A DNA stretch of 64,000 nucleotides, taken from contig JAVKIP010000010.1 in NCBI GenBank assembly GCA_031459385.1, forward strand, positions 1 through 64,000. Reading direction: 5' to 3'. This DNA comes from Candidatus Fervidifonticultor secundus. GTDB taxonomy: Bacteria > Sysuimicrobiota > Sysuimicrobiia > Sysuimicrobiales > Humicultoraceae. A program made the translations under genes and the position numbers. The stretch's first letter is position 1. Each line of letters opens with the position of its first letter. The notes below the pieces were generated by a model. It did no database searches and was not told the DNA's origin. It saw only the letters and a program-made list of their open reading frames with translations. Shown here piece after piece: positions 1 through 64,000 of this stretch.

Positions 1-90
1 GGCCCCCGGCGCATCTTCGCAGCACACGACGCAGCACGTCGCGCGACGTCGCAGCGACTGCGATCGCACCGTCGCCGACGCTACCGGCCC

Positions 91-876
91 ATGAGGGGTG
101 ATCGGTCTGTGTCCGTCACCGTCGACATGACCGACCAGGTCGCCTGGATCACCGTGTCGCGGCCCGAAGCCCGCAACGCCATGACCTTCGCCATGTACGA
201 CGCCCTCCTGGCTGCGCTGGCCGACCTCGATGTGCAGGAGGCGGTGCGCGTCGTGGTCATCCGCGGCGGCGGCGGCACGTTCGTTGCGGGCACCGACATC
301 GCCGAGTTCCGCGGCCTGCACACCGAAGCCGATGCGCTGGCGTACGAGCGTCGGATGGACAGCGTCGTGGGGCGGGTCGAGCGGATGCGCAAGGTCACCA
401 TCGCGATGATCGAGGGCTTTGCCACCGGCGGCGGCCTGACCATCGCGCTGGCGTGCGACCTGCGCTACGCGGCCGCCACGGCCCGGCTGGGGATTCCCAT
501 CGCGCGCACGCTGGGCAACTGCCTCTCGATCGCCAACTGTGCTCGCCTCCTTGACGCCGTCGGGCCCGCGCGCGCAAAGGACCTGCTCCTGACGGCCCGG
601 CTGCTGTCGGCGGACGAGGCCCGTGCGGCCGGCCTGGTGACCGACGTCGTGGCCCCCGAGCGGCTGGAGGCCCACGTGCGCGAGGTCGCAGCCGTCATCG
701 GCAGCCACGCGCCGCTCACGCTGGAGGTCTCGAAGGAGGCGATCCGGCGGATCCTCGAGCACGGGCGCAGCGCAGCGGGCGACGACCTGATCCTGCGCTG
801 CTATCTGAGCGAGGACTTCCGCGAGGGAGTCGGCGCCTTCCTGGACAAGCGGCCGCCCAGGTGGAAGGGGCGCTGA
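91..876 (+). CDS. Enoyl-CoA hydratase/isomerase (crotonase superfamily)
   Basis: RPEARNAM, FVAGTDI oxyanion motif, GGGLTIALACDLR, C-terminal DFREGVGAFLDKRPPRWKGR. Confidence 0.9.
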   Translation: MRGDRSVSVTVDMTDQVAWITVSRPEARNAMTFAMYDALLAALADLDVQEAVRVVVIRGGGGTFVAGTDIAEFRGLHTEADALAYERRMDSVVGRVERMRKVTIAMIEGFATGGGLTIALACDLRYAAATARLGIPIARTLGNCLSIANCARLLDAVGPARAKDLLLTARLLSADEARAAGLVTDVVAPERLEAHVREVAAVIGSHAPLTLEVSKEAIRRILEHGRSAAGDDLILRCYLSEDFREGVGAFLDKRPPRWKGR

Positions 877-922
877 CGCCCGTGGGCGGCGTCGGCGGCT
901 GCGTGATGCGAGACTATCCCGT

Positions 923-2164
923 TCATGCCCGTCGTCCTGATCGTAGTGGCGCCGGTTGTGTCTGTGCCGGCGGTGCCTCTGTTCCTGCCGACGCTCCCGC
1001 AGGGTTGCCGAGCAGGAACTCCTGGGTGGCCACCACGCCCCGGCCCACCGGGACCGGCACGCCTGCCCCATGCAGCGCCATCTCGCACCCCGCCACGGTG
1101 GCGATCACCTCGAGGTCGTGCAGCCAGCCCAGGTGGCCAATGCGAAAGACCCGGCCCCGCAGGCGGCCCAGGCCGGTGCCGAGGGCCAGGTGGAGGCGCT
1201 CGGCTGCGCGCAGGACCGCCCCGGCGTCGTGCGGCGGCGGGACTACCACCGCGGTGAGGGTGTGCGATCGCTCGGCGGGCTCTTCGCAGAGCATCGCCAG
1301 CCCCCACGCCGCCACCGCGCGGCGCACAGCCTCGGCCAGCCGGGCGTGCCGCGCAAAGACCGCAGGCAGCCCTTCTTCGTGCAACATCCGCAGCGCCTCG
1401 CGCAGGCCGTAGAGCAGCAGCGTGGCCGGTGTGTACGGGAAGTAGCCGCGGCGCATCTCCGCCAGCACGGGGCGCCAGTCGAAGAAGGCGCGCGGCAGGC
1501 CCGCGCGCTCGCCCGCGGCGACTGCCCGGGGGCCCAGGCACAGGATCGCCAGGCCCGGGGGCAGCATGAGCCCCTTCTGCGCCCCGCACAGGGCCAGGTC
1601 GACCTCCCACTCGTCGAAGCGGAAGTCGATGCTGGCCAGCGAGGAGACCACGTCCACGAGCAACAGCGCCGGATGGCCGGCCGCGCGCATCGCCTCGCGA
1701 ATCGCCCGCACGTCGCTGGTGGCGCCGGTAGACGTCTCATTGTGCACCACCAGCACGGCGCGGTAGGTGTGGTCACGGTCCTGTGCCAGACGGTCACGCA
1801 CGAGGTCGGCGGGCACGCCGCGGCTCCAGGGAAGGTCGACCGCATCGACGCGGAGGCCCAGGCGGCGGGCGGTCTCGGCATAGAGGTGGCTGAAGTGCCC
1901 GTGGTGGAAGGCCAGCACGCGGTCGCCGGGGCTCAGGGTGTTGACCAGCGAGGCCTCCCACGCCCCGGTCCCTGAACTCGGATAGATGACGATCTCGCCC
2001 TGGGAGGTCTGGAAGACCCGCCTGAGCCCCAGGACGACCTCCTCCACGAGCGCCGGCATCTCCGGTCCGCGGTGATCCGGCACCGGGCGATCCATCGCCC
2101 GCAGGATGCGGTCGGGCACATTCGTGGGGCCGGGGATCTGGAGGAAGGGACGCCCGGGCCTCAT
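923..2164 (-). CDS. Class V PLP aminotransferase (serine/alanine-glyoxylate aminotransferase-like)
   Basis: IPGPT, VHNETSTG, VDVVSS, GAQKGLM (PLP Lys), FPYTP, FRIGHLG. Confidence 0.92.
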   Translation of the reverse strand: MRPGRPFLQIPGPTNVPDRILRAMDRPVPDHRGPEMPALVEEVVLGLRRVFQTSQGEIVIYPSSGTGAWEASLVNTLSPGDRVLAFHHGHFSHLYAETARRLGLRVDAVDLPWSRGVPADLVRDRLAQDRDHTYRAVLVVHNETSTGATSDVRAIREAMRAAGHPALLLVDVVSSLASIDFRFDEWEVDLALCGAQKGLMLPPGLAILCLGPRAVAAGERAGLPRAFFDWRPVLAEMRRGYFPYTPATLLLYGLREALRMLHEEGLPAVFARHARLAEAVRRAVAAWGLAMLCEEPAERSHTLTAVVVPPPHDAGAVLRAAERLHLALGTGLGRLRGRVFRIGHLGWLHDLEVIATVAGCEMALHGAGVPVPVGRGVVATQEFLLGNPAGASAGTEAPPAQTQPAPLRSGRRA

Positions 2165-2204
2165 CGCCGCGCTCTTCGGCGCGCCGCCTCCGGGTCCTCC
2201 ACCG

Positions 2205-2951
2205 CTAGCGCACGGCGCGCACGAACGGGTCCATCTTCTGCACCAGCGCGACGCCCTGGGGCGTCAGCGAGTACAGCGTGCCCTTGCCGCGCTGGAGGCC
2301 GACGATCTCGATCTGGCCTCTCGCCACAGCGGCCCGACACGCCGCGAACACGGCGTGGGGCGACAGCCCCGCGCGGTCGGCGATCTCCAGCGCCGGGAGG
2401 CCGCGCCGGAACCAGCACTCCGCGGCGTACAGGGCCCGGAGGACGGCGTCGACCCAGGCCTGCACCTCCGCAGGGCTGGGGCCCTCGGCCCGGCGGCCAC
2501 CCGCTGGCCCTTCGTCGGTCGTCCGCGGGGAGCCGGCGGCGCGGGGGTCGCTGCGAACGCCCGCAGGCCACCTGGGCGCGCCGTCCTGCCCGCGTGCCGC
2601 GGTCTTGCGCGAGCGCAGTTCGTGCAACTGCTTCCCCAGCGGCAGGGCGCGCCATGGAACCCGCTGGGGCGCATCGCACCCGGCGTCGAATCCCAGCAGG
2701 AAGGCGTACAGCCACTCGTGCAGCGCCTCGGGGCCCAACCACGGCGACATCTGAAAACTGATCGTCTCCCCATCCCCCGGCTCGGCGGCGGACTTCGGGG
2801 ACCACCGCCGCTGCTCGCCGGTCTCCCACAGGCACTCGACGATGCAGCCGGTCTCGCCGTCGTCCGACCACTCCACGCTCAGCGAGAGACCTGTGAGCTC
2901 GGACACGCGGTCGAGCTCCCGGTAGAGCGCCTCCTTCGAAGCCGTGTTCAC
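2205..2951 (-). CDS. Hypothetical protein with probable C-terminal winged-helix domain
   Basis: GTG at 2951 after GGGAG; protein-like composition; C-terminal ALEIADRAGLSPHAV...YSLTPQG resembles a wHTH. The upstream part of the 2205..3965 ORF is the shadow of the opposite gene. Confidence 0.6.
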   Translation of the reverse strand: MNTASKEALYRELDRVSELTGLSLSVEWSDDGETGCIVECLWETGEQRRWSPKSAAEPGDGETISFQMSPWLGPEALHEWLYAFLLGFDAGCDAPQRVPWRALPLGKQLHELRSRKTAARGQDGAPRWPAGVRSDPRAAGSPRTTDEGPAGGRRAEGPSPAEVQAWVDAVLRALYAAECWFRRGLPALEIADRAGLSPHAVFAACRAAVARGQIEIVGLQRGKGTLYSLTPQGVALVQKMDPFVRAVR

Positions 2952-3076
2952 GGCAGCCACTCCCGCGCCGCCATCGGCGCGCACCTCATCCCGTCTCGCA
3001 GGGCCGTTCCTCTTCTGGGAAACTTCCGGTTTCTCCTTCAGGAAGCTCGCGGGAACCTCTCGTCGGGGCACTGCAC

Positions 3077-3119
3077 TTGTCGCAGCCTTGACACAGAGTT
3101 CACACTGCCATTGTATGCT
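3077..3119 (+). promoter_or_regulatory. Pho-box-like 11-bp direct repeats and -10 element upstream of the DUF47-wHTH gene
   Basis: TTGTCG (3077), TTGACA (3088), TTCACA (3099) at 11-bp period; TATGCT at 3114-3119. Confidence 0.6.
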
Positions 3120-3186
3120 CACCGGTAAGACGGCGATCCCCGGGGGCCCACGAGGGTCGCGTGCCCGCGTGACGGAGGCGCTCGAC

Positions 3187-4140
3187 GTGACACCACCATC
3201 CCTGTCCCACCCTGCGAAGCCTGCGGCTTCCCTGGCGGCCGTGCGGCACGGGCGTGCCCTGCTCGAAGAGATGGCGGCCACGATCGAGCAGGCCGCCGTG
3301 GCCCTGGCGGCCGTCCTCGACCGCCGCGCCCCGGCGGAGGCGACCTGGCAGACGATCCGCGACCAGGAACACAAGGGCGACGCCATCGCCCGTGACCTGT
3401 TCGACCTGCTGGCAGCGGGTGGAGAGGTGCCCGTCGACCGTCCGGCCCTCCAGGCGCTGGTAGGGCTGCTGGACGACGTGCTGGACGCCATCGAGGCAGC
3501 GGCAGCCCGTCTGGCCATCCACCGGGTGCGCCGGCCGATCCAGCCCGCGCAGGCGCTGGGGCAGGCGGTGCTCGAGGCAGCGCGCGAGCTGCACCAGGCG
3601 ATCGCGGCCCTGGGCCGCGCGGCCGACATCTTCCCCCACACCCGCGCGCTGCACCGCCAGGAGAACCACGCCGACGACGTGCTGCGCGAGGCGATCGAGC
3701 ATCTCTTCGCCAACGGCGCCAGCGCCCGGGACATCATCAAGTGGAAGGACATCTGCGAGTTCCTGGAGGCGGCCACTGACCGGTGCGAGGACATCGCCAA
3801 CGTGCTGGAGACCCTGGTGGTGCGTGCTGGCCACGAGGGCCGGCTCACGGCAGGGCACGTGGTCCTGGACGTGGAGCGCCACGAGGTGACGGTTGCGGGC
3901 CAGCCGGTGCCGGTTTCGGTCAAAGAGTTCGAGGTGCTGCGCCTGCTGCTGCGCCACCAGGGCAAGGTGGTGCGTCGCCAGCGCCTGCTGCACGACGTCT
4001 GGGGCGACGACTACGTGGGCGACACGCGTACGCTGGACACACACGTCGGGTGGCTGCGCAAGAAGCTGGAAGCCCGGGGTGGCGTGCGCCTGGTCAGCGT
4101 GCGCGGTATCGGCTACCGGCTGGATCTGGTGCGCGCCTGA
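3187..4140 (+). CDS. DUF47/PhoU-like domain fused to an OmpR/PhoB-type winged-helix DNA-binding domain (no receiver domain)
   Basis: GGAGG at 3174 then GTG; EHKGD, LDDVLD, ENHAD, IIKWKDICEFLEAATDRCEDIANVLE (DUF47); KEFEVL, LLHDVWG, TRTLDTHVGWLRKKL, VRGIGYRL (Trans_reg_C). Confidence 0.88.
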   Translation: MTPPSLSHPAKPAASLAAVRHGRALLEEMAATIEQAAVALAAVLDRRAPAEATWQTIRDQEHKGDAIARDLFDLLAAGGEVPVDRPALQALVGLLDDVLDAIEAAAARLAIHRVRRPIQPAQALGQAVLEAARELHQAIAALGRAADIFPHTRALHRQENHADDVLREAIEHLFANGASARDIIKWKDICEFLEAATDRCEDIANVLETLVVRAGHEGRLTAGHVVLDVERHEVTVAGQPVPVSVKEFEVLRLLLRHQGKVVRRQRLLHDVWGDDYVGDTRTLDTHVGWLRKKLEARGGVRLVSVRGIGYRLDLVRA

Positions 4141-4231
4141 GGCCCGGTCGGCCGGCGTGCCGGACGCCCACCGTGCACCCGGCCGCGCCACCGCCGGGAG
4201 CACCCACGCGGCCACCGGATTTAGAGCCCGC

Positions 4232-4363
4232 CTATGGCAGCGGCGCGCGCCCGCGCCACCGGCGCAAAGCCAGCCGGCCGACCAGGTAACCCTCGACCCC
4301 TTTGACCACCAGGGTTACGGGCGCGAACCGCGGCGCGGCGGCGGCAAGCTCCCTCGGCTTCAT
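4232..4363 (-). CDS. Possible 43-aa small protein
   Basis: ATG after a G-rich RBS-like stretch in the intergenic gap; no recognisable motif. Confidence 0.2.
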   Translation of the reverse strand: MKPRELAAAAPRFAPVTLVVKGVEGYLVGRLALRRWRGRAPLP

Positions 4364-4455
4364 GTCCCCACCCCGTGCATCCGGCGTCGTCTCGGTTCCG
4401 AGCCGTCGGCCAGTATACCACCGGACGGTCCGCCATGCGGACGGGCGCCAGGGGT

Positions 4456-4521
4456 TTGGCCCACCCTTCACCGACATTTCGTTGAGGGTTGACCCACTCC
4501 CGACGCGGACGACGCTAGCGT
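4456..4521 (+). promoter_or_regulatory. Pho-box-like 11-bp repeat array and -10 element of the pstS promoter
   Basis: TTGGCC (4456), TTCACC (4467), TTCGTT (4478), TTGACC (4489) at exact 11-bp period; TAGCGT at 4516-4521. Confidence 0.62.
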
Positions 4522-4644
4522 AGAGACGGCCGGGCGGAAACGACGCACCGCAACGGTCCGGACCGGACCGCACGGCGGTCTGCGCGCTACGGACATGTCG
4601 CGCCAGAGCGCACGGCGGTGATCATGCACAGGAGGTGTTCATGT

Positions 4645-5799
4645 ATGTGGAGTGCACCTCAGAACGCTGGCCGTGGCGTACGGCTCCTGCCGGTCGTCCT
4701 GCTGCTGGCGTCCCTGCTGCTTGCCACGGGGGCCGGGCACACCCAGGACAGGCTTGGCGCCACGGCCAGCCCGCCGGGCACCATCGTCGTCGACGGATCC
4801 AGCACCGTAGGTCCGCTGACCAGCGCCGTGGCCGAGGAGTTCCGGAAGACGCCTCCGGGTCGCACGGTGCGCATCACCGTGGGCATCAGCGGCACCGGCG
4901 GCGGGTTCAAGAAGTTCTGCGCCAACAGCCCCCAGTCACGAACCGACATTCAGGATGCGTCCCGGCCCATTCAGGCCGAGGAGGACGACGCCTGCCAGCG
5001 CCACGGTGTCAGCTACGTCGAGGTGCCGGTGGCCATCGACGGGCTCAGCGTCGTGGTCAACCCGCGCAACACGTGGGCCGTCTGCATGACGCTGGGGGAA
5101 CTGAAGCGCATCTGGGAGCCTGGCGCCGAGCGTCGCGTCACGTCGTGGCGCCAGGTGCGGGGGACCTTCCCGGATCGGCCGCTGCGCCTGGCGGGGGCCG
5201 GCGCCGACTCCGGGACCTTCGACAGCTTCACCGAAATGGTGGTCGGCAAAGCCAAGGCCAGCCGCGGCGACTACCTGGCCACCGAGGACGACAACGTCAT
5301 CGTGCAGTTCGTGCAACGCGACGACGGCGGGCTGGGCTACTTCGGGCTGGCCTACCTCGAGGAGAACCTGGGCCGGTTGAAGGGCGTGGCCATCGACCCC
5401 AGCGACCGGGTCGACCTCGCCTCCGACGCCGAGTGCCGCGGGGTGACGCCCGACTTCGAGAACACCAAGACCGGCCGCTACCCGCTCACCCGGCCCCTCT
5501 TCATCTACCTGAACCGCACCAGCGCCCTGGCCAGGCCCGAGGTGCGGCAGTTCGCCGCGTGGTTTGTGGGGCAGGCGACCGGTGTCAATCTGGCGGTGGA
5601 CGACCCACGCCGTGGCGGTACCAAGACCAACCTGACCCGCTCGGTAGGGTACGTGGAGCTGCCCCAGGAGGTCTACGCTGCGGCCCGCCGCTGCGTCGCG
5701 CAGCTGCGCCCGGGCACGGCCTTCACGGAGGGCGGCAAGGCGGCGGGGCACGCCACGCTCCGGCAGGTGAGTACCGTCTACGTGCGCCACTGCCAGTGA
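4645..5799 (+). CDS. pstS: Phosphate ABC transporter substrate-binding protein
   Basis: Signal peptide; [47 protein letters not shown] at 4631. Confidence 0.95.
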
Positions 5800-6869
5800 C
5801 CGACGTGCACACGAAGCCGCACGTCGCAGCGGCCGGGGCCGCAAGCAAGGACACGGCCCCGGCTGTCCGGCAGCGGGGACACCCGCGGGAGCCGCAGCGG
5901 CGAAGCGAAGCAGCCGTGCGCTGGCTCCTGGCGGGCAGCGCGTATCTCTCCATCGCCGTCACGGTCGGCATCGCCACCGTGCTGGTCTACGAGACGGTGC
6001 AGTTCTTCCGGCTGCCCCTCGACGCCGCCGACCCGGCGCAGGTGGCCCGCCGCGCCGACCTGCGGCGGTTCGCCGAGGCCCGTCCCGACCTGGTGGGCCG
6101 ACCGCTGATGCTGGTCCGGGAGTTCGTCACCGAGACGATCTGGAGCCCGCTGTTTGCCACCAAGCGGTTCGGCGTCCTGCCGCTGGTCGCGGGCACGATC
6201 GTCACGAGCACCATCGCCCTGGCGGTGGCCGTGCCGCTGGGGTTGCTGGCGGCAGTTTACCTCAGCGAGATCGCCACACCTCGGCTGCGCACGCGGCTGA
6301 AGCCGGCCCTGGAGGTGCTTGCCGGGATTCCCACCATCGTCTACGGCTACTTCGCCCTGACGTTCGTCACACCGTGGCTGCAGGACCACGTCTTTGGGAG
6401 CCGGCTTGCAGGACAGAACGCCCTGGCGGCCGGGATCGTCATGGGAATGATGATCGTGCCCCTGGTGGCCTCGCTCAGTGAGGACGCCCTGCGCGCCGTG
6501 CCGCTGGAGCTCCGCCATGGGGCCTACGCCCTGGGCGCCACGCCCCTGGAGGTTGTGTGGAGAGTGGTGGTGCCGGCCGCCGCCTCCGGCGTGGGCGCCG
6601 CCTGCCTCCTGGCGCTCTCTCGAGCCGTAGGCGAGACGATGATCGTCGCCCTGGCGGCCGGGCAGATGCCCGCCTGGACGTTCAACCCGCTGGACGCCGT
6701 GGAGACCCTCACGGCCTTCATCGTGCAGGTGAGCCTGGGCGATACCCCGTACGGCTCGGTGGAGTACCGCACCCTCTTTGCGGCCGGCATGCTGCTGTTC
6801 ATCATGACGGCGGTGATGAACGTCACCAGCGTCTTGCTGATCCGCCGGGTCCGGGAGCGCTACGGATGA
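5796..6869 (+). CDS. pstC: Phosphate ABC transporter permease PstC
   Basis: GTGA overlap with the pstS stop; [25 protein letters not shown]. Confidence 0.95.
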
Positions 6870-7750
6870 GCGTGGCCCTGGCCATGCATCCGACGTGGGG
6901 TCGTCGGCTGCAACGACGGGCCGCCGCCGCGCGAGGCTTCGTCGCTGCCTGCCAGCTGGCAACCCTGACGGGTCTGGCCTTCCTGGGGTTCCTGCTGGCC
7001 GACGTGGCTCAAGACGCCCGCCTGTCCCTGGGACCACACCTGGTGACCGCCTACCCATCCCGGTTTCCCGCCCAGGCCGGCTACGCCAGCGCGCTGGCCG
7101 GCACTGTGCTGGTCATCGGCCTGATGGCGTTCCTGGCCTTCCCCGTGGGGGTGGCCGCCGCGGTCTACCTGGCCGAGTACGCGCCCGCCGGCCGGCTCAC
7201 CGCGGCCCTGCAGGTCAACATCGCGAACCTGGCGGCGGTGCCGTCGGTACTCTACGGCCTGCTAGGTCTGGGGGTCTTCGTGGAAGCGCTGCGCATGGGC
7301 AAGAGCGTGCTGGCGGGAGCCTGCACCCTGGCCCTGCTGGTACTCCCCCTGACGATCCTGGCGACCCGCGAAGCCCTCGACGGTGTTCCCCGCTCCATCC
7401 GCGAGGCCGCCTACGCCCTGGGCGCCACGCGGTGGCAGGTGGTGCGCCATCAGGTCCTGCCCGCTGCCGCACCGGGGATCTTCACCGGGGTCATCCTGGC
7501 CCTCTCACGGGCCGTGGGCGAAACCGCGCCGCTCATCATGCTGGGCGCGCTGCAGTACGTGCCGTTCCTCCCGCGCGGCCTCGGGGACTACTTCACGGTC
7601 CTGCCGATCCAGATCTTCAACTACGTGTCGCTGCCACAGCCGGCCTTCCACCGGGTGGCTGCCGCGGGCATCGTCCTGCTGCTGACCGTGCTGCTGGGGC
7701 TGAACGGCACGGCGATCTGGCTGCGGAACCGGTGGCAGGTGCGCTGGTAA
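6866..7750 (+). CDS. pstA: Phosphate ABC transporter permease PstA
   Basis: ATGA overlap; [32 protein letters not shown]. Confidence 0.95.
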
Positions 7751-7776
7751 GTCACCGCGGCAGAGGAGGGCAGGTA

Positions 7777-8595
7777 ATGGGACAGGCCATCGACACACGG
7801 CCCCGGCCGACGGCGCCGGCTGAATCCCTCGCGGCTTCCGAGCCGGTGCTGGCCGTGCAAGATCTCCGGGTGTGGTACGGCACACGACCGGCGCTGCGAG
7901 GTATCACCTTCGATATTCCCGCGCGGCGTATCACGGCCGTCATCGGGCCGTCGGGCTCGGGCAAGAGCACCCTGATCCGGTGTCTCAATCGCATGAACGA
8001 TCTGCTGCCCGGCACCCGCGTCGAAGGGAGCGTGCGATTCCACGGCCAGGATCTCTACGCCCCGGGGGTCGATCCCGTCGCCGTCCGCATACGCATCGGC
8101 ATGGTGTTCCAGAAGCCCAACCCCTTCCCCAGGTCGATCTACGAGAACGTGGCCTTCGGGATACGCCTGCACTGGCGCCTGTCGCGTCGCGACCTGGACG
8201 ACCGGGTGGAGCGGGCGCTGCGGCAGGCCGCGCTGTGGGACGAGGTCAAAGACGTGCTGCACACCCGCGGCGGCCTGGAGGTCTCGGGCGGCCAGCAGCA
8301 GCGCCTGTGCATCGCGCGCGCCCTGGCCGTGGAGCCCGAGGTGCTCCTGATGGACGAACCGTGCTCGGCGCTGGACCCGTCCGCGACGGCCCGCATCGAG
8401 GAACTCATGGTGCAGCTGGCCAGCGCCTACACCATCGTCATCGTCACGCACAACATGCAGCAGGCGGCCAGGGTCTCGCACGTCACCGCGTTCCTGCTGG
8501 AGGGGATGCTGGTGGAGGTGGGGCCTACTGCCGGCCTCTTCACGCGGCCGCGAGACCGCCGGACGGAAGACTACATTACCGGTCGGTTCGGATGA
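7777..8595 (+). CDS. pstB: Phosphate ABC transporter ATP-binding protein
   Basis: [51 protein letters not shown]. Confidence 0.97.
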
Positions 8596-8785
8596 GGGGG
8601 ACCGCCGCGCACCGCGGGGACGGCCACGGCCGGGACGCCTTCCGCCGTGAGCGTGTCGACGATGGCCGGCGGACCCACGCCTCCCTCCCCACAGCCTCCG
8701 AAGACTGGCGCAGATGGAAGAGCTGGTCCAGAGCCGAGCGGGTAGTCTACATCGTCACGGGAGAGTGCAAGACATCGCCGTATAG
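8592..8785 (+). pseudogene. phoU: Probable internally deleted phoU remnant
   Basis: ATGA coupled to the pstB stop; LAQMEELVQ (8705-8731) directly followed in another frame by AERVVYIVTGE (8733-8765), which resembles the PhoU C-terminus. Confidence 0.5.
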
Positions 8786-8793
8786 CGGCGCGC

Positions 8794-10869
8794 TTACAGC
8801 CGCAGCGACCGGGCCACCAGCGCCGCCGCCAGCACCACCACCAGCGCCAGCGCGGCCAGTCCCACGGCCGCCTGCGCCGCTGGTGGCCAGCCGTAGGCCA
8901 CGGATGCCAGCAGCCCGCCCACGGCGGCCAGCGTCGCGGCCACCAGCCCCACCATCCGCCAGTCCACCAGCCGCACGACGACGCCCGGCTCTTCTTCCAT
9001 GAGGTAGAACGGCACGTCGGTCACCACGGTAATCCAGTCGGCCCGGCGCCGGCGAAAGTAGAGGGCAGCCTTGAGCAGCAGGGCGTTGTGGTTGTGCAGC
9101 AGGAAGTGCCACCAGCGGGCCGGGACGAACTCGGGCAACACCACCGTCAGGTGCTGATCAACTCCGACTTCCCACTCCAGCTCGTCGAGGTAACGCAGGA
9201 TCGGCTGGAGCACCGACCGGTAGGGCGAGGGCAGCACCTTCAGCGGGATCCCCATGCCCCAGGTCGGCCACCGCCGGACCACGTCCGCGGTCTGCTGGGG
9301 GTCGACGTCCACGATGACGGCCGTCACGTCGTCGGACAGCGCGCGGGCGTACCGCAGGGCCGGCAGGACGCCGCGGTTGACGCCGCCCACAGGGACGACG
9401 ACCTTGGGGCGACGCAGCGGCCGGGGAACCTCCACTCCCTCCAGCGTCAGCTGCGCCCGCACGTCGTCGTAGTGCCGGTGGATGCTGCGCATCATCCACA
9501 CCAGGGCCGGGACCAGGCCGGCCACGATCCACGCGCCGTCGCGCCACTTGGCGACCGTAACCACCACCAGCACGACGCCCGTGGCAGCCGCGCCCAGCAG
9601 GTTGAAGGCCAGGCTGCGCCGCCACCCCCGCCCCCGCCGCTGCCACCAGCGCCGCACCATGCCGGCCTGCGACAGGGTGAACGACAGGAAGACACCCACG
9701 GCGTAGAGCGGGATCAGCCCATGCGTCCGGGCGTCGAAGACGGCGATCAGCGCGCCGGCGACCAGCGCCAGGAGCACGATGCCATTGGCGTACACCAGGC
9801 GGTCGCCCAGGTTGCGCATCTGGTTGGGCATGAACCGGTCGCGTGCCAGGATGGCCGAGAGCCGCGGGAAGTCGGCAAAGCTGGTGTTGGCCGCCAGGAT
9901 GAGGATCATGGCGGTGGCGGCCTGGACCATCAGGTACAGTGACCCGTCCCCGAAGACCGTGCGCGCGATCTGAGAGACGACGGTCTCGGTCTCGGTGGGG
10001 ATGATCCCCAGGTGGGTCGCCAGGTAGGTGAGGCCCAGGAACAGCGACGCGAGGATGGCCGCCATCCAGACGAGCGTGACGGCGGCGTTGTGGGCCTCCG
10101 GCGGCCGGAAGGCGGGGATCCCGTTGCTGATGGCCTCCACGCCGGTCATGGCGGCCGACCCCGAGGCAAAGGCCTTGAGGACTACGAACACCGTCAGGGC
10201 CTGGGCGGGCACGGCCTCGGCCGCCGGACGGGCCGTCACAGGAAGCGCCCCCGCGGGCGGCATGGCCGCGGGCGGGCTCGCCGCCGATCCGAGCCGCACC
10301 AGCCCCACCACCACCAAAAGCCCCATGAGCACGATGAACGCATAGGTCGGCACGCTGAACACCGTGCCCGACTCGCGCACCCCGCGCAGGTTCACCACGG
10401 CGATAACCGCCACGGCCAGCAGCGCCAGCGTTACCCGGTGGGCGTAGAGGAGCGGCACCGCCGACGTGACGGCCGCCACCCCTGCCGAGACGCTGACCGC
10501 CACCGTCATGACATAGTCGATGAGCAGCGCCGCCGCCGCCACCAGCCCCGGCCACAGCCCCAGGTTGTCATGGGCCACGATGTACGCCCCACCGCCCGCC
10601 GGGTACGCGTGGATCGTCTGGAAGTACGAAAAGGCCACGACCACCAGCACCGCCGCGATGGCCAGGGCCACCGGCCACGCCAGCTGTAGCGCCGCCGGGC
10701 CGGCGACCAGCAGGGCCAGCAGGATCTCCTCGGTGGCGTAGGCCGACGACGACAGCGCATCCGAGGCGAAGACCGCCAGGCCCTGCACGCGGTTGAGGCG
10801 CTCGTGGACCATGGCCTGCGTGGGCAGGGGCGGCCCGATGAGCACCCGACGCACGACGTTTACGACCAC
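8794..10869 (-). CDS. APC-family transporter, KimA/YdaO-like potassium/proton symporter
   Basis: FASDALSSSAYATEEIL, LLIDYVMTVAVS, TGVEAISNG, LIPLYAVGVF, cytoplasmic domain ending in VPFYL. Confidence 0.88.
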   Translation of the reverse strand: MVVNVVRRVLIGPPLPTQAMVHERLNRVQGLAVFASDALSSSAYATEEILLALLVAGPAALQLAWPVALAIAAVLVVVAFSYFQTIHAYPAGGGAYIVAHDNLGLWPGLVAAAALLIDYVMTVAVSVSAGVAAVTSAVPLLYAHRVTLALLAVAVIAVVNLRGVRESGTVFSVPTYAFIVLMGLLVVVGLVRLGSAASPPAAMPPAGALPVTARPAAEAVPAQALTVFVVLKAFASGSAAMTGVEAISNGIPAFRPPEAHNAAVTLVWMAAILASLFLGLTYLATHLGIIPTETETVVSQIARTVFGDGSLYLMVQAATAMILILAANTSFADFPRLSAILARDRFMPNQMRNLGDRLVYANGIVLLALVAGALIAVFDARTHGLIPLYAVGVFLSFTLSQAGMVRRWWQRRGRGWRRSLAFNLLGAAATGVVLVVVTVAKWRDGAWIVAGLVPALVWMMRSIHRHYDDVRAQLTLEGVEVPRPLRRPKVVVPVGGVNRGVLPALRYARALSDDVTAVIVDVDPQQTADVVRRWPTWGMGIPLKVLPSPYRSVLQPILRYLDELEWEVGVDQHLTVVLPEFVPARWWHFLLHNHNALLLKAALYFRRRRADWITVVTDVPFYLMEEEPGVVVRLVDWRMVGLVAATLAAVGGLLASVAYGWPPAAQAAVGLAALALVVVLAAALVARSLRL

Positions 10870-11077
10870 CGGCAGACTCCCTGCAGGCAGACTCCTCCAG
10901 GCACGAACCGAATTCTACAGCAGCGTGGGCGGACTATCCAGGCGTCGTGCCTGCCCTGCAGCGCAGTGCCACCGGCTGCGCTAACAAGAACCCGGACACA
11001 CCGGGCCCGCGGCCAGCCGTGCCGCTGCGGCGTTGACGCATCGTGGACTTCGAATCAGAATCCCCGGAGGAGCCCCG

Positions 11078-11761
11078 CTACCTCAGCCCTCGCACGTGCT
11101 GCACCACTACGTCCAACGGCACCACATCGGCGCTGATCATGTCCATGTCAAAGAGGTTTACCTTGTGCGGTATCTCAGCCCTATCTGCAACGCACTCCTC
11201 GGGGATCACCACTCTGTAGTTGAGCGCAAAGGCATCGTCCACGGTGGCGCGAACGCACCCGGACGTCACCATGCCGGTGACCACGAGCGTGTCTACTTGA
11301 TGAAATGCCAACATGCTGTGGAGTTGTGTACCGAAGAATGCGCTGGGCTTGGTCTTCACGATGACCGGCTCACCCGGTTGAGGCGCAATTTCGGTCGGGA
11401 TCTCGGCACCCTCCTCCGCCTCGGGATCACCAACCGCTCCAAAGATGCCCGGAGCCTTGTCGAACCACCGACCCGCCTCCGCCCGGGACCTGAAAGGCAC
11501 CATCTTCGTGAAGAAGACCGGAAGACCGACGTCCCTGGCCGCCCCGAGCAGGCGCTGAATGGCCTTCAACGCCGCCTGGCCTCTGGCAGTGGTGCCAAGG
11601 GCGAACCGGTCCTCCACGAAGGCGCGAGTCATATCGACAACGACCACGCCCATCTTCGACCCAAAGCCCACTCGTCGTCCGAACCCTGCTTTCCGGTACA
11701 TCGCCAGGTCACGGTCGGGAATGATGTCGGGTACGTACGCATTACCTCGATGCAGATACAT
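11078..11761 (-). CDS. Isochorismatase-like cysteine hydrolase (N-carbamoylsarcosine/maleamate amidase-like)
   Basis: VVVDM, KTKPSAFFGT, GMVTSGCVRATVDDA (Asp-Lys-Cys triad). Confidence 0.88.
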   Translation of the reverse strand: MYLHRGNAYVPDIIPDRDLAMYRKAGFGRRVGFGSKMGVVVVDMTRAFVEDRFALGTTARGQAALKAIQRLLGAARDVGLPVFFTKMVPFRSRAEAGRWFDKAPGIFGAVGDPEAEEGAEIPTEIAPQPGEPVIVKTKPSAFFGTQLHSMLAFHQVDTLVVTGMVTSGCVRATVDDAFALNYRVVIPEECVADRAEIPHKVNLFDMDMISADVVPLDVVVQHVRGLR

Positions 11762-11788
11762 TGCCTCGCCCCCTGGCGGCCAGACCGC

Positions 11789-13015
11789 TCACTGCGCGGC
11801 CAGCGTCACCACCACATCCAGCAACACTTGCGCCCCGGCGACGGCTGTTTCCCAGGGCACGTCCTCGTCCTCGGCGTGACTGCGTCCGCCACGACACGGA
11901 ACGAAGATCATCCCGGCGGGTCCCAGGTCGGCCGCGTGCTTGGCGTCGTGCCCGGCGCCAGACCGCATCCGATGCGTACGCAAACCTTGCGCCCGGGCTG
12001 TCCGCTCAATGGCAGCCACAACCGCGGGAGCGAACACTGTCGGCTCGCTGACCCAGAACTCCTCCCAGGCGGCGTGGTACCCGCGCGACCGCACGTTCGT
12101 CAGGTGCTGCGCGAAGAGCGTCCTGGCGCGTGTCAGCGTGTCCTCCCGTGGCGCGCGTAGGTCGAGACTGAACTCCACGCACTCGGGGATGATGTTGATC
12201 GCGTTGGGCGACACCCTGAGCCTCCCTACCGTGCTGACCAACTCGCCACCCACCCGCGTCGGTAACTGGCTCGCCGCCAACACTAACTCGGCCGCCGCAG
12301 CGAGGGCATCTCGTCTCCGGGCCATGGGCGTGGTTCCCGCATGGCCTGCCTGCCCCTCGATCCGGCAGGTGGACCAGGAGATCCCTTGGATCCCTTCGAC
12401 CACGCCGATGTCGACCCCGAGTTCTTCCAGTACCGGCCCCTGCTCGATGTGAAGTTCGACGTACGCCGCCACCCGGCGCAACCGCTCGGACGCGTTCCCC
12501 CGATACCCGATGCGCTCCAGCTCCTCTCCAAAGGTCCGACCCTCCGGCGCCTGGCGTTTGTCCGCGTAGCCGCGATCAAACCGGCCCGCGACGACGCCAC
12601 TACCCAGCATCGCCGGCGAAAACCGCACGCCTTCCTCGTTCGTCCAGTTCACCAGCACCAACGACCGTTTGGTGCGCTGCCCGGTCTCCGCGAGGGTGCG
12701 CATCGCTTCCAGCGCCGCTGCCACGCCTAGCGCACCGTCAAAACGGCCTCCCCGTATGACCGTGTCGAGGTGGGACCCGAAGGCCACCGGCGCGGCAGCG
12801 GGATCTTCGCCCATGCGCCGGCCGTACATGTTGCCCACATCGTCGACCGCAACGTCCAGACCGATGTCCTGCATCCACCTCGCCAGGAGGTCCCTGGCAG
12901 CCTTGTCTTCATCTGTGAGAGCCAACCGGGTTACCCCGCCGCGCGCAGTGGCTCCGATCGTGGCCAGGCGGGCAACGGTATCGCGGAGCCGGTCGCTGGC
13001 AACTCGAGCAGTCAT
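11789..13015 (-). CDS. M20-family Zn-dependent N-carbamoyl amidohydrolase (beta-ureidopropionase/allantoate amidohydrolase-like)
   Basis: GSHLDT, GRFDGALG, NEEGVRF, ELHIEQGP, HAGTTPM, SGAGHDA. Confidence 0.92.
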   Translation of the reverse strand: MTARVASDRLRDTVARLATIGATARGGVTRLALTDEDKAARDLLARWMQDIGLDVAVDDVGNMYGRRMGEDPAAAPVAFGSHLDTVIRGGRFDGALGVAAALEAMRTLAETGQRTKRSLVLVNWTNEEGVRFSPAMLGSGVVAGRFDRGYADKRQAPEGRTFGEELERIGYRGNASERLRRVAAYVELHIEQGPVLEELGVDIGVVEGIQGISWSTCRIEGQAGHAGTTPMARRRDALAAAAELVLAASQLPTRVGGELVSTVGRLRVSPNAINIIPECVEFSLDLRAPREDTLTRARTLFAQHLTNVRSRGYHAAWEEFWVSEPTVFAPAVVAAIERTARAQGLRTHRMRSGAGHDAKHAADLGPAGMIFVPCRGGRSHAEDEDVPWETAVAGAQVLLDVVVTLAAQ

Positions 13016-13073
13016 GCCGCCCCCGTTCTCACCGCCCCGTGCCACAGCGCGCCTCCGTCACGACCTCCGCGTG

Positions 13074-13451
13074 TCAGCCGCAACAGCCCACGTGGTGGCG
13101 CACGGCTACCCGGAGGACCTCCTGGACCCAACGCAGGCCGTCCCCGGTCTCAACCTGCGCTCGCAGCTCAAGGACATGCTCGCCCTGCGGAGCGGCCCCC
13201 GACACCCGCAGGACGAACGTGGCCACAACGCGCCATTCGCCGGCGTGCACCAAAGGGTTCACAGGGTCGGACAGCGGGGCCCCGATCACCCAGCAGTGCG
13301 GCCCTTGCGATCGCACCCCCACGCGGCGGACGCGGACTGGCCCGGGACCGGTGGCGCTGGCGAGCACGGCAACGCGCCGATAGGCGTTTACCGTCACGAC
13401 TGCGGGCAGCGTCGCTCGGAACTGGAGCGGGCTGGCCGACGACGCGGGCAT
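13074..13451 (-). CDS. Hypothetical beta-rich protein with C-terminal HHVGCCG
   Basis: TGATG overlap with the nitrilase-family gene; fills the operon gap exactly. Confidence 0.6.
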   Translation of the reverse strand: MPASSASPLQFRATLPAVVTVNAYRRVAVLASATGPGPVRVRRVGVRSQGPHCWVIGAPLSDPVNPLVHAGEWRVVATFVLRVSGAAPQGEHVLELRAQVETGDGLRWVQEVLRVAVRHHVGCCG

Positions 13452-14344
13452 CAAAACGGATGCGGGTGCACGGCCGCACCCAGTGTCACACTGTAGTAGT
13501 CGGTACGACGATCGCGAAGAATGACGTTGAGATCACTCCACGTCTTCATCCGTCGCGCCTCGACAAGGTTGCACGTTTCAACCAGAATCTCCTCACGCTC
13601 CGCGCTCGCGGGACCCGCAATCGGCCACCCCGATGGGCCGACAAGAACACTGTGCCCAAGAAACGGCTGCCCGCGCTCTACACCCGTACGGTCGGCTGCC
13701 GCGATAAAGACTCCGTTGCAGTGCGCTCCGGTCATGCAGAGGTACACTGCCATAGGTCGTTCGCCGTCCACCTGTCCCGGAATCGGTACCCAGTTGGTCG
13801 GCACGCACACGAGATCCGCCCCTTGCACCGCCAGTAACCGCACGGTCTCTGGAAACCAGATGTCATAGCAGATTGCCATGCCAACCGTGCCGACCGAGGT
13901 CCGATACACCGGGAACCCCAAGTCTCCGGGCTCGAAAAAGAGTTTCTCCTCGTACCACAGGTGCATTTTGCGATACTTTCCGACGTAGCCTTCCGGGCCA
14001 AGCAACACCGCTGTGTTATAGAGCCTATCGCCCGCCCGCTCCGCGATCCCCGCCGCCACAAACAGTTTGCGGGCGTGCGCCACCTCGCTCCATGCACGCA
14101 CTGTGGGCCCTCCCGGCACCTCCTCCGCTGCCGCATACGCTTCGGCGCGCGTGTTGAACACGTACCCAGAATTGCACAACTCTGGCAGGACGCAGAACTG
14201 GGCGCCTCGATCGGCTGCCTGGTGCAGCAACGCGACACTCCGGTCCACGTTCCTGTCTTTATGCCCCACCTGCGGCTCGAATTGCACACAGGCCACGGCC
14301 ACGAAACTTTCGGATCCACGCAAACGCCCTTCCTCGTCTCCCAC
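13451..14344 (-). CDS. Nitrilase/carbon-nitrogen hydrolase family amidase
   Basis: LPEL, YRKMHL, ICYDIWFPE (Glu-Lys-Cys triad); AAGGAGG RBS. Confidence 0.93.
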   Translation of the reverse strand: MGDEEGRLRGSESFVAVACVQFEPQVGHKDRNVDRSVALLHQAADRGAQFCVLPELCNSGYVFNTRAEAYAAAEEVPGGPTVRAWSEVAHARKLFVAAGIAERAGDRLYNTAVLLGPEGYVGKYRKMHLWYEEKLFFEPGDLGFPVYRTSVGTVGMAICYDIWFPETVRLLAVQGADLVCVPTNWVPIPGQVDGERPMAVYLCMTGAHCNGVFIAAADRTGVERGQPFLGHSVLVGPSGWPIAGPASAEREEILVETCNLVEARRMKTWSDLNVILRDRRTDYYSVTLGAAVHPHPF

Positions 14345-14358
14345 GCCGTCATCCCTCC

Positions 14359-15852
14359 TTACGTCGGCGGCCGCCGGTCCGGGGCGGAGTGCTGCCCCGG
14401 GCCATGTTCTTCGCCCGGCACGACATCTCCGTCGGACGCGACGTCAGGCGGCGTCATACGATGCCACGGAGTCGACGATTCATAGGCATGGGCAATGCGC
14501 AGGATCGTCCCCTCCTCGAACGGTCGTCCCACGATCTGCAACCCGACCGGCAATCCTTCCACAAATCCGCATGGCACGGTCACTGCGGGCAAGCCGGTCA
14601 AGTTGAACGGGTACGTGTAGCGCCAACATGCGTGCAACACGTGTTCTTCCTGGTCACCGATCCGCGTCGTGGTCTCGTCAACGAGCCACGCGGTCAGAGG
14701 CATGGTCGGCGTCACGAGCGCGTCCACCGCTCGGAACACCGCGCGCAGTTCTCCCAGCAGCACGCCGCGGAGTTGCTGCGCTTTCAGAAAGTCACCGGCA
14801 AAGACAAACCTGCCAGCATCCAAGAGCAGTCGGACCTCCGGCGTGAACCGTTCCCGCAAGTCAGGGGCGCGCAGGTACCGATCGTACCACGCCGCTGCCG
14901 ACGCCAGCTCGATTGTCAAAATCGCGGCGAGGCCATACCGGATGTGGGGAACGGAGACTTCCTCCAGCCTCGCACCCAGGCGCTCGAGCTCCTGGAGTGC
15001 GGCCCGTACCGTGGCCTCGACGCCGGGCGTGATCCGCTCGAAGAAGTGCGCAGACGGTACGCCAACCCGCAGCCCTGCTATGCTCCGGCGGAGCCCGGCG
15101 GAGTAGTCCGGCACATCAACGTGTGCGGTGCTCGGATCCCGGGCATCTCGCCCAGCGATAACGCCCAGGACAACGGCGGCATCCTCCACGCGACGCGCGA
15201 GCGGCCCCGCATGGTCGAGGGACCAGGAGTGTGGCAGTATTCCAAACCGACTGACCCGTCCGTAGGTGGGTTTGAGACCCACAACGCCGCAGCAAGCCGC
15301 GGGAATCCGAATCGAACCGCCCGTGTCGGTGCCCAGCGCGGCGAAACAGAGTCCAGCGGCAACCGCCGCCCCCGCGCCGCCACTGGAAAGACCGGGCGTG
15401 CGACGCAGATCCCACGGGTTCCGCGTGGGAGGTACATCAACGCCCCAGGCGACCTCATGCATACCGAGTTTTCCCAGGAGCACGGCGCCGGCACTGCGCA
15501 GGCGCTCCCACGCGCCGGCGTCGCGGTCCGAAATTCTGCCCGCGAACACCTTCGACCCGTTGGTCGTGAGCAAGCCTCGGGTGTCATAGTTGTCTTTCAA
15601 AGCGATCGGAATTCCATGTAATGGGCCCCGGTAGCGGTTCCGCAGGATGTCAGCCTCGGCAGCCCGCGCCCCATCCAGGGCGGCTTCCGCATCGACAGCA
15701 CGAAATGCCTTCAACCGGGCGTCAATCCGCTCAATACGCTCCAAACACGCACGGACCAGTTCCACCGGCGATACTTCCCGCGACTTTACGGCCTGCGCCG
15801 CAGCGGCGAGAGACTCCCACGGCCAGTCCGAGCGCCGAACGTTCAATCCCAT
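14359..15852 (-). CDS. Amidase-signature family amidase
   Basis: HGIPIALKD, PGLSSGG, GTDTGGSIRIPA, GLKPTYGRVS. Confidence 0.93.
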   Translation of the reverse strand: MGLNVRRSDWPWESLAAAAQAVKSREVSPVELVRACLERIERIDARLKAFRAVDAEAALDGARAAEADILRNRYRGPLHGIPIALKDNYDTRGLLTTNGSKVFAGRISDRDAGAWERLRSAGAVLLGKLGMHEVAWGVDVPPTRNPWDLRRTPGLSSGGAGAAVAAGLCFAALGTDTGGSIRIPAACCGVVGLKPTYGRVSRFGILPHSWSLDHAGPLARRVEDAAVVLGVIAGRDARDPSTAHVDVPDYSAGLRRSIAGLRVGVPSAHFFERITPGVEATVRAALQELERLGARLEEVSVPHIRYGLAAILTIELASAAAWYDRYLRAPDLRERFTPEVRLLLDAGRFVFAGDFLKAQQLRGVLLGELRAVFRAVDALVTPTMPLTAWLVDETTTRIGDQEEHVLHACWRYTYPFNLTGLPAVTVPCGFVEGLPVGLQIVGRPFEEGTILRIAHAYESSTPWHRMTPPDVASDGDVVPGEEHGPGQHSAPDRRPPT

Positions 15853-16022
15853 CGCTCGAGATGAAACTGAACGACCGGCTCGGCCTCCTCCGGGAGCGCA
15901 ACGGCCCGCAGGGCTTCAACCTCCCGCCAATACTCCGCGAGGTATGCGCCGACCAGCCTCAACTCGTGCTCCGGCAGGGTGTGACCGGCCACGACCGCAA
16001 GTACTGCGAGCGCATCTTCCAT
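15843..16022 (-). CDS. Small helical protein, putative GatC/AtzG-like amidase partner
   Basis: 59 aa with GGAGG RBS; overlaps the amidase start; ends in LPEEAEPVVQF. Confidence 0.6.
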   Translation of the reverse strand: MEDALAVLAVVAGHTLPEHELRLVGAYLAEYWREVEALRAVALPEEAEPVVQFHLERWD

Positions 16023-16035
16023 GCCTGCCTCCAAC

Positions 16036-16866
16036 TCACAGCGTGATGTTCCGCAGGCGAAGGATGATCACCGCCAGAATGACAATCGTCAGGCTCCCGA
16101 GCACGGGATTCCCATAGGCACTCACCAGCACCTGCGCACCGCCGAGCGTCAACGCCGCTACGGCCAGGTTTCCGAGGGACACGCCTGCGACCAATACCAA
16201 CATGAAGGAGTTCACCAGCCACGGAAGCCCCAGGTAGGGGTGCACACTGATCAGGGGTGTGATCAATGCCCCTGCCAAGCTGGCGAGTCCGGCACCTACG
16301 CAGAAGGTGACAAACCGAGTCCGCCGGGTGTCGATGCCCAGGGCCTGCGCGAGTTCCTCATTCATGACCACGGCACGTGCAATCAGTCCGACCTGGGTCC
16401 GCTGGAACAGCGCCCATACCACACCCCCCACGATGCCGGAAATGGCCAGCAGCACCAGCCGGTACTGCGAGTACGTCGTGGCGCCCACGGTGACGGCCTG
16501 CTCGATGGCGCTCCTGGCAAACTGGATCTCACGGCCAAAGTACAACGTGATCGCCTGGGTGATGATGAGATTGAGCCCCCACGTGGCGAGGATCGTGTCC
16601 AGCGGGCGTTCGTAGATCGGTCGGAGCACACGCCACTCGATCAGGGCGGCCAAAGCCATCCCAACAGCAGGTGCAAGTACCACGACGGTCCACGGGTTCC
16701 ACTCCAGGCGTGTCACAACAACGGCGGTATAGGCGCCAGTAGCCAGAAACGCCCCGTGGGCCAAGTTGATAATTTTCAGCACGCCGAAGACCAGCAGAAG
16801 GCCGAGCGCGACGACGTACAGAATGCCGGCGGTGCTCACGACGTCCAACGCCTGTGTCAGTGCCAC
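16036..16866 (-). CDS. Branched-chain/urea-type ABC transporter permease (LivH/UrtB-like)
   Basis: INLAHG, LDTILATWG, multiple TM segments. Confidence 0.9.
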   Translation of the reverse strand: MALTQALDVVSTAGILYVVALGLLLVFGVLKIINLAHGAFLATGAYTAVVVTRLEWNPWTVVVLAPAVGMALAALIEWRVLRPIYERPLDTILATWGLNLIITQAITLYFGREIQFARSAIEQAVTVGATTYSQYRLVLLAISGIVGGVVWALFQRTQVGLIARAVVMNEELAQALGIDTRRTRFVTFCVGAGLASLAGALITPLISVHPYLGLPWLVNSFMLVLVAGVSLGNLAVAALTLGGAQVLVSAYGNPVLGSLTIVILAVIILRLRNITL

Positions 16867-16894
16867 GCCCGGCCCCCTGCCCGCCCAGCGCCCG

Positions 16895-18088
16895 CTACTT
16901 CAGGTTCGGGCACTGGTTCCCGGGATCGATCAACCCGAAACTCTTCAGGACCTTGGTCGTGCCGTCAGCCTGCACCTGCGCCAGGTAGATCGGCAGCGGT
17001 GCGTGGTGCTGTTTGTTCATCTGAATCGGGCCCCGCGGGCCCTTGAAGACCACCGTTGGGAGCACTCTCAGCACGGCCTCCGCATCGGTCGTGCCGGCCT
17101 TCTGGACCGCGAGGGCATAGGCATGGACGCCATCGTACTCCTGCTGCGACAGCGAGTTGGGCGTCTTGAGGTTGGCGCCAAACTTCTTCCGCATGGCTTC
17201 CAGAAACGCTCTGTTCTCGGGCGTTTCGATGCCGGTGAAGTAATCGCCCGTGTAGTAGACGCCCCCGGCGGCACTACCGCCGGCCTGCGCCGTAAGCTCG
17301 TCAATGCTCAGACTGCCCACCGGCAGGGTCAACCCCGCGGCCTTGTACTGCTTCATGAAGTCGATGTTGGGGCCGCCACCTGACGTGGAGTAGATAATGC
17401 CATCGGGATTCGCTGCGCGAATCTTGCTGATAATTGGTGTCCAGTCTGACGCCTGGAGCGGCAGGTACTCCTCGCCGAGAATAGCGCCGCCCATTCGCTT
17501 GATCGTTGCTTTTGCCGCTTCGATCATGCCGCGCCCAAACGCGTAATCACTCCCTAAAGCGAACCATCGTTTGACCTTTTTCTCGTCCGTCATGAATCGG
17601 ATCAACGGCGGCACCACCTGCTCGGGAACCCACGCGTTCACGAACAGGTACTTGCCGCACGCGCGTCCCTCGTAGAACGAGGTATAGATATAGGGCACTT
17701 TCGCCCGCTCCGCGATCGGGTAGCCTGCATTGCGAGCCGCGCTCGTCTCCATGGTGATGATGACATCCACCTTGCGCTGGTAGATCAGGCTATTGAACGC
17801 CTTCACCGCGCCCGCTGGTCCGCTCTCGTCATCGGCCACAGCCAGCTCGACCTTACGCCCAAGCACGCCCCCGCGGGCGTTGATCTCATCGACGGCTAGT
17901 TCCGCAGATTGCACCACTGCTGGCGCCACAACACTATTCACACCGCTCAGGCCTACGGCGATCCCGATGAGAATGGGTCTTTGCTGAGCCTGGCCAGCGG
18001 GTACGAGCCCGAACAGTCCGACCACCAGAAGGCTCACAATAGAAAGCGCGGTCAACAACCTCCTTGCCCTCGGCGCGAGCATGTGCAT
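16895..18088 (-). CDS. Urea/amide-type ABC substrate-binding protein (UrtA/AmiC-like), secreted
   Basis: Signal peptide ending AGQA; EINARGGVLGR, YTSFYEG, LGSDYAFG. Confidence 0.9.
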   Translation of the reverse strand: MHMLAPRARRLLTALSIVSLLVVGLFGLVPAGQAQQRPILIGIAVGLSGVNSVVAPAVVQSAELAVDEINARGGVLGRKVELAVADDESGPAGAVKAFNSLIYQRKVDVIITMETSAARNAGYPIAERAKVPYIYTSFYEGRACGKYLFVNAWVPEQVVPPLIRFMTDEKKVKRWFALGSDYAFGRGMIEAAKATIKRMGGAILGEEYLPLQASDWTPIISKIRAANPDGIIYSTSGGGPNIDFMKQYKAAGLTLPVGSLSIDELTAQAGGSAAGGVYYTGDYFTGIETPENRAFLEAMRKKFGANLKTPNSLSQQEYDGVHAYALAVQKAGTTDAEAVLRVLPTVVFKGPRGPIQMNKQHHAPLPIYLAQVQADGTTKVLKSFGLIDPGNQCPNLK

Positions 18089-18164
18089 ACCACCCCCTTT
18101 GTGTAGTAGACGGCTGGCAGATCCACAAACACCCTCCCCCGCCTCACCTCCCCTCCCCCGCCAG

Positions 18165-18926
18165 TCAGAAGGCCGCAAGATGGCGTTCGACGCGAGTCCT
18201 CGCCTCTGGACTGGCTTCCCCGCTGTCAACGATTCTCCCCGACTTGAGCACGGCGTAGCGATCGGCCAGTCCCAGGGCGAAACGAACGTTCTGCTCCACC
18301 AGGATGATCGTCAGGTCGGCACGCTGCCGCTCCTCCGCGAGGATCTCCCGGAGACGATCGATGATCGCAGGCTGCAACCCCTCGCTGATCTCGTCAACCA
18401 GCAACAGGCGAGGCTCGGCCAGGAGCGCACGCGCCATCAGAAGCATTTTTTGTTCGCCGCCAGACAGCGTGCCGGCACGCTGGCGCCGTCGAAGCGCCAC
18501 CGCAGGAAACCACCGCGCAACGACGTCAAGCCGCTCCTTCCAACGCGGGCGACCCACCACCGCCAGGCGAAGGTTCTCCTCCACCAGCAGATCTTGAAAG
18601 ATCGCCCTCTCCTGCGGCACGTATCCGACACCGTGGCGCGTGATCTGATAGGGAAGCCAGCGGGTGACATCAAACCCCAGGAGCTCGATGTGACCCTCAC
18701 GCCGCGACAGGAAGCCCATCATCGCCTTGAGCAACGTAGACTTGCCCATGCCGTTCTTGCCGAGGATCGCAAAGATCTCGCCCGGTCGAACCCGAAACGT
18801 CACATTGTGCAACACGTAGGACTCCCCGTACCCCGCGTGCAGCGACTCGACACGGACCGCAACTTGCTGCCCCGTCGTATCGCTGGCAACCCCGGGTGCG
18901 TGACGACCCTGCCCGGAGGCCATCAT
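18165..18926 (-). CDS. ABC ATP-binding protein (LivF/UrtE-like)
   Basis: GKNGMGKS, LSGGEQ, LLVDEISEGLQP, VEQN. Confidence 0.92.
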   Translation of the reverse strand: MMASGQGRHAPGVASDTTGQQVAVRVESLHAGYGESYVLHNVTFRVRPGEIFAILGKNGMGKSTLLKAMMGFLSRREGHIELLGFDVTRWLPYQITRHGVGYVPQERAIFQDLLVEENLRLAVVGRPRWKERLDVVARWFPAVALRRRQRAGTLSGGEQKMLLMARALLAEPRLLLVDEISEGLQPAIIDRLREILAEERQRADLTIILVEQNVRFALGLADRYAVLKSGRIVDSGEASPEARTRVERHLAAF

Positions 18927-20812
18927 CCGCGGCTTCCTCCACCGATGTAAATGTCCCGAACAACATCCGACTCCGCGACCTCCGCAGGCGAGCCGTCCAG
19001 CACGATTCTGCCCATGTGAAGCACGACCAGACGGGTACTGATGGTTCGGACAAAGTCGACATCATGCTCGATCAAGACCACACAGAGCTGATGGTCCTGT
19101 GCCAACTCGGTGAGGACCGCCCCGATGGCGGCACGCTCGTCCCCTGTCAGGCCCGCCGTTGGTTCGTCCAGCAGCAACACGTTAGGCTCCAGGGCGAGAA
19201 CCATGGCCAATTCCAGTGCCTGCTTCATCCCATGCGGCAGGTGGCCCGCAGGCCGATCGAGGACAGACAGCAGGCCTGTTGCCTCCACGACGCGCATCGC
19301 CACCGACGGGAGTTCCACCGTGGGCGACCGGCGCCAGACGGACGGGGCCACTCGGTACGACCGGGCAATCCGCAGGCAATCCAGGACGGAGAGCGCCTCG
19401 AACACGTTGGGGGTCTGAAACTTGCGGCCCAGGCCCAGCGCCACACATTCCTGCGGTGGCACGCCATCCGTGCGGTGACCGTTGATGAGGATAGTGCCGC
19501 TGGATCGTTCACGGCCGTCGCTGATGCAGCGAAGCAACGTGGTCTTGCCGGCTCCGTTCGGACCGACGATACTCACGACTTCACCCTTGCGCACCGTAAG
19601 CGTCACCCCGCGGAGGACCGGCAGACTGCCGTACCACTTCGTCACATCCCGTAACTCCAGCGCGGGCGGCCGGTCCGCGCGCAGCCCGATCCCCCCAGGG
19701 CCGGTGCCGGTCCCCACCGCCGGACCTGGCGACGCGATCGCGCGCACCACGGCCGTCTCCCCGGTACCCGGCCGCTCTGTGCGCCAGTCGGACCGGTGCC
19801 TGAACCTGCGGCCGACCATTCCCACCTTCTGCAACAGGGGCGGGACGAGCCCGTGGGGCAGGTAGACTACCACAACCACGAAGACCGTGCCGATGACGAG
19901 GAGCCAGACAAACGGCAGATTGCCGCCGAGAATAGCCGACACGTAGTTGATCCCAATGGTGCCGAGGATCGGTCCGGCCAGCGTTCCTCGTCCGCCGAGC
20001 GCGGTCCACACGACGAGTTCGGTCCCAAACAGAAAGTCACCGTACTGTGGCGCCGCCACGCTGGCGAAGAGAACATAGAATGCGCCGGCCAGCGCGGCCA
20101 GGGCACTGCATGCCGTCATGAGTCCGATTTTCCAGCGTGAAGGCCTCAGTCCCAGATACCGGCACCGCTCCTCGTTCTCCCTGATGGCCAGGAGGATCCG
20201 CCCTGCATCGCTCGTCACGAGCACGTAGGTGGCGGTGGCTACTATCAGCACGACCCCCCCAGAAAGCCAGTACCAGTGTTCAAATGAAAGGGGTGGGACC
20301 GGGATGGGCAGGCCGCTGCTAGAGCCGGTAAACGAACCGCCGCTCAGAATGATCTGGGTGAAGACTATCGGCAACGCCAGCGTGACCACGCCAGGATAGA
20401 TGGGCGATGCTCCGTCCCAAAATGCCAACCATGCGACCAGTGCTCCAATCGCGGCGGCCACAACCATGGCACCAAGCGAAGCCGCAACAATCCCGACAAG
20501 ACCACTGGCGTAGTGGGCGAGCACCAACCCCACGCCGTAGACGCCGATGCCAAAGAAGGCCGACTGACCGAAGGTGAGGACGCCGGTATAGCCCCACAGC
20601 AGGTCCACCGAGATTGCCGCTACCGCGAAGAGGAATGCCTGCGAAAGAATCCGCAGTGCGAATGTGCCCAATACAAGGGGACCCATCCCCCACGCCGCCA
20701 CCAGCGTAGCTGCCACCAGCAGTTTCTGCCACGGCGGAACGCGGGGCACCGCTACACGCCCGGGCCGACCAGTGCCACTCCCAGTTCTCCAAGTCGGCGA
20801 GTCTTCTGTCAC
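18923..20812 (-). CDS. Fused ABC permease and ATPase (LivM-LivG / UrtC-UrtD-like)
   Basis: N-terminal TM domain (LLWGYTG, AIRENE, GGRGTL) and C-terminal GPNGAGKTT, LLLDEPTAG, IEHD. Confidence 0.9.
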   Translation of the reverse strand: MTEDSPTWRTGSGTGRPGRVAVPRVPPWQKLLVAATLVAAWGMGPLVLGTFALRILSQAFLFAVAAISVDLLWGYTGVLTFGQSAFFGIGVYGVGLVLAHYASGLVGIVAASLGAMVVAAAIGALVAWLAFWDGASPIYPGVVTLALPIVFTQIILSGGSFTGSSSGLPIPVPPLSFEHWYWLSGGVVLIVATATYVLVTSDAGRILLAIRENEERCRYLGLRPSRWKIGLMTACSALAALAGAFYVLFASVAAPQYGDFLFGTELVVWTALGGRGTLAGPILGTIGINYVSAILGGNLPFVWLLVIGTVFVVVVVYLPHGLVPPLLQKVGMVGRRFRHRSDWRTERPGTGETAVVRAIASPGPAVGTGTGPGGIGLRADRPPALELRDVTKWYGSLPVLRGVTLTVRKGEVVSIVGPNGAGKTTLLRCISDGRERSSGTILINGHRTDGVPPQECVALGLGRKFQTPNVFEALSVLDCLRIARSYRVAPSVWRRSPTVELPSVAMRVVEATGLLSVLDRPAGHLPHGMKQALELAMVLALEPNVLLLDEPTAGLTGDERAAIGAVLTELAQDHQLCVVLIEHDVDFVRTISTRLVVLHMGRIVLDGSPAEVAESDVVRDIYIGGGSRG

Positions 20813-20910
20813 GTGTCAAGCCGCTGCGCTACACAATCGACCACCACGAGTCGGTTCCCGGCGCATCACCGGCCGACGAAACACCCTCCAGATCGCAGCC
20901 CCCTCCGTGA

Positions 20911-20977
20911 AGCATACGACGCCGCGCGGGAAAGCCGTCAAACGGATTCTCGTTATGACGTGATAAGGGTTTTCGAT
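20911..20977 (-). promoter_or_regulatory. Putative LysR-dependent promoter of the amide operon
   Basis: Minus strand: ATC-GAAAACCCT-TAT (T-N11-A, 20963-20977), TTGACG (20936-20941), 19-nt spacer, TATGCT (20911-20916). Confidence 0.5.
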
Positions 20978-21016
20978 ATACGGACCACAAGACCCAGACG
21001 CAGACGATCTCGTGGG

Positions 21017-22213
21017 CTACGCGCGCAGGGCAACTCCAGGTCGGACCGTCGCTGGTTCGACACCCTCGAACGACTGCACAGACTCGAACATGTCGTGTCC
21101 ACCGGTCCACCCCTCGCGAACGCGGAGCAGATGGGATGGGAGAATCGCCTGGCGATCAACGGGGCGGATGCGAATGGTACCCTGTGGAGCGCCGTCGAAG
21201 CTCAAGCCGCACAGCGCCTCCCTGACGGCACTGCTCTCGAGCGTGCCCGCGCGGGCGACGGCCCGCATGGCCATGTGCGCCGCATTGTACATCGCCACTC
21301 CCACCGTGTTCATCATCGTGTCGCGGCCAAACTTCCTCCGTAGCCGTGCGAGGAACGCGCGGTTGTTTGGATGCTCCAATGCCATGAAGTAGTCGAAGCT
21401 GGCGTAGTCACCTGCCGATGCTTCGGGACCGACCCGCGCCGTCACGATCTCTTCATCGTCGACACTCCAGAGGGCGACATTCCGCCGCATGCCCGTTGCG
21501 TGCAGTTGCCGGCGAAACTCCACGCTATCGTAAGCGGCCACGCTGCTGAAGATCACGTCAGGCCTGGCGGCGCGAATCTGCTCCAGGACGCCATCGTACC
21601 GCCGTGTCCCCAACGGTACATACAACTCGCCGACGATCTCCCCCCCCACGTCGCAGATCCGCTGCCTGACCAAACGATTCGTACCGCGAGGCCAGACGTA
21701 ATCCGACCCAATCAGAAAAAACCGTCGTCCGTGCTCACGGAGCATGTACTCCACATGAGGCCACACCTGTTGGGTGGGCTCCAGGCCAAACATGAAGATG
21801 TTCTCGTTGCACACCCCGGGGTACTCCGCAGGATCCTGGCCCTCGTAGAAAGTCGGATAGAGTAGCAGGCAGCGTGCGGCGGTCACAACGGGGCCTACGG
21901 CGTTGCGCTCGGCACTGCTGAACGTTCCGGCCAGCAGATCCACCCGCTCCTGGTGAATGAGACGGTACGCCTGCTCTGCCGCGGCTTGGGGATCCGTCCG
22001 GGAGTCGGCCACGACGATCTGCACGCGCCGCCCCAGCACCCCTCCCGCCCTGTTGATCTCGTCGACCGCGAGTTCGAAACCCGAGAAGTGGGCGCGCCCG
22101 TACGCCGTCCAGGCCCCTGTCAGGGGAGAGACGACGCCCACGCGGATCGGCGGCTCCTCACGCCGACGACTGCGCCCCCCTGCCCAAGGCTTCCGGGTTG
22201 CCCGCTGCCCCAC
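21017..22213 (-). CDS. AmiC/UrtA-like ligand-binding protein without signal peptide
   Basis: AGTFSSAER, YPTFYEG, PTQQ, IGSDYVWPR; N-terminus basic with no hydrophobic core. Confidence 0.85.
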   Translation of the reverse strand: MGQRATRKPWAGGRSRRREEPPIRVGVVSPLTGAWTAYGRAHFSGFELAVDEINRAGGVLGRRVQIVVADSRTDPQAAAEQAYRLIHQERVDLLAGTFSSAERNAVGPVVTAARCLLLYPTFYEGQDPAEYPGVCNENIFMFGLEPTQQVWPHVEYMLREHGRRFFLIGSDYVWPRGTNRLVRQRICDVGGEIVGELYVPLGTRRYDGVLEQIRAARPDVIFSSVAAYDSVEFRRQLHATGMRRNVALWSVDDEEIVTARVGPEASAGDYASFDYFMALEHPNNRAFLARLRRKFGRDTMMNTVGVAMYNAAHMAMRAVARAGTLESSAVREALCGLSFDGAPQGTIRIRPVDRQAILPSHLLRVREGWTGGHDMFESVQSFEGVEPATVRPGVALRA

Positions 22214-22396
22214 GCGTTCTGACTCCCCTCGGGCGTTGCCACAACACGCCCGCAGTTACTCTACTCCCGGACGCGCCGCGGCACCAAGAAAAATCTGTTT
22301 ATCACCTGAGAACATCTCCACAGGATTCCTCGTCCCATGACGCGAAGCGTCCCTGTCAATGCGGGTCGAGGCCGGGCGCTGAGAGGCGGGGGCGGG

Positions 22397-23383
22397 GTGG
22401 AGATCTCCCAGGTGGAGGCCTTTCTGGCGATAGCGACGTTCGGGAGCTTCCGGCGCGCAGCAGAGTCCCTGAACCTGACACAGCCTGCGGTGAGTGCCAG
22501 AATCAAAGCCCTTGAACGCTCCCTGGGGACACATCTTTTTGAACGCGACCGGCGCGAAGGGGTCACACTGTCCGATGCGGGAAGACGGTTCCGCCCCCAT
22601 GCCGAGCACCTCTTGCACACGGCGGCACTGGCCCGGCTCGCGATTCAGGCTCGCAGACCGCATGACGGCGGCGCCTCGCTCCATGTGGCTGCCGTGCTCC
22701 CAGTGTGCACCTATCTGCTGCCTCAGGCCCTCAAGCGATTCCGCAGCCAGTATCCTGATACGGTCGTGAGCATCCGTTCCGGCTCCCCCAAGAGTGTCGC
22801 AGAGGTGCTGCTGACCGGTAACGCGGAGATCGGAGTTGCTCGCTCCCTCCGTCACCCTGACCTGGAGACCATCAGCCTCGCGGATGATCCTCTCGTGCTC
22901 GTGGGTGGTCCCAGGGCACCCATCACGCCACGGCGGCCCGTGCGTTGGGCGGAGATCGCCGATCGTCCGTTCATCTTCGTCGACCGCGGATCCGACGATT
23001 GGGCCCTCACCCAAAGTCTGTTTCGACGCGCTGGCGTGGTCCCCAATATCGCCCTGGAAGTGGAGACGACGGAACTCGCGATCCGCATGACCGAATATGG
23101 GATGGGATTAGCGCTCCTGCCGTACCTTTCTGTGGCCGAGGAACTGCGACGGAGAAAGCTGGTAGCCCTGACGGTGACGGACGTCGATCTGCCCAGCGGC
23201 AGCCTCGACGTCGTTCATCGGCGCCGCCGGGCGCTGACTCCCATCACCCTGGCGTTTCTCAACATCATCCGCGAGACCTATGCAGGCATGGTCGCCCAGC
23301 GAACACGCGGGACGCGTCGTCATGCAGGACTCCTGCGGGCCTCGGCGTCACGCCCGTCGCGCATGGTGGTCACGTCTTCCTGA
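22397..23383 (+). CDS. LysR-family transcriptional regulator
   Basis: GSFRRAAESLNLTQPAVSARIKALE HTH plus substrate-binding domain. Confidence 0.95.
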   Translation: MEISQVEAFLAIATFGSFRRAAESLNLTQPAVSARIKALERSLGTHLFERDRREGVTLSDAGRRFRPHAEHLLHTAALARLAIQARRPHDGGASLHVAAVLPVCTYLLPQALKRFRSQYPDTVVSIRSGSPKSVAEVLLTGNAEIGVARSLRHPDLETISLADDPLVLVGGPRAPITPRRPVRWAEIADRPFIFVDRGSDDWALTQSLFRRAGVVPNIALEVETTELAIRMTEYGMGLALLPYLSVAEELRRRKLVALTVTDVDLPSGSLDVVHRRRRALTPITLAFLNIIRETYAGMVAQRTRGTRRHAGLLRASASRPSRMVVTSS

Positions 23384-23501
23384 ACCCGAGGGAAACCCGT
23401 TGCCCCTGTTGGGGAAGATGCGCGCAGTGTCCTGGTGGACACCACAGGCGCCACACCCGGCCATCGCAAGATCAAGGGTGCCCGGCCGATGCTGACACAG
23501 A

Positions 23502-23529
23502 CAGGACGCGGGTTCCCGCCCGCGTCCTG
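23502..23529 (-). terminator. 11-bp perfect hairpin just downstream of tmRNA
   Basis: CAGGACGCGGG-ttcccg-CCCGCGTCCTG; no strong U tract. Confidence 0.5.
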
Positions 23530-23541
23530 CAAGAACACTGA

Positions 23542-23889
23542 TGGTGGAGGCGGCGGGTATCGAACCCGCGTCCTGAGTGAATGAGGGCCAGGCGTCTACG
23601 AGCGTAGTCTGCGTTCTGGATCTCGCGGCCGCCGGCTCCCGCAGACCGGATCCGTCAGCCGCCAGCCCGTTGAATTCCCGTCACGCGCCCCGGGCCAGGA
23701 CTCGTGCCGGTAGCCGGCCGGTAGCGCCTCGCCCGGGCCGCCGGCACTCCCGGGGAGACGTCGTCGCTATTTAAGCGGCGAGAGCGTACTGGTTGTTGGC
23801 GTTTATCGCCGTGCCAGTTGATTAACGAGGACCTGGCACCTCGGCTCGCAGCCTCGCTTCTTCCCACCCAGTCGAGACCGTTCGCCCCC
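23542..23889 (-). ncRNA. ssrA: tmRNA, tag peptide (A)ANNQYALAA encoded at 23800-23771
   Basis: 5' GGGGGCGAACGGTCTCGAC, 3' GGACGCGGGTTCGATACCCGCCGCCTCCACCA, tag ORF ending YALAA-TAA; smpB 4 kb away. Confidence 0.97.
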
Positions 23890-23912
23890 GCACCGGTCAT
23901 CCGACTGATCTC

Positions 23913-23923
23913 AGTATACCACA
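23913..23923 (-). promoter_or_regulatory. Extended -10 promoter of ssrA
   Basis: TGTGGTATACT about 24 nt upstream of the mature 5' end. Confidence 0.65.
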
Positions 23924-24056
23924 CGGCGAAACACCTCTGGGGGCCCAGACGGCCAGACCTCTCTGGGGTGCGGGGCCCACACCGACGTCATGGGCGCCCC
24001 GGTCCCCCGGCCAGGCGGCGCAGGACGCGCGCCCGGGGCGCCAGAACCGCCCTGCC

Positions 24057-25265
<1,209 letters not shown>

Positions 25266-25305
25266 CCGACGCCTGCCCCGTGGTGCGCGTACCTGGCGGC
25301 GCGCG

Positions 25306-26337
25306 CTACGGCGTGCTCCCCGCGGCCCGGCGCAGGCGGTCCATCACGGCCCGCCCCAGTCCTCGTTCCTCGACCGCCTCCACGACGATGGCGTCCAACC
25401 CGGCCTCGTCGAGCTCCCGCAGCTGCGCGAAGAGCCGGGCGGCCATGGTCGCGGGATCGTCGCGCGACCCCATAATGCGCACGACAGCCCCGGCCGGCAC
25501 GGCGGCCGCGTGCTCGGCCGTGACCATCACCCCGACCCGCAACCCGCGGTCCCACAGCTCGCGCACCGCCTCCGCCAGCGCCTGTCCCGGCCGGTCGGGC
25601 GGCCCCTCGACCAGCACGACGCGCGCACGCGGCGCGTAGTGACGGTAGCGCGTGCCGGGCGCGCGCGCCAGGACCGGGGCACCGGGCGGCGGCAAGGCCA
25701 CCTGACCGATCAGCTCCCGCAGCGTCTCGACCGCCACGCCCCCCGGCCGCAGCACCGACGGCGGCGAGGTGGTGAGGTCGAGGACCGTGGACTCCACGCC
25801 CACCGGCGTCGGCCCGCCGTCGAGCACGAGGTCCACGACGTCGGCGAGGTCTGCCAGCACGTGCTGCGCCGTGGTCGGGCTGGGCCGGCCCGACCGGTTG
25901 GCGCTGGGCGCCGCCACGGGACAGCCAGCCGTGCGGATCAGGGCCAGCGCCACGGGGTGGGCGGGCATGCGAACGGCCACGGTGGCGAGCCCGCCGCGGG
26001 TCGCCAGCGGCACCTGGGGCGCGGCAGGGAGCACGAGGGTCAGCGGGCCCGGCCAGCAGCGCGCCATGAGCAGGCGGGCGACATCCGGGACCGCCACGGC
26101 CAGCCCCTCCACCTCGCCGGGGGAGGCCACGTGCACGATCAGCGGGTTGTCGGCGGGCCGGCCCTTGGCGGCAAAGATGCGCTCCACGGCCTCGGTGTTC
26201 AGCGCGTCGGCGCCCAGTCCGTACACGGTTTCCGTGGGAAACGCCACCAGCCCGCCGCCTGTGATGACCTCGGCGGCTTCGGCGATCGTGCCCGGATCGG
26301 GGTCGGCCGGATCGACCCTGAGCAGGCGCGCAGGCAT
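25306..26337 (-). CDS. sua5: L-threonylcarbamoyladenylate synthase (Sua5 type)
   Basis: FPTETVYGLG, KGRPADNPLIVH, APSANRSG, PG..YRHYAP linker, SUA5 domain. Confidence 0.95.
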   Translation of the reverse strand: MPARLLRVDPADPDPGTIAEAAEVITGGGLVAFPTETVYGLGADALNTEAVERIFAAKGRPADNPLIVHVASPGEVEGLAVAVPDVARLLMARCWPGPLTLVLPAAPQVPLATRGGLATVAVRMPAHPVALALIRTAGCPVAAPSANRSGRPSPTTAQHVLADLADVVDLVLDGGPTPVGVESTVLDLTTSPPSVLRPGGVAVETLRELIGQVALPPPGAPVLARAPGTRYRHYAPRARVVLVEGPPDRPGQALAEAVRELWDRGLRVGVMVTAEHAAAVPAGAVVRIMGSRDDPATMAARLFAQLRELDEAGLDAIVVEAVEERGLGRAVMDRLRRAAGSTP

Positions 26338-26342
26338 GCGGG

Positions 26343-27524
26343 CTACGCGGGGTCCCAGCGCAGCGCCGCCGCAGCGGCCCGCGCCCGCCGGCGGGCGTCG
26401 TCGGCCGAGGCGCCCAGGGCCGTGATGTGCCCCAGCTTGCGCCCCGGCCACGACTCGGCCTTGCCGTAGACGTGCAGGCTGACGTGAGGATCGGCCAGCG
26501 CCTCCTCGACGCCGGCCAGCCGCACGCGGCCGCGGTGCGCACCCAGCAGGTTGACCATGGCGGCCGGCCGCAGCAGCTCCGTCGCCCCCAGCGGCAGGCC
26601 GCAGACGGCCCGCACGTGCTGGGCGAACTGCGACGTCACGCACGCGTCAATGGTGTAGTGGCCGGAGTTGTGCGGTCGCGGGGCGAGCTCGTTGACCAGC
26701 AGCTCGCCGCGCTCGAGCAGGAACAGCTCGACCGCCAGCACGCCGACCAGGTCCAGTGCGTTCGCGATCGACTCGCCCAGGCTCCGCGCGCGGGCGGCCA
26801 CGGCATCGGGCAGCTCGGCCGGCACGCTGACCTCATGGAGGATGCCGTCCCGGTGCACCGTACGGGCGACGGGGTAGGTGGCCACGGATCCGTCGAGGCC
26901 ACGCGCCACAAGCGCGGCGAGCTCCGCGGCGAAGGGCACGACGCGCTCGACGACCAGCGGGCCCCGGTCGAGGCCCACCGCGGCGGCGTGGAGCTGGCCC
27001 GGGTGCTCGACGCGCACCTGACCACGACCGTCGTAGCCCGCAAACGGAGTCTTGACGACGCACGGGAGCCCCAGCGCGCCCGCCGCCTCCGCGAGCGCAG
27101 CGGGTGAGGTGGCTTCCCGCCAGGGCGCCACGGGGAACCCGTGCTGCATCAGGAATGCCTTTTCGCGGGCACGGTGCTGGCAGACGGCGAGCGCCGCGAG
27201 GCCGGGACGCACGGGGCATCGGGCCGCCGCGAGCCGGGCGGCGTCGAGTGCCACGTGCTCGACCTCGAAGGTCACGACGTCGGCCCGCGCTGCCAGCGTC
27301 ATATGCGCACCCGGGTCGTCGAAGGCCGCCGCGACGTGCTCGTCGGCCACCGCGGCCGCCGGCGCGTCCGGCGCGGGGTCGAGCACCACGACGCGGTAGC
27401 CCATGCGGCGCGCGTCCAGCGCCAGCATCCGGCCGAGCTGTCCTCCCCCGATCACGCCGATCGTGGCCCCGGGTCCGAGAACCGCCGGCCCGCGGATGGT
27501 GTCCTGCGCGGCCGCGTGGGTCAT
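26343..27524 (-). CDS. purK: N5-carboxyaminoimidazole ribonucleotide synthase
   Basis: [32 protein letters not shown]. Confidence 0.96.
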
Positions 27525-28018
27525 GTCTGGTCGGCCGCGCGGACGGCCTGCGCCTGCGCGCGGGCGTGCTCGCGCAGGCGCTCGCGCACCGCCGCGTCGC
27601 TGACCCCGAGGATCCGGGCCGCGAGCAGCGCGGCGTTGACGGCGCCGGCCCGCCCGATGGCCACCGTGGCGACAGGGACGCCGCCGGGCATCTGCACGAT
27701 GGAGAGCAGCGAGTCCAGCCCCCTGAGGTGCTCGGAGGGCACGGGCACCCCGATCACCGGCAGCACTGTCTTGGATGCGGTCATGCCGGGGAGGTGCGCC
27801 GCTCCCCCGGCGCCGGCGATGATGACCTTGAGACCGCGTGCCTCGGCCCCCTGCGCGTACTCGAACATCCAGTCCGGCGTGCGGTGCGCCGACACGATGC
27901 GCAGCTCATAGGGGATGCCCAGCGCCGCCAGCACCTCCGCCGCGGCCTCCATGACGGGCCGGTCGGAGACGCTGCCCATGATAATGCCCACCTGGGGCGG
28001 CCCCCCCGGCGCGGTCAC
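27521..28018 (-). CDS. purE: N5-CAIR mutase
   Basis: [32 protein letters not shown]. Confidence 0.97.
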
Positions 28019-28491
28019 GGCGCGCCTCCAGCTGGGCGCCGCAGCGCGCGCTCTGCCTCGCGTCGGGCCTCGCGGCGGGCGATGGCCTCGCGCCGGTCAT
28101 GGAGCTTCTTGCCGCGGGCCACCCCCAGCTCGACCTTGGCCAGGCCACGGCGGAAGTACAGGCGCAGGGGCACCAGCGTGTAGCCCTTCTGCGCGACCCG
28201 TGCGTCCAGGCGCGCGATCTCCCGACGGTGCAGCAGCAGCTTGCGCGGCCGCCGCGGGTCGTGGTTGAAGATGTTGCCGGCCTCATAGGGCGGGATGTGC
28301 AGGTGGTGCAGCCAGACCTCGCCGCCCTGCACCCGGGCGAACGCTTCTTGCAGCGAGACCCGCCCCGCGCGGAGCGACTTCACCTCGGTCCCCGTGAGGA
28401 CCAACCCGGCCTCCAGCGTCTCCTCGATATGGTACTCGTGCCGCGCCCGCCGGTTGGTGGCGATCACCTGCTCCTGGCGCGCCTCAGGCAT
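28015..28491 (-). CDS. smpB: SsrA-binding protein
   Basis: [37 protein letters not shown]. Confidence 0.98.
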
Positions 28492-28879
28492 CGGGAGGGA
28501 ACCTCATCAACGTCGCCTCGGCCTCGGCGACCACCGTGCCGTCTGCGGTGACCAGGACCGCGCGCCCGTGGCGCATCCCGCCCCTGCGCCCGGTCTCCTC
28601 GGCCTCGACGCGCAGCGGCTGGCCCGGCCGGGCCGGTCGGCGGTAGCGCACCTGGAGCCGCGCGGTCACGGTGGGGTCATCCTGGGTGTACCCCAGGGCG
28701 GCCATGGCATCGTCCAGCACGGCCGCCAGGATGCCTCCGTGAACCACGCCCGAGAACCCCACGTGCAGGTCACCCGGCGTGAACTCCCCCACCACGCGGG
28801 TACCGGCGCGGGCAAAGTGCACGTGCAACCCGATGGGGTTGGCGACCCCGCAGACGAAGCACCTCGACGCATCGCGCAT
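28484..28879 (-). CDS. PaaI-family thioesterase
   Basis: [23 protein letters not shown]. Confidence 0.88.
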
Positions 28880-28930
28880 GACGTCCTCAGCATAGCAGGC
28901 CGTCGCCGCCGGCTGCCACCGCGCCCGCGC

Positions 28931-29803
28931 CTACAGCGGCCGCTCGAGGTAGAGGAACGCGCGCTCCACGCCGAAGCCGAGCCGCCGGAGGAACGCCCCG
29001 GGCACGGGATCGAGGGCCCATGCCGTGGCGCAGGGAATCGGGCTGCGGCCGGCGAGCGCGCCGAACACGCTGGCCGCCAGCGCCCGCCCGACGCCCCGGC
29101 GCCGATGCGTCTCGCTGACGCCGACGACCCAGGCTGCACGGCCGGGCCGCACCTCCACGACGGCGACGCCCACCGGCAGCCCATCCCGCTCGGCCACGAA
29201 CGCCCGGCCGTCCCGCGCGGTGAGCACACGCTCGACGGTGGATGCCTGCGCGCGGTCCTGGAGGACCTCCGCGGCGAGCCGTAGCAGACGCCGGCGGTCG
29301 TCTGGCGCGGCCTTCCGAATCTGGTAGCCCTCTGGCGGGGCGACCGCCGGCCGCCGGGGGCCACGGTAGCGGTACACCAGCAGGGCGTTGGCGAACACCG
29401 CCTGCAGCGCGTGGGCCACCCCGAGCCCGCAGGCGTTGTCCTCGGCCGCCCGCAGCAGCACCGCGTCCTGGCGCCCGCCCTGGAACTGCGTCACCAGCAG
29501 CGCGGCCAGCCGGTCGACGAGGCGCTCGCGCCGGGCCGACGGCACCTCGGCGAAGCCAGGCACGAGCAACTCCTCGACGAGCCACTGTCCGTGGCCGCGA
29601 CCAATGATCACCAGACCCGCGGGCCGCCGGTCGACCTCGACGACGCTGACCTCCTTCTCCGCGTGGACGAACCAGACATCCTGCGGCGACGCCGGCCCGT
29701 CGCGGTCGAACGTCGGCAGGTAGCCCCCCGCGTACGCTGCGTCGAGGAACGCGGCCAGCACGGTCCCGTCGGCGGCAGTGGCGCGGCGCAGCGCAACCAG
29801 CAC
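28931..29803 (-). CDS. Tandem GNAT-fold acetyltransferase
   Basis: C-terminal HRRRGVGRAL acetyl-CoA motif and FLRRLGF; N-terminal degenerate GNAT domain. Confidence 0.7.
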   Translation of the reverse strand: MLVALRRATAADGTVLAAFLDAAYAGGYLPTFDRDGPASPQDVWFVHAEKEVSVVEVDRRPAGLVIIGRGHGQWLVEELLVPGFAEVPSARRERLVDRLAALLVTQFQGGRQDAVLLRAAEDNACGLGVAHALQAVFANALLVYRYRGPRRPAVAPPEGYQIRKAAPDDRRRLLRLAAEVLQDRAQASTVERVLTARDGRAFVAERDGLPVGVAVVEVRPGRAAWVVGVSETHRRRGVGRALAASVFGALAGRSPIPCATAWALDPVPGAFLRRLGFGVERAFLYLERPL

Positions 29804-29808
29804 GGCCG

Positions 29809-30180
29809 CTACTCCCGCCAGGGCACCTCGGGCGCGTCTCCCCAGAGGCGCTCCAGCCGGTAGAAGGCGCGGGTCTCGGGGCCAAAGACGTGCACGACCA
29901 CATCCCCGTAGTCCAGCAGCACCCACTGCGAGGCCTCGTCGCCCTCCTGTAGCGGCAGGCCCGGGGCGGCCAGCGCCTCGGTGATCGCCTCCACGATGGC
30001 GCGCAGCTGCACGCGGCTGGTGCCCGTACAGATCACGAAGTAGTCGGTGACCAGCGTCTGCCCGCGCAGGTCGAGGACGACAACGTCCTCGGCGCGCTTG
30101 GCGTCTGCCGCTGCGGCCGCGCGTCTGGCCCGGATGAGCGCCTCGTCCCCCCCGGGCGCACGGGGCGTGCGTCTAGGCAC
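29809..30180 (-). CDS. rsfS: Ribosome silencing factor
   Basis: DAKRAEDV, DYFVICTG, WVLLDYGDVVVHVF, FYRLERLW. Confidence 0.96.
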   Translation of the reverse strand: MPRRTPRAPGGDEALIRARRAAAAADAKRAEDVVVLDLRGQTLVTDYFVICTGTSRVQLRAIVEAITEALAAPGLPLQEGDEASQWVLLDYGDVVVHVFGPETRAFYRLERLWGDAPEVPWRE

Positions 30181-30814
30181 CTGCCGGGCTCCGGGAGGCG
30201 GCCGGCCGTGCGTACAGCTGGCGCTTGCGGATGTAGGCCTCGACGGCCTCGGGGACCAGGTAGGCGATCGGCCGTCCCGACCGCACCCGCGCCCGGATGT
30301 CGGTGGAGGAGATGGCCAGCGCAGGGACCTCTATCACCATCACGTTGTCGAGCGTGCGGCCGGTGCTGTTGCTGCGGCGCAGCGTCTCCAGGTCCAGCGA
30401 GTAGCCGGGTCGCGTCGCGGCGATGAAGCGACACAGGCCCAGCAGGGCGTCCGACTGCGCCCACTCGCCGCGGAGGATCTGCAGGATGGCGTCGGCGCCG
30501 GTGATGTAGTAGAGGTCGGCATCGGGGTGGCGCGCGGCCAGGGTGCGGATCGTGTCGATCGTGTAGGAGGCGCCCGGCCGGTCGATCTCGATCCGCGACG
30601 CGCTGAACGCCGGGTGCGAGACCGTCGCCAGGAAGGTCATCAGGTAGCGGTCCTCGGGATCGGTAACGTCGGCAGGATCCTTGTGCGGCGGGTGCCGGTT
30701 GGGGACGAACAGCACCTCATCGAGGCTGAACTGCGCACGGGCCTCTTCGGCGGTCACCAGGTGCCCGTAGTGAATCGGATCGAAGGTGCCGCCCATGACA
30801 CCGAGTTTGATCAC
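30173..30814 (-). CDS. nadD: Nicotinate-nucleotide adenylyltransferase
   Basis: GGTFDPIHYGH, SYTIDT, ITGAD, ISSTDIR. Confidence 0.97.
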   Translation of the reverse strand: MIKLGVMGGTFDPIHYGHLVTAEEARAQFSLDEVLFVPNRHPPHKDPADVTDPEDRYLMTFLATVSHPAFSASRIEIDRPGASYTIDTIRTLAARHPDADLYYITGADAILQILRGEWAQSDALLGLCRFIAATRPGYSLDLETLRRSNSTGRTLDNVMVIEVPALAISSTDIRARVRSGRPIAYLVPEAVEAYIRKRQLYARPAASRSPAGA

Positions 30815-30854
30815 GCCGACCGACCACACCTCCCGCGCGCGTCGCAGGCGCGCT

Positions 30855-31970
<1,116 letters not shown>

Positions 31971-32231
31971 TCAGGCCGGCGTGGGGTAGACGCTGACCCG
32001 CCGCCCGTCGCGGCCGTGCCGCTCGAACGCCACCACCCCGTCGACGAGCGCAAACAGCGTGTCGTCACGGCCACGGCCGACGTTTGGCCCCGGGAAGATT
32101 TTCGTGCCGCGCTGTCGCACCAGCACGTACCCCGCGCGGACCACCTGGCCGGCGAACCGCTTGACGCCCAGGCGCTTGCTGCGCGAATCGCGCCCGTTCC
32201 GGCTGCTGCCGACGCCTTTCTTGGATGCCAT
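31971..32231 (-). CDS. rpmA: 50S ribosomal protein L27
   Basis: [28 protein letters not shown]. Confidence 0.99.
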
Positions 32232-32247
32232 GGCAACCCCTCCGTCC

Positions 32248-32556
32248 CTACCCCGCGATCTTCTCGATGCGCACTTCCGTGAAGTCTTGCCGGTGGCCGG
32301 TCTTGCGGCGGTAGTGAGACTTGGCCTTGAACTTCACCACCATGAGCTTGCGCCCGCGCCCTTGCCGCACGACCCGCGCCTCGACCCGCGCGCCGGCTAC
32401 GAGCGGCGTGCCGACACGCACGGCCTCCCCGCCGACCAGCAGCACCCGGTCGAACGTCACGAGCGCCCCGGGCGCGGCCTCCAGCCGCTCCACGCGTACC
32501 ACATCGCCCTCCCGGACGGTCAGTTGCTTGCCGCCCGTTTCGATCACCGCGTACAC
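32248..32556 (-). CDS. rplU: 50S ribosomal protein L21
   Basis: [25 protein letters not shown]. Confidence 0.98.
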
Positions 32557-32587
32557 GCCGCCACCTCCGCGCGCCCGCGCGCTCACA

Positions 32588-32653
32588 GCGGTTCAGGCCC
32601 ACACCCCGCGGGCAGCCTGCGCTCGGGGAGCGGGCCTGACCGCCGCTATGGTA
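32588..32653 (-). promoter_or_regulatory. rplU promoter (-10 TACCAT) and structured 5' leader
   Basis: Nested pairings GCGGT/ACCGC, CAGGCCC/GGGCCTG, CCCCG/CGGGG between the -10 and the RBS. Confidence 0.5.
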
Positions 32654-32761
32654 GCACGCCCTGCAGGCGGGGGCAACCTGCGGGCGCGCGGGGCTCCGCG
32701 CGCGTGTCGCCCGGGCGCCCTGCGCGGCCCGTACGCGATTGTGCCCCGGCACCGCACGGGG

Positions 32762-34450
32762 CTACGATCCGTTGCGTCCCAGCAGCCGACGCAGCACGCG
32801 GGCGACGAGCCTATCCCGCCGCGGGGCCTCGCCGCCGGCCGTCGTTACCCCCGCGGCGGTGCCGGCCGCCATGGCCAGCGCGAGGTCGTAGGCCGGATCC
32901 CGATCGGCCAGCGAGAGCACTTCCCCGGGCTCGCGGTCAACCCAGAACTGCAACCGCCGCGCCGCTGCGCCGGCTTCCAGGTCGTCGAGCCGGTCGCCCT
33001 CCAGGACGTTGAGGCGCTCGATGTGCAGGCCCTCCCGGCCCTTCACGCGCAACCGGCGGCCGTGCGCCTCTTCCAGCGCCCGCAGCCACCCGGCGCCGTC
33101 GCGGAACAGCGCGCCCGCGACCTGGGGATGCACCTCGACCAGGATGGCGGCGGCCTTACTGGTGCGGGCCAGCTTGCGGAGTTCGCGCCGCACGCGCATG
33201 GCCATCGTCTCCGCCGCGATGACCCGCCCCCGCCCTTCGCAGTACGGGCAGGGCGTGCGCATGATCTCCTCCAGGTCCTGGTAGACGCGCTTGCGGGTGA
33301 TCTCGACCAGGCCCAGCGCGGTCAGGTCGATGATATGGAGCCTGGCCCGGTCGCGCTGGGCCGCCCGGTGGAGGGCGTCCAGCACCTGCTGGCGGTGCTC
33401 CTCCTTCTCCATGTCGATGAAGTCCACCAGGATGATGCCCCCGAGGTCGCGCAGCATGATCTGACGGATGATCTCGTCGACGGCCTCCAGGTTCGTCCTG
33501 AGAATGGTGCTGGCCAGGTCGGTCTTCCCCACGTACTTGCCGGTGTTGACGTCGATGACGGTCAGCGCCTCGGTGCGGTCGAAGACGATGTGGCCGCCGG
33601 ACTTCAACCACACCCGCCGCCGCAGTGCCCGGTCGATCTCGCGCTCGATGCCGAACTTCTCGAAGACCGGCTCGGGCTCGCGGTAGAGGACCAGCCGGTC
33701 CTTCAGGTGCGGGGCGAACGAGCCGAGCAGGTCCGCGATGCGCGAGAACTCCTCCGGCGAGTCCACCACGAACCGGTCGACCTCGTCGGTGAACAGGTCG
33801 CGGACGATCCGGCGGATGAGGCGCAGGTCCTGGTAGATCAGGGCGGGCGCGCGCTGCTGGCGGGCGCGCTCCAGCACCCGCTGCCAGAGCTGCTGCAGGA
33901 AGGCCACGTCGTCGGCCAGCATGGCCTCGGTGGCACCCTCGGCCGCCGTGCGGACGATGACGCCCATGCCGTCGGGCCGGACCCGGTCGGCGATCTGCCG
34001 CAGGCGCTTGCGCTCGGCCTCGCTGGTGATGCGCCGGCTCACGCCCACGTAGTTGACGGTGGGCATGAGCACCAGGTAGTGGGCGGGCAACGCCAGGTAC
34101 GTCGTGACCCGGGCGCCCTTGCTGCCCATGGGCTCCTTGGTGACCTGGACCAGGATCTCCTGACCGGGCCGCAGCCGTTCGGTGATGACGCCCTTGCCCA
34201 GGGGCGCTTCCAGCTCCTCGCCGTCCAGCCGCTGGGCGCGGATGTCGTCGACGTGGAGGAAGGCGTTGCGCTCGAGCCCGATGTCGATGAAGGCCGCCTC
34301 CATCCCGGGCAGGACGTTCGTCACCCGTCCCTTGTAGATGTTGCCAGCCACCGGCTCGGAACGCTCGATGAACAGATTGACCAGGACGCCGTCTTCCAGG
34401 ACGGCCACGCGGACTTCGACGTCTTCGATGTTGGCGATGATCTCCCTCAT
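32762..34450 (-). CDS. Rne/Rng family ribonuclease
   Basis: GNIYKGRV S1 domain, QVTKEP..KGAR, IDVNTG, GGIILVDFIDM, CPYC Zn link. Confidence 0.95.
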   Translation of the reverse strand: MREIIANIEDVEVRVAVLEDGVLVNLFIERSEPVAGNIYKGRVTNVLPGMEAAFIDIGLERNAFLHVDDIRAQRLDGEELEAPLGKGVITERLRPGQEILVQVTKEPMGSKGARVTTYLALPAHYLVLMPTVNYVGVSRRITSEAERKRLRQIADRVRPDGMGVIVRTAAEGATEAMLADDVAFLQQLWQRVLERARQQRAPALIYQDLRLIRRIVRDLFTDEVDRFVVDSPEEFSRIADLLGSFAPHLKDRLVLYREPEPVFEKFGIEREIDRALRRRVWLKSGGHIVFDRTEALTVIDVNTGKYVGKTDLASTILRTNLEAVDEIIRQIMLRDLGGIILVDFIDMEKEEHRQQVLDALHRAAQRDRARLHIIDLTALGLVEITRKRVYQDLEEIMRTPCPYCEGRGRVIAAETMAMRVRRELRKLARTSKAAAILVEVHPQVAGALFRDGAGWLRALEEAHGRRLRVKGREGLHIERLNVLEGDRLDDLEAGAAARRLQFWVDREPGEVLSLADRDPAYDLALAMAAGTAAGVTTAGGEAPRRDRLVARVLRRLLGRNGS

Positions 34451-34528
34451 GCTCGACTCCTCATGCGGGACCCTCGCGCTCGCGGCGCCGCACCGCGTGC
34501 CCGCCGCCGGGCGCCCCGGGCCTACCGG

Positions 34529-35620
34529 CTAGCGCGCCCCCCGCGCCTGGACCCGGATGCCCAGCAGCAGACCGGTACCGGCCAGCGTGGTCAGCAGCGA
34601 GGTTCCCCCGTAGCTCAACAGCGGCAGGGGAATACCGGTGACCGGCAACAGGCCCACCGTCATCCCAATGTTCACCACGACGTGAAACGCCACCATGGTG
34701 GCGATGCCCGTCGCGATCAGCCCGCCCAGGCGGTCGCGCGCCCCGGCGGCGATGGCGAGCGCCCGCCACAGCCAGATCCCATAGAGCACCAGCAGCACCG
34801 TGGCCCCCAGCAGCCCCAGTTCCTCGCCCACGACGGTGAAGATGAAGTCGGTGTGCTGCTCGGGGATGAACCGCAGCACGTTCTGCGTGCCGGCGAACAG
34901 GCCTTTGCCAAAAAGCTGGCCCGACCCGACTGCGATCTTGGCCTGGATCACCGCGTACCCGGCGCCGAGCGGGTCGGCCTGGGGGTCGAGGAACGCCAGC
35001 AGCCGTCGACGCTGGTAGTCGTGCAGGGCGCCCCACAGGAAGGGCAGCAGCGCCGTGGCCCCGGCCGCGGCCGCCGCCAGATCGACCGGGCGGGCGCCAG
35101 CCACGTAGAGCATGCTGGCCAGAATCGCGAGCAGCACCAGAGCAGTGCCGAGGTCGGGCTGGCGGACGATGAGCAACGTCGGCACCGCCACGTGCGCCGC
35201 GTAGGGGACCAGCGCCAGCAGCCGGGGCAGGGCGCGCGCCGCGTCCAGGTGGCGCGCCAGCGTGATGACCACCACCAGCTTCGCCATCTCGGACGGCTGC
35301 ACGCTGCCCAGCGGCCCCAGCCCGATCCACCGCTGCGCGCCGAGCCGGCTGTCGCCCGCGACCAGCACCGCCGCCAGCGCCAGCAGCGTCGCGGCATAGA
35401 GCAGCGGGGCCAGGGCCGCCAGGCGACGGTAGTCGACCTGCATCGCGACCACCAGCGCCACCGCGCCGGCCGCGAGGTGCAGCGCGCGGCCGCGCAGCAA
35501 CACCGCCGCGCCGGGCGCGCCATGCGTGGCCGAGACGAGCACCACCACGCCGTAGGCCGCGAGCAGCACGGTGGTCGCCACCAGGGGCCAGTCGATCTCG
35601 CGCGCCCAGGGGGGCCTCAC
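34529..35620 (-). CDS. rodA: Rod shape-determining SEDS protein
   Basis: GAQRWI, QPSEMAK, QPDLGT, PEQHTDFIF, PLLSYGG; GTGA overlap with mrdA. Confidence 0.95.
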   Translation of the reverse strand: MRPPWAREIDWPLVATTVLLAAYGVVVLVSATHGAPGAAVLLRGRALHLAAGAVALVVAMQVDYRRLAALAPLLYAATLLALAAVLVAGDSRLGAQRWIGLGPLGSVQPSEMAKLVVVITLARHLDAARALPRLLALVPYAAHVAVPTLLIVRQPDLGTALVLLAILASMLYVAGARPVDLAAAAAGATALLPFLWGALHDYQRRRLLAFLDPQADPLGAGYAVIQAKIAVGSGQLFGKGLFAGTQNVLRFIPEQHTDFIFTVVGEELGLLGATVLLVLYGIWLWRALAIAAGARDRLGGLIATGIATMVAFHVVVNIGMTVGLLPVTGIPLPLLSYGGTSLLTTLAGTGLLLGIRVQARGAR

Positions 35621-37380
35621 GGCCGGCTCACCTCCGCGGAGGTCGCCAGGAGCGTCTGGGAGGCTGCGGCGAACACCGCGCGGGCGATGGGCGCGGCAGC
35701 CTCGCCGCCTCGCCGCCCGTGCTCGACGAAGACCACCACGACCAGGGCGGGCCGGTCGGCCGGCGCGTACCCCACGAACCAGGCGTGCGGGATCCCGCGC
35801 GGGTTCTCGGCGCTGCCGGTCTTGCCGGCAATGGCCAGCCCGGGCACCCTCGCCGCCGCGCCGGTGCCGCCATCGACGACCGCGCGCAGCCCTTCGTGCA
35901 TCGTCCGGAGGGCCGACGGCGGGAGCGCCGCGCGGCCAGTCACTTGAGGGGCTGGCTCGGCCACCACCCGGCCGCTCGGGGTGAGGATCCGGCGCAGGAG
36001 CCGCGGACGAACCAGGGTGCCGTCGGTCGCCACCGCCGCCATCAGCCGCGCGATCTGGAGGGGCGTCACCAGCACCCAGCCCTGGCCGATGCTCATGTTG
36101 AGCGTGTCGCCCGGATACCAGGGCTCTTTCCACACCCGCTGCTTCCACGCCGCGCTGGGAACGAGGCCGGCCGCCTCGGCGGGCAGATCGATCCCGGTCG
36201 GCTGGCCCAGCCCCAGCATGGTGGCGTAGCGATACAGCCGCTCTTCACCCACGGCCCGGCCGAGGGTCCAGAACATCACGTTGCACGAGACCGCGGTGCC
36301 TCGAATGAAGTTCACGGTGCCATACGCCGCAAGGTCGCGGAAGACCCACCCGCCGAGCCTCAGCGCGCCCGTGCAGTGGAACAGGCTGTCGCGCGTGGCC
36401 ACGCCCTCTGCCAGCGCCGCGAGGCCGGTGACGATCTTGAACACGGAGCCCGGCTCGTAGGTCCCCTCGGTCGCCCGGTTCAGCAGCGGCAGATGGCGGT
36501 CGGCGGTCAACCGGCGCCAGGCAGGCGGGCTGATGCCGCCCGCGAAGAGCGCCGGGTCGTACGTCGGACGGCTGACCAGCACCAGGATCTCGCCGGTGCG
36601 CGGATCCATGGCGACGACCACGCCCGTGCGCGCTCCGAGCGCCTGCTCCGCCACCGCCTGCAGGTCGGCGTCGAGGGTCAGCACGAGCGACTGGCCCGGC
36701 CGTGCGGTCTCGCGGCTCAGGACCCGCATCGGCCGCCCTGCCGCGTCCACCTCCACGCGCAGGCGGCCCGCTTCCCCGCGCAGCACCGCGTCGTACGTGC
36801 GCTCGATACCGGTCTTGCCGATGAGATCCCCGGCACGATAGCCGGGCCGCGTGCGCAATTCGTCTTCGGCGATCTCGCCCAGATAGCCGAAGACGTGGGC
36901 TCCGTAGGTGCCTAGCAGGTAGTCGCGGACCGGCTCGGCCTGCACCACGACACCCGGCAGGTCCAGGCGCTGTTCCTCCACGGTGATCACCGCGGTCTTG
37001 TCGGCATCGCGCCGCAACGGAACGGGCTCGAACGGGCGCCGGCGACCGGCGTCGATGCGCGCTGTGATGTCCTGCGGCTCGAGCCCGACCAGCGGCGCCA
37101 GCCGCTCGGCCAGACGCCCGGGCTCCTTGACCTCCATGGGCAGCACGCTGATGGTGAACGCCGCCCGATTGGTCACCAGGGGGCGGCCTTTGCGGTCGTA
37201 GAGCACGCCCCGCGGAGCCGGCACCACGTAGTCGCGCAACCGGTTCTGCTCCGACAGGCGCAGGTACATCGGCCCCTGGAGGGCCTGCATCACCCACAGA
37301 CGGCCCTCGATGAGCACCAGGAGCGCCAGGAGCGCGGCACCCAGGCGGACGACGCGCTGGCTCCACAGCGGCGGGGTCAT
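35617..37380 (-). CDS. mrdA: Penicillin-binding protein 2
   Basis: APRG, GSVFK (SxxK), SCN, KTG. Confidence 0.94.
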   Translation of the reverse strand: MTPPLWSQRVVRLGAALLALLVLIEGRLWVMQALQGPMYLRLSEQNRLRDYVVPAPRGVLYDRKGRPLVTNRAAFTISVLPMEVKEPGRLAERLAPLVGLEPQDITARIDAGRRRPFEPVPLRRDADKTAVITVEEQRLDLPGVVVQAEPVRDYLLGTYGAHVFGYLGEIAEDELRTRPGYRAGDLIGKTGIERTYDAVLRGEAGRLRVEVDAAGRPMRVLSRETARPGQSLVLTLDADLQAVAEQALGARTGVVVAMDPRTGEILVLVSRPTYDPALFAGGISPPAWRRLTADRHLPLLNRATEGTYEPGSVFKIVTGLAALAEGVATRDSLFHCTGALRLGGWVFRDLAAYGTVNFIRGTAVSCNVMFWTLGRAVGEERLYRYATMLGLGQPTGIDLPAEAAGLVPSAAWKQRVWKEPWYPGDTLNMSIGQGWVLVTPLQIARLMAAVATDGTLVRPRLLRRILTPSGRVVAEPAPQVTGRAALPPSALRTMHEGLRAVVDGGTGAAARVPGLAIAGKTGSAENPRGIPHAWFVGYAPADRPALVVVVFVEHGRRGGEAAAPIARAVFAAASQTLLATSAEVSRP

Positions 37381-37901
37381 CGCACCCCCCGGAAGGGCAG
37401 CGCCCGCGCCGGGTAGGACCGCCGGCCCGCGCGCTCGGCCCACCTGAGCAGTGTGTCCACCGGCCGCGCAAGCAGGGCGTTCACCGCGGCACCCGCGGTG
37501 AGCTGCCAGCCTATCTGCGGCCACGGCGCCGGGCCCAGGCCGGCCAGCAACAGGATTCCGGTGCCCACTGCCGTCACCAGCAGCGTTGCGGCCACGGCGG
37601 TCACCACCGGCCCGGTGGGCTGATCGTAGTCCAGGCTCGCCATGACCGCGCCAGCCGCGGTACCCACCACGAGGTAGGCGAGCATATACACCCCCAGCGG
37701 GCTGCCGGCCACGAGGTCACGCAGGTAGCCGGCCACCGCGCCCGCCAGCGCGCCCTGGACGACGCCCTGGCGGACGCCGGTGGTGACGACGAGCAGCAGC
37801 AGCACGTCTGGTGGCGCCGGCAGCGGGAGCCGCGAGAGCCACGCGCCGTCGATCGCCGCAGCCAGCGCCAGCAGCACGCCGAGCAGCAGGGGCCGCCGCA
37901 T
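37377..37901 (-). CDS. mreD: Rod shape-determining protein MreD
   Basis: Hydrophobic; PDVLL, GYLRDL; located between mreC and mrdA. Confidence 0.88.
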   Translation of the reverse strand: MRRPLLLGVLLALAAAIDGAWLSRLPLPAPPDVLLLLVVTTGVRQGVVQGALAGAVAGYLRDLVAGSPLGVYMLAYLVVGTAAGAVMASLDYDQPTGPVVTAVAATLLVTAVGTGILLLAGLGPAPWPQIGWQLTAGAAVNALLARPVDTLLRWAERAGRRSYPARALPFRGVR

Positions 37902-37906
37902 CGCCG

Positions 37907-38779
37907 TCACCGGTCGGCGCCGCCCTCGATGAGGATCAGCACCTCCTCTAGGTGGTCGAGGCTGACCGCCGGCCGGATCAGGGCCTCCTGGTAGAGCGCG
38001 GCCTGCTCGCGGATCACGGAGACGACCGTCCCCACCGGGATGCCGCGCGGGAAGAGCCCGGTGTGCCCCGAGGTCACGACGGCCTCGCCCAGGGGAATCT
38101 CCCGTGCCCGGGAGATGTACTTGAGCCGGAGCAGGCCCTGCCCCTGTCCCTCGACGACGCCGGCCTCCCGCGACTGCTGCAGGACCGCGCCGACGGCGCT
38201 GCGCGGATCGGAGACGAGCAGCACCTGCGCGGTGCTGGCCGTCACGGTCAGCACCCGGCCCACGAGCCCCTCGGCCGCCACCACCGGGTCGTTGCGGCGC
38301 ACGCCGTCGCGCAACCCGCGGTCGACGAGGACGACGGAGAACCACGCACGGCTGTCCCGGCCGATCACGCGCGCGCCCAGCGCCCGCCCGGGCAGCTGCT
38401 GCCGGAACGCCAGGAGGCGCTCGAGCCGTTGCGTCGCCTGCGCCTGCTCGCGCAGCCGGCCCATCTCGCCCGAGAGGCGCTCGACCTCCTCGCGCAGCCG
38501 GGTGTTCTCGGCCCGCAGGCGACCGATCTCGGTGTAGAGGCGCCAGAACCGTACTACGGCGTCGGCGCCGCGCGCCAGCACGCCCTGCGCTGGCGCCAGC
38601 ACGCCCAGGACCAGCGTGCTCAGCGGCCCGACGGCCCGTCGGTCGGGGCGGCGCACCTGGGAGGTGACGAGCACCATCGCCGCCAGGAGCAGGGCGGCCA
38701 CGACGAGCCAGCGCCGCCGCACATCGGACGCGCGCGTCAGGACCGTGCGGTGAACTGTCGATGCCACCCGTGCCTCCAC
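37907..38779 (-). CDS. mreC: Rod shape-determining protein MreC
   Basis: TM, coiled coil (LRAENTRLR), GLVGRV, VVTSG..FPRGIPVG. Confidence 0.94.
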   Translation of the reverse strand: MEARVASTVHRTVLTRASDVRRRWLVVAALLLAAMVLVTSQVRRPDRRAVGPLSTLVLGVLAPAQGVLARGADAVVRFWRLYTEIGRLRAENTRLREEVERLSGEMGRLREQAQATQRLERLLAFRQQLPGRALGARVIGRDSRAWFSVVLVDRGLRDGVRRNDPVVAAEGLVGRVLTVTASTAQVLLVSDPRSAVGAVLQQSREAGVVEGQGQGLLRLKYISRAREIPLGEAVVTSGHTGLFPRGIPVGTVVSVIREQAALYQEALIRPAVSLDHLEEVLILIEGGADR

Positions 38780-38798
38780 CGCGCCTCGTGCTGCTAGC

Positions 38799-39833
38799 TC
38801 ACGAGCGCTTGGACGTGATCAGCACTTTCTTGAGGACCTCGATCTCCTCCAGCGCCCGGCCCGTGCCCATCACCACCGCGGCCAGGGGATCCTCGGTGAC
38901 CGTGACGGGCATACCCGTCTCCTCTGCCAGGAGGCGGTCCATCCCGCGCAGCAGCGACCCGCCGCCCGCCATGACGATGCCCCGCTCGAAGATGTCGGCG
39001 GCCAGTTCGGGCGGGGTGCGCTCCAGCGTCTGCTTGACGGCGTCGACGATCTGCTGCACGGGCTCCGCCATGGCCTCGCGGATCTCCGCGCTGGTCAGGC
39101 GCACGGTGCGGGGCAGGCCCGAGACGAGGTCGCGCCCGCGGATGTCCACGGCACGCTCGTCGCGGTCGGGGAACGCGGAGCCGATGGCGATCTTGATCTC
39201 TTCCGCCGACCGCTCGCCGATGAGCAGGTTGTACGCGCGGCGCGCGTACTGGATGATCGCCTCGTCCATCTCGTCCCCGCCGACCCGGATCGAGCGGCTG
39301 GTGACGATCCCGCCCAGGGCAATCACCGCCACCTCCGTGGTCCCCCCGCCGATGTCGACGACCATGCTGCCCACGGGCTCGGACACCGGCAGGCCCGCGC
39401 CGATGGCGGCAGCCATGGGCTCCTCGATCAGGTACGCGTCGCGGGCACCGGCCTGGATCGTGGCGTCGATCACCGCGCGCTTCTCCACTTCGGTGCAGCC
39501 GGAAGGGATTCCGACCACGACCCGGGGCCGAATCCACATGCGGCCGTTGGCCGCGCGCCGGATGAAGTAGGACAGCATCGCCGCGGTGGTATCGAAGTCG
39601 GCGATGACGCCGTCGCGCAGCGGCCGGGTGGCCACGATGTCCCCGGGCGTCCGGCCGAGCATGCGCTTGGCCTCCTCGCCCACGGCCAGCACCTGGCCGT
39701 CGTCGACCCGCTTGGCCACCACCGACGGCTCGCGGAGGACGATCCCCTGACGCCGCACGTAGACCAGGGTGTTGGCCGTCCCCAGGTCCACGCCCATGTC
39801 CCGCCCGAACCTGCCCAGCAACGCGTCCAGCAT
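38799..39833 (-). CDS. mreB: Rod shape-determining protein MreB
   Basis: [29 protein letters not shown]. Confidence 0.98.
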
Positions 39834-39890
39834 CCCCTCCGCCTCCTGGCGGGTCGAACCGGCCCGACGCCGGCTCCCCGGCCCCTGACT

Positions 39891-40598
39891 TCAGCGTACC
39901 CAACTCTCCCCGCCGAGCGCCCCACGTTCGCGCAGGCTCACGAAGCGCCCGTCGCCGATGATGACGTGGTCGAGCACCTCGATGCCTACCACCCGACCCG
40001 CCTGCTGCAGCCTGGCCGTGATGCGCAGGTCGTCGGCGCTCGGTTCCGGCTCCCCCGAGGGGTGATTGTGGACCAGGATCACGGCCGCCGCGCTGCGCCG
40101 GATCGCTTCCTTGAACACCTCCCGCGGGTGGATCGGGGCGGCATCGAGTCCCCCGACCGCCACCGCGGCCACCTCCAGCACCTCGTGGCGCGTGTTCAGG
40201 AGTATCGCCCGGAAGTGCTCGCGGTCCAGGTGACGCATCTGCGGACCTATCAACGCTGCCACGTCGCTGGGCGCCCGGATCGCCGGCCGCCGCGCCGGCG
40301 GGGCCGCGTGGAGGCGGCGGCCCAGCTCGAACGCCGCCAGCAGCCTGCAGGCGCGGGAGACGCCGATCCCGCTCTGCCTGGCCAGCTCCTCGGGCCGGGC
40401 CTGGCTGAGGGTCTCAAGCGACCCAAACGCACCCAGTAATGCCCCTGCCAGTTCTGCGGCGCTGGCGGCGCGGGTGCCGGTGCCCAGCAGCACCGCCAGC
40501 AACTCCGTGGCGGAGAGGCTGCCGGGGCCGGCGGAGAGCAGACGCTCCCGGGGCCGGTCTTCTGGCGGTAGCACCTTGACCGACACGCGATGCCCCAC
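39891..40598 (-). CDS. radC: RadC/JAB-domain protein
   Basis: DRPRERL, HPREVF, HNHPSG..PSADD, LDHVII. Confidence 0.94.
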   Translation of the reverse strand: MGHRVSVKVLPPEDRPRERLLSAGPGSLSATELLAVLLGTGTRAASAAELAGALLGAFGSLETLSQARPEELARQSGIGVSRACRLLAAFELGRRLHAAPPARRPAIRAPSDVAALIGPQMRHLDREHFRAILLNTRHEVLEVAAVAVGGLDAAPIHPREVFKEAIRRSAAAVILVHNHPSGEPEPSADDLRITARLQQAGRVVGIEVLDHVIIGDGRFVSLRERGALGGESWVR

Positions 40599-40671
40599 GG
40601 ACTCGCTCCAGACCTGGCGCGCTGGGGAAGGCGCAGGCGACCGCGCCGGGCCTGGGGAGCGCGGGGCGGTG

Positions 40672-41313
40672 CTACAGCGGAGGGACGCCTGCCGCGTCGA
40701 GCAGGCGTCCCAGCAGCGCCAGCGGGAGCCCGACAACGCCGAAGTAGTCTCCCTCCAACCGCTCCACGAACAGTGCCGCCCGGCCCTGAATTCCGTACGC
40801 CCCCGCTTTATCCATCGGTTCGCCGGTGGCGATATAGCGGAGGATCTCCTGCCGGCGCAGCGGCCGGAAGCATACCCGCGTCGCGGACGCGTCCACGAGC
40901 CAGGTGCCCTGGCGCGTGTGCGCCACGACCACAGCGGTTGTCACGTCGTGGGCGCGCCCGGAGAGCCGGCCGAGCATCTCCGCCGCCTCATCCGGCGAAC
41001 GGGGCTTCCCCAGCACCACCCCGTCGACGGCCACCATGGTATCGGCGGCGACGACGACCGCGTCCGGCCGCACTGCCGCGGCCAGGCGCGCCTTGTCCTC
41101 CGCGCGCCGCTGCGCCTGCGCCCGCACGGCCTCTGGGGTCCACTCCCCGCCGTCCGGACGGCCGGCGATCGTCCCCCACACCTCAACCTCGGTCCCGCCG
41201 GTCCACACCTCGAACGAAAGGCCGATCTGTCGCAGCAGGTCGGCCCGCCGCGGAGAGGCAGAGGCCAAGACCACCGCAGGCACTCCGCCGCGCACAGGAG
41301 CAGACTCGTTCAC
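40672..41313 (-). CDS. maf: Maf family nucleotide pyrophosphatase
   Basis: LASASPRR, ADT, LGKP, DKAGAYGIQG, VVGLP. Confidence 0.95.
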   Translation of the reverse strand: MNESAPVRGGVPAVVLASASPRRADLLRQIGLSFEVWTGGTEVEVWGTIAGRPDGGEWTPEAVRAQAQRRAEDKARLAAAVRPDAVVVAADTMVAVDGVVLGKPRSPDEAAEMLGRLSGRAHDVTTAVVVAHTRQGTWLVDASATRVCFRPLRRQEILRYIATGEPMDKAGAYGIQGRAALFVERLEGDYFGVVGLPLALLGRLLDAAGVPPL

Positions 41314-41345
41314 GCCAGCGCCAGTATACCGCCGGCTGTGTGCGC

Positions 41346-41606
41346 CTACAACAAGCGGTAGATCCAGACCGCGACGATGACCCCGAGCACCATGGCTAGG
41401 TTCAGGCGCACGACGCCCCCCAGCGTCATCTGTACCATGCGGAGGTTCACCGTGAAGGGTGGATCGATTCCGACGCGCACCTCGCGGGCCAGGAAGCCCA
41501 GGACGGGATAGCCTGCCACGGCTTCCGCCATGACGCTGCCCAGCAGCCCGCCGAAGAAGAGGATCACGATGAGCACCCACCAGGGGTTGCGGACGCGCCG
41601 GGCCAC
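41346..41606 (-). CDS. DUF4321-like small membrane protein
   Basis: Two TM segments; typical position upstream of maf. Confidence 0.75.
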   Translation of the reverse strand: MARRVRNPWWVLIVILFFGGLLGSVMAEAVAGYPVLGFLAREVRVGIDPPFTVNLRMVQMTLGGVVRLNLAMVLGVIVAVWIYRLL

Positions 41607-41648
41607 CCATCACCTCCGCCGACGGCCGGCACGACCGGTCACGGCAGG

Positions 41649-42389
41649 CTACTCGAGCAGCGCCTGCACCGCTGGCGCCCCGCGAGGCGCCACGAGCCGT
41701 GCCAGCCAGATGCTGACCTCGTAGAGCAGGTAGGTGGGCACTGCCATCAGCAGCTGCGAGACCACGTCAGTCCCGGGGGTGAGCAGCGCGGACGCCACCA
41801 CGATGGCCAGCAACGCGTAGCGGCGGCCTCCCGCCAGCGCTGCTGGGCTTACCAGGCCCAGCCGGGCCAGGAACACGATGACGACAGGCATCTGGAAGAC
41901 GACGCCGAACGCCACGATGAAGGCCATCATGAACGACAGGGCGGGGCCGATGGTGAGCAGGGGCTGCAGCGTGGCCGTCTGGTAGCTCAGCAGCACGCGC
42001 GCGGCCACCGGCATGATGACGAACAGCCCGAACGCAGCCCCGAGTACGAAAAGCACCAGCGACGGCGGCAGCAGGCTCATCACGACCTTGCGCTCGCTGT
42101 GGGTGAGCCCCACAGCCACGAACATCCACAGCTGGTAGAGGATGACCGGCAGGCCGAGGAAGACCCCGATGAGCAGGGCGATCTTCAACCGGATGAACAG
42201 GGCCTCAGGAGGTGCCGTGAAGTAGACCTGGTTGACCTGGAGCTGGCGCAGCAGGAAGTCCAGCACGCGGTCGACGAACGCCCAGCCCAGCACCGTACCG
42301 ACTCCCAGCGCCCCAAACGCCTTGAGGAGCCGCGAGCGCAGCTCCTCCAGGTGTTCCACGATGGTCATCGGGCGGTCTTCCATGCCCAC
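41649..42389 (-). CDS. tatC: Twin-arginine translocase TatC
   Basis: MTIVEHLEELRSRL, YQLWMFVA, FQMP, LTPGTD, LLYE. Confidence 0.96.
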   Translation of the reverse strand: MGMEDRPMTIVEHLEELRSRLLKAFGALGVGTVLGWAFVDRVLDFLLRQLQVNQVYFTAPPEALFIRLKIALLIGVFLGLPVILYQLWMFVAVGLTHSERKVVMSLLPPSLVLFVLGAAFGLFVIMPVAARVLLSYQTATLQPLLTIGPALSFMMAFIVAFGVVFQMPVVIVFLARLGLVSPAALAGGRRYALLAIVVASALLTPGTDVVSQLLMAVPTYLLYEVSIWLARLVAPRGAPAVQALLE

Positions 42390-42441
42390 CTGCGTGCCAC
42401 GGCGTGCGCGGCCACGAGCCGCGCACGCCCCGCGCTGCGGC

Positions 42442-42645
42442 TCAGGCGCCGGGCTTGGTCGGCTGCGACTCCTTCTCGTCGTCCTCGCTCAGGGCCTTGC
42501 GGAACTCCTTGATGGTCTTCCCGGCCGCCGCGCCCAGCCCGGCCAGGCGGCTGGCCCCGAACAGCAGCAGCAGAATCAGCAGGATCACCAGCAGCTCCAT
42601 GGGGCCGACGTTGCCGATCACTGCGGGCGCCACATGTGGGTTCAT
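42442..42645 (-). CDS. tatA: Twin-arginine translocase TatA
   Basis: [21 protein letters not shown]...[15 protein letters not shown] at 42667-42672. Confidence 0.95.
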
Positions 42646-42667
42646 CGTCGTCTCCCTCCGGTGCCCA

Positions 42668-42934
42668 TTATAGACCTGGAGTCCCGCGGGGGCCACCGGC
42701 GGTCCGCGGGGCGCTAGCGGCGCGCCTCAGGCGCAGCAGGCGTGCCAGGGTACCCGCCGCGCGCGCGAGGCGGCCGAGGTTGGCCTGCGCCGGCAGGCTG
42801 CGCGCCCGGTGTCGCAACTCGTCGACGCCGGCCTCGATGCGCGCGTGCAGCAGGGCGATCTCGGCAGCGATCTCGGCCAGCGAGCGCCCGTCTGCCGGCG
42901 TCAGCTTTCGCGGTGAAAGAGGTTCCTCAGCCAC
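42668..42934 (-). CDS. Small hypothetical protein (DUF3618-like)
   Basis: [10 protein letters not shown] helical motif downstream of a holin-like gene. Confidence 0.45.
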
Positions 42935-43293
42935 CGGACCTCCTCGCCGACCTGGGAGCTCCAGGCCGCTCGCCGCCGGCGCAGCCGCCGGAGGCTCAGC
43001 GCCACCAGCCCGGCGCTCGTCGCCAGCACCAGCACCAGCACGCCCAGCACGGCCAGCCAGGCGGGCAGCCAGAGGGTGAGCACCAGGATCAGCGCGGCCA
43101 CCGCCAGGGCCGGCACCAGCGCGGCCAGCGCCAGAGCGGCTCCGGTCATCAGGCTCGCCATCGCGATGTCCCGGCGGGTAGCGCGCGCCTGCGCCCCGAG
43201 CGCGTCCCGGTAGGCCTGCAGGAGGCGGACGACGTCCGCCACCAGGCGGCGGACGACCTCGGCCGTAGGCTGGGGTTCGGGCGCGGTGGCCAT
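42901..43293 (-). CDS. Holin-X/YqjE-like membrane protein
   Basis: Amphipathic N-terminus, two TM segments, LPAWLA. Confidence 0.65.
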   Translation of the reverse strand: MATAPEPQPTAEVVRRLVADVVRLLQAYRDALGAQARATRRDIAMASLMTGAALALAALVPALAVAALILVLTLWLPAWLAVLGVLVLVLATSAGLVALSLRRLRRRRAAWSSQVGEEVRWLRNLFHRES

Positions 43294-43343
43294 GGGGCTA
43301 GTCTTCCGGGTACGGCGAGGGTTCTCCTCCGGCGCGCTGAAGG

Positions 43344-43377
43344 CGCGCGGGGGACGGCGCACGCCGTCCCCCGCGCG
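43344..43377 (-). terminator. 16-bp perfect hairpin downstream of the cupredoxin gene
   Basis: CGCGCGGGGGACGGCG-ca-CGCCGTCCCCCGCGCG. Confidence 0.55.
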
Positions 43378-43395
43378 TCCGCCACCGGTGGCAGG

Positions 43396-43794
43396 TTACG
43401 GTACGACCTTCAGGTCGCCGACCATTTCGGTATGGTACGTGCACTGCATCTTGTACGTCCCTGGCCGGTCGATCTTGACCTTGAACCGGCTCTCCTGGCC
43501 GGCGTTCACGGCCACGTCGGAAGTGATGTCCCCGCCCGGGGCGCCCTGAATGACCAGGTTGTGCACGGTGGCACCCTGGTTGGGCACGACGAACTCGTAC
43601 TCGGCGCCCGCCTTGATCTCGACGGTCGCCGGCTCGTACAGATTGTCCTTCATCACGATGGTGATCGTCCCGCCAGCTACCGGTGTCCCGGCGGTCGGCG
43701 CCGGCTGCGCCGGCTGCTGAGGTGCCCGGCCGCCACAACCCGCCGCCACTGCCGCGATCACGACCACGGCTGCCCACGCAAGTGCGGTCCGCAT
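43396..43794 (-). CDS. Cupredoxin (type-1 copper) lipoprotein
   Basis: Lipobox AAGC; VHN and CTYHTEM ligand set. Confidence 0.88.
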   Translation of the reverse strand: MRTALAWAAVVVIAAVAAGCGGRAPQQPAQPAPTAGTPVAGGTITIVMKDNLYEPATVEIKAGAEYEFVVPNQGATVHNLVIQGAPGGDITSDVAVNAGQESRFKVKIDRPGTYKMQCTYHTEMVGDLKVVP

Positions 43795-43960
43795 TCGTCG
43801 TCCCCTTTCGCTGGATTGTCGACCGGCGCGGTCTCTGACCCCGTGCGGCCACGTGCTAGGGTACAACCTTCGCGCGGGCGGGGCAAGGGCACGGCACCTG
43901 GCGATGGGGCACCGCCGCGCGCCGGGCCCGTGCGCGGGCGGAGCATCGGGTGGGCCGGAG

Positions 43961-45184
43961 CTAGCCAGCGGGCTCTAGCACTACCTTGACCGCACGCTGG
44001 CCGCGTTTGTCCAGCGCCACGGCCAGCGCCTGGCGCGCCAGCCGCAGCGGGAAGCGGTGCGTGATGAGGGGGCGCAGATCCACGCGCCCGGCGGCCAGCA
44101 GGTCCATGGCGATATCGATCGCGCGCAGGGTCCGCCCGTCGGTGCGCTCCGTGGCGTAGTACGACGTGCCGATCAGGCGGACCTCGCGCAAGAACAGCGG
44201 CGTCCAGTCCACCCCCCGTGGGCTCAGCGTGATGCCCACAGCCACCACCGCGCCGCCGGCCGCGGTCATGCGCAGGGCGTCGTCGAGCGCCCGGCCCGTG
44301 CCGGCACACTCCAGGGTCACGTCGGCCCCGCCGGTGAGCAGCGGGCGCCCGAAGCGGGGTTGCAGCACCCGCGCGCCCACGAGCCCGGCGACGTCGCGGT
44401 AGAGGGTGTGGCCCCGCGACGTCAGCACACGGTGCGCGCCCATCTGCTCGGCCAGCGCGGCCTGGTGCGCATACCGCGCCACGGCAACGATCCGCGCCGC
44501 GGGCCGCAGCGCCCGCAGCGCGGCGATCGCCGCGAGCCCCATGGCCCCGATGCCGATCACGAGCACCGTGCCCGCGCGGTCAGGCACGTGGCGGAGGACG
44601 GCGTGGACCGCGCACGCCAGCGGCTCGGCGAACAGCGCCTGCTCGTCGGTCAGCCCGTCGGGCACGGGCACGAGCTGCGACCGATGGGCGACCATCACCT
44701 CGCCCCACGACCCACCCACGTCCCGGCAGAATCCCTGCCCGAACCCTGGCGGCAGGCGGCCTTCAGCGAACCGCTCGCAGAGGTTGTAGTCGCCGCGGCG
44801 ACACGCCGGACACAGGTCGTGGAAGCCGCGCGGCACACAGGGCAGGAGCGGCTCGACCACCACCCGCTGCCCCACGGGCACGCTGGCTGCGGGCCCGGTG
44901 GCCGCCACCTCCCCGACGTTCTCGTGTCCGACCACGAACGGGAACGAGGCGTAGGCCGTGGCCGAGAGGCTCACGTCCTGGTGCACGAGATGGAGGTCGG
45001 ACCCGCAGATGCCCGCCAGGCGCACCCGCACGGTCACCCAGTCGGGGCCCGGAAGCGCAGGCTCGGGCACCTCTGCCAGGCGCAGCGGGCTCAGGCGAAC
45101 CAGCGCCGCGGGCGGCAGCCAGCGGCCCAGGGTGCGGGCAGCCACGAACCGCGGGACGCTGAGGCCCGCGACGACCGCCCTCAT
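43961..45184 (-). CDS. Zn-dependent medium-chain dehydrogenase
   Basis: GICGSD, GHE, four-Cys structural Zn lobe, GIGAMG. Confidence 0.9.
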   Translation of the reverse strand: MRAVVAGLSVPRFVAARTLGRWLPPAALVRLSPLRLAEVPEPALPGPDWVTVRVRLAGICGSDLHLVHQDVSLSATAYASFPFVVGHENVGEVAATGPAASVPVGQRVVVEPLLPCVPRGFHDLCPACRRGDYNLCERFAEGRLPPGFGQGFCRDVGGSWGEVMVAHRSQLVPVPDGLTDEQALFAEPLACAVHAVLRHVPDRAGTVLVIGIGAMGLAAIAALRALRPAARIVAVARYAHQAALAEQMGAHRVLTSRGHTLYRDVAGLVGARVLQPRFGRPLLTGGADVTLECAGTGRALDDALRMTAAGGAVVAVGITLSPRGVDWTPLFLREVRLIGTSYYATERTDGRTLRAIDIAMDLLAAGRVDLRPLITHRFPLRLARQALAVALDKRGQRAVKVVLEPAG

Positions 45185-45197
45185 GCGGGTCCGGGCA

Positions 45198-46142
45198 TCA
45201 TGCGCCCCCGGCGCGCTGCGCGACGGCCGCCTGGACGACGTTGCGCATCAAGACGACGTTCGTCACGGCACCCACGCCGCCAGGGACCGGCGTCACCGCC
45301 GCCGCCACGCGGCTCACCTCGGCGAAGGCCACGTCGCCCACGGTCTCACGGCGAGGCCGGCCGCGCTCGTCCAGCACTGGCCGACCGGCGGCATCGGTCA
45401 TCGGCCGCACGTTGATGCCCACGTCCACGACCACGGCACCCGGGCGCACCATGTCACCGCGGATGAACTCGGCGCGGCCCGCGGCGACGATGAGGATCTC
45501 CGCGCGGCGCGTGTGGTCGGTCAGTCGGCCGGCCCGGGAGGTGAAGGAATGGACGGTGGTGGGCGTGGCGTGCCGCTCCAGCGCCAGGAAGTAGGCCGGG
45601 CGCCCCACGCTCGGGCTCCGGCCCACGATGACCAGGTCCTTGCCCGCGAACGCCGTTTTCGGGTCGAGCCCGCGGTCCGCGAAGTACCGCTCCAGCAGCA
45701 CGAAGCACGCCAGCGGCGTCGCCGGGACCACTGCCGGCTGTCCCAGGGCCAGCCGGCCGGCGTTGAGGGGATGGAGCCCATCGACGTCTTTGGCCGGATC
45801 GAGGGCAAGGAGCACCGCCGCTTCGGGCAGGGCGGCCGGCATCGGCCGCAGGGGCAGGATGCCGTGGATCGACGGATCCGCAGCCAGCTCGCGCAGCACC
45901 GTCTGCACGCGGGCCAGTGACGCGTCGGCGGGTAGCGTCACGTCGCGGTAGACGACGCCGACCTCGGCGGCGACCCGCTCGACCTGCCGCCGGTAGACCC
46001 GCGCACCCGGATCATCGCCCACCAGGACCGTGGCCACGGCGGGCGTCACTCCCCGCACGGCCAGCGCCTCGATCTCGGCCCGCAGCTCGGCCTTCAGCGC
46101 CTCGGCCACGGCCGCCCCGTCGATGATGTCAGCGGTCGTCAT
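45198..46142 (-). CDS. folD: FolD-family methylene-THF dehydrogenase (cyclohydrolase residues substituted)
   Basis: KDVDG, PATP, GRS..VGRP, DVGIN, TPVPGGVG. Confidence 0.9.
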   Translation of the reverse strand: MTTADIIDGAAVAEALKAELRAEIEALAVRGVTPAVATVLVGDDPGARVYRRQVERVAAEVGVVYRDVTLPADASLARVQTVLRELAADPSIHGILPLRPMPAALPEAAVLLALDPAKDVDGLHPLNAGRLALGQPAVVPATPLACFVLLERYFADRGLDPKTAFAGKDLVIVGRSPSVGRPAYFLALERHATPTTVHSFTSRAGRLTDHTRRAEILIVAAGRAEFIRGDMVRPGAVVVDVGINVRPMTDAAGRPVLDERGRPRRETVGDVAFAEVSRVAAAVTPVPGGVGAVTNVVLMRNVVQAAVAQRAGGA

Positions 46143-46762
46143 CCGATGCGGCCGTAGGCCTGCTGGACCACCGCGGCCCGCGCGGCCTCCAGCGCGGCCA
46201 GCTGCGCCTGGACCTCGGCCCACAGTTCGTCGCTCCAAGCGCCGCCGATGCCCGCCAGGTTGATGCGGACGTTGAGCGCCGCGCTGGCGGCTGCGGCCTC
46301 GGCCATCACCGCGGCCACCGCCGCGTCGCTGAGCACCTGCGGGTTACCCTGCGCGGCGGCGATGCGAGAGAGGGCGCCGACCTGGCCGCACAGCGCCACG
46401 ACTTCGGCCGGCACCTCGGCCGCCTCGCGCAGCGCGGCGCGGGTGGCCTCCCGGCGGGCGGCGCGCTGCTCGTCGGTCTCGCGCGGCAGCCGGTACGCGG
46501 CCATGACCCGGCGAAACGCGTCGGCGTCGCGGTCGATCGCCGCCAGCAGCCGCGCCCGCAGCGTCGCAGCGTCGTCGCGGACCCTGCGCATCTCGTCCTC
46601 GACCGCCGCGAACTTCTCCTTGCCCACCGTCAGGTTGGCCACCATCCCGACCAGGGCGGCCGCCACCGCGCCGACCAGCGCGGCGGCCGCACCGCCGCCG
46701 GGCTCGGGCGCGCTGGAGGCCAGCCGGTCGAGGAACTGCTCGATGGACAGCTCCGGATACAT
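46139..46762 (-). CDS. Cyclodeaminase/cyclohydrolase family protein (FTCD_C, FchA-like)
   Basis: FLDRLASSAPEPGGG, MVANLT.GK, D..AF..VM.AYRLP, GN...SD, NVRINL. Confidence 0.9.
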   Translation of the reverse strand: MYPELSIEQFLDRLASSAPEPGGGAAAALVGAVAAALVGMVANLTVGKEKFAAVEDEMRRVRDDAATLRARLLAAIDRDADAFRRVMAAYRLPRETDEQRAARREATRAALREAAEVPAEVVALCGQVGALSRIAAAQGNPQVLSDAAVAAVMAEAAAASAALNVRINLAGIGGAWSDELWAEVQAQLAALEAARAAVVQQAYGRIG

Positions 46763-46773
46763 GCCGTCCTCCT

Positions 46774-48126
46774 TCAGGCCCCCGGCACGCCGACGTCGAC
46801 CGCGGGCGCCGGTTGCGCGGGCGCCAGCAGGTGCGCGCGCACGGGCCCGGCGACGTGAAACGAGCCGGTGGCGCACACCACATCCTGGCGCCCGGCCGCG
46901 GCGATGGCGGCATCGGCCGCCGCCACCGGATCGTCCACCGTGCGCACACCGGCCACGTGCGGCCGGAACGCCGCCGCCACGGCCTCCGGCGCCAGCGCCC
47001 GCGGATCGTCGGCGCGCGCGGCCCAGACCGTGGTGGCGCGCGGCGCGATGATCCGCGCGATGCCGGCCAGGTCCTTGCTCCCCAGCAGCCCGACCACCAG
47101 GTGCACCCGGCGGCCGGGGAAGACCTCGTCGAGCACCCGCCGCAGCGCGCGGAACGAGACGACGTTGTGCGCGACGTCCACGATCACCACCGGCACGTCG
47201 CGCACGACCTCGACGCGCGCCGGCCACCGCAGCCCGGCCAGCCCGGCGCGGATCGCGTCCCCGTCCACGGTGAAGCCTTCGTCGGCCAGCGCCTCCGCCG
47301 CGGCCACGGCGCAGGCGGCGTTGAGGGCCTGGTGGCGCCCCAGCAGGGGCACGTGCAGGTCCGGGTAGGTCCCGCGCCGGCCGTGCACGGTCACGCGGGT
47401 ACCATCACGGGCGACGCGGCGGGTGCGGTAGCGGACGTCACGGCCGACACGCACCAGGCGCGCGCCCAGCCGGGCCGCAGCCGCTTCGAGCACGCGCGCT
47501 GCGGCCGGCGCCTGGGCCACGGTCACGACGGTGCGGCCGGGACGCATGATCCCGGCGTCCTCCGCCGCGATCTGCGCCAGCCGCGTGCCGACGATCTCCG
47601 TATGGTCGTAGTCGATGGTCGTGATCACGGCCAGACGCGCGTCGAGCACGTTGGTGGCGTCCAGCCGCCCGCCGATACCGACCTCGACCACGCCCAGATC
47701 CGCGCCCGCCCGGGCGAACGCCAGGAACGCCACCGCAGCAGCCGCTTCGAAGTAGGACGGCGGCCACCCGGGCCCGCCAGCCCCCGCCTCTACGGCCGCG
47801 CGGAGGCGGGCCACGAGGGCTGCAAACGGCTCGGGCGCCAGCCACTGGCCGTCGAGCTGGAACCGCTCGCGGATGTCCACGAGATGCGGTTTCGTGTACA
47901 GCCCGACGCGCCACCCCGCGGCCGTGGCGATCGCCGCGACCATGGCGGCCGTCGACCCCTTCCCCTTGGTGCCGGCGACCAACACCGAGGGAAAGCAGCG
48001 CTCGGGGTGCCCGAGCAGCGCGCACAGCGTCCGCATGCGGTCCAGCTTCAGGGCGCCGGTCGGCTGACCTGGCGGCCGATGCCGCAGCAGCCCGGTGAGG
48101 AAGTCGAGGGCCTCAGTGTAGGTCAT
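46774..48126 (-). CDS. folC: Folylpolyglutamate synthase/dihydrofolate synthase
   Basis: AGTKGKGST, PHL...RER, EVGIGGRLDATN, DVAHN. Confidence 0.95.
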   Translation of the reverse strand: MTYTEALDFLTGLLRHRPPGQPTGALKLDRMRTLCALLGHPERCFPSVLVAGTKGKGSTAAMVAAIATAAGWRVGLYTKPHLVDIRERFQLDGQWLAPEPFAALVARLRAAVEAGAGGPGWPPSYFEAAAAVAFLAFARAGADLGVVEVGIGGRLDATNVLDARLAVITTIDYDHTEIVGTRLAQIAAEDAGIMRPGRTVVTVAQAPAAARVLEAAAARLGARLVRVGRDVRYRTRRVARDGTRVTVHGRRGTYPDLHVPLLGRHQALNAACAVAAAEALADEGFTVDGDAIRAGLAGLRWPARVEVVRDVPVVIVDVAHNVVSFRALRRVLDEVFPGRRVHLVVGLLGSKDLAGIARIIAPRATTVWAARADDPRALAPEAVAAAFRPHVAGVRTVDDPVAAADAAIAAAGRQDVVCATGSFHVAGPVRAHLLAPAQPAPAVDVGVPGA

Positions 48127-48172
48127 CGGCCGCGATCCCGCGCGGGCGGCCTGCCGCAGCCGCCCCGCACTG

Positions 48173-49267
48173 TCACGTCATCGGCACGCGGGTCAGGAGC
48201 CGCCCCTCGATCCGCTCGAGAATATCGGGAATGCTCGGGCCGGTGATGGTGAGGCCGTGGTTGCGCAGGCCTACCACGGCGCGGTTGGGGTCCGGGCTCT
48301 GCGCGACCAGCTCGGAGACGGCGCGAGCCAGCTCGTAGGTCCCGCACGGGTACTGGATCTGGGTGGACGTCACGCCCTCCATCCAGGCGTGGACGTGGAT
48401 AATGGCACCCACGCGCGGGTGCGCGGTGTAGATCATCCAGTGCTCGATGGCATCCACCGAGACCCGGCGCGGTTCGATGTGCGGCGGCACACTGAGCACG
48501 ATCACGTTGCGGGAGGGCTCGTACCCTTTGACCATCAGGATGTCCCGCCCGACGGTCTTCAGGTTGCCCTTGTTCACCCCGCTGGCGCTCATCCAGAAGC
48601 GCCGGGCGTCCTTGCGGACGCTGAGGTTGCCGTAGGAGAGGCCCCCGATGCCGAACAGGCGCTTGACGTGCACCAGGTCGCGCGGTGGCAGCAGCTCCTC
48701 GATGGGGAAGGCGGCGGGCAGCAGCTTGAGCTCGTCCAGACGGCGGCCGGCCTCGGCCAGCTGCCGGGTCAGCGCGTCGCCGTCCCACAGCTCGGGCTCC
48801 AGGTCGGGGTGGAACTCGTTGTTGATGACCAGCTGGGCAGATGCCAGCGGGTAGAGCCGCTCGAAGACCCGTGCGAAGAAGGTCGCGTCGTCGGCTTCGT
48901 CGATGAGGAAGTAGCCCTGCTCGAGGGTCACCACCAGCGCGCGGGCCCGGTGGGCCGCGGCGGGCACCAGGTAGATCACCATGTTGCCCAGGGTGCGGAC
49001 CAGCAGCGGGTAGACGGCCGGCAGGATCTCGCCCTCGGGCTGCGGGCCCTCGACGATAGAGACCACGAAGACGGCCTGCGCCTTGCGGCGGAAGGGCCGC
49101 GGCGCCTCCCGGTTCGCGAAGTGCAGGACCACGCGGGGCGAGCGCTCGGGCGTCGTCTCTTCCAACCCCCGGGCCCGCATCACCTGCTGGAGGCCCTGGG
49201 CGAACCACTCCTGCACCGGCGTGCGCGGTGCCCCGGAGCGAGCAAAGGTCATGGCGCGATCCTCCAC
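48173..49267 (-). CDS. Class II aldolase/adducin domain protein with extra N-terminal domain
   Basis: YGNLSVR, SVDAIEHWMIY, IHVH, LRNHG. Confidence 0.8.
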   Translation of the reverse strand: MEDRAMTFARSGAPRTPVQEWFAQGLQQVMRARGLEETTPERSPRVVLHFANREAPRPFRRKAQAVFVVSIVEGPQPEGEILPAVYPLLVRTLGNMVIYLVPAAAHRARALVVTLEQGYFLIDEADDATFFARVFERLYPLASAQLVINNEFHPDLEPELWDGDALTRQLAEAGRRLDELKLLPAAFPIEELLPPRDLVHVKRLFGIGGLSYGNLSVRKDARRFWMSASGVNKGNLKTVGRDILMVKGYEPSRNVIVLSVPPHIEPRRVSVDAIEHWMIYTAHPRVGAIIHVHAWMEGVTSTQIQYPCGTYELARAVSELVAQSPDPNRAVVGLRNHGLTITGPSIPDILERIEGRLLTRVPMT

Positions 49268-49345
49268 GGCGCTGGGCGCATCGGTCTTCGAACTCCGCTC
49301 CTTACTCTAGCGCAAAATGCCGGGCGCCGCCGCAGGCCGTGGCGG

Positions 49346-50317
49346 CTACCGCGCCCGCATCAGCACGAACGACGCCAGTGCCTGCAGGCTCGCCCGGGCC
49401 GGTCCGGGCGGCAGCGGGTGGAGCGCGGTCACGGCCCGGTCGGCGTAGGCCTGCGCCACGTGCAGCGCCCGCCGCACGCCGCCGTAGCGATCCACGAGCG
49501 CCTGCAGTTCGGCAAGCCCCCCGGCCCCACCGCGGACCAGCGCCCGCAGGCGGTCGCGATCCGCCGGGGGGGCCTCGCGCAGCGCGGCGATGACCGGCAG
49601 GGTCGTCTTTCCGGTGTCGATGTCGCTGCCGATGGGCTTCCCCATGGCCTCGGGGTCGCCGACCAGGTCCAGCGCATCGTCGGTGATCTGGAAGCACATC
49701 CCCCAGGCCAGGCCGAAGGCTTCGAGCGCGTCGGCGACCGCGGGTGTAGCCCCGGCTACCAGCCCGCCCGCCCGGCAGGCCGCCGCGAACAGGCGCGCGG
49801 TCTTGCCTTCGATGATGCGGAAGTAGACGGCGTCGTCGTCGTAGGGCTCGCCGCCGACCTTGGTCGCCAGGATCTCGGCCTCGCTCATGGCCACGGCCGC
49901 CCGCGCGATCGTCGGCGCGACCTGGGGATGCCGGATCCGGCTCACCAGGTCGAACGCGGTCGCGAAGAGGTAGTCGCCCAGCAGCACGGCGATCTGGTTG
50001 CCCCAGAGCACATTGACCGTGGAGACACCGCGGCGCAGATCGGAGGCGTCGATCACGTCGTCGTGGACCAGCGAGGCGATGTGGATCAACTCCACGGCCC
50101 CGGCCAACCAGAGGCGCTGCTCGTCGGCCCCGCCCGCCGCCGCCGCCGACAGCAGCGCCAGCGCCGGGCGGACCAGCTTGCCGCGCGAGGCCAGCACGTG
50201 CTCGACGAGCTCGCCGATGAAGGGGTCGTCGGTGCGCAGCTCGCGTCGCAGCAGATCGTACAGCCCCTCGAGGTCGTCGGCGACGGGCCGGTAGATCTCC
50301 TGGAGATCCAACGCCAC
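49346..50317 (-). CDS. Long-chain polyprenyl diphosphate synthase (quinone side chain)
   Basis: GKLVRP, ASLVHDDVID (FARM), GKTA, FQITDDALD (SARM). Confidence 0.93.
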   Translation of the reverse strand: MALDLQEIYRPVADDLEGLYDLLRRELRTDDPFIGELVEHVLASRGKLVRPALALLSAAAAGGADEQRLWLAGAVELIHIASLVHDDVIDASDLRRGVSTVNVLWGNQIAVLLGDYLFATAFDLVSRIRHPQVAPTIARAAVAMSEAEILATKVGGEPYDDDAVYFRIIEGKTARLFAAACRAGGLVAGATPAVADALEAFGLAWGMCFQITDDALDLVGDPEAMGKPIGSDIDTGKTTLPVIAALREAPPADRDRLRALVRGGAGGLAELQALVDRYGGVRRALHVAQAYADRAVTALHPLPPGPARASLQALASFVLMRAR

Positions 50318-50319
50318 GC

Positions 50320-50736
50320 TCAACGGTCCACCCTGATGGTCATCGCCATGCCGGCCTCGCGGTGGCCGGGGATGTTGCAGTAGGCGGTGTGCGCTCCCGG
50401 CGGCAGCTCGAAGATCGCGGTCCTGGTCTCCCCTGGCGGCACGCCGTCGATGGCCGCGCCCGGTATCGCGTCGACGACCAGGTTGTGCTCCACCAGCCCC
50501 TCGTTCCTGACCCGCACGGCGATCCGCCCGGCCCGCACCACGACCGAGGGCGGCGCAAACGCCCACTCGCGCGCGACCACCTCCACGGTCGCCGCCGGGG
50601 AGCGCTCGGGCGACCCGCTCCGCGGACCGCAGGCGCCGCCAACCAGTGCCAGCACCAGCAGCGCCGCGCGGTAGGCCCGCAGGCTCCGCCGGTGCCCTGA
50701 CCCCCTCTCTCCCGGCGAGAGAAGCCGCCGTCTCAC
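50320..50736 (-). CDS. Cupredoxin (type-1 copper) lipoprotein
   Basis: Lipobox-like GGAC; EHN and CNIPGHREAGM. Confidence 0.88.
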   Translation of the reverse strand: MRRRLLSPGERGSGHRRSLRAYRAALLVLALVGGACGPRSGSPERSPAATVEVVAREWAFAPPSVVVRAGRIAVRVRNEGLVEHNLVVDAIPGAAIDGVPPGETRTAIFELPPGAHTAYCNIPGHREAGMAMTIRVDR

Positions 50737-50746
50737 GCCCTAGCCT

Positions 50747-50851
50747 TCAGGCTTCAGCGATGAGGCCGAACGACGCGACGAACGCCAGCAGCAGGAAGAA
50801 GAAGACGTAGAAGAGCAGGTAGGCCAGCCAGACGCGCAGCGGGCGCTTCAT
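50747..50851 (-). CDS. 34-aa single-TM protein (below ORF-track cutoff)
   Basis: GGAGGAGGG RBS, ATGA overlap with the mvhD-like stop; MKRPLRVWLAYLLFYVFFFLLLAFVASFGLIAEA. Confidence 0.7.
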   Translation of the reverse strand: MKRPLRVWLAYLLFYVFFFLLLAFVASFGLIAEA

Positions 50852-51336
50852 GCCCCTCCCTCCTCCGCAGGCTGGGCGGCGGCCGCCGGCCGCCGCGCGG
50901 GCCCCGTGCCGCTGGCTGCCGGCCCCAGGGCCCGGAGGCGCTCCACCATGGCCGCGATGTCGGCGAGAAACGCCTCCCGGTCGTGGAGCCCATGGGCCAG
51001 CATCTGCAGGCGCTCCGGCGGCACCCTGCGTCGCTGCAGCCGCCGCTGCAACTGGTCCACGCGCTCGCGCATCAGGTAGTTGCCCTCGCGGTTCAGGCAG
51101 TCGCCGTAGGGGCACCCGACCACGAAGACGCCGTCGGCGCCGGCCTTGAGCGCGTCCTCCAGCCAGCCTGGCCGGATGAAGCCCGAGCACGGGATGCGGA
51201 TGAGGACCACGGACGGGTGGGCGAGCAGCCGGCCGGCCGCATCCGCCAGGTCGGTCGTGGCCACCGCCCAGTCGCATACGAAGCCCACGATCCGGGGAGC
51301 CCAGGCGCCGTGCGCGGTCGATGCCTGCGCCGTCAT
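50848..51336 (-). CDS. MvhD/FlpD-like [2Fe-2S] protein
   Basis: IVGFVCDW, IRIPCSG, GADGVFVVGCPYGDC..REGN, PERL; ATGA overlap with the upstream gene. Confidence 0.9.
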   Translation of the reverse strand: MTAQASTAHGAWAPRIVGFVCDWAVATTDLADAAGRLLAHPSVVLIRIPCSGFIRPGWLEDALKAGADGVFVVGCPYGDCLNREGNYLMRERVDQLQRRLQRRRVPPERLQMLAHGLHDREAFLADIAAMVERLRALGPAASGTGPARRPAAAAQPAEEGGA

Positions 51337-52508
51337 GCCCGCACCGCCGCTGCCACCTGCACCGCCTCCTGCACGCGCCGCGTCACGTCGGCTTCCAGCA
51401 GACCCGGGAGTTCCAGCGCCTCGAACGGGCACGCGCCGATGCAGATGCCGCACTCGACGCACCGCGAGTCGATGACCACCGCCAGCAGCTTGCGGCTCGC
51501 CGCAGCCCGCGACAGGCCGGGGTGGGGCGACGGGACCATGACGATGGCGTTGTAGGGGCAGTCGTAGTAGCACAACTCGCAGCCCGTGCAGTTGCCGTCG
51601 ATGACCTGTGCCACACCCGCGTGCCGCACGCCCATCTCCCGCGGCGTCTCGCGGCTGAGATAGGGGATGACGAACCCCGCCCCCAGCGTCACTGCCACCA
51701 GGGCCACCACCAGACCGGGCGGCACGAAGCCGGCGAGCCAGAACGGCAGCAGGAAGAAGACGTCCAGCGGCATCGCCTGCGGGGCGGTTCCGGGCCGGGC
51801 CGGGACCCCGCCGACCGCCGGGATCACCGCCGCCAGCACCGTTACCAGCCCCAGGCTGACCAGCACCCAGGTGGCAGGCGGCCAGACCTTCGGATGGCGC
51901 AGCCGCACGTAGTGCCACCACAGCAGCACGTAGAGCAGCGACGCCGGTCCGACGTGCAGCAACAGAATGCGGGGCAGGGTGCCCTCCGACAGCCCGGCGC
52001 CGCCCACCAGCAGGCCGGCCAGCGCGTCGCCGACGGCCGGGATGGCCCGCAGCAGTCGGTCGAACAGGCCCAGCACGGCCAGCGCCCGCTCGTCCCATAC
52101 CAGGATGTAGCCGGTGGCGCCCACGAAGCCGCCGAAGATGAGCATGAACATCCCCGAGATCCACGGGGAGTCGCGCGAGAACAGGTACCGGTCGGTGAAC
52201 CAGTTCCGGAAGAGGTGCAGCAGGGCTGCCACGATGAACGCATCGGCCGCGTACCGGTGGATGCCCCGGATCAACCCCCCGTACGGCACCTGCTCGGTCA
52301 GGTAGACCACCGACGGGTGCGCGCCGCCGAGGCTCGGCACGTAGTAGAAGAAGATGAAGATCCCGGAGAGGACCAGGATGAACAGGAACAGGTTCGTGAG
52401 CCCGCCGGTGTAGTAGAGCGGATTCCAGTCCGTGGGGTAGATGCGGTTGATGCCCACGTCCAGGCGCAGGGTGAACCGTTGCAGCGCGGTCAGGGCTTTC
52501 CGGTACAC
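51333..52508 (-). CDS. Cytochrome b (four His) fused to a 2x[4Fe-4S] ferredoxin domain
   Basis: H-x13-H pairs at codons 52257/52215 and 51954/51912; GYILVWD; CTGCELCYYDCP and CVECGICIGACP. Confidence 0.9.
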   Translation of the reverse strand: MYRKALTALQRFTLRLDVGINRIYPTDWNPLYYTGGLTNLFLFILVLSGIFIFFYYVPSLGGAHPSVVYLTEQVPYGGLIRGIHRYAADAFIVAALLHLFRNWFTDRYLFSRDSPWISGMFMLIFGGFVGATGYILVWDERALAVLGLFDRLLRAIPAVGDALAGLLVGGAGLSEGTLPRILLLHVGPASLLYVLLWWHYVRLRHPKVWPPATWVLVSLGLVTVLAAVIPAVGGVPARPGTAPQAMPLDVFFLLPFWLAGFVPPGLVVALVAVTLGAGFVIPYLSRETPREMGVRHAGVAQVIDGNCTGCELCYYDCPYNAIVMVPSPHPGLSRAAASRKLLAVVIDSRCVECGICIGACPFEALELPGLLEADVTRRVQEAVQVAAAVRA

Positions 52509-52518
52509 AGGGCCCCCC

Positions 52519-52788
52519 TCACGGCACGGGCTTGACCCACCGCCCGCGCAGGTCGTCCTCCGCCTCGGCGCGGCGCGGCCCGATCGTCCCCAGCTTGCGG
52601 AGCAGCAGCAGGATCAGGCCGTAGACGATGAACAGCACACCCAGGGCGGCGCCGCCGAGCTGCCAGAACACGCGGCGCTCGGCGCTGCCCAGGGCCTCGC
52701 CCAGCACGATGAGCGCCGCGCAGGCCGCACCCACCACCGCGAGCCCCAGGACCCCGCTGGTGTACCTGCGGCTGCTGTCCTCCATCAT
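52519..52788 (-). CDS. Small two-TM protein
   Basis: ATGA overlap with the upstream gene; two hydrophobic segments. Confidence 0.7.
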   Translation of the reverse strand: MMEDSSRRYTSGVLGLAVVGAACAALIVLGEALGSAERRVFWQLGGAALGVLFIVYGLILLLLRKLGTIGPRRAEAEDDLRGRWVKPVP

Positions 52789-53066
52789 GCCGATCCGGCA
52801 CCCCCCTGCGGGCGATCCGCCCGCCGGTCCAACCAGCGGTCGAACAGCGGCATCGGCCGACGCGTGCGGCCCGCGGTCCGGTCGGCCGCGTAGATGACGA
52901 ACGCCAGGTACCCCAGGCTGACCCAGAACGCCGCCATCCAGCCCAGGGCCTCGACCGGCCCGTACAGCCGCTGGCCTTCCAGGGCACTGCGCACCCCCTG
53001 CCACAGGCGCGAGAAGCTCTCCACCGCCACCGCGAACGCCGCCACGGAGCCGCCGAGCCGCAGCAT
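52785..53066 (-). CDS. Small two-TM protein
   Basis: Starts 3 nt after the cytochrome b stop; two hydrophobic segments. Confidence 0.7.
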   Translation of the reverse strand: MLRLGGSVAAFAVAVESFSRLWQGVRSALEGQRLYGPVEALGWMAAFWVSLGYLAFVIYAADRTAGRTRRPMPLFDRWLDRRADRPQGGAGSA

Positions 53067-53069
53067 CGC

Positions 53070-54257
53070 CTAGTGCGCCTCCGCCCGCGCGACCCCGGCG
53101 GCTGCCACCGCGCGGCCGGAGGCGCCGGCCGCTGCCTGCGCCGCGGCGCGCGCCTGCTGCCGGCGGTACCGGAGCTCCCAGACGAACGCCAGCGTCAGCA
53201 CGACGGTCGTCACCAGCAACACCAGCGGCGGCTCGCGCTCGATCACAGCGATGTTGAACAGGATCAACGCCGTGAAGACCAGGAAGTAGACCAGCGCCAG
53301 CAGACCCACCACGAAGAAGAACGGACGCTCCAGGGGCCGGCGGCCCTTGCTGCGGTCGAGAAACGGCACCAGCATTCCGAAGCCGATCAGCAGCCCGGGC
53401 CCCAGGCCCGCCCACAGCGGCGGCGTGTACTTCACGTACTGGTAGAGCGCCAGGAAGTACCAGTCCGAGAGGATGGGCAGCGGAGTGCGGTTGGGATCGG
53501 CGCGGCGGCCGAGCTCCGCCGGCAGCGCCCAGGAGATGTAGACCAGCATGACCGAGAACAGCAGGATCGGAAACAGCGACATGTTCAGGCGCTGCCGCCG
53601 CGTGCGGTAGTAGAACACCTCGATGACGATGAGCAGCACCAGCGAGATCCCGAAGTGCAGGGCGTAGAAGCGCGTGAGGGTGGCGGCGCCGATGGCCGGC
53701 CCGCCCAGGAACAGGTAGGCGATCATGGAGCCGACCTGGAACCGCTCGCCGATGACCGGGATCTTGGCAGTGAGCTCGTCGAAGTACACCGGCACGGTCA
53801 GCACCGTCTTGGCCGCCCAGAACGCCCGCTGGTTCCAGATGAGCAGGTAGCCGGTGATCCCGGAGATCATGGCCAGCACGAGCCCCGCGAACCCCCAGAT
53901 CCAGCTTAGCTCGCCCGGCCGTTTGTACTCGCCCAGGAAGTACATGCGGTAGATGCGGAGGATGATGCACAGGATCACGCCGTCGGCCGCGTACTTGTGG
54001 ACGCCGCGGATCAGCCAGCCCAGCGGCACCGCGTGCTGGATGTGCAGGATGGAGTTGTACGCGCCCTCGGGCGTCGGCTCGTACCAGAGCATGAGCAGGA
54101 TGCCGCTGACCACGGTGACGAGCCAGAAGTAGTACAGCATCGGGCCCAGCAGGTAGAACGGGTTCGCCTGCCGGGTCACCATCGTCTCGTCGAACAGGTC
54201 CAGCCGGCTCCGGCGGTCCCGGTACCACTCGCGCAGGTTGTCCCACACCCTGGCCAT
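53070..54257 (-). CDS. Cytochrome b of a Rieske/cyt b complex (unsplit), lacking both heme bH ligands
   Basis: YEPT..AY.S, GWLIRGVH, GEYKRPGELSWIWG, GYLLIWNQRAFWA, TLTRFYALH, TPLPILSDWYFL, VPFLD. Confidence 0.92.
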   Translation of the reverse strand: MARVWDNLREWYRDRRSRLDLFDETMVTRQANPFYLLGPMLYYFWLVTVVSGILLMLWYEPTPEGAYNSILHIQHAVPLGWLIRGVHKYAADGVILCIILRIYRMYFLGEYKRPGELSWIWGFAGLVLAMISGITGYLLIWNQRAFWAAKTVLTVPVYFDELTAKIPVIGERFQVGSMIAYLFLGGPAIGAATLTRFYALHFGISLVLLIVIEVFYYRTRRQRLNMSLFPILLFSVMLVYISWALPAELGRRADPNRTPLPILSDWYFLALYQYVKYTPPLWAGLGPGLLIGFGMLVPFLDRSKGRRPLERPFFFVVGLLALVYFLVFTALILFNIAVIEREPPLVLLVTTVVLTLAFVWELRYRRQQARAAAQAAAGASGRAVAAAGVARAEAH

Positions 54258-54302
54258 CGGTCCTCGCTACGGTGTCTGGTGGGGCGCTGCAGGACCCCGC
54301 CC

Positions 54303-54965
54303 CTAGGCGATCCCGCCCGGCTCGACGTGGCGCACCAGCACCTGGTCGCCCTCGACGGTGTAGAAGAACGTCCGCGGGGGCCGCGGGGCTGGTCCCGACA
54401 GCACCCGCCCGGGCTGCTCGGGATCGGCCGGGTCGTAGATGCTCAGGTGGCACGGGCATCCCATGAGGGCATGCTGGCGGCTCTTGGGCGGGACGTAGCC
54501 ACCGTAGCCCGCGGTGATCTCGCGCCAGTCGGCGACGAAGTTGTAGATGCACCCCAGGTGCGGGCAGATCCGGGAGAAGACGATGATCTCGCTCTCGGTG
54601 AACTGCGGCGTCTCCCCGATGGCGCGCACCCAGTCCCAGGGCATGCGGATCTTGGTCGGCAGGCGGATCGCCACGCCCGGCACCGACGCGCTCCGGAAGC
54701 CCTCGGGCGTGTACTGGGGGTACTTCTGGGTGTAGACAAAGTACTTGAAGTCCCAGGGCTTCTGCAGTTCGGCCAGCGTCGCCGCCACGACCGGCTCGCC
54801 CGCCGGCGGATCGTGCTTGGTCGGCTGCAGCACGTTGAAGGGCTCCACGTTCGGCTTGAGGAAGCGCAAAAGCGGCGAACCGAACGCGACGAGTCCTCCC
54901 ACCAGCGGCAGCGCCGCAGCGGCGCGGAGGAAGCGGCGGCGATCCAGGACGCGGTCGTGGGCCAT
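54303..54965 (-). CDS. Rieske [2Fe-2S] protein with Tat signal/anchor
   Basis: DRRRFL, CPHLGC, CPCHLSIY, GPAPRP. Confidence 0.95.
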   Translation of the reverse strand: MAHDRVLDRRRFLRAAAALPLVGGLVAFGSPLLRFLKPNVEPFNVLQPTKHDPPAGEPVVAATLAELQKPWDFKYFVYTQKYPQYTPEGFRSASVPGVAIRLPTKIRMPWDWVRAIGETPQFTESEIIVFSRICPHLGCIYNFVADWREITAGYGGYVPPKSRQHALMGCPCHLSIYDPADPEQPGRVLSGPAPRPPRTFFYTVEGDQVLVRHVEPGGIA

Positions 54966-55041
54966 CAGCAAGCTCCCACATCCAGCATACACGGCCGCCA
55001 CGCGCCCGGGGAAGTGGACCCGACCGGACCGGCCATCGGTC

Positions 55042-55989
55042 TCACGGCTGCTGCCCGCGCGGCGGCGCGTAGTCGTACATGAAAGTCCGCACGTAGTCCA
55101 CCAGTGCCCAGATCTCGTCCTCCTCGAGCTTGCCCCGGTACGCGGGCATCAGGCCGCGGCCGTCCGCGATACGCTGGAAGAGCTCGGTGGGCTTGCGGGC
55201 CGCCAGGAAGTTGGCGTCGGTGAAGATGCCGGCCCCGACGCGATCCCGCCAGCCCCACACGCCGGCCGCCATCTCCTCGGACAGCCGGCCGCCCCGGCCG
55301 TCGCCGGCGGGGCCGTGGCAGTCGGCGCACGTGGCGACCCGCCCGCCGCCGATGTCCAGCGCCCGGGTCTGATAGATCTCCCTACCGCGCGCGATGGTCT
55401 GCGGCGTGGTGGCGAATGTCCAGGCGTAGAACAGCACGTCCCAGATCTGCTCGTCGGTGAGCGTCGCCGGCCCCTTGTTGGCGCCGTAGGCCGGCTTCCG
55501 GCCGAACGCCGGCATGGCCGTGTGCGGGCGGCCGAGCTTGATCGTCTCGAAGAGCACCCATGGCGCGTTCAGGCGCATCGCGATCTGGTTGTGGAAGTTG
55601 GCGGGACGGGACGGGATCCTCTCACCCTTGATCGCCAAGCCCCAGAGCCTGAAGAAATCGGTGAGGGGGTTCTTCTGCGGCGACGTCAGGCCGCTGGCGG
55701 CCGGACCGTCGCCGAACCCTTCGTCGCCGTGACAGACCGCACAGGTGCGCTCGAACGTGGCCCGCCCGCGCACCGCGGAGGGTTTGAAGCCGGGGGCGCC
55801 GTCCACCAGTGGCCGCAGGACCGCCTGTTGCCCCAGCCCCGCACCAACCGTCGCCGCGGCGCCGCGCACGCGCACGGTCGGCTGGCATCCCGCGGCGAAC
55901 ACAGCGACAGCGACGATCGCGGGGAGCACGCGCAGCGCGATCGTCAGCGAGCGGGCGGCTTCCATCGTCAACGGCATGAACGATTCCAC
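55042..55989 (-). CDS. Di-heme cytochrome c lipoprotein
   Basis: Lipobox AAGC; CAVCH and CADCH; AMPAF and LMPAY distal Met motifs; start uncertain. Confidence 0.9.
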   Translation of the reverse strand: MESFMPLTMEAARSLTIALRVLPAIVAVAVFAAGCQPTVRVRGAAATVGAGLGQQAVLRPLVDGAPGFKPSAVRGRATFERTCAVCHGDEGFGDGPAASGLTSPQKNPLTDFFRLWGLAIKGERIPSRPANFHNQIAMRLNAPWVLFETIKLGRPHTAMPAFGRKPAYGANKGPATLTDEQIWDVLFYAWTFATTPQTIARGREIYQTRALDIGGGRVATCADCHGPAGDGRGGRLSEEMAAGVWGWRDRVGAGIFTDANFLAARKPTELFQRIADGRGLMPAYRGKLEEDEIWALVDYVRTFMYDYAPPRGQQP

Positions 55990-56056
55990 GCCCTGCAGGC
56001 AACTCCTCCCCTGGCCCGCGCGGGGTCCCTGCCACGGTGTCGAGCGGCGGCTCCGA

Positions 56057-57010
56057 TCAGATCCGTCGCCACAGCGTCCATGCGAGCCCGACGGCCAGGA
56101 GGCCCGCCAGGGTGCCGGCCGCGGTCGGTGCCGGCCATCGCCGCACGGGCGGGACGCCCGCGACGGTCAGCACCAGGTCGCCGGGGCGCAGGGCGCGCGC
56201 CCAGGCCCGCGCGTACCGCCTCCCCTCGCTCTCGAGTGGGGGCGCCGGCTGGAACTGCGGGGACCGAATCTCGGCCGGCGCGCCGGCGAACACCACCGCG
56301 CGGTCCACCGGCAGCCGGAGCGGACGATCGAGGACGGCCGCGCCCGCACCCGCCACGGCGTAACTGAACGAGAGCTGGTCGGCGCCGGGGCGCACGACGA
56401 TCCGGTCGCGGATCTCCCCGCGCTCCACGCGCGGCTGGTGGAAGCCGGCGTGGTAGCGCACGTACCGCGCTCCCTGCGGCAGGGGGATGCCGACATCGCC
56501 GCGGTATGTGCGTACCGTCGTGTTGCGCAGGTGCCAGACCTCGAAGACGCGCACGTAGCCCGCGTGCACCTCGACCACCATGCCCACCAGCGCCACGCGC
56601 AGCGGGACGCCGGATGCCACGTCGTACACCAGCAGCTCCACGCGGACCGGCCCACCCGCCACCACGACGTGCGCCGCGTAGACGACGCCGGCGTGGCTCG
56701 TCTGGACCAGATAGCGGCCGTCAGCCAGGCCGCGGAACGCGAAGCGCCCCGCGCCGTCGGTTCGGACCCGACCCACGTCCCGAGATCCGATGGGGCCCAC
56801 GGACACGAGGAGGACGGCCTGGCCCGCGGCAGACCGGCCGGTCGTGCCGTTGCGGACGACGCCGGCGATCGCCCCGGCGCTGGCCTCCGGCGCAGGCGAC
56901 GACCCGGAGGGCAGCGCGCCGGCTGCCGGTACGGCGGACGCAAAGATCGCAGGCAGCCAGAGCGCGACCAGTGCAGCGGCCAGGGGCGCGCGGCGCGCCG
57001 CTCTCCTCAC
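56057..57010 (-). CDS. Exported beta-sandwich (carboxypeptidase-regulatory-like) protein with C-terminal TM anchor
   Basis: Signal peptide, IAGVVRNGT, TDGAGRFAFRGL, C-terminal TM. Confidence 0.7.
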   Translation of the reverse strand: MRRAARRAPLAAALVALWLPAIFASAVPAAGALPSGSSPAPEASAGAIAGVVRNGTTGRSAAGQAVLLVSVGPIGSRDVGRVRTDGAGRFAFRGLADGRYLVQTSHAGVVYAAHVVVAGGPVRVELLVYDVASGVPLRVALVGMVVEVHAGYVRVFEVWHLRNTTVRTYRGDVGIPLPQGARYVRYHAGFHQPRVERGEIRDRIVVRPGADQLSFSYAVAGAGAAVLDRPLRLPVDRAVVFAGAPAEIRSPQFQPAPPLESEGRRYARAWARALRPGDLVLTVAGVPPVRRWPAPTAAGTLAGLLAVGLAWTLWRRI

Positions 57011-57282
57011 GCGCCGCCTCCGTCCAGGTGCCGCGCCGCGCGGGCGGCCGCATCTTCGAGCGTCGCCCGCTGTGCGTGGTAGTCAGCGTCGCTCAGCTTG
57101 CCCGTGGCCCAGTCGAGCTCGAGGTCCTGGAGCGCGCGCAGCGCCACGGCGTGCGCGGCCTCCAGGGCCGCGCGCGCGTCGCCAGCCTCCACGGGCGCGC
57201 GGCGCCAGGTGGGGGCCAGCAGGTACCACGCTAGCGCCATGGCGGCGACGAGGAAGGCAGCCGCGGACGCGTCCTCGATCAC
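57007..57282 (-). CDS. CcmI-like short membrane protein
   Basis: TM followed by LQDLELDWATGKLSDADY; GTGA overlap with ccmF. Confidence 0.7.
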   Translation of the reverse strand: MIEDASAAAFLVAAMALAWYLLAPTWRRAPVEAGDARAALEAAHAVALRALQDLELDWATGKLSDADYHAQRATLEDAAARAARHLDGGGA

Positions 57283-59273
57283 GGCGCACCCGCCGCCGGC
57301 CAGGCTGCGGGCTCCCCCAGGGGCAGCGCGGCCAGGTGCCGCCGGCGGCGCTCGGGCAGCGCTGCGAGCAGCGCGCCGAGGGCCAGGATCCCGCCACCGG
57401 CCCACAGCCAGGACACCAGCGGATGGATCAGCACGCGCAGCGTCGCACGGCCCTGGGGCGTCCAGTCGGCCAGGATCACGTAGAGGTCTTCACGCGGGGA
57501 GGCCCGGATCGCCACCTCGTGCATCGGCTGCCCCTGGGTCCGGTAGAACAGGCGCCGGGGCCGTAGGTGGCCGAGCGCCCGCTCGCCCCGCCACACCGCC
57601 ACCGTGGCCTCGACGACGTCGATCCCCGGCCGCTCGGTTGCGTCCAGCCCCCGGAACTCGAGCGTGTACCCGCCGAACTGGAACCGTTCGCCCGCCCCCA
57701 CGGTCGCCTGACTCTGCGTGGCGAAGGCGCTGCTCCCGGCGACGCCCGCCAGCATCAGGAGCACGCCGAGGTGCACCGTGTACCCCCCGTAGCGGCGGCG
57801 GTTCCGCCAGACGAGCTGTCCCAGCGCCCGGGCCACGGGCTCGCCGCGCGCGACGCGCACCCGCATACCGCGCACCGCCTCCAGCCCGATCGTTGCCACG
57901 ACGAACAGCACCAGGACGAAGACCAGCAGCGCGCCCGCGGTCCGCACACCCGCAGCGGCAAGGACCGCGCCGCCCAGAAGGGCCGCCGCCGCCGGCCAGG
58001 CGAAGTTGCGCGCCAGCTGCTCGGGCGACGCCCGCCGCCAGGGCAGCAGCGGCCCCACCCCCATGAGCACCAGGAGGCCCACGGCGATGGGCGTCATCAC
58101 ACGGTTGAAGTACGGCGGCCCGACGTTGCTCTTCACGCCTTCGATCGCCTCGGTCAGCGCGGGGAAGATCGTCCCCACGAAGACCACGGCGGTGGCCACC
58201 ATGAAGAGCAGGTTGTTGGCCAGGAAGGCGGTCTCACGGCTCACCACCGCCTCGATGGCCGCCTCGCGCCGCAGCTGGTCCCACCGCCACGCCAGCAGGC
58301 CGAAGCCAACCAGCAGCACCACCGCCAGGAAGCTCAGGAACGCGGGGCCCACGGCCGACAGCGCGAACGAGTGCACCGACGCGATGATGCCGCTGCGCAC
58401 CAGGAACGTCCCGAAGAGCGTCAACCCGAAGGCCAGGATGACGAGCGCCACGTTCCACGTCGCCAGCATGCCGCGGCGCTCCTGGATCTGGATCGAGTGG
58501 AGGAACGCGGTCGCCACCAGCCACGGCATCAGCGCGGCGTTCTCCACGGGATCCCAGGCCCAGTAGCCGCCCCAGCCCAGGACCACGTACGACCACTTGG
58601 CGCCGAAGAGCAGGCCGAGCGAGAGGCACGTCCAGGCCACCAGCACCCAGCGCCGCGCCAGCGCCACCCAGGTTTCGTCGAGCCGGCCGGTCACCAGCGC
58701 CGCGATCGCGATCGCAAAGGGCACGCTCATGCCCACGAACCCCAGGTAGAGCATCGGCGGGTGCGCGGCCATCCACGGGTTGCGCAGCAGCGGGTTCAAG
58801 CCCTGCCCGTCGGGCGGCGGGGGCACCAGGCGTGCGAACGGGTCGCTGGCCCATGCCAGCATGCCCGAGAAGAACAGCGCCACAGCCAGGAGCACCACCG
58901 TCGCCGGCGCCTGCAGCGCCGGATGCCCCCGGAGCGCGCGGATGCCGGCTACCAGATAGCCAGCCAGGATCAGCGCCCACAGCAGCAGGGCGCCGTCGTG
59001 CCCGCCCCAGAATGCGGTGAGCGTGTAGAACAGCGGCTGGGCTGACTCGCTGGCGAGCGCCACGAACCGCACCGAGAAGTCGCGCTGGAGGAGCGCCGTC
59101 CACAACGCCGCCGCCGCCAGCGCCACCAGCAGCGCCCACGCGGTTGCCGCACGGCGCCCGGCCTCCAGCAGGCCGCCGTGCTGACGGCGGATGCCGAGCA
59201 CGGTGACCACGATGCCGTAGGCCGCGGTGACCACGGCCGCCAGGACCGCGAACCGGCCCACCTCACCCGCCAT
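57279..59273 (-). CDS. ccmF: Cytochrome c heme lyase CcmF
   Basis: GLNPLL, HPPMLYLG, WGGYWAWDPVENA, SVHSFA. Confidence 0.96.
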   Translation of the reverse strand: MAGEVGRFAVLAAVVTAAYGIVVTVLGIRRQHGGLLEAGRRAATAWALLVALAAAALWTALLQRDFSVRFVALASESAQPLFYTLTAFWGGHDGALLLWALILAGYLVAGIRALRGHPALQAPATVVLLAVALFFSGMLAWASDPFARLVPPPPDGQGLNPLLRNPWMAAHPPMLYLGFVGMSVPFAIAIAALVTGRLDETWVALARRWVLVAWTCLSLGLLFGAKWSYVVLGWGGYWAWDPVENAALMPWLVATAFLHSIQIQERRGMLATWNVALVILAFGLTLFGTFLVRSGIIASVHSFALSAVGPAFLSFLAVVLLVGFGLLAWRWDQLRREAAIEAVVSRETAFLANNLLFMVATAVVFVGTIFPALTEAIEGVKSNVGPPYFNRVMTPIAVGLLVLMGVGPLLPWRRASPEQLARNFAWPAAAALLGGAVLAAAGVRTAGALLVFVLVLFVVATIGLEAVRGMRVRVARGEPVARALGQLVWRNRRRYGGYTVHLGVLLMLAGVAGSSAFATQSQATVGAGERFQFGGYTLEFRGLDATERPGIDVVEATVAVWRGERALGHLRPRRLFYRTQGQPMHEVAIRASPREDLYVILADWTPQGRATLRVLIHPLVSWLWAGGGILALGALLAALPERRRRHLAALPLGEPAAWPAAGAP

Positions 59274-59415
59274 CTGGGCCGCGTGCCGCGCCCGCCGGTC
59301 CGCGCGACGTCAGGATGCGCTCCACGCGCTCGAGGTCGCCGATCAGGCGCCACAGCCCGACGGCCACCGCGACCCACAGCGGCACGAGCACCGCCACCAG
59401 CGCGGGCGCGCTCAT
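59263..59415 (-). CDS. 50-aa single-TM protein, CcmD-like (below ORF-track cutoff)
   Basis: ATG 4 nt after the ccmE stop; MSAPALVAVLVPLWVAVAVGLWRLIGDLERVERIL...; overlaps the ccmF start. Confidence 0.5.
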   Translation of the reverse strand: MSAPALVAVLVPLWVAVAVGLWRLIGDLERVERILTSRGPAGAARGPDGG

Positions 59416-59419
59416 CGCC

Positions 59420-59809
59420 TCACCGCTCAGGGTACCGCTCCCGGTACTCGGTGGGGTGCGTGGAGATCACCTGCGTGGCCTGGAAGACGCCCCCGCCGAC
59501 CAGGCGCCCCTCGACCAGCACCCCCCGGCCCTCCGCGAACAGATCCGGTAGCGGTCCGGCGAACTCCACGCGGTAGGCGGCGGTCCCATCGGCCAGCGTG
59601 AACTGCACGCGCCCGTCGCCCTTCGCCACCGAGCCAGGCTGCACGGCGCCGGCCAGGCGCACCCGCGCCCCGTGGAGGTCCGGGCGCCTGGCGAACTCGG
59701 CCGGCGTGAGGTAGTAGACCACAGCCGAGCGCACACCCTGGTAGGCGGCGGCGGCCAGGGCGGCCACCACCAGCGCCCCGGCGATGAGCAGCTTGCGCCG
59801 GGCGGTCAC
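59420..59809 (-). CDS. ccmE: Heme chaperone CcmE
   Basis: YYLTP, VRLAGAV.PGS, PDLFAEG, HPTEY (HxxxY). Confidence 0.92.
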   Translation of the reverse strand: MTARRKLLIAGALVVAALAAAAYQGVRSAVVYYLTPAEFARRPDLHGARVRLAGAVQPGSVAKGDGRVQFTLADGTAAYRVEFAGPLPDLFAEGRGVLVEGRLVGGGVFQATQVISTHPTEYRERYPER

Positions 59810-59982
59810 GGCCCGGTCCCCCTGCCGCCCCCAGCCGCGGGCGTCGCCGCCGCAGGACCCACGGCGGCGGGCGCCGCGGCCTCGGTCAGTTCGTGGACCA
59901 GGCGCTGCCGCGCTGCCAGCGTGAGCACGTAGCATCCGACGCCCACGACCACGGCCAGGTAGGCCAGCGCCACGAAGGCCAT
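59806..59982 (-). CDS. ccmD: CcmD-like single-TM protein
   Basis: MAFVALAYLAVVVGVGCYVLTL; located between ccmC and ccmE. Confidence 0.6.
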   Translation of the reverse strand: MAFVALAYLAVVVGVGCYVLTLAARQRLVHELTEAAAPAAVGPAAATPAAGGGRGTGP

Positions 59983-59984
59983 GG

Positions 59985-60641
59985 CTACCCGGCCTCCAGC
60001 CGCTCGACCGCGGCGGCCAGTACGCGCTCCTGCCGCGCCCGCACCCGCAGCAGCGCTGCTGCCAGCACCAGGAACGCGGCGATGTTGACGACCAGGGGCG
60101 CCAGCATGCTCGGCGGCAGGGCTGGGCCCTCGGGGCGGAACACCGTGGCCTGCGGGTGCAGCGTACGCAGCCAGACCACGGACCAGTGGATCAGCGGGAC
60201 GTCCAGCAGGCCCACGATCCCCAGCACCGCGGCGGCACGCGCGCCGCGCTCGCCCGGGGCCCATACCCGCAGCGCCAGATACCCCACGTAGACGAACCAG
60301 AGGACGAGCGTCGTGGTCAGGCGCGCGTCCCAGGTCCACCAGACGCCCCACACCGGCCGGCCCCACAGCGCGCCGGTCGCCAGCGTGAGGGTGATGAACA
60401 GCACGGCGACCTCGGCCGCGCCCAGCGCCAGGTGGTCCCACGACGGGTCGCGCCGCCACAGGAAGAGCGCACTCGCCACGCCCACCACGCCCAACGCCAG
60501 GTAGGCGGTGAGCACGCTGGGCACGTGCACGTACATGATGCGCTGCGGGATTCCCTGGATGGCTTCGTCCGGCGCCAGCGCCAGGGCCCAGGTCATGCCC
60601 ACCACGACCAGGGCCACACCGAGGATCAGCAGCAACCGCAC
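59985..60641 (-). CDS. ccmC: Heme exporter/WWD protein CcmC
   Basis: RIMYVHVP, WGRPVWGVWWTWDARLT, RTLHP; start uncertain. Confidence 0.95.
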   Translation of the reverse strand: MRLLLILGVALVVVGMTWALALAPDEAIQGIPQRIMYVHVPSVLTAYLALGVVGVASALFLWRRDPSWDHLALGAAEVAVLFITLTLATGALWGRPVWGVWWTWDARLTTTLVLWFVYVGYLALRVWAPGERGARAAAVLGIVGLLDVPLIHWSVVWLRTLHPQATVFRPEGPALPPSMLAPLVVNIAAFLVLAAALLRVRARQERVLAAAVERLEAG

Positions 60642-60669
60642 GAGGGCGCCCCGGACCGGAGGTGAGCGG

Positions 60670-61317
60670 TCATTCCTCGACGAGGTGGTCGAACAGCAGC
60701 ACGCTGGCTGCGGCAAAGAGCATAGCAAAGGCCCCCAGCAACTGCAATTGCGGTGCCACGGCCCGCAGCGGTGCGCCGTCCAGGATCTGGGCGGTGGCCG
60801 CCGTGGCCGCGGCGAGTACGGGCAGCGCCACCGGGAGCAGCAGCACCGGCAGCAGCGCCTCGCGCAGCCGCGTGAAGGTCACCAGGCCGCCGAACAGGGT
60901 GCCGGCCGCGGCCAGCCCGGCTCCGCCCAGGCCCAGGACCGGCGCCAGCCGCAGCGCGTGGCGCCAGACGGCCTCGGAGTAGAGCACCGCAAACGCCGGC
61001 AGCGAGATGATCTGCACGGCTGCCAGCGCCGCCCAGCTGGCCAGGGCCTTGGCGAGCACGACGGTGCCGCCGTCGACCGGGGCCAGGCGCAGCGCGGTCA
61101 GGTGGTCACGCTCGAGCGCGAACAGGCGCGCAAAGGCCAGCGTCGCCGCGAACGCGTAGGTGACCCACATGGCCACCGCCGCGGCGCCGGGCTCTCCCCG
61201 CAGCGCGGCCAGCACCACCACCAGCAGCAGCGCCAGCAGCGCCATGGCGCCGACCAGCTCGCGGGTGCGCCACTCCACGCGCAGGTCCTTCACCAGCAGC
61301 AGCCAGAGGGTCTTCAC
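60670..61317 (-). CDS. ccmB: Heme exporter permease CcmB
   Basis: KDLRVEWRT, FALE, REALLPVLLLP. Confidence 0.92.
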   Translation of the reverse strand: MKTLWLLLVKDLRVEWRTRELVGAMALLALLLVVVLAALRGEPGAAAVAMWVTYAFAATLAFARLFALERDHLTALRLAPVDGGTVVLAKALASWAALAAVQIISLPAFAVLYSEAVWRHALRLAPVLGLGGAGLAAAGTLFGGLVTFTRLREALLPVLLLPVALPVLAAATAATAQILDGAPLRAVAPQLQLLGAFAMLFAAASVLLFDHLVEE

Positions 61318-62021
61318 AGCCGCGCCTCGCGGAACCAGCCGGCCAGCGCGGCGTCGTCGAGCGCGGTTGCCGGGTCCACCGGCACCAGGCGGCCTCCGCG
61401 CAGCACCACCGCCCGGTCGGCGAGGGCGCGGGCCTGTGCGGGGTCGTGGGTCGCGAAGATCACCGTGCGCGCGGCGCGGCCTGCGCGCAGCACCGCGGCC
61501 ACGCGCGCCGCGGCCTCCAGGTCGAGGCCCGTGAACGGCTCGTCCAGCAGCAGGAGGGCCGGGTCGTGGAGCAGCGCCCGGGCCACGTCGGCCTGCTGGC
61601 GCTGCCCCCGCGAGAGCACGCGCGCCCGCCGCCCGCGCAGGGCGTCGAGCCCGAGCGCCTGCAGCGTTTCGGCGACCCGCACGGGCGGCAGCCCGTAGAG
61701 CCCGGCGAAGAAGCGCAGGTTCTCTTCCACTGTCAGCCCGTCGTAGAGCAGGGACTCGTGCGGCACCAGCGCCAGCCGGCGCCGCACCTGGGCGGGCGGC
61801 GCTCCCGGCTCCCCGAACCAGACGACCCCGCCACGGGTGGGCCGCAGCACGGTGGCCAGGATGCGCAGCAGCGTGGACTTGCCCGAGCCGTTCGCGCCCA
61901 GCACCGCCACGGTCTCCCCGGCACGGACGCAAAGGTCCACGCCGCGCAGGACGACCCGGTGGTCGAAGGTCCTGACGACGCCCGCCGCCTCGACCACGCG
62001 GGCCGGGCCGTCGGCCGTCAC
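61314..62021 (-). CDS. ccmA: Heme ABC exporter ATPase CcmA
   Basis: GANGSGKS, LSRGQRQ, LLLDEPFTGLD; upstream of ccmB. Confidence 0.9.
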   Translation of the reverse strand: MTADGPARVVEAAGVVRTFDHRVVLRGVDLCVRAGETVAVLGANGSGKSTLLRILATVLRPTRGGVVWFGEPGAPPAQVRRRLALVPHESLLYDGLTVEENLRFFAGLYGLPPVRVAETLQALGLDALRGRRARVLSRGQRQQADVARALLHDPALLLLDEPFTGLDLEAAARVAAVLRAGRAARTVIFATHDPAQARALADRAVVLRGGRLVPVDPATALDDAALAGWFREARL

Positions 62022-62028
62022 CCGCGCC

Positions 62029-63639
62029 TCACCTGCGGGCCCCGGCGGGCGCGCTGTCGTCGGCCAGCAGGTCCACCAGGCGGTCGACAGCCTCCACCGG
62101 AAAGAGCAGGAACGGATAGGTGCGTGCCGTGGTCGCCTCGGCGTCCTGCTCCAGGCGGTCGAGGCGCCGCAGCGCGTCCTGCACCGCCGCCACTCGATCT
62201 GCGACCTGTACCCGGAGGATCTCGTTGATCTCGCGGATCCGCTGCGTGGCCTGCCGCCGCTCGCGGCGCGTGCGGGCCTCCCCGCGCTCCAGCCGGCGGA
62301 TCAGGGCCCACTTCTCCTCGACCAGGGCCCGGTGCGGGCCATCGTGGGCCGGGAGGAACCGGTCGGGGTTGTGCTGCAGGTCGAGCAGCTGGCGGTGGAG
62401 CCGGCGCCGCTCGTCGGCCGGATGCGCGCCGCTGGCGAACGGCAGCCACAGCGTTGCGGTCACCGTGGCGTAGGGCGGCGGCGCCACGCCGAAGAAGGCG
62501 CGCGCGATGGCATCGGTGGCCCGGTCGTAGCGCCCGCCGCCGATGCCGTGGATGAACAGGTCGGCCACCCCCAGGCGCACGAAGGCCGTGAGCGTCAGCG
62601 CCCGGGGCCGGATCGGCAACGCCGCGAACGCCGGCTCGTCGGGGTCCTGGGGGACCAAGCCCACCGGCTCGGCCTCGGCCAGGAGCCGGCCTGTGGCGAC
62701 CTCCACCATCAGCGGCCGGCGCCGGCCGTGCCGGACGACCCAGAAGGGCGCCTCGACCACACCGTCCTGAATGAGCAGATCGGGAAACGGCTGGGCGGTG
62801 GTGCGCACGCCGTAGTGCTCCCGGTACGCGGCGAGCGCCGCGTTGTGCACCTCGGCAAAGTGTCGGGCGTCCTGCACGATGGCCCAGCAGAAGCGGCGAA
62901 ACGCCGCGCTCCGGTGCAGCCGGGAGACGGGCAGGTCCAGATAGGGGCGCGGTCCCTCCAGCGCGCGCCGGACGAACGTCACGGCACCGGCCAGCCCCGC
63001 AGTCGTAGGAGGAGGCGGCAGCGCCAGCGTCCGCTCCCAGCCGGCCAGCACGGCGGGGACGGCGACGGTCCGGATTCGGGCGTCGATCTCGGCGAGGAAG
63101 GCGCGCCACTGCGCTGGCGTCGGCGCCGGCATCGCCTCGGCGGGCACGTCGGGCGCTGCCTCGGCCAGCACCACACGCGCACGGACCAGCCGGCCATCGG
63201 CGACGCATGGCACCTCGGCCGCGACCACGTCCAGCGCGTCGCTGTCCACGACGCAGTGGAGCCCCACGCCGCCCGCGGGCACCAGCCGGCTCATGGCCAG
63301 CACCTTGATCCAGATGCCCGGATGGGCCAGCACGGGCTGGTGGCCGGTGGCCAGCAACGGCCCGGCGTCGGCCGGGCCAGCCGGCGACGCGCCCGCCCGC
63401 GGCGCACTGATCCCCAGGCTGCGGGTGTAGGCCTCGGCCAGGGCCAGCACCTCGGCCCGCGCCTGGCGCCGCCACGCCCCCAGCGCCACGCCCCCGATGG
63501 CGACGGCGGTGCCGGCCAGCCGGGCGTCGGCGTCGCGCGCCATGGCGAGCCACTGGCCGAACGGCGGGGCTGCCGCGGCCGCAGGCGAAGTGGCGGGGAT
63601 CTCGAGCTCGAAGGCGGGCCAGGCGATCGGCGCCGTCAT
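62029..63639 (-). CDS. Conserved hypothetical protein, distantly BshC-like
   Basis: ATGHQP, VDSD, RPRALT, FIHGIGGGRYD, C-terminal coiled coil; TAATG overlap with bshB1. Confidence 0.6.
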   Translation of the reverse strand: MTAPIAWPAFELEIPATSPAAAAAPPFGQWLAMARDADARLAGTAVAIGGVALGAWRRQARAEVLALAEAYTRSLGISAPRAGASPAGPADAGPLLATGHQPVLAHPGIWIKVLAMSRLVPAGGVGLHCVVDSDALDVVAAEVPCVADGRLVRARVVLAEAAPDVPAEAMPAPTPAQWRAFLAEIDARIRTVAVPAVLAGWERTLALPPPPTTAGLAGAVTFVRRALEGPRPYLDLPVSRLHRSAAFRRFCWAIVQDARHFAEVHNAALAAYREHYGVRTTAQPFPDLLIQDGVVEAPFWVVRHGRRRPLMVEVATGRLLAEAEPVGLVPQDPDEPAFAALPIRPRALTLTAFVRLGVADLFIHGIGGGRYDRATDAIARAFFGVAPPPYATVTATLWLPFASGAHPADERRRLHRQLLDLQHNPDRFLPAHDGPHRALVEEKWALIRRLERGEARTRRERRQATQRIREINEILRVQVADRVAAVQDALRRLDRLEQDAEATTARTYPFLLFPVEAVDRLVDLLADDSAPAGARR

Positions 63640-64000
63640 TAGATCAGCCCATCCCACCGCGCCACCCCGATCACCTCGCGGCAGGCGAACGGTTCGCCGA
63701 ACGGCCGGCCGATGAGCTGGCCGTAGTAGGCGCACTCCGTGCGGATGGCGTCGAGAATCCAGCTGGTGCCGCGGGAGTCGTTGAACTGCGAAGCGTAGGC
63801 GGCGACCGCAGCCATCTTCGTGTCCATGTACGGCGTGATGTCCACGACGAACGCCGGCTGCGCGTGCAGCCGGTAGTGCGTGCTGAAGAAATGGTAGACG
63901 CGCTGGGGGTAGTACGGCTCGCCGCGCATGTCGGTCTTGGTCAGCTTGGCCCAGAACCGCGCCGCCTCGCCGATGGCACACGCCGCCACGTGGTCGGGGT
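63639..64000 (-). CDS. bshB1: PIG-L family deacetylase, BshB1-like (5' truncated by window edge)
   Basis: PDH at the edge, FVVDIT, KMAAVAAYASQF, YYGQLIG..FGEPF. Confidence 0.78.
   Translation of the reverse strand, partial: PDHVAACAIGEAARFWAKLTKTDMRGEPYYPQRVYHFFSTHYRLHAQPAFVVDITPYMDTKMAAVAAYASQFNDSRGTSWILDAIRTECAYYGQLIGRPFGEPFACREVIGVARWDGLI

Follow-up and report, generated by a model that had tools for sequence, protein, structure and literature searches.

A Candidate One-Component Regulator of Phosphate Genes Joining a PitR-like DUF47 Domain to a PhoB-Type Winged Helix

Introduction

Can the control of phosphate genes be run by a single polypeptide, with no kinase and no receiver domain? 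This question is raised by a gene of Candidatus Fervidifonticultor secundus that lies directly ahead of pstSCAB and encodes a PhoU-like domain joined to a DNA-binding domain. The way in which proteins of the PhoU family detect phosphate and relay this information has long been an unanswered question; in model organisms, the task is divided among a transporter, a PhoU or PitR protein, a kinase and a response regulator. In the fusion, a PhoU-like domain is coupled directly to a DNA-binding domain for which candidate operators have been delimited, so DNA binding or a reporter would read out what the PhoU-like domain senses. No description of a DUF47-winged-helix fusion was found in the titles and abstracts of the papers listed by literature searches, and only single-domain PF01865 proteins are analysed in the main text of PMC13170248, where the terms "fused" and "DNA-binding" have zero occurrences. 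Throughout, the window denotes the whole stretch of DNA that was analysed, 64,000 nucleotides in length.

Results

Gene, Protein and Domain Architecture

The fusion gene and its parts were located in the window as follows:

3187-4140, plus strand: fusion gene (DUF47/PitR-like domain plus OmpR/PhoB winged helix), 317 aa, protein P0001
3173-3177, plus strand: GGAGG ribosome-binding site, 9 nt 5′ of the GTG start, read from the sequence
3223-3825, plus strand: DUF47/PhoU_div six-helix domain, aa 13-213, from Pfam, AF2 and the match to PDB 3l39
3841-4128, plus strand: OmpR/PhoB-type winged-helix DNA-binding domain, aa 219-314, with the recognition helix at aa 281-298

The open frame reaches upstream as far as 2944, and the GTG at 3187 was chosen as the start because the GGAGG precedes it and because the 317-aa form is among the predicted proteins already on record (P0002, 100% identity). 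A reading of this DNA made from the letters alone (the sequence-only reading) had described one ORF that joins a complete DUF47 helical bundle with acidic E-xxx-D motifs to an OmpR/PhoB winged helix and has no receiver domain, and each part of this description was borne out. Both Pfam matches lie above their cut-offs and span nearly the whole models, with PF01865 (PhoU_div) scoring 69.5 bits against a cut-off of 24.4 (profile positions 10-213 of 214) and PF00486 (Trans_reg_C) scoring 84.8 bits against 26.2 (positions 1-77 of 77). No Pfam match to the Response_reg receiver (PF00072) was obtained in the fusion protein, the N-terminal part of which is wholly helical DUF47 in the AF2 model, and PF01895 (PhoU) gave no match in it at E values up to 0.01. 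Among NCBIfam models, the C-terminal part matched the PhoB equivalog TIGR02154 best, but with 72.2 bits it stayed below the cut-off of 296.2 and covered only model positions 129-226.

The AF2 model (pLDDT 91.4, pTM 0.85) consists of six helices (aa 13-44, 50-76, 85-111, 119-143, 149-175 and 180-213) and, after them, an entire effector fold of the OmpR type. The DUF47 domain matched PDB 3l39 by profile (E 3.4e-31) as well as by fold, the Foldseek TM scores being 0.85 for 3l39, 0.73 for 2olt and 0.67 for 2iiu. The closest solved relative of the winged helix by profile was RegX3 (2oqr, E 1.5e-28), and its fold matches the effector domains of PhoP, PhoB and RegX3. Four acidic pairs, E61/D65, D96/D100, E159/D163 and E194/D198, are carried by the DUF47 domain; E61, D65, D96, D100, E159, D163 and E194 are invariant across 32 fused and stand-alone DUF47 sequences, and the conservation of D198, E201 and D202 in the same set is 90% or higher. 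The fusion has the architecture of a one-component transcription factor, in that a single chain carries both a sensory-type and a DNA-binding domain and has neither receiver nor kinase domain.

Comparison with Known Systems

The effector fold and family of the fusion are those of PhoB (E. coli), PhoP (Bacillus, Streptomyces) and RegX3 (Mycobacterium), with which it also shares linkage to pst and 11-bp-phased direct repeats over the -35 region; unlike them, it lacks a receiver, a phospho-acceptor aspartate and a partner kinase. Its recognition helix has the sequence TLDTH.GW, as compared with TVDVHV(R/S)W in the PhoB-type regulators of the phylum. An OmpR-type winged helix driven without a phosphorylated receiver is also seen in the CadC/ToxR, SARP/AfsR-like and GlnR-type atypical regulators, whose inputs are membrane or periplasmic sensors, BTAD/NB-ARC domains or aspartate-less receivers; to our knowledge, none of these has a PhoU-like domain.

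The fusion belongs to the same Pfam family (PF01865) and fold as PitR of S. aureus and keeps all the family-invariant acidic residues, whereas the TFxTPxDREDI loop motif of the stand-alone DUF47 members has been lost. PitR is a single domain that is encoded with Pit and acts through PhoPR, while the fusion is joined to a DNA binder and encoded with pst. PhoU (PF01895) belongs to a related helical-bundle superfamily but has no DNA-binding domain, and its position after pstB is the one taken by the fusion in a congener described below. In S. aureus, PitR restrains PhoPR in phosphate excess, according to the main text of PMC13170248, and it forms homodimers, according to PMC11705898.

The pst Operon and the Rest of the Genome

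The upstream position relative to pstSCAB that had been noted for the fusion gene was confirmed, four pst genes following it in the window:

4618 or 4645 to 5799, plus strand: pstS, phosphate-binding protein (PF12849, 104.8 bits)
5850-6869, plus strand: pstC permease (PF00528; synteny)
6866-7750, plus strand: pstA permease (PF00528; synteny)
7777-8595, plus strand: pstB ATPase (PF00005, 106 bits)

The likely start of pstS, read from the sequence, is the ATG at 4645, which is preceded by AGGAGG. The sequence-only reading had also held that phoR, an intact phoU and pit are absent from the locus, and this stands for the window's contig, on which no PhoU, Pit or PhoR-like match was found; elsewhere in the genome, an intact phoU lies on contig C33, directly behind a second copy of the fusion, and two stand-alone DUF47-Pit pairs lie on contigs C23 and C59. 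These two pairs agree with the earlier statement that DUF47 proteins usually accompany Pit transporters, as does the main text of PMC13170248 for PitR.

No kinase gene stands beside the fusion gene at the locus, and the genome check for phoR and phoB that had been proposed recovered no PhoR-type kinase with a PhoR of the same phylum as query. It did return a WalRK/PnpRS-like two-component pair on contig C12 that falls just below the PhoB/PhoR model cut-offs (263.7 bits against 296.2 for PhoB, 275.7 against 334.2 for PhoR and 362.2 against 400 for PnpS). This type of pair is universal in the phylum. That it might be the PhoBR of this genome was considered and rejected as the main reading, since its kinase has an extracytoplasmic domain of about 150 aa plus HAMP and PAS domains and matches WalK best, and since orthologues of the pair coexist with true pst-linked PhoBR in other genomes.

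Conservation of the Fusion and Replacement of PhoBR

The sequence-only reading had itself named an assembly chimera or a non-conserved deletion product as a danger; such an artefact, be it a chimera or a phoB gene decaying after a deletion, now has a negligible chance of being the explanation because the fusion junction is conserved. Both domains, PhoU_div and Trans_reg_C, are present in all 120 homologues among the matches listed (mean column identity 65%), and a full-length fusion was found in 46 of the 94 genomes of the phylum, with pieces cut by contig ends in four to six more. The same junction recurs in all of these homologues and in the 46 genomes, both domains keep their invariant residues and AF2 is confident across the junction; no support for an artefact was found, and many related loci sit on short contigs. 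A single-protein search of genome contigs returned 48 loci with matches to the winged helix only, which are ordinary response regulators of other phyla.

Among the 32 fusion loci examined in fetched stretches, pst genes stand alongside the fusion in 22, and the usual gene order is fusion-pstS-pstC-pstA-pstB-phoU. The ten loci without pst comprise six that are cut by near contig ends, one with phoU and a pstS-like ORF, and three from genus g23, where the fusion coexists with PhoBR and is not adjacent to pst. In the congener G001 (four contigs, 97% complete), the fusion is located after pstB, and no PF01895 PhoU was found in this near-complete genome.

Sister genera that lack the fusion have a canonical PhoB/PhoR pair in its slot ahead of pstSCAB-phoU, and a response regulator and a short PhoR-type kinase precede pstCAB-phoU in 11 of the 14 loci from genera g21-g25. 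Full-length PhoR-type kinases with at least 60% identity were detected in 14 genomes, all of family f4, and a weaker, short PhoR-type kinase is present in family f5; outside these two families, the window's genome included, only the universal WalK-like kinase matched the PhoR query. About a dozen genomes of family f1, several of them more than 95% complete, match neither regulator with the queries used. Since the fusion stands in the PhoB-PhoR slot of the sister genera across most of the phylum, it would do the job of PhoBR without phosphotransfer, and the locus would represent the replacement of a two-component by a one-component system at the same genomic position.

Candidate Operators and Promoters

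Two arrays of repeats, each with a hexamer downstream, were delimited in the window:

3088-3109, plus strand: TTGACACAGAG TTCACACTGCC, a direct repeat of two 11-nt units that resembles a Pho box, over the -35 region of the fusion gene promoter
3114-3119, plus strand: candidate -10 hexamer TATGCT, 4 nt past the last unit, read from the sequence
4456-4499, plus strand: four 11-nt units, TTGGCCCACCC TTCACCGACAT TTCGTTGAGGG TTGACCCACTC, upstream of pstS
4516-4521, plus strand: candidate pstS -10 hexamer TAGCGT, 16 nt past the last unit, read from the sequence

The Pho-box-like repeats reported earlier thus proved real and could be refined to 3088-3109 and 4456-4499; related loci keep them as well, next to the gene and to pstS, and their register relative to the -10 hexamer is fixed. 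In the window alone, the strict pattern occurs twice where 0.85 occurrences are expected, and 21 of 100 shuffled sequences also contain two, so the boxes of the window by itself are not beyond chance and the case rests on the related loci. The pair TTSRC-N6-TTSRC occurs 72 times in 25 of the 28 non-g23 fusion loci (401 kb), as against four matches for each of the N5 and N8 spacing controls, and its three matches in the 14 PhoBR loci (206 kb) are at background level. The PhoBR loci carry TTAA[CGT]-N6-TTAA[CGT], with 52 matches in 11 of the 14 loci and none for the controls. At the fusion loci, arrays of three to five units precede the fusion gene and pstS, and a TAnnnT hexamer comes after a gap of 4 nt (or 15-16 nt). 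Upstream of the fusion gene in relatives, the units and 4 nt lead in the same register to TATGCT, TATCCT or TATAAT, and congener G001 (locus L113) has a four-unit array at the matching place before pstS, with TAGGCT 16 nt past it.

A genome-wide regulon list based on the strict two-unit pattern was dropped, as its 24 sites are no more than the out-of-phase spacings give; about five of them lie in promoter-like places.

The nearest TTGACA lies 20 nt upstream of TATGCT at the fusion gene promoter, which therefore has no properly spaced -35, and no sigma-70-type promoter with a spacing of 16-18 nt was found within 2900-4700. These features bear on the sign of regulation. It is clearly unlikely that the fusion is a repressor which, in phosphate-replete cells, would sit on the -35 region, shut pst and its own gene and leave the DNA on starvation. 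The negative effect of PitR and PhoU on the Pho response, as given in the main text of PMC13170248, would suit such a role, and the boxes do overlap the core promoter. Several of the -10 hexamers also carry TGn just before them, which can make a -35 dispensable, and such promoters might need no activator, in keeping with repression. However, at least one TTAAC array of a PhoBR sister genus (locus L134) leaves 4 nt before a -10-like TATGCT, the register of the fusion loci, and PhoB-family proteins activate from boxes in such a position. In addition, the distances of 9 and 20 nt between the neighbouring units and the -10 prevent either unit from acting as a -35, no standard promoter was found within 2900-4700, and the VWG loop (W272, G273) is invariant among the fusion proteins, the corresponding loop of PhoB being the one that contacts sigma-70.

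The boxes might also belong to another OmpR-family regulator, C5-type or WalR/PnpR-like, which would bind TTSRC and run the Pho genes while the fusion had a different or accessory role; we give this a small chance. The C12 pair comes near the PhoB, PhoR and PnpS cut-offs, and TTCAC arrays stand upstream of a C5-type regulator operon, as triplets in four genomes (G000, G001, G038 and G077) and as a pair in G083, which is without the fusion. Nevertheless, both regulator types are spread over the whole phylum and occur even in genomes where PhoBR is pst-linked and the boxes are TTAAC, so they track neither the box type nor the loss of PhoBR; neither pair is linked to pst, and the C5 kinase of the window's genome carries an in-frame TAG.

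Discussion

The fusion is probably a kinase-independent, autoregulated activator of Pho genes, the phosphate signal of which is supplied by its PitR-like domain. As a receiver-less factor of the Pho regulon, with a PitR/DUF47 (PhoU-like) domain joined to a PhoB/RegX3-type winged helix, it would bind head-to-tail on arrays of 11-bp-phased TT(C/G)(A/G)C units over the -35 region and, when phosphate is scarce, would activate its own promoter and that of pstSCAB(-phoU). In the version that we prefer, the PhoU-like domain would itself read cell phosphate at the conserved acidic E/D-xxx-D sites and would gate oligomerisation or DNA binding. We infer the binding of the fusion protein to the boxes from linkage and distribution; the activating role and the manner of sensing are likewise put forward as presumptive. 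At about five residues, the linker between the two domains does not easily accommodate a symmetric DUF47 dimer bound to direct repeats.

The signal could also come from the transporter. E. coli PhoU contacts PstB and PhoR, and the PhoU-like domain of the fusion might dock on working Pst (PstB) or on PhoU, keeping the protein inactive or off the DNA until stalled transport releases it and the Pho genes are activated. The fusion gene is nearly always found with pstSCAB and usually with phoU, and the second copy in the window's genome stands directly before phoU, which would suit docking. So would the observation in the main text of PMC13170248 that each PhoU-like clade works with its own importer. 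On the other hand, G001 has the fusion without PhoU, so PhoU is not an obligate partner, and S. aureus PitR made no two-hybrid contact to PhoR or transporter proteins according to PMC11705898. Docking appears rather unlikely, and direct reading of phosphate by the PhoU-like domain is retained as the preferred version.

A bolder form of the preferred reading, which we hold tentatively and find possible but on balance doubtful, is that of a one-polypeptide phosphate switch. A PhoU-superfamily domain would bind phosphate or metal-phosphate and gate the PhoB-type domain, and over most of the phylum the switch would have taken the place of PhoR and PhoB, and in some species that of PhoU as well, with the Pho box retuned from TTAAC to TT(C/G)AC. 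The change of box type between PhoBR and fusion loci is not clean, given that genus g26 has the fusion, yet carries mixed TTAAC/TTGAC arrays before pstS. The lineage still holds ancestral-type, mixed and derived states side by side.

With regard to origin, the winged helices of the fusions and their DUF47 domains each formed one clade in the trees (support 100/100 and 100, respectively), the DUF47 clade being separate from the stand-alone members on a long branch. In both trees the fusion clade sits on a long stem and the deeper forks are unresolved, and the trees give no descent of the winged helix from the phylum's own PhoB or of the DUF47 domain from its own PitR. An origin from the neighbouring phoB through loss of the receiver was accordingly rejected as unproven. 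A stand-alone PitR gene is still found beside the fusion in two genomes (G020 and G021), so the PitR gene was not simply consumed.

Structure of the Fusion Protein

In the window, whose G+C content is 71%, a single gene joins a DUF47/PitR-like (PhoU_div) domain to an OmpR/PhoB-type winged helix, and its called protein on record, P0002, is 100% identical to the product analyzed here:

3187–4140, + strand: fusion ORF, GTG start at 3187 downstream of GGAGG (3173–3177), 317-aa product P0001

The Pfam search of P0001 revealed PF01865 PhoU_div (69.5 bits, profile 10–213 of 214) and a full-length PF00486 Trans_reg_C (84.8 bits), with no receiver domain, and pstS, pstC, pstA and pstB were found downstream. 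An AlphaFold2 model based on 51 homologues was confident (pLDDT 91.4, pTM 0.85) and comprises six long helices (13–213) and, after a linker of ~5 residues, a complete OmpR-type effector domain (219–314). In this predicted model the helices align structurally with DUF47 structure 3l39 (TM 0.85) and the C-terminal remainder with the effector domains of PhoP, PhoB and RegX3, while the profile search returned, as best solved relatives, 3l39 (E 3.4e-31) for the helical part and RegX3 (E 1.5e-28, ~20 bits above the next effector domains) for the winged helix. An alignment with 25 stand-alone DUF47 proteins showed that the fused domain keeps all the family-invariant acidic residues (E61, D65, D96, D100, E159, D163 and E194) as well as D198, E201 and D202; unlike the stand-alone proteins, it does not carry the loop motif TFxTPxDREDI. 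A VWG loop is invariant across the fusion family. The Pfam, AlphaFold2, superposition, profile and alignment results thus agree in every structural detail with the sequence-only reading, which had described a DUF47 domain fused to a PhoB-type winged helix, lacking a receiver and lying upstream of pstSCAB. Directly past pstB, on the opposite strand, 8794–10869 (−) encodes a 690-aa AA_permease_2 protein whose last ~250 residues extend beyond the Pfam match.

Conservation, Distribution and Origin

Both domains were present in all of the best 120 of more than 340 homologues (~290–340 aa, 62–78% identical); the records are named "DUF47 family protein" and come from Armatimonadota or "bacterium". 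The 51-sequence fusion alignment has a mean column identity of 65%, with invariant residues in both halves, and this conserved two-domain architecture rules out an assembly chimera. Among 1.84 billion 50%-identity representatives there was only one full-length fused representative (P0122), plus fragments, followed by stand-alone DUF47 proteins of ~205 aa; the few two-stretch matches were tandem response regulators or a PhoU-DUF47 protein.

The window's phylum was sampled as 94 species genomes of one order, spanning families f1–f7. The full-length fusion occurs in 46 of them (20 in f1, 13 in f3, 12 in f4 and one in f6), which argues against a non-conserved deletion product, and another 4–6 genomes hold pieces cut by contig ends. 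No copy was found in families f2, f5 (0/12) and f7 or in genera g21, g22, g24 and g25 (0/9). Two of the genomes counted here, G016 and G024, are unpublished, and the claims are independent of both. As judged from these searches, the fusion is restricted to one lineage.

Long stems (0.97 and 1.39 changes per site) lead to the fused copies in the two domain trees, where each domain groups as one clade with full support, which supports a single origin within the phylum. The trees settle on no sister group for either clade, and with such long stems descent from neighbouring phoB and pitR genes was not borne out. The fusion was not described in the titles or abstracts of the literature searched, and a broad survey of PhoU-like proteins analyzed single-domain PF01865 proteins only (PMC13170248). 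The fusion is a real, conserved and uncharacterised variant of a Pho regulator.

Phosphate Regulators in the Window's Genome

The window's genome (59 contigs, 97.6% complete) contains four DUF47 matches: two beside Pit transporters (contigs C23 and C59), the window's fusion and a second fusion on contig C33. It has only six Trans_reg_C domains, namely the two fusions, three response regulators (C12, C5 and C9) and an odd C58 protein. The features are as follows:

C33:1–2314 (locus L032): second fusion copy, beginning at the contig's first base, with the first ~80 residues missing from the assembly
C23:148951–153657: second phosphatase-pyrophosphatase pair, adjoining the DUF47-Pit pair
C58:56873–57736, − strand: protein with a receiver-less OmpR-type winged helix at its N-terminus and a C-terminal part without family match
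C5:3642–5006, − strand: histidine kinase with one in-frame TAG within the HisKA region

The C33 fusion is 68% identical to the window's over aa 85–314, and a full-length record, P0084 (312 aa, from a 51-kb contig), is identical to it. Downstream lie phoU, an LMW-phosphatase/ArsC-like gene and an inorganic pyrophosphatase gene, so the genome, unlike the window's locus, does have an intact phoU. The last two genes are 60% and 76% identical to the C23 pair, indicating that phosphate-importer loci of both kinds come with the same accessory genes. The C12 two-component pair sits among branched-chain amino-acid transporter genes and scores slightly below the PhoB, PhoR and PnpS cut-offs; its kinase has an extracytoplasmic domain, HAMP and PAS, with WalK as the best match. 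The C5 kinase gene, given its TAG, is either broken or affected by a sequencing error.

Fusion and PhoB–PhoR at the pst Slot

Using the proteins of the window's genome, we mapped 32 loci that contain the fusion and a further 21 from genomes that lack it or carry PhoBR (a PhoB-type response regulator and PhoR-type kinase pair). The pst genes occur at 22 of the 32 fusion loci, most commonly in the order fusion-pstS-pstC-pstA-pstB-phoU(-phosphatase-pyrophosphatase); of the ten others, six lie on contigs that stop within ~1.8 kb of the gene, phoU and a pstS-like ORF are present at one (L152), and genus g23 accounts for three. In g21–g25, 11 of 14 loci have the order (Pit-)DUF47-regulator-short kinase-pstSCAB-phoU, and three f5 loci have pstSCAB(-phoU)-phosphatase-regulator-kinase. 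By gene order, the slot of PhoB–PhoR in sister genera is the slot of the fusion. In the near-complete congener G001 (four contigs), the fusion immediately follows pstB, the usual place of phoU, and the genome has no PF01895 match at all, a result that weighs only against PhoU being a required partner.

With a g21 kinase as query, full-length PhoR-type kinases at ≥60% identity were found in 14 genomes, all f4, and f5 genomes gave matches of similar length at 43–48% identity. All other genomes, the window's own among them, yielded no PhoR-type kinase but only the WalK-like kinase; the sequence-only reading had proposed this check for phoR. Such WalK-like matches (~40% identity, with the aligned part beginning around query residue 40, in frames >590 aa) occur in PhoBR-bearing genomes too, and homologues of the C5-type regulator, a further OmpR-family response regulator, in 94/94 genomes. 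Given these kinase and fusion distributions, the fusion and PhoBR appear largely complementary across the phylum. The exception is g23, where G064, G066, G067 and G069 hold both, the pst operon staying with PhoBR and the fusion being located elsewhere. At one g23 locus (L130, G069:C17, 10895–14311) a PotABCD-type ABC transporter lies downstream of the fusion gene; its binding protein matches the 2-aminoethylphosphonate binder PhnS weakly (31.5 bits, well short of the cut-off), a match unrelated to PhoS.

Pho-Box-like Arrays and Proposed Regulation

Two arrays of 11-bp-phased units were observed in the window:

3088–3109: two units, TTGACACAGAG TTCACACTGCC, upstream of the fusion gene, then 4 nt, then TATGCT
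4456–4499: four units upstream of pstS, then 16 nt, then TAGCGT

No standard promoter was found in 2900–4700, and the two TT(G/C)ACA motifs in front of the fusion gene are 20 and 9 nt away from TATGCT, distances at which neither is able to serve as −35. The Pho-box-like repeats of the sequence-only reading proved real, phased and recurrent beyond chance across related loci, but within the window alone their occurrence is not beyond chance. G001 has both layouts. TTSRC-N6-TTSRC gave 72 matches at 25 of 28 non-g23 fusion loci (401 kb), against four each for the spacing controls N5 and N8, and three in 14 f4 PhoBR loci (206 kb). The matches form intergenic arrays of 3–5 units upstream of the fusion gene and of pstS, nearly all with a TAnnnT hexamer 4 nt downstream. 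In the PhoBR loci, TTAA[CGT]-N6-TTAA[CGT] gave 52 matches at 11 of 14 loci, with none for the spacing controls, and at L134, from a PhoBR-bearing sister genus, the proximal unit likewise has a −10-like TATGCT 4 nt downstream. The recognition helix, RTLDTH(I/V)(G/A)W in the fusion versus RTVDVHV(R/S)W in the phylum's PhoB-type regulators, accords with this TTSRC versus TTAAC difference. However, a clean switch of box type is counted against by the mixed TTAAC/TTGAC arrays upstream of pstS in g26, where the fusion is present, by three non-g23 fusion loci missing the strict TTSRC pair (L114, L123 and L124), and by TTCAC triplets upstream of the C5-type regulator operon in four fusion genomes, with a pair in one f5 genome.

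The pst linkage, the PhoBR slot, the arrays at its own promoter and at pstS, the L134 register and the invariant VWG loop suggest that the fusion is most likely an autoregulated, kinase-independent activator of Pho genes. We infer the box binding, the direction of regulation and the way the signal is sensed: the protein would bind the arrays at its own promoter and pstS and, once bound, activate Pho genes with no kinase needed, the input signal being supplied by the PitR-like domain. In one possible mode, phosphate or metal-phosphate is bound directly by the conserved acidic sites of this domain; in the other, a working transporter holds the domain. Staphylococcus aureus PitR is described as restraining PhoPR in plentiful phosphate (PMC13170248) and as forming homodimers (PMC11705898).

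Transcript Layout and Other Candidate Targets

In many relatives (among L114–L152), TATGCT, TATCCT or TATAAT lies only 6–10 nt upstream of the fusion gene's ATG, which suggests leaderless fusion transcripts; in contrast, the window's fusion gene has a leader of ~65 nt with GGAGG. Phased units were also found at the C5 operon, which encodes a SHOCT-domain membrane protein, an OmpR-type regulator and a kinase:

C5:5945–5971, − strand, and G001:C1:1625794–1625820: three phased TTCAC units with a −10-like hexamer 15 nt downstream

This layout recurs in G038 and G077, and the units may be bound by the C5 regulator itself or may add to the targets of the fusion. Four-unit arrays at L116 and L128 lie upstream of a conserved 63–80-aa ORF (motif ...DGT.RAEV.L.G...) beside the pst-phoU cluster, a possible extra regulon member. 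A two-unit TTCAC box with a −10-like hexamer, conserved between two genera (C45:104928–104943, + strand, in the window's genome and L126 in G013), precedes a small ORF, which in the former is followed by a secreted double-rhodanese-like protein.

Follow-up and report, generated by a model that had tools for sequence, protein, structure and literature searches.

To our knowledge, Rieske/cytochrome b complexes are homodimers with one cytochrome b, in which four His residues are invariant. The canonical bc1, b6f and Firmicute-type bc complexes combine this subunit, which bears a PEWY-type motif, with a Tat-exported Rieske protein and a c-type cytochrome. In the parts of their study drawn on here, Kao & Hunte (2014; PMC4122944) dropped cytochrome b sequences without any of the four His, on the ground that haem loss would break the Q cycle. 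The same parts describe a 'PDWF-FeS clade', in which cytochrome b, 4Fe-4S and MvhD domains are joined in single fused polypeptides with no Rieske gene in the cluster. This clade may be the same as 'subfamily H' of Dibrova et al. (2017; PMC5600118), given in the sections cited as large proteins with cytochrome b domains and of unknown function. The cyanobacterial 'subfamily K' of the same sections has Glu or Gln in place of a haem His in helix 2, and its haem content was called obscure. For anammox Rieske/cytochrome b complexes, quinol bifurcation yielding low-potential reductant was proposed (Kartal et al. 2013, as quoted in the cited part of PMC12954380). Finally, engineered cross-inactivated bc1 dimers function in vivo through bL-bL transfer, according to the portions of PMC4152375 and PMC4330944 used here.

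The window, that is, the whole stretch of 64,000 nucleotides analysed, contains an operon that likewise encodes a cytochrome b bearing a PEWY-type motif, together with a Tat-Rieske protein and a c-type cytochrome. However, where the canonical complexes have one cytochrome b as a homodimer, this operon has two different cytochromes b. Its nine ORFs (50320..55989) are all on the minus strand, and ORF coordinates and a Pfam search bear out the genes and positions given in a preliminary description. From 5' to 3', with one downstream neighbour, they are as follows.

55042..55989, minus strand: di-haem cytochrome c with two CxxCH motifs (PF13442, 1.5e-17; PF00034, 2.6e-15)
54303..55001, minus strand: Tat-exported Rieske [2Fe-2S] protein with an RRRFLR Tat motif and CPHLGC and CPCH boxes
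53070..54257, minus strand: b-1, a full-length cytochrome b of about eight helices (PF00033, 1.1e-32; PF00032, 8.6e-07)
52785..53066, minus strand: tmA, a small membrane protein that lacks His and matches no Pfam family
52519..52788, minus strand: tmB, a small 2-TM protein with no His, its start overlapping the tmA stop (ATGA)
51333..52508, minus strand: b-2, a cytochrome b with 2x[4Fe-4S] (PF00033, 1.1e-26, and Fer4 families)
50848..51336, minus strand: FlpD/MvhD-like protein (PF02662, 9.1e-30), its start overlapping the b-2 stop
50747..50851, minus strand: pep34, a 34-aa single-helix micro-protein with the C-terminal end SFGLIAEA and no His
50320..50736, minus strand: exported cupredoxin with a type-1 copper motif, C-x4-H-x4-M (PF00127, 5.5e-05; PF13473, 4.3e-05)
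49346..50290, minus strand: polyprenyl synthase (PF00348, 1.8e-64), context only

The flanks also agree with that description: CcmF, CcmE and CcmC genes lie upstream, and the polyprenyl synthase gene, treated here as context, follows the cluster. Partial translational coupling is seen as four-base ATGA overlaps at tmA/tmB, b-2/mvhD and mvhD/pep34. In a crude hydropathy scan tmB has two hydrophobic spans and tmA a single clear one, so that of the "two 2-TM proteins" only tmB keeps the label. tmB has tblastn matches in related Sysuimicrobiota loci, and b-1 is followed by two small ORFs in further phyla as well; one of these is Caldisericia, in which b-2 is placed elsewhere in the operon. The Rieske product carries both cluster-binding boxes and an export signal; its match to PF00355 is weak (0.0047, below the cut-off), and its homologues (33-76% identity) lie immediately 5' of b-1-type genes in related loci. 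These loci also keep the upstream di-haem cytochrome c gene, whose product has a single hydrophobic span, at the N terminus, and is the probable membrane-anchored, high-potential acceptor of Rieske electrons. The cupredoxin is a possible soluble or anchored acceptor; its membership is uncertain because it lies 3' of pep34 in only two related loci (L036 and L070; tblastn).

Among the 32 related loci that extend beyond mvhD, 22 have an ORF ending FG[LI][IV]AE after it. The tail of pep34 is also the C-terminal end of the b-1-type proteins P0244, P0245 and P0252; a peptide encoded 3' of mvhD in one place is fused to the b-1-type C terminus in another, and joins both ends of the operon.

In the ef loop of b-1 lies a Qo motif of the PEWY type, SDWY. 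Alignment places its His87 and His201 as the bL pair and, 14 residues after each, Arg101 and Phe215 where the bH ligands would lie; the protein has five His in all. The preliminary description was therefore right that b-1 keeps the bL pair and SDWY and neither bH ligand. The four-His set typical of bc1 and b6f is absent from the SDWY-bearing subunit and present in b-2. His87, His201, Glu213, Asp265 and Trp266 are invariant among 24 sequences of the b-1 family, which forms one clade with 98% SH-aLRT support. Among 126 representatives (those of at least 300 aa among the 150 listed, 24 shorter ones being left out), 19 are b-1-like, with R or K at the helix-B bH position (a gap in one) and [S/P/A]DWY; none of the orthologues has regained the helix-B bH His.

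All four haem ligands of b-2 (His84, His98, His185 and His199) were confirmed by alignment. Six helices are followed by the 2x[4Fe-4S] domain (Fer4 families at residues 297-374), whose eight Cys show no variation among 24 sequences, and which must face the cytoplasm because of cytochrome b topology. An AlphaFold2 model (mean pLDDT 80.1, pTM 0.83) has helices A-F and an alpha/beta domain at residues 289-370. The statement that b-2 has no PEWY-like motif did not survive alignment: LDVF occupies that position, aligned with SDWY/PEWY, and conservation of its Asp reaches at least 90% across 24 b-2 sequences, with no exception in a set of 12 that takes in the fused forms. From its sequence, b-2 may itself contain a quinone site. 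Because of this Asp, the idea of "complementary losses" is too strong, b-1 having lost the bH ligands and b-2 keeping a Qo-like motif. Nor are the two sister paralogues. They share only 30% identity and do not form sister clades; b-1 falls among cytochromes b of the Rieske type, and b-2 in an FeS-fused lineage, grouping with fused cytochrome b-FeS-MvhD proteins.

The MvhD-like protein scores 103.6 bits against PF02662 (cut-off 22.3), the FlpD/MvhD family; three long proteins contain its counterpart joined to cytochrome b-Fd. Its C21, C50, C75 and C80, invariant in 15 sequences, are the presumed [2Fe-2S] site, an assignment we take over from the Mvh-Hdr structure. Neither an HdrA-type flavoprotein nor a hydrogenase is encoded within the operon. 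The one further FlpD match in the genome is part of a 621-aa polyferredoxin whose gene belongs to a molybdopterin-oxidoreductase/NrfD cluster; a search beside both FlpD genes found no HdrA-type partner, and no acceptor for MvhD, HdrA or other, was identified in this genome.

A survey of 80 genome loci comprised 44 of b-1 type (a bH-less [S/P]DWY cytochrome b) and 36 with canonical four-His/PEWY cytochromes b. With b-2 defined as a cytochrome b that has four His and a pair of CxxCxxCxxxC motifs, 35 of the 44 loci carry it alongside b-1; eight were cut by contig ends, and one (L054, genome G094) has b-2 and MvhD on another contig, unlinked from b-1. None of the 36 canonical loci has b-2. MvhD follows b-2 in 32/35 loci, the other three being truncated. 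Thus, wherever it could be judged, the bH-less cytochrome b occurs with cytochrome b-Fd and MvhD. In a sample of 201 genomes of Vampirovibrionia, the class of Obscuribacter, b-1 and b-2 are each found in 119; 117 have both, two b-1 only, two b-2 only and 80 neither, and in all four discordant genomes the gene is at a contig end. In the window's own phylum, full-length b-2 is found in 80 of 94 genomes (a count that takes in the unpublished G016 and G024) and in pieces in two more; of the 11 that have neither gene, six instead encode a Rieske protein and a canonical cytochrome b (HHHH, PEWY/PDWY). The cluster is present in several phyla, and this operon type is a conserved family rather than a local oddity. 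Four further loci that were checked (L055, L039, L037 and L065) have a FixO/CcoO gene 5' of the operon. The order in Caldisericia is Rieske, b-2, MvhD, two FeS proteins, an NAD-binding flavoprotein (NAD_binding_1 and DHODB_Fe-S_bind in L081), b-1 and two small ORFs; the gene order is permuted and the gene set retained, with the cytochrome c gene missing from the locus.

We think it fairly likely, judging from the gene data, that both cytochromes b belong to a single complex, and nearly as likely that the products of the operon form a single variant Rieske/cytochrome b complex, built on two non-equivalent cytochromes b and with the following path. b-1 and b-2 would be adjacent, in the manner of the cytochrome b pair in a bc1/b6f dimer, and quinol would be oxidized at the Qo site of b-1. 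The first electron would pass from the Rieske protein to the di-haem cytochrome c and on to the cupredoxin or, in other phyla, to a cbb3-type oxidase. Because b-1 has no bH of its own, the second would go from its bL to the bL and then the bH of b-2. From there it could reduce quinone at a retained Qi-type site, or travel through the two [4Fe-4S] clusters and the MvhD [2Fe-2S] cluster to a cytoplasmic partner, which in the Caldisericia relatives is probably the NAD(P)-binding flavoprotein. The iron-sulfur arm could carry electrons in either direction under this proposal, and we rather doubt that low-potential electrons are, on balance, exported to the cytoplasm. In favor of one complex are the loss of bH ligands, the co-occurrence, the ATGA overlaps, the pep34 fusion, the set retained in Caldisericia, the FixO/CcoO neighbors, the bL-bL precedent of engineered bc1, and the fact that b-1 and b-2 are the sole PF00033 genes in four of five other genomes checked. 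Against it are the stand-alone fusions, the 30% identity, the non-sister clades, the Qo-like Asp of b-2, the unlinked genes in one genome, the failure to find an MvhD acceptor in this genome and the absence of a b-1-b-2 fusion, which is weak evidence since only four long relatives were returned.

The stand-alone fusions also bear on a rival reading that we consider unlikely, namely two separate, co-regulated enzymes. The Rieske protein, b-1 and cytochrome c would then form a quinol:cytochrome c oxidoreductase lacking a Q cycle, with both electrons leaving via the Rieske protein and bL serving as a transient store, while b-2 and MvhD, as a homodimer, would connect quinone with a redox partner in the cytoplasm through a NarI/NarH-like or QmoC-like redox loop. 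Among 80 metagenome loci of b-2-like cytochrome b-Fd-MvhD fusions, 23 have at least 3 kb on either side, and 21 of these have neither a Rieske gene nor a second cytochrome b; a bH-less cytochrome b was found in none of the 23. The fusions in the cited parts of Kao & Hunte (2014; PMC4122944) likewise lack Rieske. Since such fusions occur alone, the b-2 module can function without b-1, and then probably acts as its own dimer; the conserved Asp, the different lineages of b-1 and b-2 and their separation in G094 also suit this reading. However, b-1-type genes never occur without b-2 where judgeable, which is not expected of a self-sufficient b-1, and pep34 ties together both ends of the operon. 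Moreover, a b-1 homodimer would offer no exit for the bL electron, and the bc1 mechanism suppresses double oxidation via the Rieske protein.

One heterodimeric complex whose iron-sulfur arm serves as input is somewhat less probable still. Ferredoxin, or NAD(P)H via a flavoprotein, would feed MvhD, the 4Fe-4S clusters and the bH of b-2, either helping quinone reduction at the Qi-type site or driving the Qo site in reverse (confurcating). A ferredoxin-to-haem-ci route has been proposed for cyclic flow through b6f, and the solved structure closest to each of b-1 and b-2 is a cytochrome b6 chain (3.3e-51 and 3.5e-52, respectively). Sequence alone cannot give the direction; the family is common in a non-photosynthetic sister class of Cyanobacteria, and the Caldisericia loci pair an NAD-binding flavoprotein with the absence of a cytochrome c gene. 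Against this reading, the cbb3-type oxidase subunit gene preceding the operon in the four loci named above fits forward quinol oxidation, and passing electrons from NAD(P)H to quinone in this way would waste energy compared with complex I, an argument originally made for the anammox complexes (cited part of PMC12954380). It is hardly credible that b-1 represents a paralogue in decay or without function, or that its missing His are an alignment or assembly artefact. Nothing apart from the missing ligands themselves points that way, and the conservation data contradict it: the substitutions, Glu213 and an intact SDWY are kept over several phyla at 31-88% identity in open frames, and four of the five other genomes checked have no cytochrome b genes besides b-1 and b-2.

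The lost inner haem of b-1 and the FeS-wired b-2 thus suggest a natural asymmetric variant of complex III, and the first interpretation holds in part: co-occurrence, the b-1 loss and conservation stand, while strict complementary losses do not. If it is true, such an enzyme could couple quinol oxidation to cytoplasmic redox carriers. As for whether the architecture was already described, the b-2/MvhD module has been in print as a sequence observation since 2014 (PMC4122944, parts cited), and we found no publication that pairs it with a cytochrome b lacking bH ligands. b-2 resembles the 'PDWF-FeS clade' in its cytochrome b, 4Fe-4S and MvhD composition and its xDW[FY]-like motif, and our metagenome survey agrees with that source on the lack of Rieske. 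Here, in contrast, MvhD is a separate ORF, a Rieske gene lies three genes upstream of b-2, and the module shares a Rieske/cytochrome b operon with a partner that lacks bH ligands. b-1 shares a replaced helix-2 haem His with 'subfamily K', whose members are, in the cited sections of PMC5600118, short extra copies beside a normal b6 with no cytochrome b-Fd/MvhD partner described; b-1, however, is full length, has Arg/Lys there, and can be the only Rieske-linked cytochrome b of its organism. The anammox complexes likewise join a Rieske/cytochrome b core to a cytoplasmic FeS chain. They have NAD(P) oxidoreductase subunits, much as the Caldisericia relatives add an NAD-binding flavoprotein, and a Pfam search found no NAD(P)-binding flavoprotein in the window. 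In the cited part of PMC12954380 they are modelled as homodimers with a normal di-haem (plus ci) split cytochrome b and a glutamate-synthase-like subunit, without a bH-less cytochrome b, a cytochrome b-Fd fusion or MvhD. The engineered bc1 dimers were made in the laboratory by fusing two bacterial cytochromes b (PMC4152375 and PMC4330944, portions used); like the complex proposed here, they have one active Qo site and the exit of the other monomer, and need bL-bL transfer. If the proposal is correct, this operon would be their natural, ancient and widespread counterpart.

The nine open reading frames (ORFs) at 50320-55989 were found as the preliminary description had reported them, all on the minus strand:

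55042-55989, minus strand, di-haem cytochrome c (Pfam)
54303-55001, minus strand, Rieske protein (weak Pfam score; Tat motif and both cluster boxes present)
53070-54257, minus strand, cytochrome b-1 (Pfam N- and C-terminal cytochrome b domains)
52785-53066, minus strand, tmA, a small protein (no Pfam family above cut-off)
52519-52788, minus strand, tmB, a small protein (no Pfam family above cut-off)
51333-52508, minus strand, cytochrome b-2 (Pfam N-terminal cytochrome b domain and 2x[4Fe-4S] domain)
50848-51336, minus strand, FlpD/MvhD protein (Pfam, 9.1e-30)
50747-50851, minus strand, pep34, a 34-codon ORF
50320-50736, minus strand, cupredoxin (Pfam)

CcmF, CcmE and CcmC are encoded upstream of the operon, a polyprenyl synthase gene (Pfam) comes after it, and ATGA overlaps join tmA to tmB, b-2 to mvhD, and mvhD to pep34. 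Nine sequencing runs are listed as matching the operon, all of them DNA and none RNA, and the four strong ones are hot-spring metagenomes from one study. As for base composition, G+C is 0.62-0.68 at 10000-24000 of the window versus 0.70-0.76 elsewhere in it; the low region may be an island or merely a gene set of different composition.

As established from bc1 structures, the first His in helices B and D of cytochrome b binds the outer haem, bL, and the His 14 residues further on binds the inner haem, bH. To our knowledge, the bc1/b6f field holds these four ligands to be invariant and the enzyme to be a symmetric homodimer. In b-1, the bL pair is kept (His87 and His201), but both bH ligands are absent, with Arg101 and Phe215 in their places. 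Because b-1 has only five His and tmA, tmB and pep34 have none, no residue is left for a bis-His bH site. b-2 keeps all four haem ligands (His84, His98, His185 and His199), and across 24 members of its family the eight Fe-S Cys do not vary. The observation made in the preliminary description is confirmed with two corrections, and its statement that b-2 has no PEWY-like motif had to be amended: LDVF of b-2 aligns with SDWY of b-1, and the Asp is conserved. An AlphaFold2 model of the b-2 monomer (mean pLDDT 80.1, pTM 0.83), used for helix count and confidence only, contains helices A-F followed by a small alpha/beta domain; with six helices from a cytoplasmic N-terminus, as in cytochrome b topology, the ferredoxin domain should face the cytoplasm. 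The solved structures searched contained no cytochrome b-ferredoxin fusion, the best matches covering only a cytochrome b6-like part or polyferredoxins.

Many close homologues of b-1 and b-2, often on shared contigs, occur in metagenome-assembled genomes (MAGs) labelled Armatimonadota by NCBI, a clade that is CSP1-3/Sysuimicrobiota. Of 150 cluster representatives listed, the 126 that reach 300 aa were surveyed for haem ligands, and the 24 shorter ones were left out. Nineteen of the 126 are b-1-like, combining R/K at the helix-B bH position (a gap in one) with [S/P/A]DWY, and 104 of the other 107 have HHHH and PEWY-like motifs. The exceptions to HHHH are three proteins, P0369 (HRHH, with PPWY), P0374 (HQHH, with PEWY) and P0388 (HHHY), and one row whose last position is gapped. 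Since these three proteins lie outside the b-1 clade and each misses one bH ligand, loss of a bH His may have occurred more than once.

When gene neighbourhoods were surveyed at 80 loci, one genome per species, the b-1 pattern was found in 44, from Sysuimicrobiota, Deinococcales, Holophagaceae, Anaerolineae, Vampirovibrionales/Melainabacteria/Obscuribacter, Caldisericia and some "Proteobacteria" MAGs, at least one of which (the source of locus L065) belongs to the GTDB class of Obscuribacter. The pairing of a bH-less cytochrome b with a cytochrome b-ferredoxin protein and MvhD recurs widely: a four-His cytochrome b-ferredoxin fusion is present at 35 of the 44 loci, the sequence ends at b-1 or within about 500 nt of it at eight, and at one (L054) b-2 and MvhD lie on a different contig of the same genome. 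MvhD follows b-2 at 32 of the 35, the remaining three being truncated, and none of the 36 canonical loci carries the fusion.

The two genes also tend to be inherited together. Among 201 sampled genomes of the class of Obscuribacter, both were matched in 117, neither in 80, only b-1 in two and only b-2 in two, all four of these single genes being at contig ends. Full-length b-2 was found in 80 of the 94 genomes of the window's phylum, a set that takes in the unpublished genomes G016 and G024, with fragments in two more. G010 has no b-2 match, and its b-1 lies where a contig ends; b-1 is missing too from the other 11 genomes without b-2, and six of these have a canonical HHHH, PEWY/PDWY cytochrome b beside a Rieske gene. 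The window's assembly also contains an incomplete second copy of the operon at the end of contig C29 (L002:1-2540), with di-haem cytochrome c, Rieske and a likewise bH-less b-1' (84% identity to b-1); it runs off the contig start, 2.5 kb being visible, and a single b-2 is assembled. As contamination of this assembly is estimated at 5.5%, and a same-genus 4-contig genome (G001) shows no more than two matches to cytochrome b, this copy could be a strain variant, a contaminant or a genuine paralogous operon.

Several arrangements hint at how the parts fit together. An ORF ending in FG[LI][IV]AE follows mvhD at 22 of the 32 loci that reach past it, and the same tail is terminal in the b-1-type proteins P0244, P0245 and P0252, which hints, as a gene fusion would, at a place for pep34 on b-1. 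Cytochrome b-Fer4-FlpD also occurs as a single polypeptide, which supports a predicted contact between b-2 and MvhD. In a Caldisericia MAG (L081:3105-9602), the order is permuted to Rieske, b-2, MvhD, a Fer4_8 protein, a Fer4_22 protein, a flavoprotein (NAD_binding_1/DHODB_Fe-S_bind), b-1 and two small ORFs; the gene set is thus kept while the order changes. A putative nucleotide-binding endpoint also appears. At that locus b-2 is shorter (335 aa), with no Qo-like loop, and no cytochrome c gene was detected. The genes ahead of Rieske are FixO/CcoO and a di-haem cytochrome c in Obscuribacter, Holophagaceae, a Deinococcales MAG and a "Gammaproteobacteria" MAG, an order that agrees with the Melainabacteria "complex III-IV" of PMC6349859, where the genes are annotated petB and petC. 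b-1 and b-2 are the sole cytochrome b genes in four of the five genomes checked among those with such loci.

A search for a cytoplasmic, HdrA-type partner of MvhD led to a second FlpD match in the genome, but this proved to be a polyferredoxin from a Mo-oxidoreductase/NrfD cluster and was rejected in that role. This 621-aa protein, with an FlpD/MvhD-like segment, lies on contig C14 (L118:32-12845) between two molybdopterin-oxidoreductase/4Fe-4S/NrfD sets (Psr- or ACIII-like) and is a second, unrelated tie of the MvhD domain to a membrane quinone module. Seven CCG-domain matches were uninformative, since the same family is present in 12 of 14 control genomes.

The obligate b-1/b-2 heterodimer proposed in the preliminary description is partly supported: co-inheritance speaks for it, but b-1 and b-2 are not sister clades, and cytochrome b of the FeS type also occurs without b-1. 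The two are 30% identical, and in a quick LG+G4 tree, drawn with midpoint only, b-1 falls with canonical cytochromes b (99% support) and b-2 with the FeS-fused lineage, so that recent duplication of a homodimer subunit was rejected as their origin. Eighty metagenome loci of fused cytochrome b-Fd-MvhD were surveyed, 23 of them with 3 kb or more to either side, and 21 of these 23 contain no other cytochrome b or Rieske. No bH-less second cytochrome b was found at the fused loci, six being HHHH and a seventh (L157) being cut after helix B. The dependence is thus one-sided, b-1 needing b-2 and the FeS type being independent of b-1. At three metagenome loci (L123, L124 and L151), the fused gene has a normal four-His split cytochrome b, Rieske and cytochrome c 1-3 kb upstream, and this could be an intermediate arrangement linking a canonical bc complex to the b-1/b-2 type. 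The four longer b-2 relatives returned were three cytochrome b-Fer4-FlpD fusions and one cytochrome b-Fer4; a b-1-b-2 double cytochrome b was not among them, an absence that weighs little. In three fused proteins (P0395, P0397 and P0398, residues about 560-757), the chain goes on to another hydrophobic helix and a C-terminal domain, about 150 aa long, that matches no Pfam family.

Cofactor ligands, domain order, co-inheritance and coupling were observed, and we infer the rest of the mechanism. b-1 and b-2 would form a pseudo-dimer, in which an electron on bL of b-1 would come from the Qo quinone site and have its sole exit via b-2, passing from bL of b-1 to bL and then bH of b-2, and from there either to a Qi-type site or to the cytoplasmic 2x[4Fe-4S] and the [2Fe-2S] of MvhD. 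In its full form, as an obligate natural heterodimeric complex III whose only productive route is bL-bL and which, by quinol-based bifurcation, drives the low-potential electron across the membrane through bH, both [4Fe-4S] clusters and the [2Fe-2S] of MvhD to a cytoplasmic acceptor, we consider this proposal less likely than not. The in vivo importance of bL-bL electron transfer has been debated on the basis of engineered mutants. A complex found in nature, widely conserved and with a bH-less Qo subunit, would make such transfer obligatory, and would therefore be a ready-made test system. Many uncultured aerobes, including the non-photosynthetic sister class of Cyanobacteria, apparently have the operon's complex as their sole complex III. 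The paired architecture matters in being conserved, directly testable and, in many lineages, probably the one complex III present. If the full proposal is true, oxygen reduction would pay for reductant at the level of ferredoxin or NAD(P)H, supplying autotrophy with reducing power without complex I running in reverse, and Sysuimicrobiota, Vampirovibrionia and other phyla would make wide use of such a route. Since the only apparent complex III of that sister class was annotated simply as petB and petC (PMC6349859), metabolic reconstructions of those lineages may miss a link from the quinone pool to cytoplasmic iron-sulfur or NAD(P) chemistry.

The main texts of the literature searched yielded no description of cytochrome b-Fd/MvhD alongside a bH-less cytochrome b, and the main texts of two CSP1-3 papers (PMC11604079 and PMC11962464) mention neither complex III nor Rieske. 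Kao & Hunte 2014 describes a "PDWF-FeS clade" of cytochrome b with 4Fe-4S and MvhD and no Rieske in the cluster, and excludes all sequences missing any of the four His. Dibrova et al. 2017 describes a "subfamily H" of large cytochrome b proteins of unknown function and a cyanobacterial "subfamily K", in which the helix-2 haem His is replaced. Engineered, cross-inactivated bc1 dimers show that the bL-bL route is able to sustain growth (PMC4152375 and PMC4330944). Moreover, NAD(P)H production by a Rieske/cytochrome b core was proposed for anammox complexes (PMC12954380), a use of such a core comparable to the one proposed here.

Follow-up and report, generated by a model that had tools for sequence, protein, structure and literature searches.

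What remains of a cytochrome b when both histidines of one haem are missing, and what could such a protein do? The question is raised by one gene in a stretch of 64,000 nucleotides of Candidatus Fervidifonticultor secundus DNA (hereafter the window; contig JAVKIP010000010.1), whose product is referred to as the R/E-type cytochrome b. All features of the locus are specified in Table 1. Both domains of the protein were recognised by Pfam: the N-terminal four-helix haem domain as Cytochrome_B (PF00033, 113.9 bits, cut-off 27.2) and the C-terminal subunit IV-like domain as Cytochrom_B_C (PF00032, 29.6 bits, cut-off 20.7). The predicted fold was that of a full-length cytochrome b (pLDDT 95, pTM 0.91), with the helices visible in the model, and Foldseek matched it to bc1 cytochromes b (probability 1.0, TM ~0.65).

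Only two of the four axial histidines of a cytochrome b are present, H87 and H201, which are the ligands of haem bL. The haem bH positions are occupied by Arg101 (helix B) and Phe215 (helix D). When the protein was aligned without gaps (HMMER) to cytochrome b6 chains of known structure, the second helix-B histidine of b6 was found opposite Arg101 and the second helix-D histidine opposite Tyr216, whereas profile-profile alignment of the R/E clade (alignment A1) with 29 canonical cytochromes b (alignment A3) placed the canonical helix-D histidine opposite Phe215. Since neither helix-D residue is a histidine, the ligand loss holds in either register. The initial annotation, which had reported the loss of both haem bH ligands, was thus right about the positions in two independent alignments, and also about the His87 and Arg101 codons and the order Phe-Tyr at the helix-D site. 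Another register, with the canonical histidine opposite Glu213, was obtained with MAFFT on mixed sequence sets and was rejected, because profile-profile alignment puts the histidine at Phe215 and some clade members keep a histidine at position 215.

No alternative ligand is in register: H87 and H201 were the sole invariant histidines in the 23-sequence clade alignment, which contained no invariant Met, Cys or Lys. The haem ci cysteine of the b6/Firmicute type (CxGG in helix A, YCLGG in b6) was aligned with Leu36 (YLLGP), in agreement with an earlier remark that helix A lacks this residue. The reading frame is intact and the Qo motif is present, as had also been noted; it reads SDWY in the window (Qo type [S/P]DWY), and D265, W266, Y267, F268 and L269 were invariant throughout the clade alignment. 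The sequence supports the conclusion that the gene encodes a functional cytochrome b without both haem bH axial histidines, and we infer that haem bH itself is absent from the R/E subunit. Arg101 and Glu213 may form a salt bridge in the emptied pocket, as initially suggested. Their invariance fits such a bridge; Glu213 stands two residues before the ligand position and hence on a different face of the helix from the ligand.

Conservation was assessed at two depths. Among 121 aligned rows (the query and 120 homologues, 70-97% identity), R101, R104, E213, H87 and H201 were invariant in every row, and position 215 was F in 88, L in 28, Y in 3, H in 1 and V in 1. Within the single R/E clade, all 18 full-length representatives of 50%-identity clusters carried Arg or Lys together with Glu, and in the clade alignment Glu213 (23 of 23 sequences), Arg104 and Gly38 were invariant. 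The helix-D position varied within the clade (F, L, Y, H, V, R), Tyr being the commonest residue (10 of the 18 representatives) and His persisting in 5. The regex ligand census mis-anchored in several canonical sequences and was used for the 18 clade representatives only. Because the helix-B replacement is universal in the clade and the helix-D histidine persists in part of it, the two substitutions were separate events, as the initial annotation had argued. Over 25 genes, position 101 was encoded by CGC, CGG, CGT or AGA (Lys in 3 of the 25) and Glu213 by GAG (18) or GAA (7). The invariant residues, the varied Arg codons and the confident model indicate that the R/E cytochrome b is under purifying selection.

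Table 1. Features of the R/E cytochrome b locus, with positions in the window
Feature	Position	Strand	Remarks
R/E-type cytochrome b	53070-54257	-	395 aa; ATG start, open frame
His87 codon, CAC	53997-53999	-	codon check
Arg101 codon, CGC; helix-B haem bH ligand position	53955-53957	-	HMMER and profile-profile alignments, codon check
His201 codon, CAC	53655-53657	-	codon check
Glu213 codon, GAG; acidic, two positions before the lost helix-D ligand	53619-53621	-	codon check
Phe215 codon, TTC; helix-D haem bH ligand position	53613-53615	-	profile-profile alignment, codon check
Tyr216 codon, TAC	53610-53612	-	codon check
Rieske [2Fe-2S] protein	54303-55001	-	twin-arginine signal RRRFLR; boxes CPHLGC and CPCH
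Membrane-anchored dihaem cytochrome c	55042-55989	-	CAVCH, CADCH; Pfam cytochrome c matches in two stretches
Small membrane protein, 93 aa	52785-53066	-	C-terminal PLFDRW; begins 3 nt past the stop of the R/E gene
Second small membrane protein, 89 aa	52519-52788	-	stop codon of the 93-aa ORF and its own ATG overlap
Partner cytochrome b, 391 aa	51333-52508	-	four haem His and C-terminal 2x[4Fe-4S] ferredoxin domain
FlpD/MvhD-like iron-sulfur protein, 162 aa	50848-51336	-	four Cys; ATG overlaps the partner cytochrome b stop
Cupredoxin, plastocyanin/azurin-like	50320-50736	-	His...Cys...His...Met pattern
CarboxypepD_reg-like protein	56057-57010	-	5' of the dihaem cytochrome c gene; Pfam 29.8 bits (cut-off 32.3)
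Cytochrome c maturation genes, upstream	57279-61932	-	CcmF 57279-59273, CcmE 59420-59935, CcmB-like 60670-61932

The gene lies in a tight operon, with start/stop overlaps at the 93-aa/89-aa and partner/FlpD junctions and gaps of 3-10 nt at the cytochrome b/93-aa and 89-aa/partner junctions. None of the seven operon proteins reached a curated NCBIfam cut-off (the best score for the R/E cytochrome b was 135.3 bits, against 325). The Rieske gene ends 45 nt upstream of the R/E gene, and a Rieske gene accompanies the R/E gene in most relatives' loci too. The window's Rieske protein scored 17.2 bits with the Pfam Rieske family (cut-off 20.3), and its orthologues in Melainabacteria (L014) and Caldisericia (L025) were above the cut-off, at 39 and 46 bits. 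The 93-aa protein had no Pfam or NCBIfam match; relatives were found 3' of the R/E cytochrome b in Holophagaceae (L022, E 2.5e-10) and Caldisericia (L025, E 1.9e-5), through which alone the Melainabacteria counterpart (L014) is linked. The 89-aa protein has two hydrophobic stretches, judged from the sequence and not computed, and is kept in loci L004, L005, L006 and L009 (tblastn E 4e-27 to 7e-9) and weakly in L007.

The partner cytochrome b has all its haem histidines (H84, H98, H185, H199), two further membrane helices and matches to Fer4 families. Four His and eight Cys were invariant in 22 partner sequences; locus L009 was dropped from this alignment, as its gene contains an in-frame stop. 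The partner family has a Qo-like motif, DWFF, which reads LDVFF in the window. The next gene product matched Pfam FlpD (100.7 bits, cut-off 22.3). Pfam scores of the cupredoxin were near or below the cut-offs (24.0 against 21.2 and 23.9 against 27); it is likely a periplasmic electron acceptor. The CarboxypepD_reg-like gene has the same place in close relatives (tblastn, L004, L005, L006, L010 and L016; weaker in L009). Neither a cytoplasmic electron acceptor nor a cytoplasmic donor gene was identified within the window.

For linkage, 80 genome loci were fetched, 26 with Arg/Lys at the helix-B position and 54 canonical. The four-His cytochrome b-ferredoxin fusion and FlpD accompanied the R/E gene in the window and in all 18 R/E loci with at least 3.5 kb of flank; among the remaining R/E loci, three with short flanks showed the partner start and five ended within 53 bp. 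Canonical loci contained the partner cytochrome b or ferredoxin domain in 0 of 54 cases and a FlpD match in one. Judged by their record titles, linked loci came from Fervidifonticultor/Sysuimicrobiota/'Armatimonadota', an uncultured bacterium (L012), Melainabacteria, Holophagaceae and Caldisericia, and only the partner start was visible in an Anaerolineae locus (L011). The R/E clade was found in five taxonomic groups: it is near-universal in the window's phylum, with a match at E <= 1e-50 in 82 of 94 genomes, and occurs in four further groups. The Caldisericia module (L025) encloses two Fer4 proteins and one NAD-binding/Fe-S protein, which ties it to cytoplasmic redox carriers.

The R/E and partner genes have travelled together: their pairwise distances over 18 loci were correlated with r = 0.97, a value reached by none of 2000 permutations. 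In the tree, the R/E clade (23 rows) made up one side of a branch with an SH-aLRT of 98, and so did, each at 92, the partner family (22 rows) and the canonical cytochromes b (29 rows). No natural R/E-partner fusion was seen among 15 matches in proteins of 693-2000 aa, a blank that is weak evidence. All 15 carried c-type cytochrome or other haem-domain Pfam families, and the six with motifs that were inspected had the canonical helix-D His (6 of 6) and the helix-B His (5 of 6, the sixth giving no helix-B motif match).

The genome contains three PF00033 matches, which are the R/E gene, the partner and a second R/E copy; no canonical cytochrome b was found by this search. A haem-copper oxidase is encoded, classical MenB is present above its equivalog cut-off, and PF02621, which marks the futalosine pathway, has no match in the genome (completeness 97.6%). 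Because the oxidase and MenB occur without a canonical cytochrome b, the R/E complex is probably the menaquinol:cytochrome c route of the organism. NrfD matches on contig C14, considered as an alternative complex III, made no obvious case and belonged to Psr-like molybdoenzyme sets.

The clade and its constant four-His, ferredoxin-tailed partner point to a type of complex III, not described before, in which two different cytochromes b are combined. We tentatively propose, at somewhat under even chances, that the R/E protein is the Qo-bearing single-haem subunit of this complex. It would bind the outer haem bL only, having given up the haem bH site and its own Qi site, and would work with the Rieske protein, the dihaem cytochrome c, the two small membrane proteins, the partner cytochrome b and the FlpD/MvhD [2Fe-2S]-type protein. 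From the genes we infer a physical heterodimer, an electron path and its direction, as follows: the R/E and partner cytochromes b would form the dimeric core, and the single-haem subunit would oxidise menaquinol at its Qo site. The high-potential electron would pass through the Rieske cluster, then cytochrome c and the cupredoxin, and finally reach an oxidase, and the low-potential electron from haem bL across the dimer interface to the partner haems bL' and bH', and from there to the cytoplasmic-side Fe-S chain or to a quinone site of the partner. Counting against the heterodimer are the helix-D His retained in 5 of 18 representatives, the invariance of Arg104 and Gly38, and the absence of both a natural R/E-partner fusion and a cytoplasmic acceptor in the window.

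The interface step needed by this proposed heterodimer is catalytically competent in engineered asymmetric bc1, according to the available text of Czapla et al. 2013 (PMC4330944), where fused B-B and BS-B cytochromes b passed electrons between haems bL on the catalytic timescale. The engineered enzyme consists of two ordinary cytochromes b with point mutations, whereas R/E and partner are natural, diverged genes. If they form one dimer, they would be a natural version of the asymmetric enzyme that was engineered to prove bL-to-bL transfer, and would directly test whether bifurcation at a Qo site can yield low-potential reductant rather than a Q cycle.

A natural and widespread quinone-based electron-bifurcating version is doubtful: through its partner subunit the R/E complex might export the energised electron to cytoplasmic Fe-S carriers, making ferredoxin- or NAD(P)H-level reductant from menaquinol, while the high-potential electron would go to cytochrome c, the cupredoxin and oxygen. 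Were this true, thermophilic chemoautotrophs and Melainabacteria (the non-photosynthetic sisters of Cyanobacteria) could obtain such reductant without driving electrons backwards through complex I. Arguments for such a use of Qo bifurcation have until now concerned chiefly anammox bacteria. As described in the available text of PMC12954380, anammox complexes R/b-2 and R/b-3 (Kuenenia Kustd1480-1485, Kuste4569-4574) join a Rieske/cytochrome b core to cytoplasmic Fe-S (and flavin) subunits, and their low-potential electron is proposed to leave the membrane instead of entering a Q cycle. In the models given there, two identical cytochromes b carry bP, bN and cN haems and multihaem cytochromes c are present, whereas in the R/E system one cytochrome b lacks the n-side haem ligands and a second cytochrome b supplies them. 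An NAD-binding subunit strengthens the likeness in the Caldisericia relative (L025) only; the window has no NAD(P) oxidoreductase subunit and no multihaem cytochromes c.

Canonical bc1, b6f and bcc complexes share with the R/E type the fold, the two Pfam domains, the haem bL ligands, the Qo-type motif and the adjacent Rieske gene. In these canonical homodimers each subunit binds two haems b and a Qi site is present, whereas the R/E type lacks two of the four axial histidines and the haem ci cysteine and has a second, unlike cytochrome b in its operon. In the available text of Kao & Hunte 2014 (PMC4122944), the four haem histidines are treated as invariable and sequences lacking one were discarded; a quinol-oxidising subunit that misses the haem bH ligands across a whole clade goes against this supposed invariability. 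The same text reports a Pyrobaculum cytochrome b without the fourth haem His, from which its authors infer the loss of haem bH. This too is a natural lineage with a systematically missing haem bH ligand. As reported, Pyrobaculum has lost the helix-D His alone, in one archaeal genus, whereas the R/E type replaces the helix-B His by Arg/Lys across a multi-phylum bacterial clade, varies at the helix-D position and is always linked to a four-His partner.

The partner also has counterparts. Available parts of two reports describe a 'PDWF-FeS clade' of cytochromes b that also carry 4Fe-4S and MvhD domains (Magnetospirillum, Turneriella; PMC4122944) and cytochrome b-[Fe-S](-FAD-NADH) genes beside eNOR in Ferrigenium (preprint 10.64898/2026.01.22.701106). 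Four His, a 4Fe-4S dicluster and an MvhD/FlpD module are all found in the partner gene and the gene next to it, which share the PDWF-FeS make-up (cytochrome b, 2x[4Fe-4S], MvhD-like), a likeness judged on composition. The window differs in having MvhD as a separate gene and LDVFF in place of DWFF, and the available parts of both reports make no mention of a linked single-haem cytochrome b or Rieske protein.

Partner relatives that occur without Rieske or R/E cytochrome b mean that the partner may be an autonomous module, and the rival that survives best builds on this; we regard it as unlikely, with an appreciable chance of being right. Two separate modules would share one operon or supercomplex. 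An R/E homodimer with Rieske and cytochrome c would run no Q cycle; haem bL would do no more than store an electron briefly or act as a safety valve, both electrons would end on the Rieske/cytochrome c side, and the cytochrome b-ferredoxin/FlpD pair would be quinol- or oxidase-linked, as in stand-alone operons. Partner-type proteins indeed stand beside haem-copper oxidases or eNOR, without Rieske or R/E genes, in the available texts (PMC4122944; 10.64898/2026.01.22.701106). The cbb3-type oxidase genes in the Melainabacteria and Holophagaceae loci and the partner family's own Qo-like DWFF motif agree with this arrangement, but it leaves unexplained why the partner was present in 18 of 18 R/E loci and why the distances of the two proteins track so closely. 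In bc1 complexes, a low-potential electron without an exit from the Qo site causes stalling or leaks to oxygen, and the same would be expected of a solitary R/E homodimer.

The heterodimer might also run in reverse, which we consider improbable: cytoplasmic low-potential donors would feed electrons through FlpD and the [4Fe-4S] clusters to the partner haems and into the membrane, where they would reduce quinone on the partner or reach the bL pair, the single-haem subunit being the outer branch only. Direction is unreadable from sequence, and the linkage evidence is the same as for the forward reading. That ferredoxin might feed electrons into b6f on its n-side has long been proposed, according to the available text of PMC5600118. 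However, no donor is encoded within the window, and net quinol oxidation is what the high-potential branch of Rieske protein, dihaem cytochrome c and cupredoxin suggests.

That the n-side pocket still holds a haem or another cofactor (e.g. a quinone) through unusual ligands, such as Tyr, Glu, Lys/Arg or a five-coordinate state, appears highly improbable. In canonical cytochromes b the residues equivalent to Arg104 and Gly38 touch haem bH, and an empty pocket would give no evident reason to keep them; the frequent Tyr and occasional His in helix D, and a model that is confident in the pocket region though it contains no cofactors, also speak for a filled pocket. However, the helix-D position varies and is Phe in the window's protein, Arg is not known as a haem axial ligand, and none of the invariant residues on the n-side is a His, Met, Cys or Lys.

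A sequencing or assembly error or a decaying pseudogene, already discounted by the initial annotation, has negligible probability, as no supporting point was found and the frame is open, the fold confident and full-length, the key positions invariant in homologues from many assemblies with synonymous codon variation (four Arg codons), and the type near-universal in the phylum. Logan contigs from four runs of one study (possibly the source sample) covered 53847-54453, including the H87 and R101 codons, with 0 differences, and Logan run X3 covered 52886-53717 with one difference, at 53421, outside the F215 and E213 codons.

No previous description of the R/E-partner system was found in a search of the openly accessible literature, and the words cytochrome b, Rieske, bc1 and complex III are absent from the available main text of the Sysuimicrobiota paper PMC11604079. 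For annotation, the R/E system is the sole 'complex III' of the window's genome, and the Melainabacterial 'b6f-like' genes that have been used in arguments on the origin of aerobic respiration are of the R/E type.

The open reading frame under study has an ATG start and a product of 395 residues; it is referred to here as the R/E cytochrome b, as are its relatives with Arg or Lys in helix B and Glu213 (query residue numbering). Its product matched PF00033 (113.9 bits) and PF00032 (29.6 bits), both above the Pfam cut-offs, and the nearest solved structures by sequence were cytochrome b6 chains (E 1e-33) and also bc1 cytochromes b. The AlphaFold2 model (96 sequences; mean pLDDT 95, pTM 0.91) had continuous helices B (80-107) and D (191-219) and matched full-length bc1 cytochromes b with a Foldseek probability of 1.0 (TM ~0.65). 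In ungapped HMMER alignments to b6, Arg101 faces the second His of helix B and Tyr216 the second His of helix D; when the clade was aligned profile to profile with 29 canonical (four-His) cytochromes b, it was Phe215 that faced the helix-D His. Phe215 and Tyr216 are 14 and 15 residues past His201, and there is thus no His under either register. The initial annotation had read Arg at the helix-B position and Phe and Tyr without a second His in helix D: the codons and both registers agreed with this, and reference cytochromes b/b6 left no His in register at either haem bH position. Its claim that helix A lacks the haem ci Cys also held, Leu36 being aligned with the b6 Cys (HMMER).

Coordinates of the operon genes and of the ligand positions in the R/E cytochrome b
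Feature	Coordinates	Strand
Dihaem cytochrome c	55042-55989	-
Rieske protein	54303-55001	-
R/E cytochrome b	53070-54257	-
His87, haem bL ligand	53997-53999	-
Arg101 (CGC), 14 residues past His87	53955-53957	-
His201, haem bL ligand	53655-53657	-
93-aa membrane protein	52785-53066	-
89-aa membrane protein	52519-52788	-
Partner, second cytochrome b	51333-52508	-
FlpD/MvhD protein	50848-51336	-
Cupredoxin	50320-50736	-

The gene belongs to a tight minus-strand operon (cytochrome c, Rieske, R/E, 93-aa, 89-aa, partner, FlpD/MvhD, cupredoxin), in which start and stop codons overlap at two junctions; cytochrome c maturation genes are located upstream. In the partner, a second cytochrome b, none of the four His is lost (H84, H98, H185, H199), and the protein carries two extra membrane helices and a C-terminal cytoplasmic ferredoxin domain with eight Cys; the four His and eight Cys were invariant in 22 family members. 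Most of this family has a Qo-like motif, DWFF(L), at residues ~247-252 (D249 nearly invariant), replaced by LDVFF, with Val for Trp, in the window partner and its closest relatives. The Rieske protein scored 17.2 bits against a Pfam cut-off of 20.3, yet both cluster-binding boxes are present; the second is CPCHLSIY, in which Ser and Tyr may indicate a high midpoint potential. No NCBIfam model reached its cut-off for any of seven operon proteins. Downstream on the same strand (43961-50566), a folate/C1 cluster adjoins the respiratory genes: polyprenyl synthetase, a class II aldolase-like ORF, a Mur-ligase-family (folylpolyglutamate synthase-like) gene, an FTCD_C cyclodeaminase domain, a FolD-type methylene-THF dehydrogenase/cyclohydrolase and a zinc alcohol dehydrogenase.

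For assessment of conservation, 5.8 billion proteins were searched; of the 8000 candidates that were scored, 777 were relatives at E <= 1e-10. Of these, the best 120 were 70-97% identical to the query and came from many assemblies, with source names mostly 'Armatimonadota'. H87, R101, R104, H201 and E213 were each invariant in the query and best 120 (121/121 rows), including the Arg and Glu singled out by the initial annotation; position 215 was F88/L28/Y3/H1/V1 and position 216 was F86/Y30/V5 in the same rows. Among 25 genes, the codons for residue 101 were CGC (13), CGT (5), CGG (3), AGA (1) and Lys codons (3), and those for Glu213 were GAG (18) and GAA (7), so that both residues are kept by selection and do not simply reflect one inherited codon. 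Judged from these alignments, the haem bH ligands have gone from a protein that is under selection.

When 1.84 billion cluster representatives were searched exhaustively with HMMER, 4758 matched at E <= 0.001. Among the best 150 of these, the 18 full-length representatives nearest the query (P0121-P0136, P0141, P0142; 32-51% identical) had Arg (17) or Lys (1) at the helix-B position, Glu213 (18/18), and Tyr (10), His (5), Arg (2) or Phe (1) at the helix-D position; nearly all the others of the best 150 had the usual four His. In a haem-domain maximum-likelihood tree (74 rows, 192 columns, quick search), the R/E (n=23, SH-aLRT 98), partner-type (n=22, 92) and canonical (n=29, 92) sequences each fell on one side of a branch. 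Invariants of the 23-sequence clade alignment include D23, E24, G38, G52, R84, H87, R104, H201, E213, R223 and D265-L269. Four proteins outside the clade are sporadic cases of haem bH ligand loss: P0249 (helix-B Arg, helix-D His kept), P0153 (helix-B Arg, neither Glu213 nor helix-D His), P0254 (Gln in helix B) and P0268 (Tyr in helix D).

Linkage was scanned in 80 loci, using one genome per species, and Arg or Lys occupied the helix-B position in 26. The four-His cytochrome b-ferredoxin fusion and FlpD were present at all 18 R/E loci with at least 3.5 kb of relevant flank; three loci with shorter flanks show the partner's start, and five stop within 53 bp of the gene. Neither a partner cytochrome b nor a ferredoxin domain was found at the 54 four-His loci, one of which had an FlpD-like match 4 kb away. 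By their record labels, the 18 fully linked loci include Candidatus Fervidifonticultor/Sysuimicrobiota/'Armatimonadota', Melainabacteria (including Obscuribacterales), Holophagaceae and Caldisericia; an Anaerolineae locus (L011), with too short a flank, shows the partner's start alone. On this evidence, the R/E protein is inherited with a complete cytochrome b whose predicted domains wire it to cytoplasmic Fe-S centres. Upstream of the cluster, Melainabacteria and Holophagaceae carry cbb3-type oxidase genes. Relatives of the 93-aa protein are encoded directly 3' of the R/E gene in Holophagaceae and Caldisericia, and these small ORFs weakly match one in Melainabacteria. A Caldisericia MAG (L025:1111-7393) has the order Rieske, partner, FlpD, Fer4, Fer4_22, NAD_binding_1/DHODB Fe-S protein, R/E and small ORF, with a possible NAD(P)H module added within the same gene set. 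One partner gene (L009:4656-5819) contains a single in-frame stop codon.

In bc1, an electron that the Qo site has put on haem bL must have a way out, and within the dimer the bL haems are near enough to each other for electron transfer. Engineered asymmetric enzymes showed bL-bL transfer on the catalytic timescale (PMC4330944). We tentatively favour a dimeric core made of two unlike cytochromes b, R/E and partner, in which quinol would be oxidised on the single-haem R/E subunit and the low-potential electron would pass to the partner's bL' and then bH' and exit either via the 2x[4Fe-4S] domain plus FlpD or at a quinone site of the partner. The acidic and basic residues that are invariant on the n-side (the side of haem bH/Qi) of the R/E subunit (D23, E24, R101, R104, E213, R218, R220, R223) may fill the former haem/Qi pocket, form a docking face for cytoplasmic domains, or both; an Arg101-Glu213 salt bridge is a candidate compatible with the invariance of both residues.

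Somewhat unlikely, by comparison, is that the two proteins are separate modules encoded in one operon: their pairwise distances across the 18 loci were correlated (r = 0.97; 0/2000 permutations as high), which shows joint descent or joint transfer and is not evidence of contact. That the same complex runs in reverse we regard as improbable. Retention of a cofactor is more improbable still, because the clade alignment (n=23) has no invariant Met, Cys or Lys and H87 and H201 as its sole invariant His, and the clade therefore lacks a substitute strong-field ligand for an n-side haem. An artefact can be dismissed, in line with the initial annotation's case against sequencing error and decay, from the residues invariant in 121/121 rows, the synonymous codons, and Logan contigs from a single hot-spring study (four runs; this may be the source sample), which showed 0 differences over 53847-54453, helix-B codons included, and none at the helix-D codons, spanned by one run's contig.

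Kao & Hunte (2014, PMC4122944) treated the four His as invariable, excluding any sequence without the full set; they also mention a Pyrobaculum cytochrome b without the fourth His and a 'PDWF-FeS clade' of cytochromes b with 4Fe-4S and MvhD domains. In a Ferrigenium preprint (2026, 10.64898/2026.01.22.701106), cytochrome b-[Fe-S] and cytochrome b-[Fe-S]-FAD-NADH genes adjoin eNOR, and the authors suggest a supercomplex in which NO reduction is coupled to that of NAD+. In anammox bacteria, Qo bifurcation yielding NAD(P)H has been proposed for Rieske/cytochrome b complexes that include cytoplasmic NAD(P) oxidoreductases (PMC12954380), and Melainabacterial genes of the R/E operon have been annotated as b6f subunits beside oxidases. 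The accessible portions of these four sources do not mention a cytochrome b without haem bH ligands alongside a second cytochrome b. The pairing appears to be new, no description of it having been found in main texts, mostly of journals outside subscription. The R/E system would be a Rieske/cytochrome b complex in which one defining feature, the four His, was looked for and found absent: whereas cytochrome b of such complexes has four axial His, the window protein has the two of bL only, and its Leu36 aligns with the haem ci Cys of b6.

In the window's assembly (G000: 59 contigs, 97.6% complete, 5.5% contamination), PF00033 matched three genes only: the R/E gene, the partner and a second R/E copy. 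The latter (C29, L002:3-2539: cytochrome c, Rieske, R/E cytochrome b) is 84% identical to the window's, also has the Arg and Glu, and runs off its contig inside the gene; this copy is a paralogue or else stems from a second strain in the bin (contamination 5.5%). The near-closed G001 (same genus, 4 contigs) has one match only. G000 has one haem-copper oxidase and MenB above the equivalog cut-off, and a futalosine marker is absent from it; its NrfD-family matches belong to Psr-like molybdoenzyme sets. From the PF00033 set, the oxidase, MenB and this assignment of NrfD, the R/E complex is probably this organism's menaquinol:cytochrome c oxidoreductase. Two Psr-like sets (molybdopterin, 4Fe-4S and NrfD membrane subunits) are on C14 (L090:32-12845), separated by a NarJ-like chaperone and a 621-aa Fer4 protein that has an FlpD-like stretch (30.8 bits).

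Across the window's phylum (94 species), 82 genomes matched the clade profile at E <= 1e-50, including two flagged unpublished (G016, G024; 80/92 without them), and the best E was <= 6.5e-149 in 77 of the 82. Since canonical and partner types score ~200 bits or less, we infer from scores, rather than residues, that these high scorers belong to the R/E type. When only genomes with a completeness of at least 90% and a contamination of no more than 5% are counted, 47/54 matched. Within the window's own family, none of the eight genomes of genus g12 matched the clade profile, six of them being at least 91% complete, which suggests a lineage-specific loss of the whole complex.
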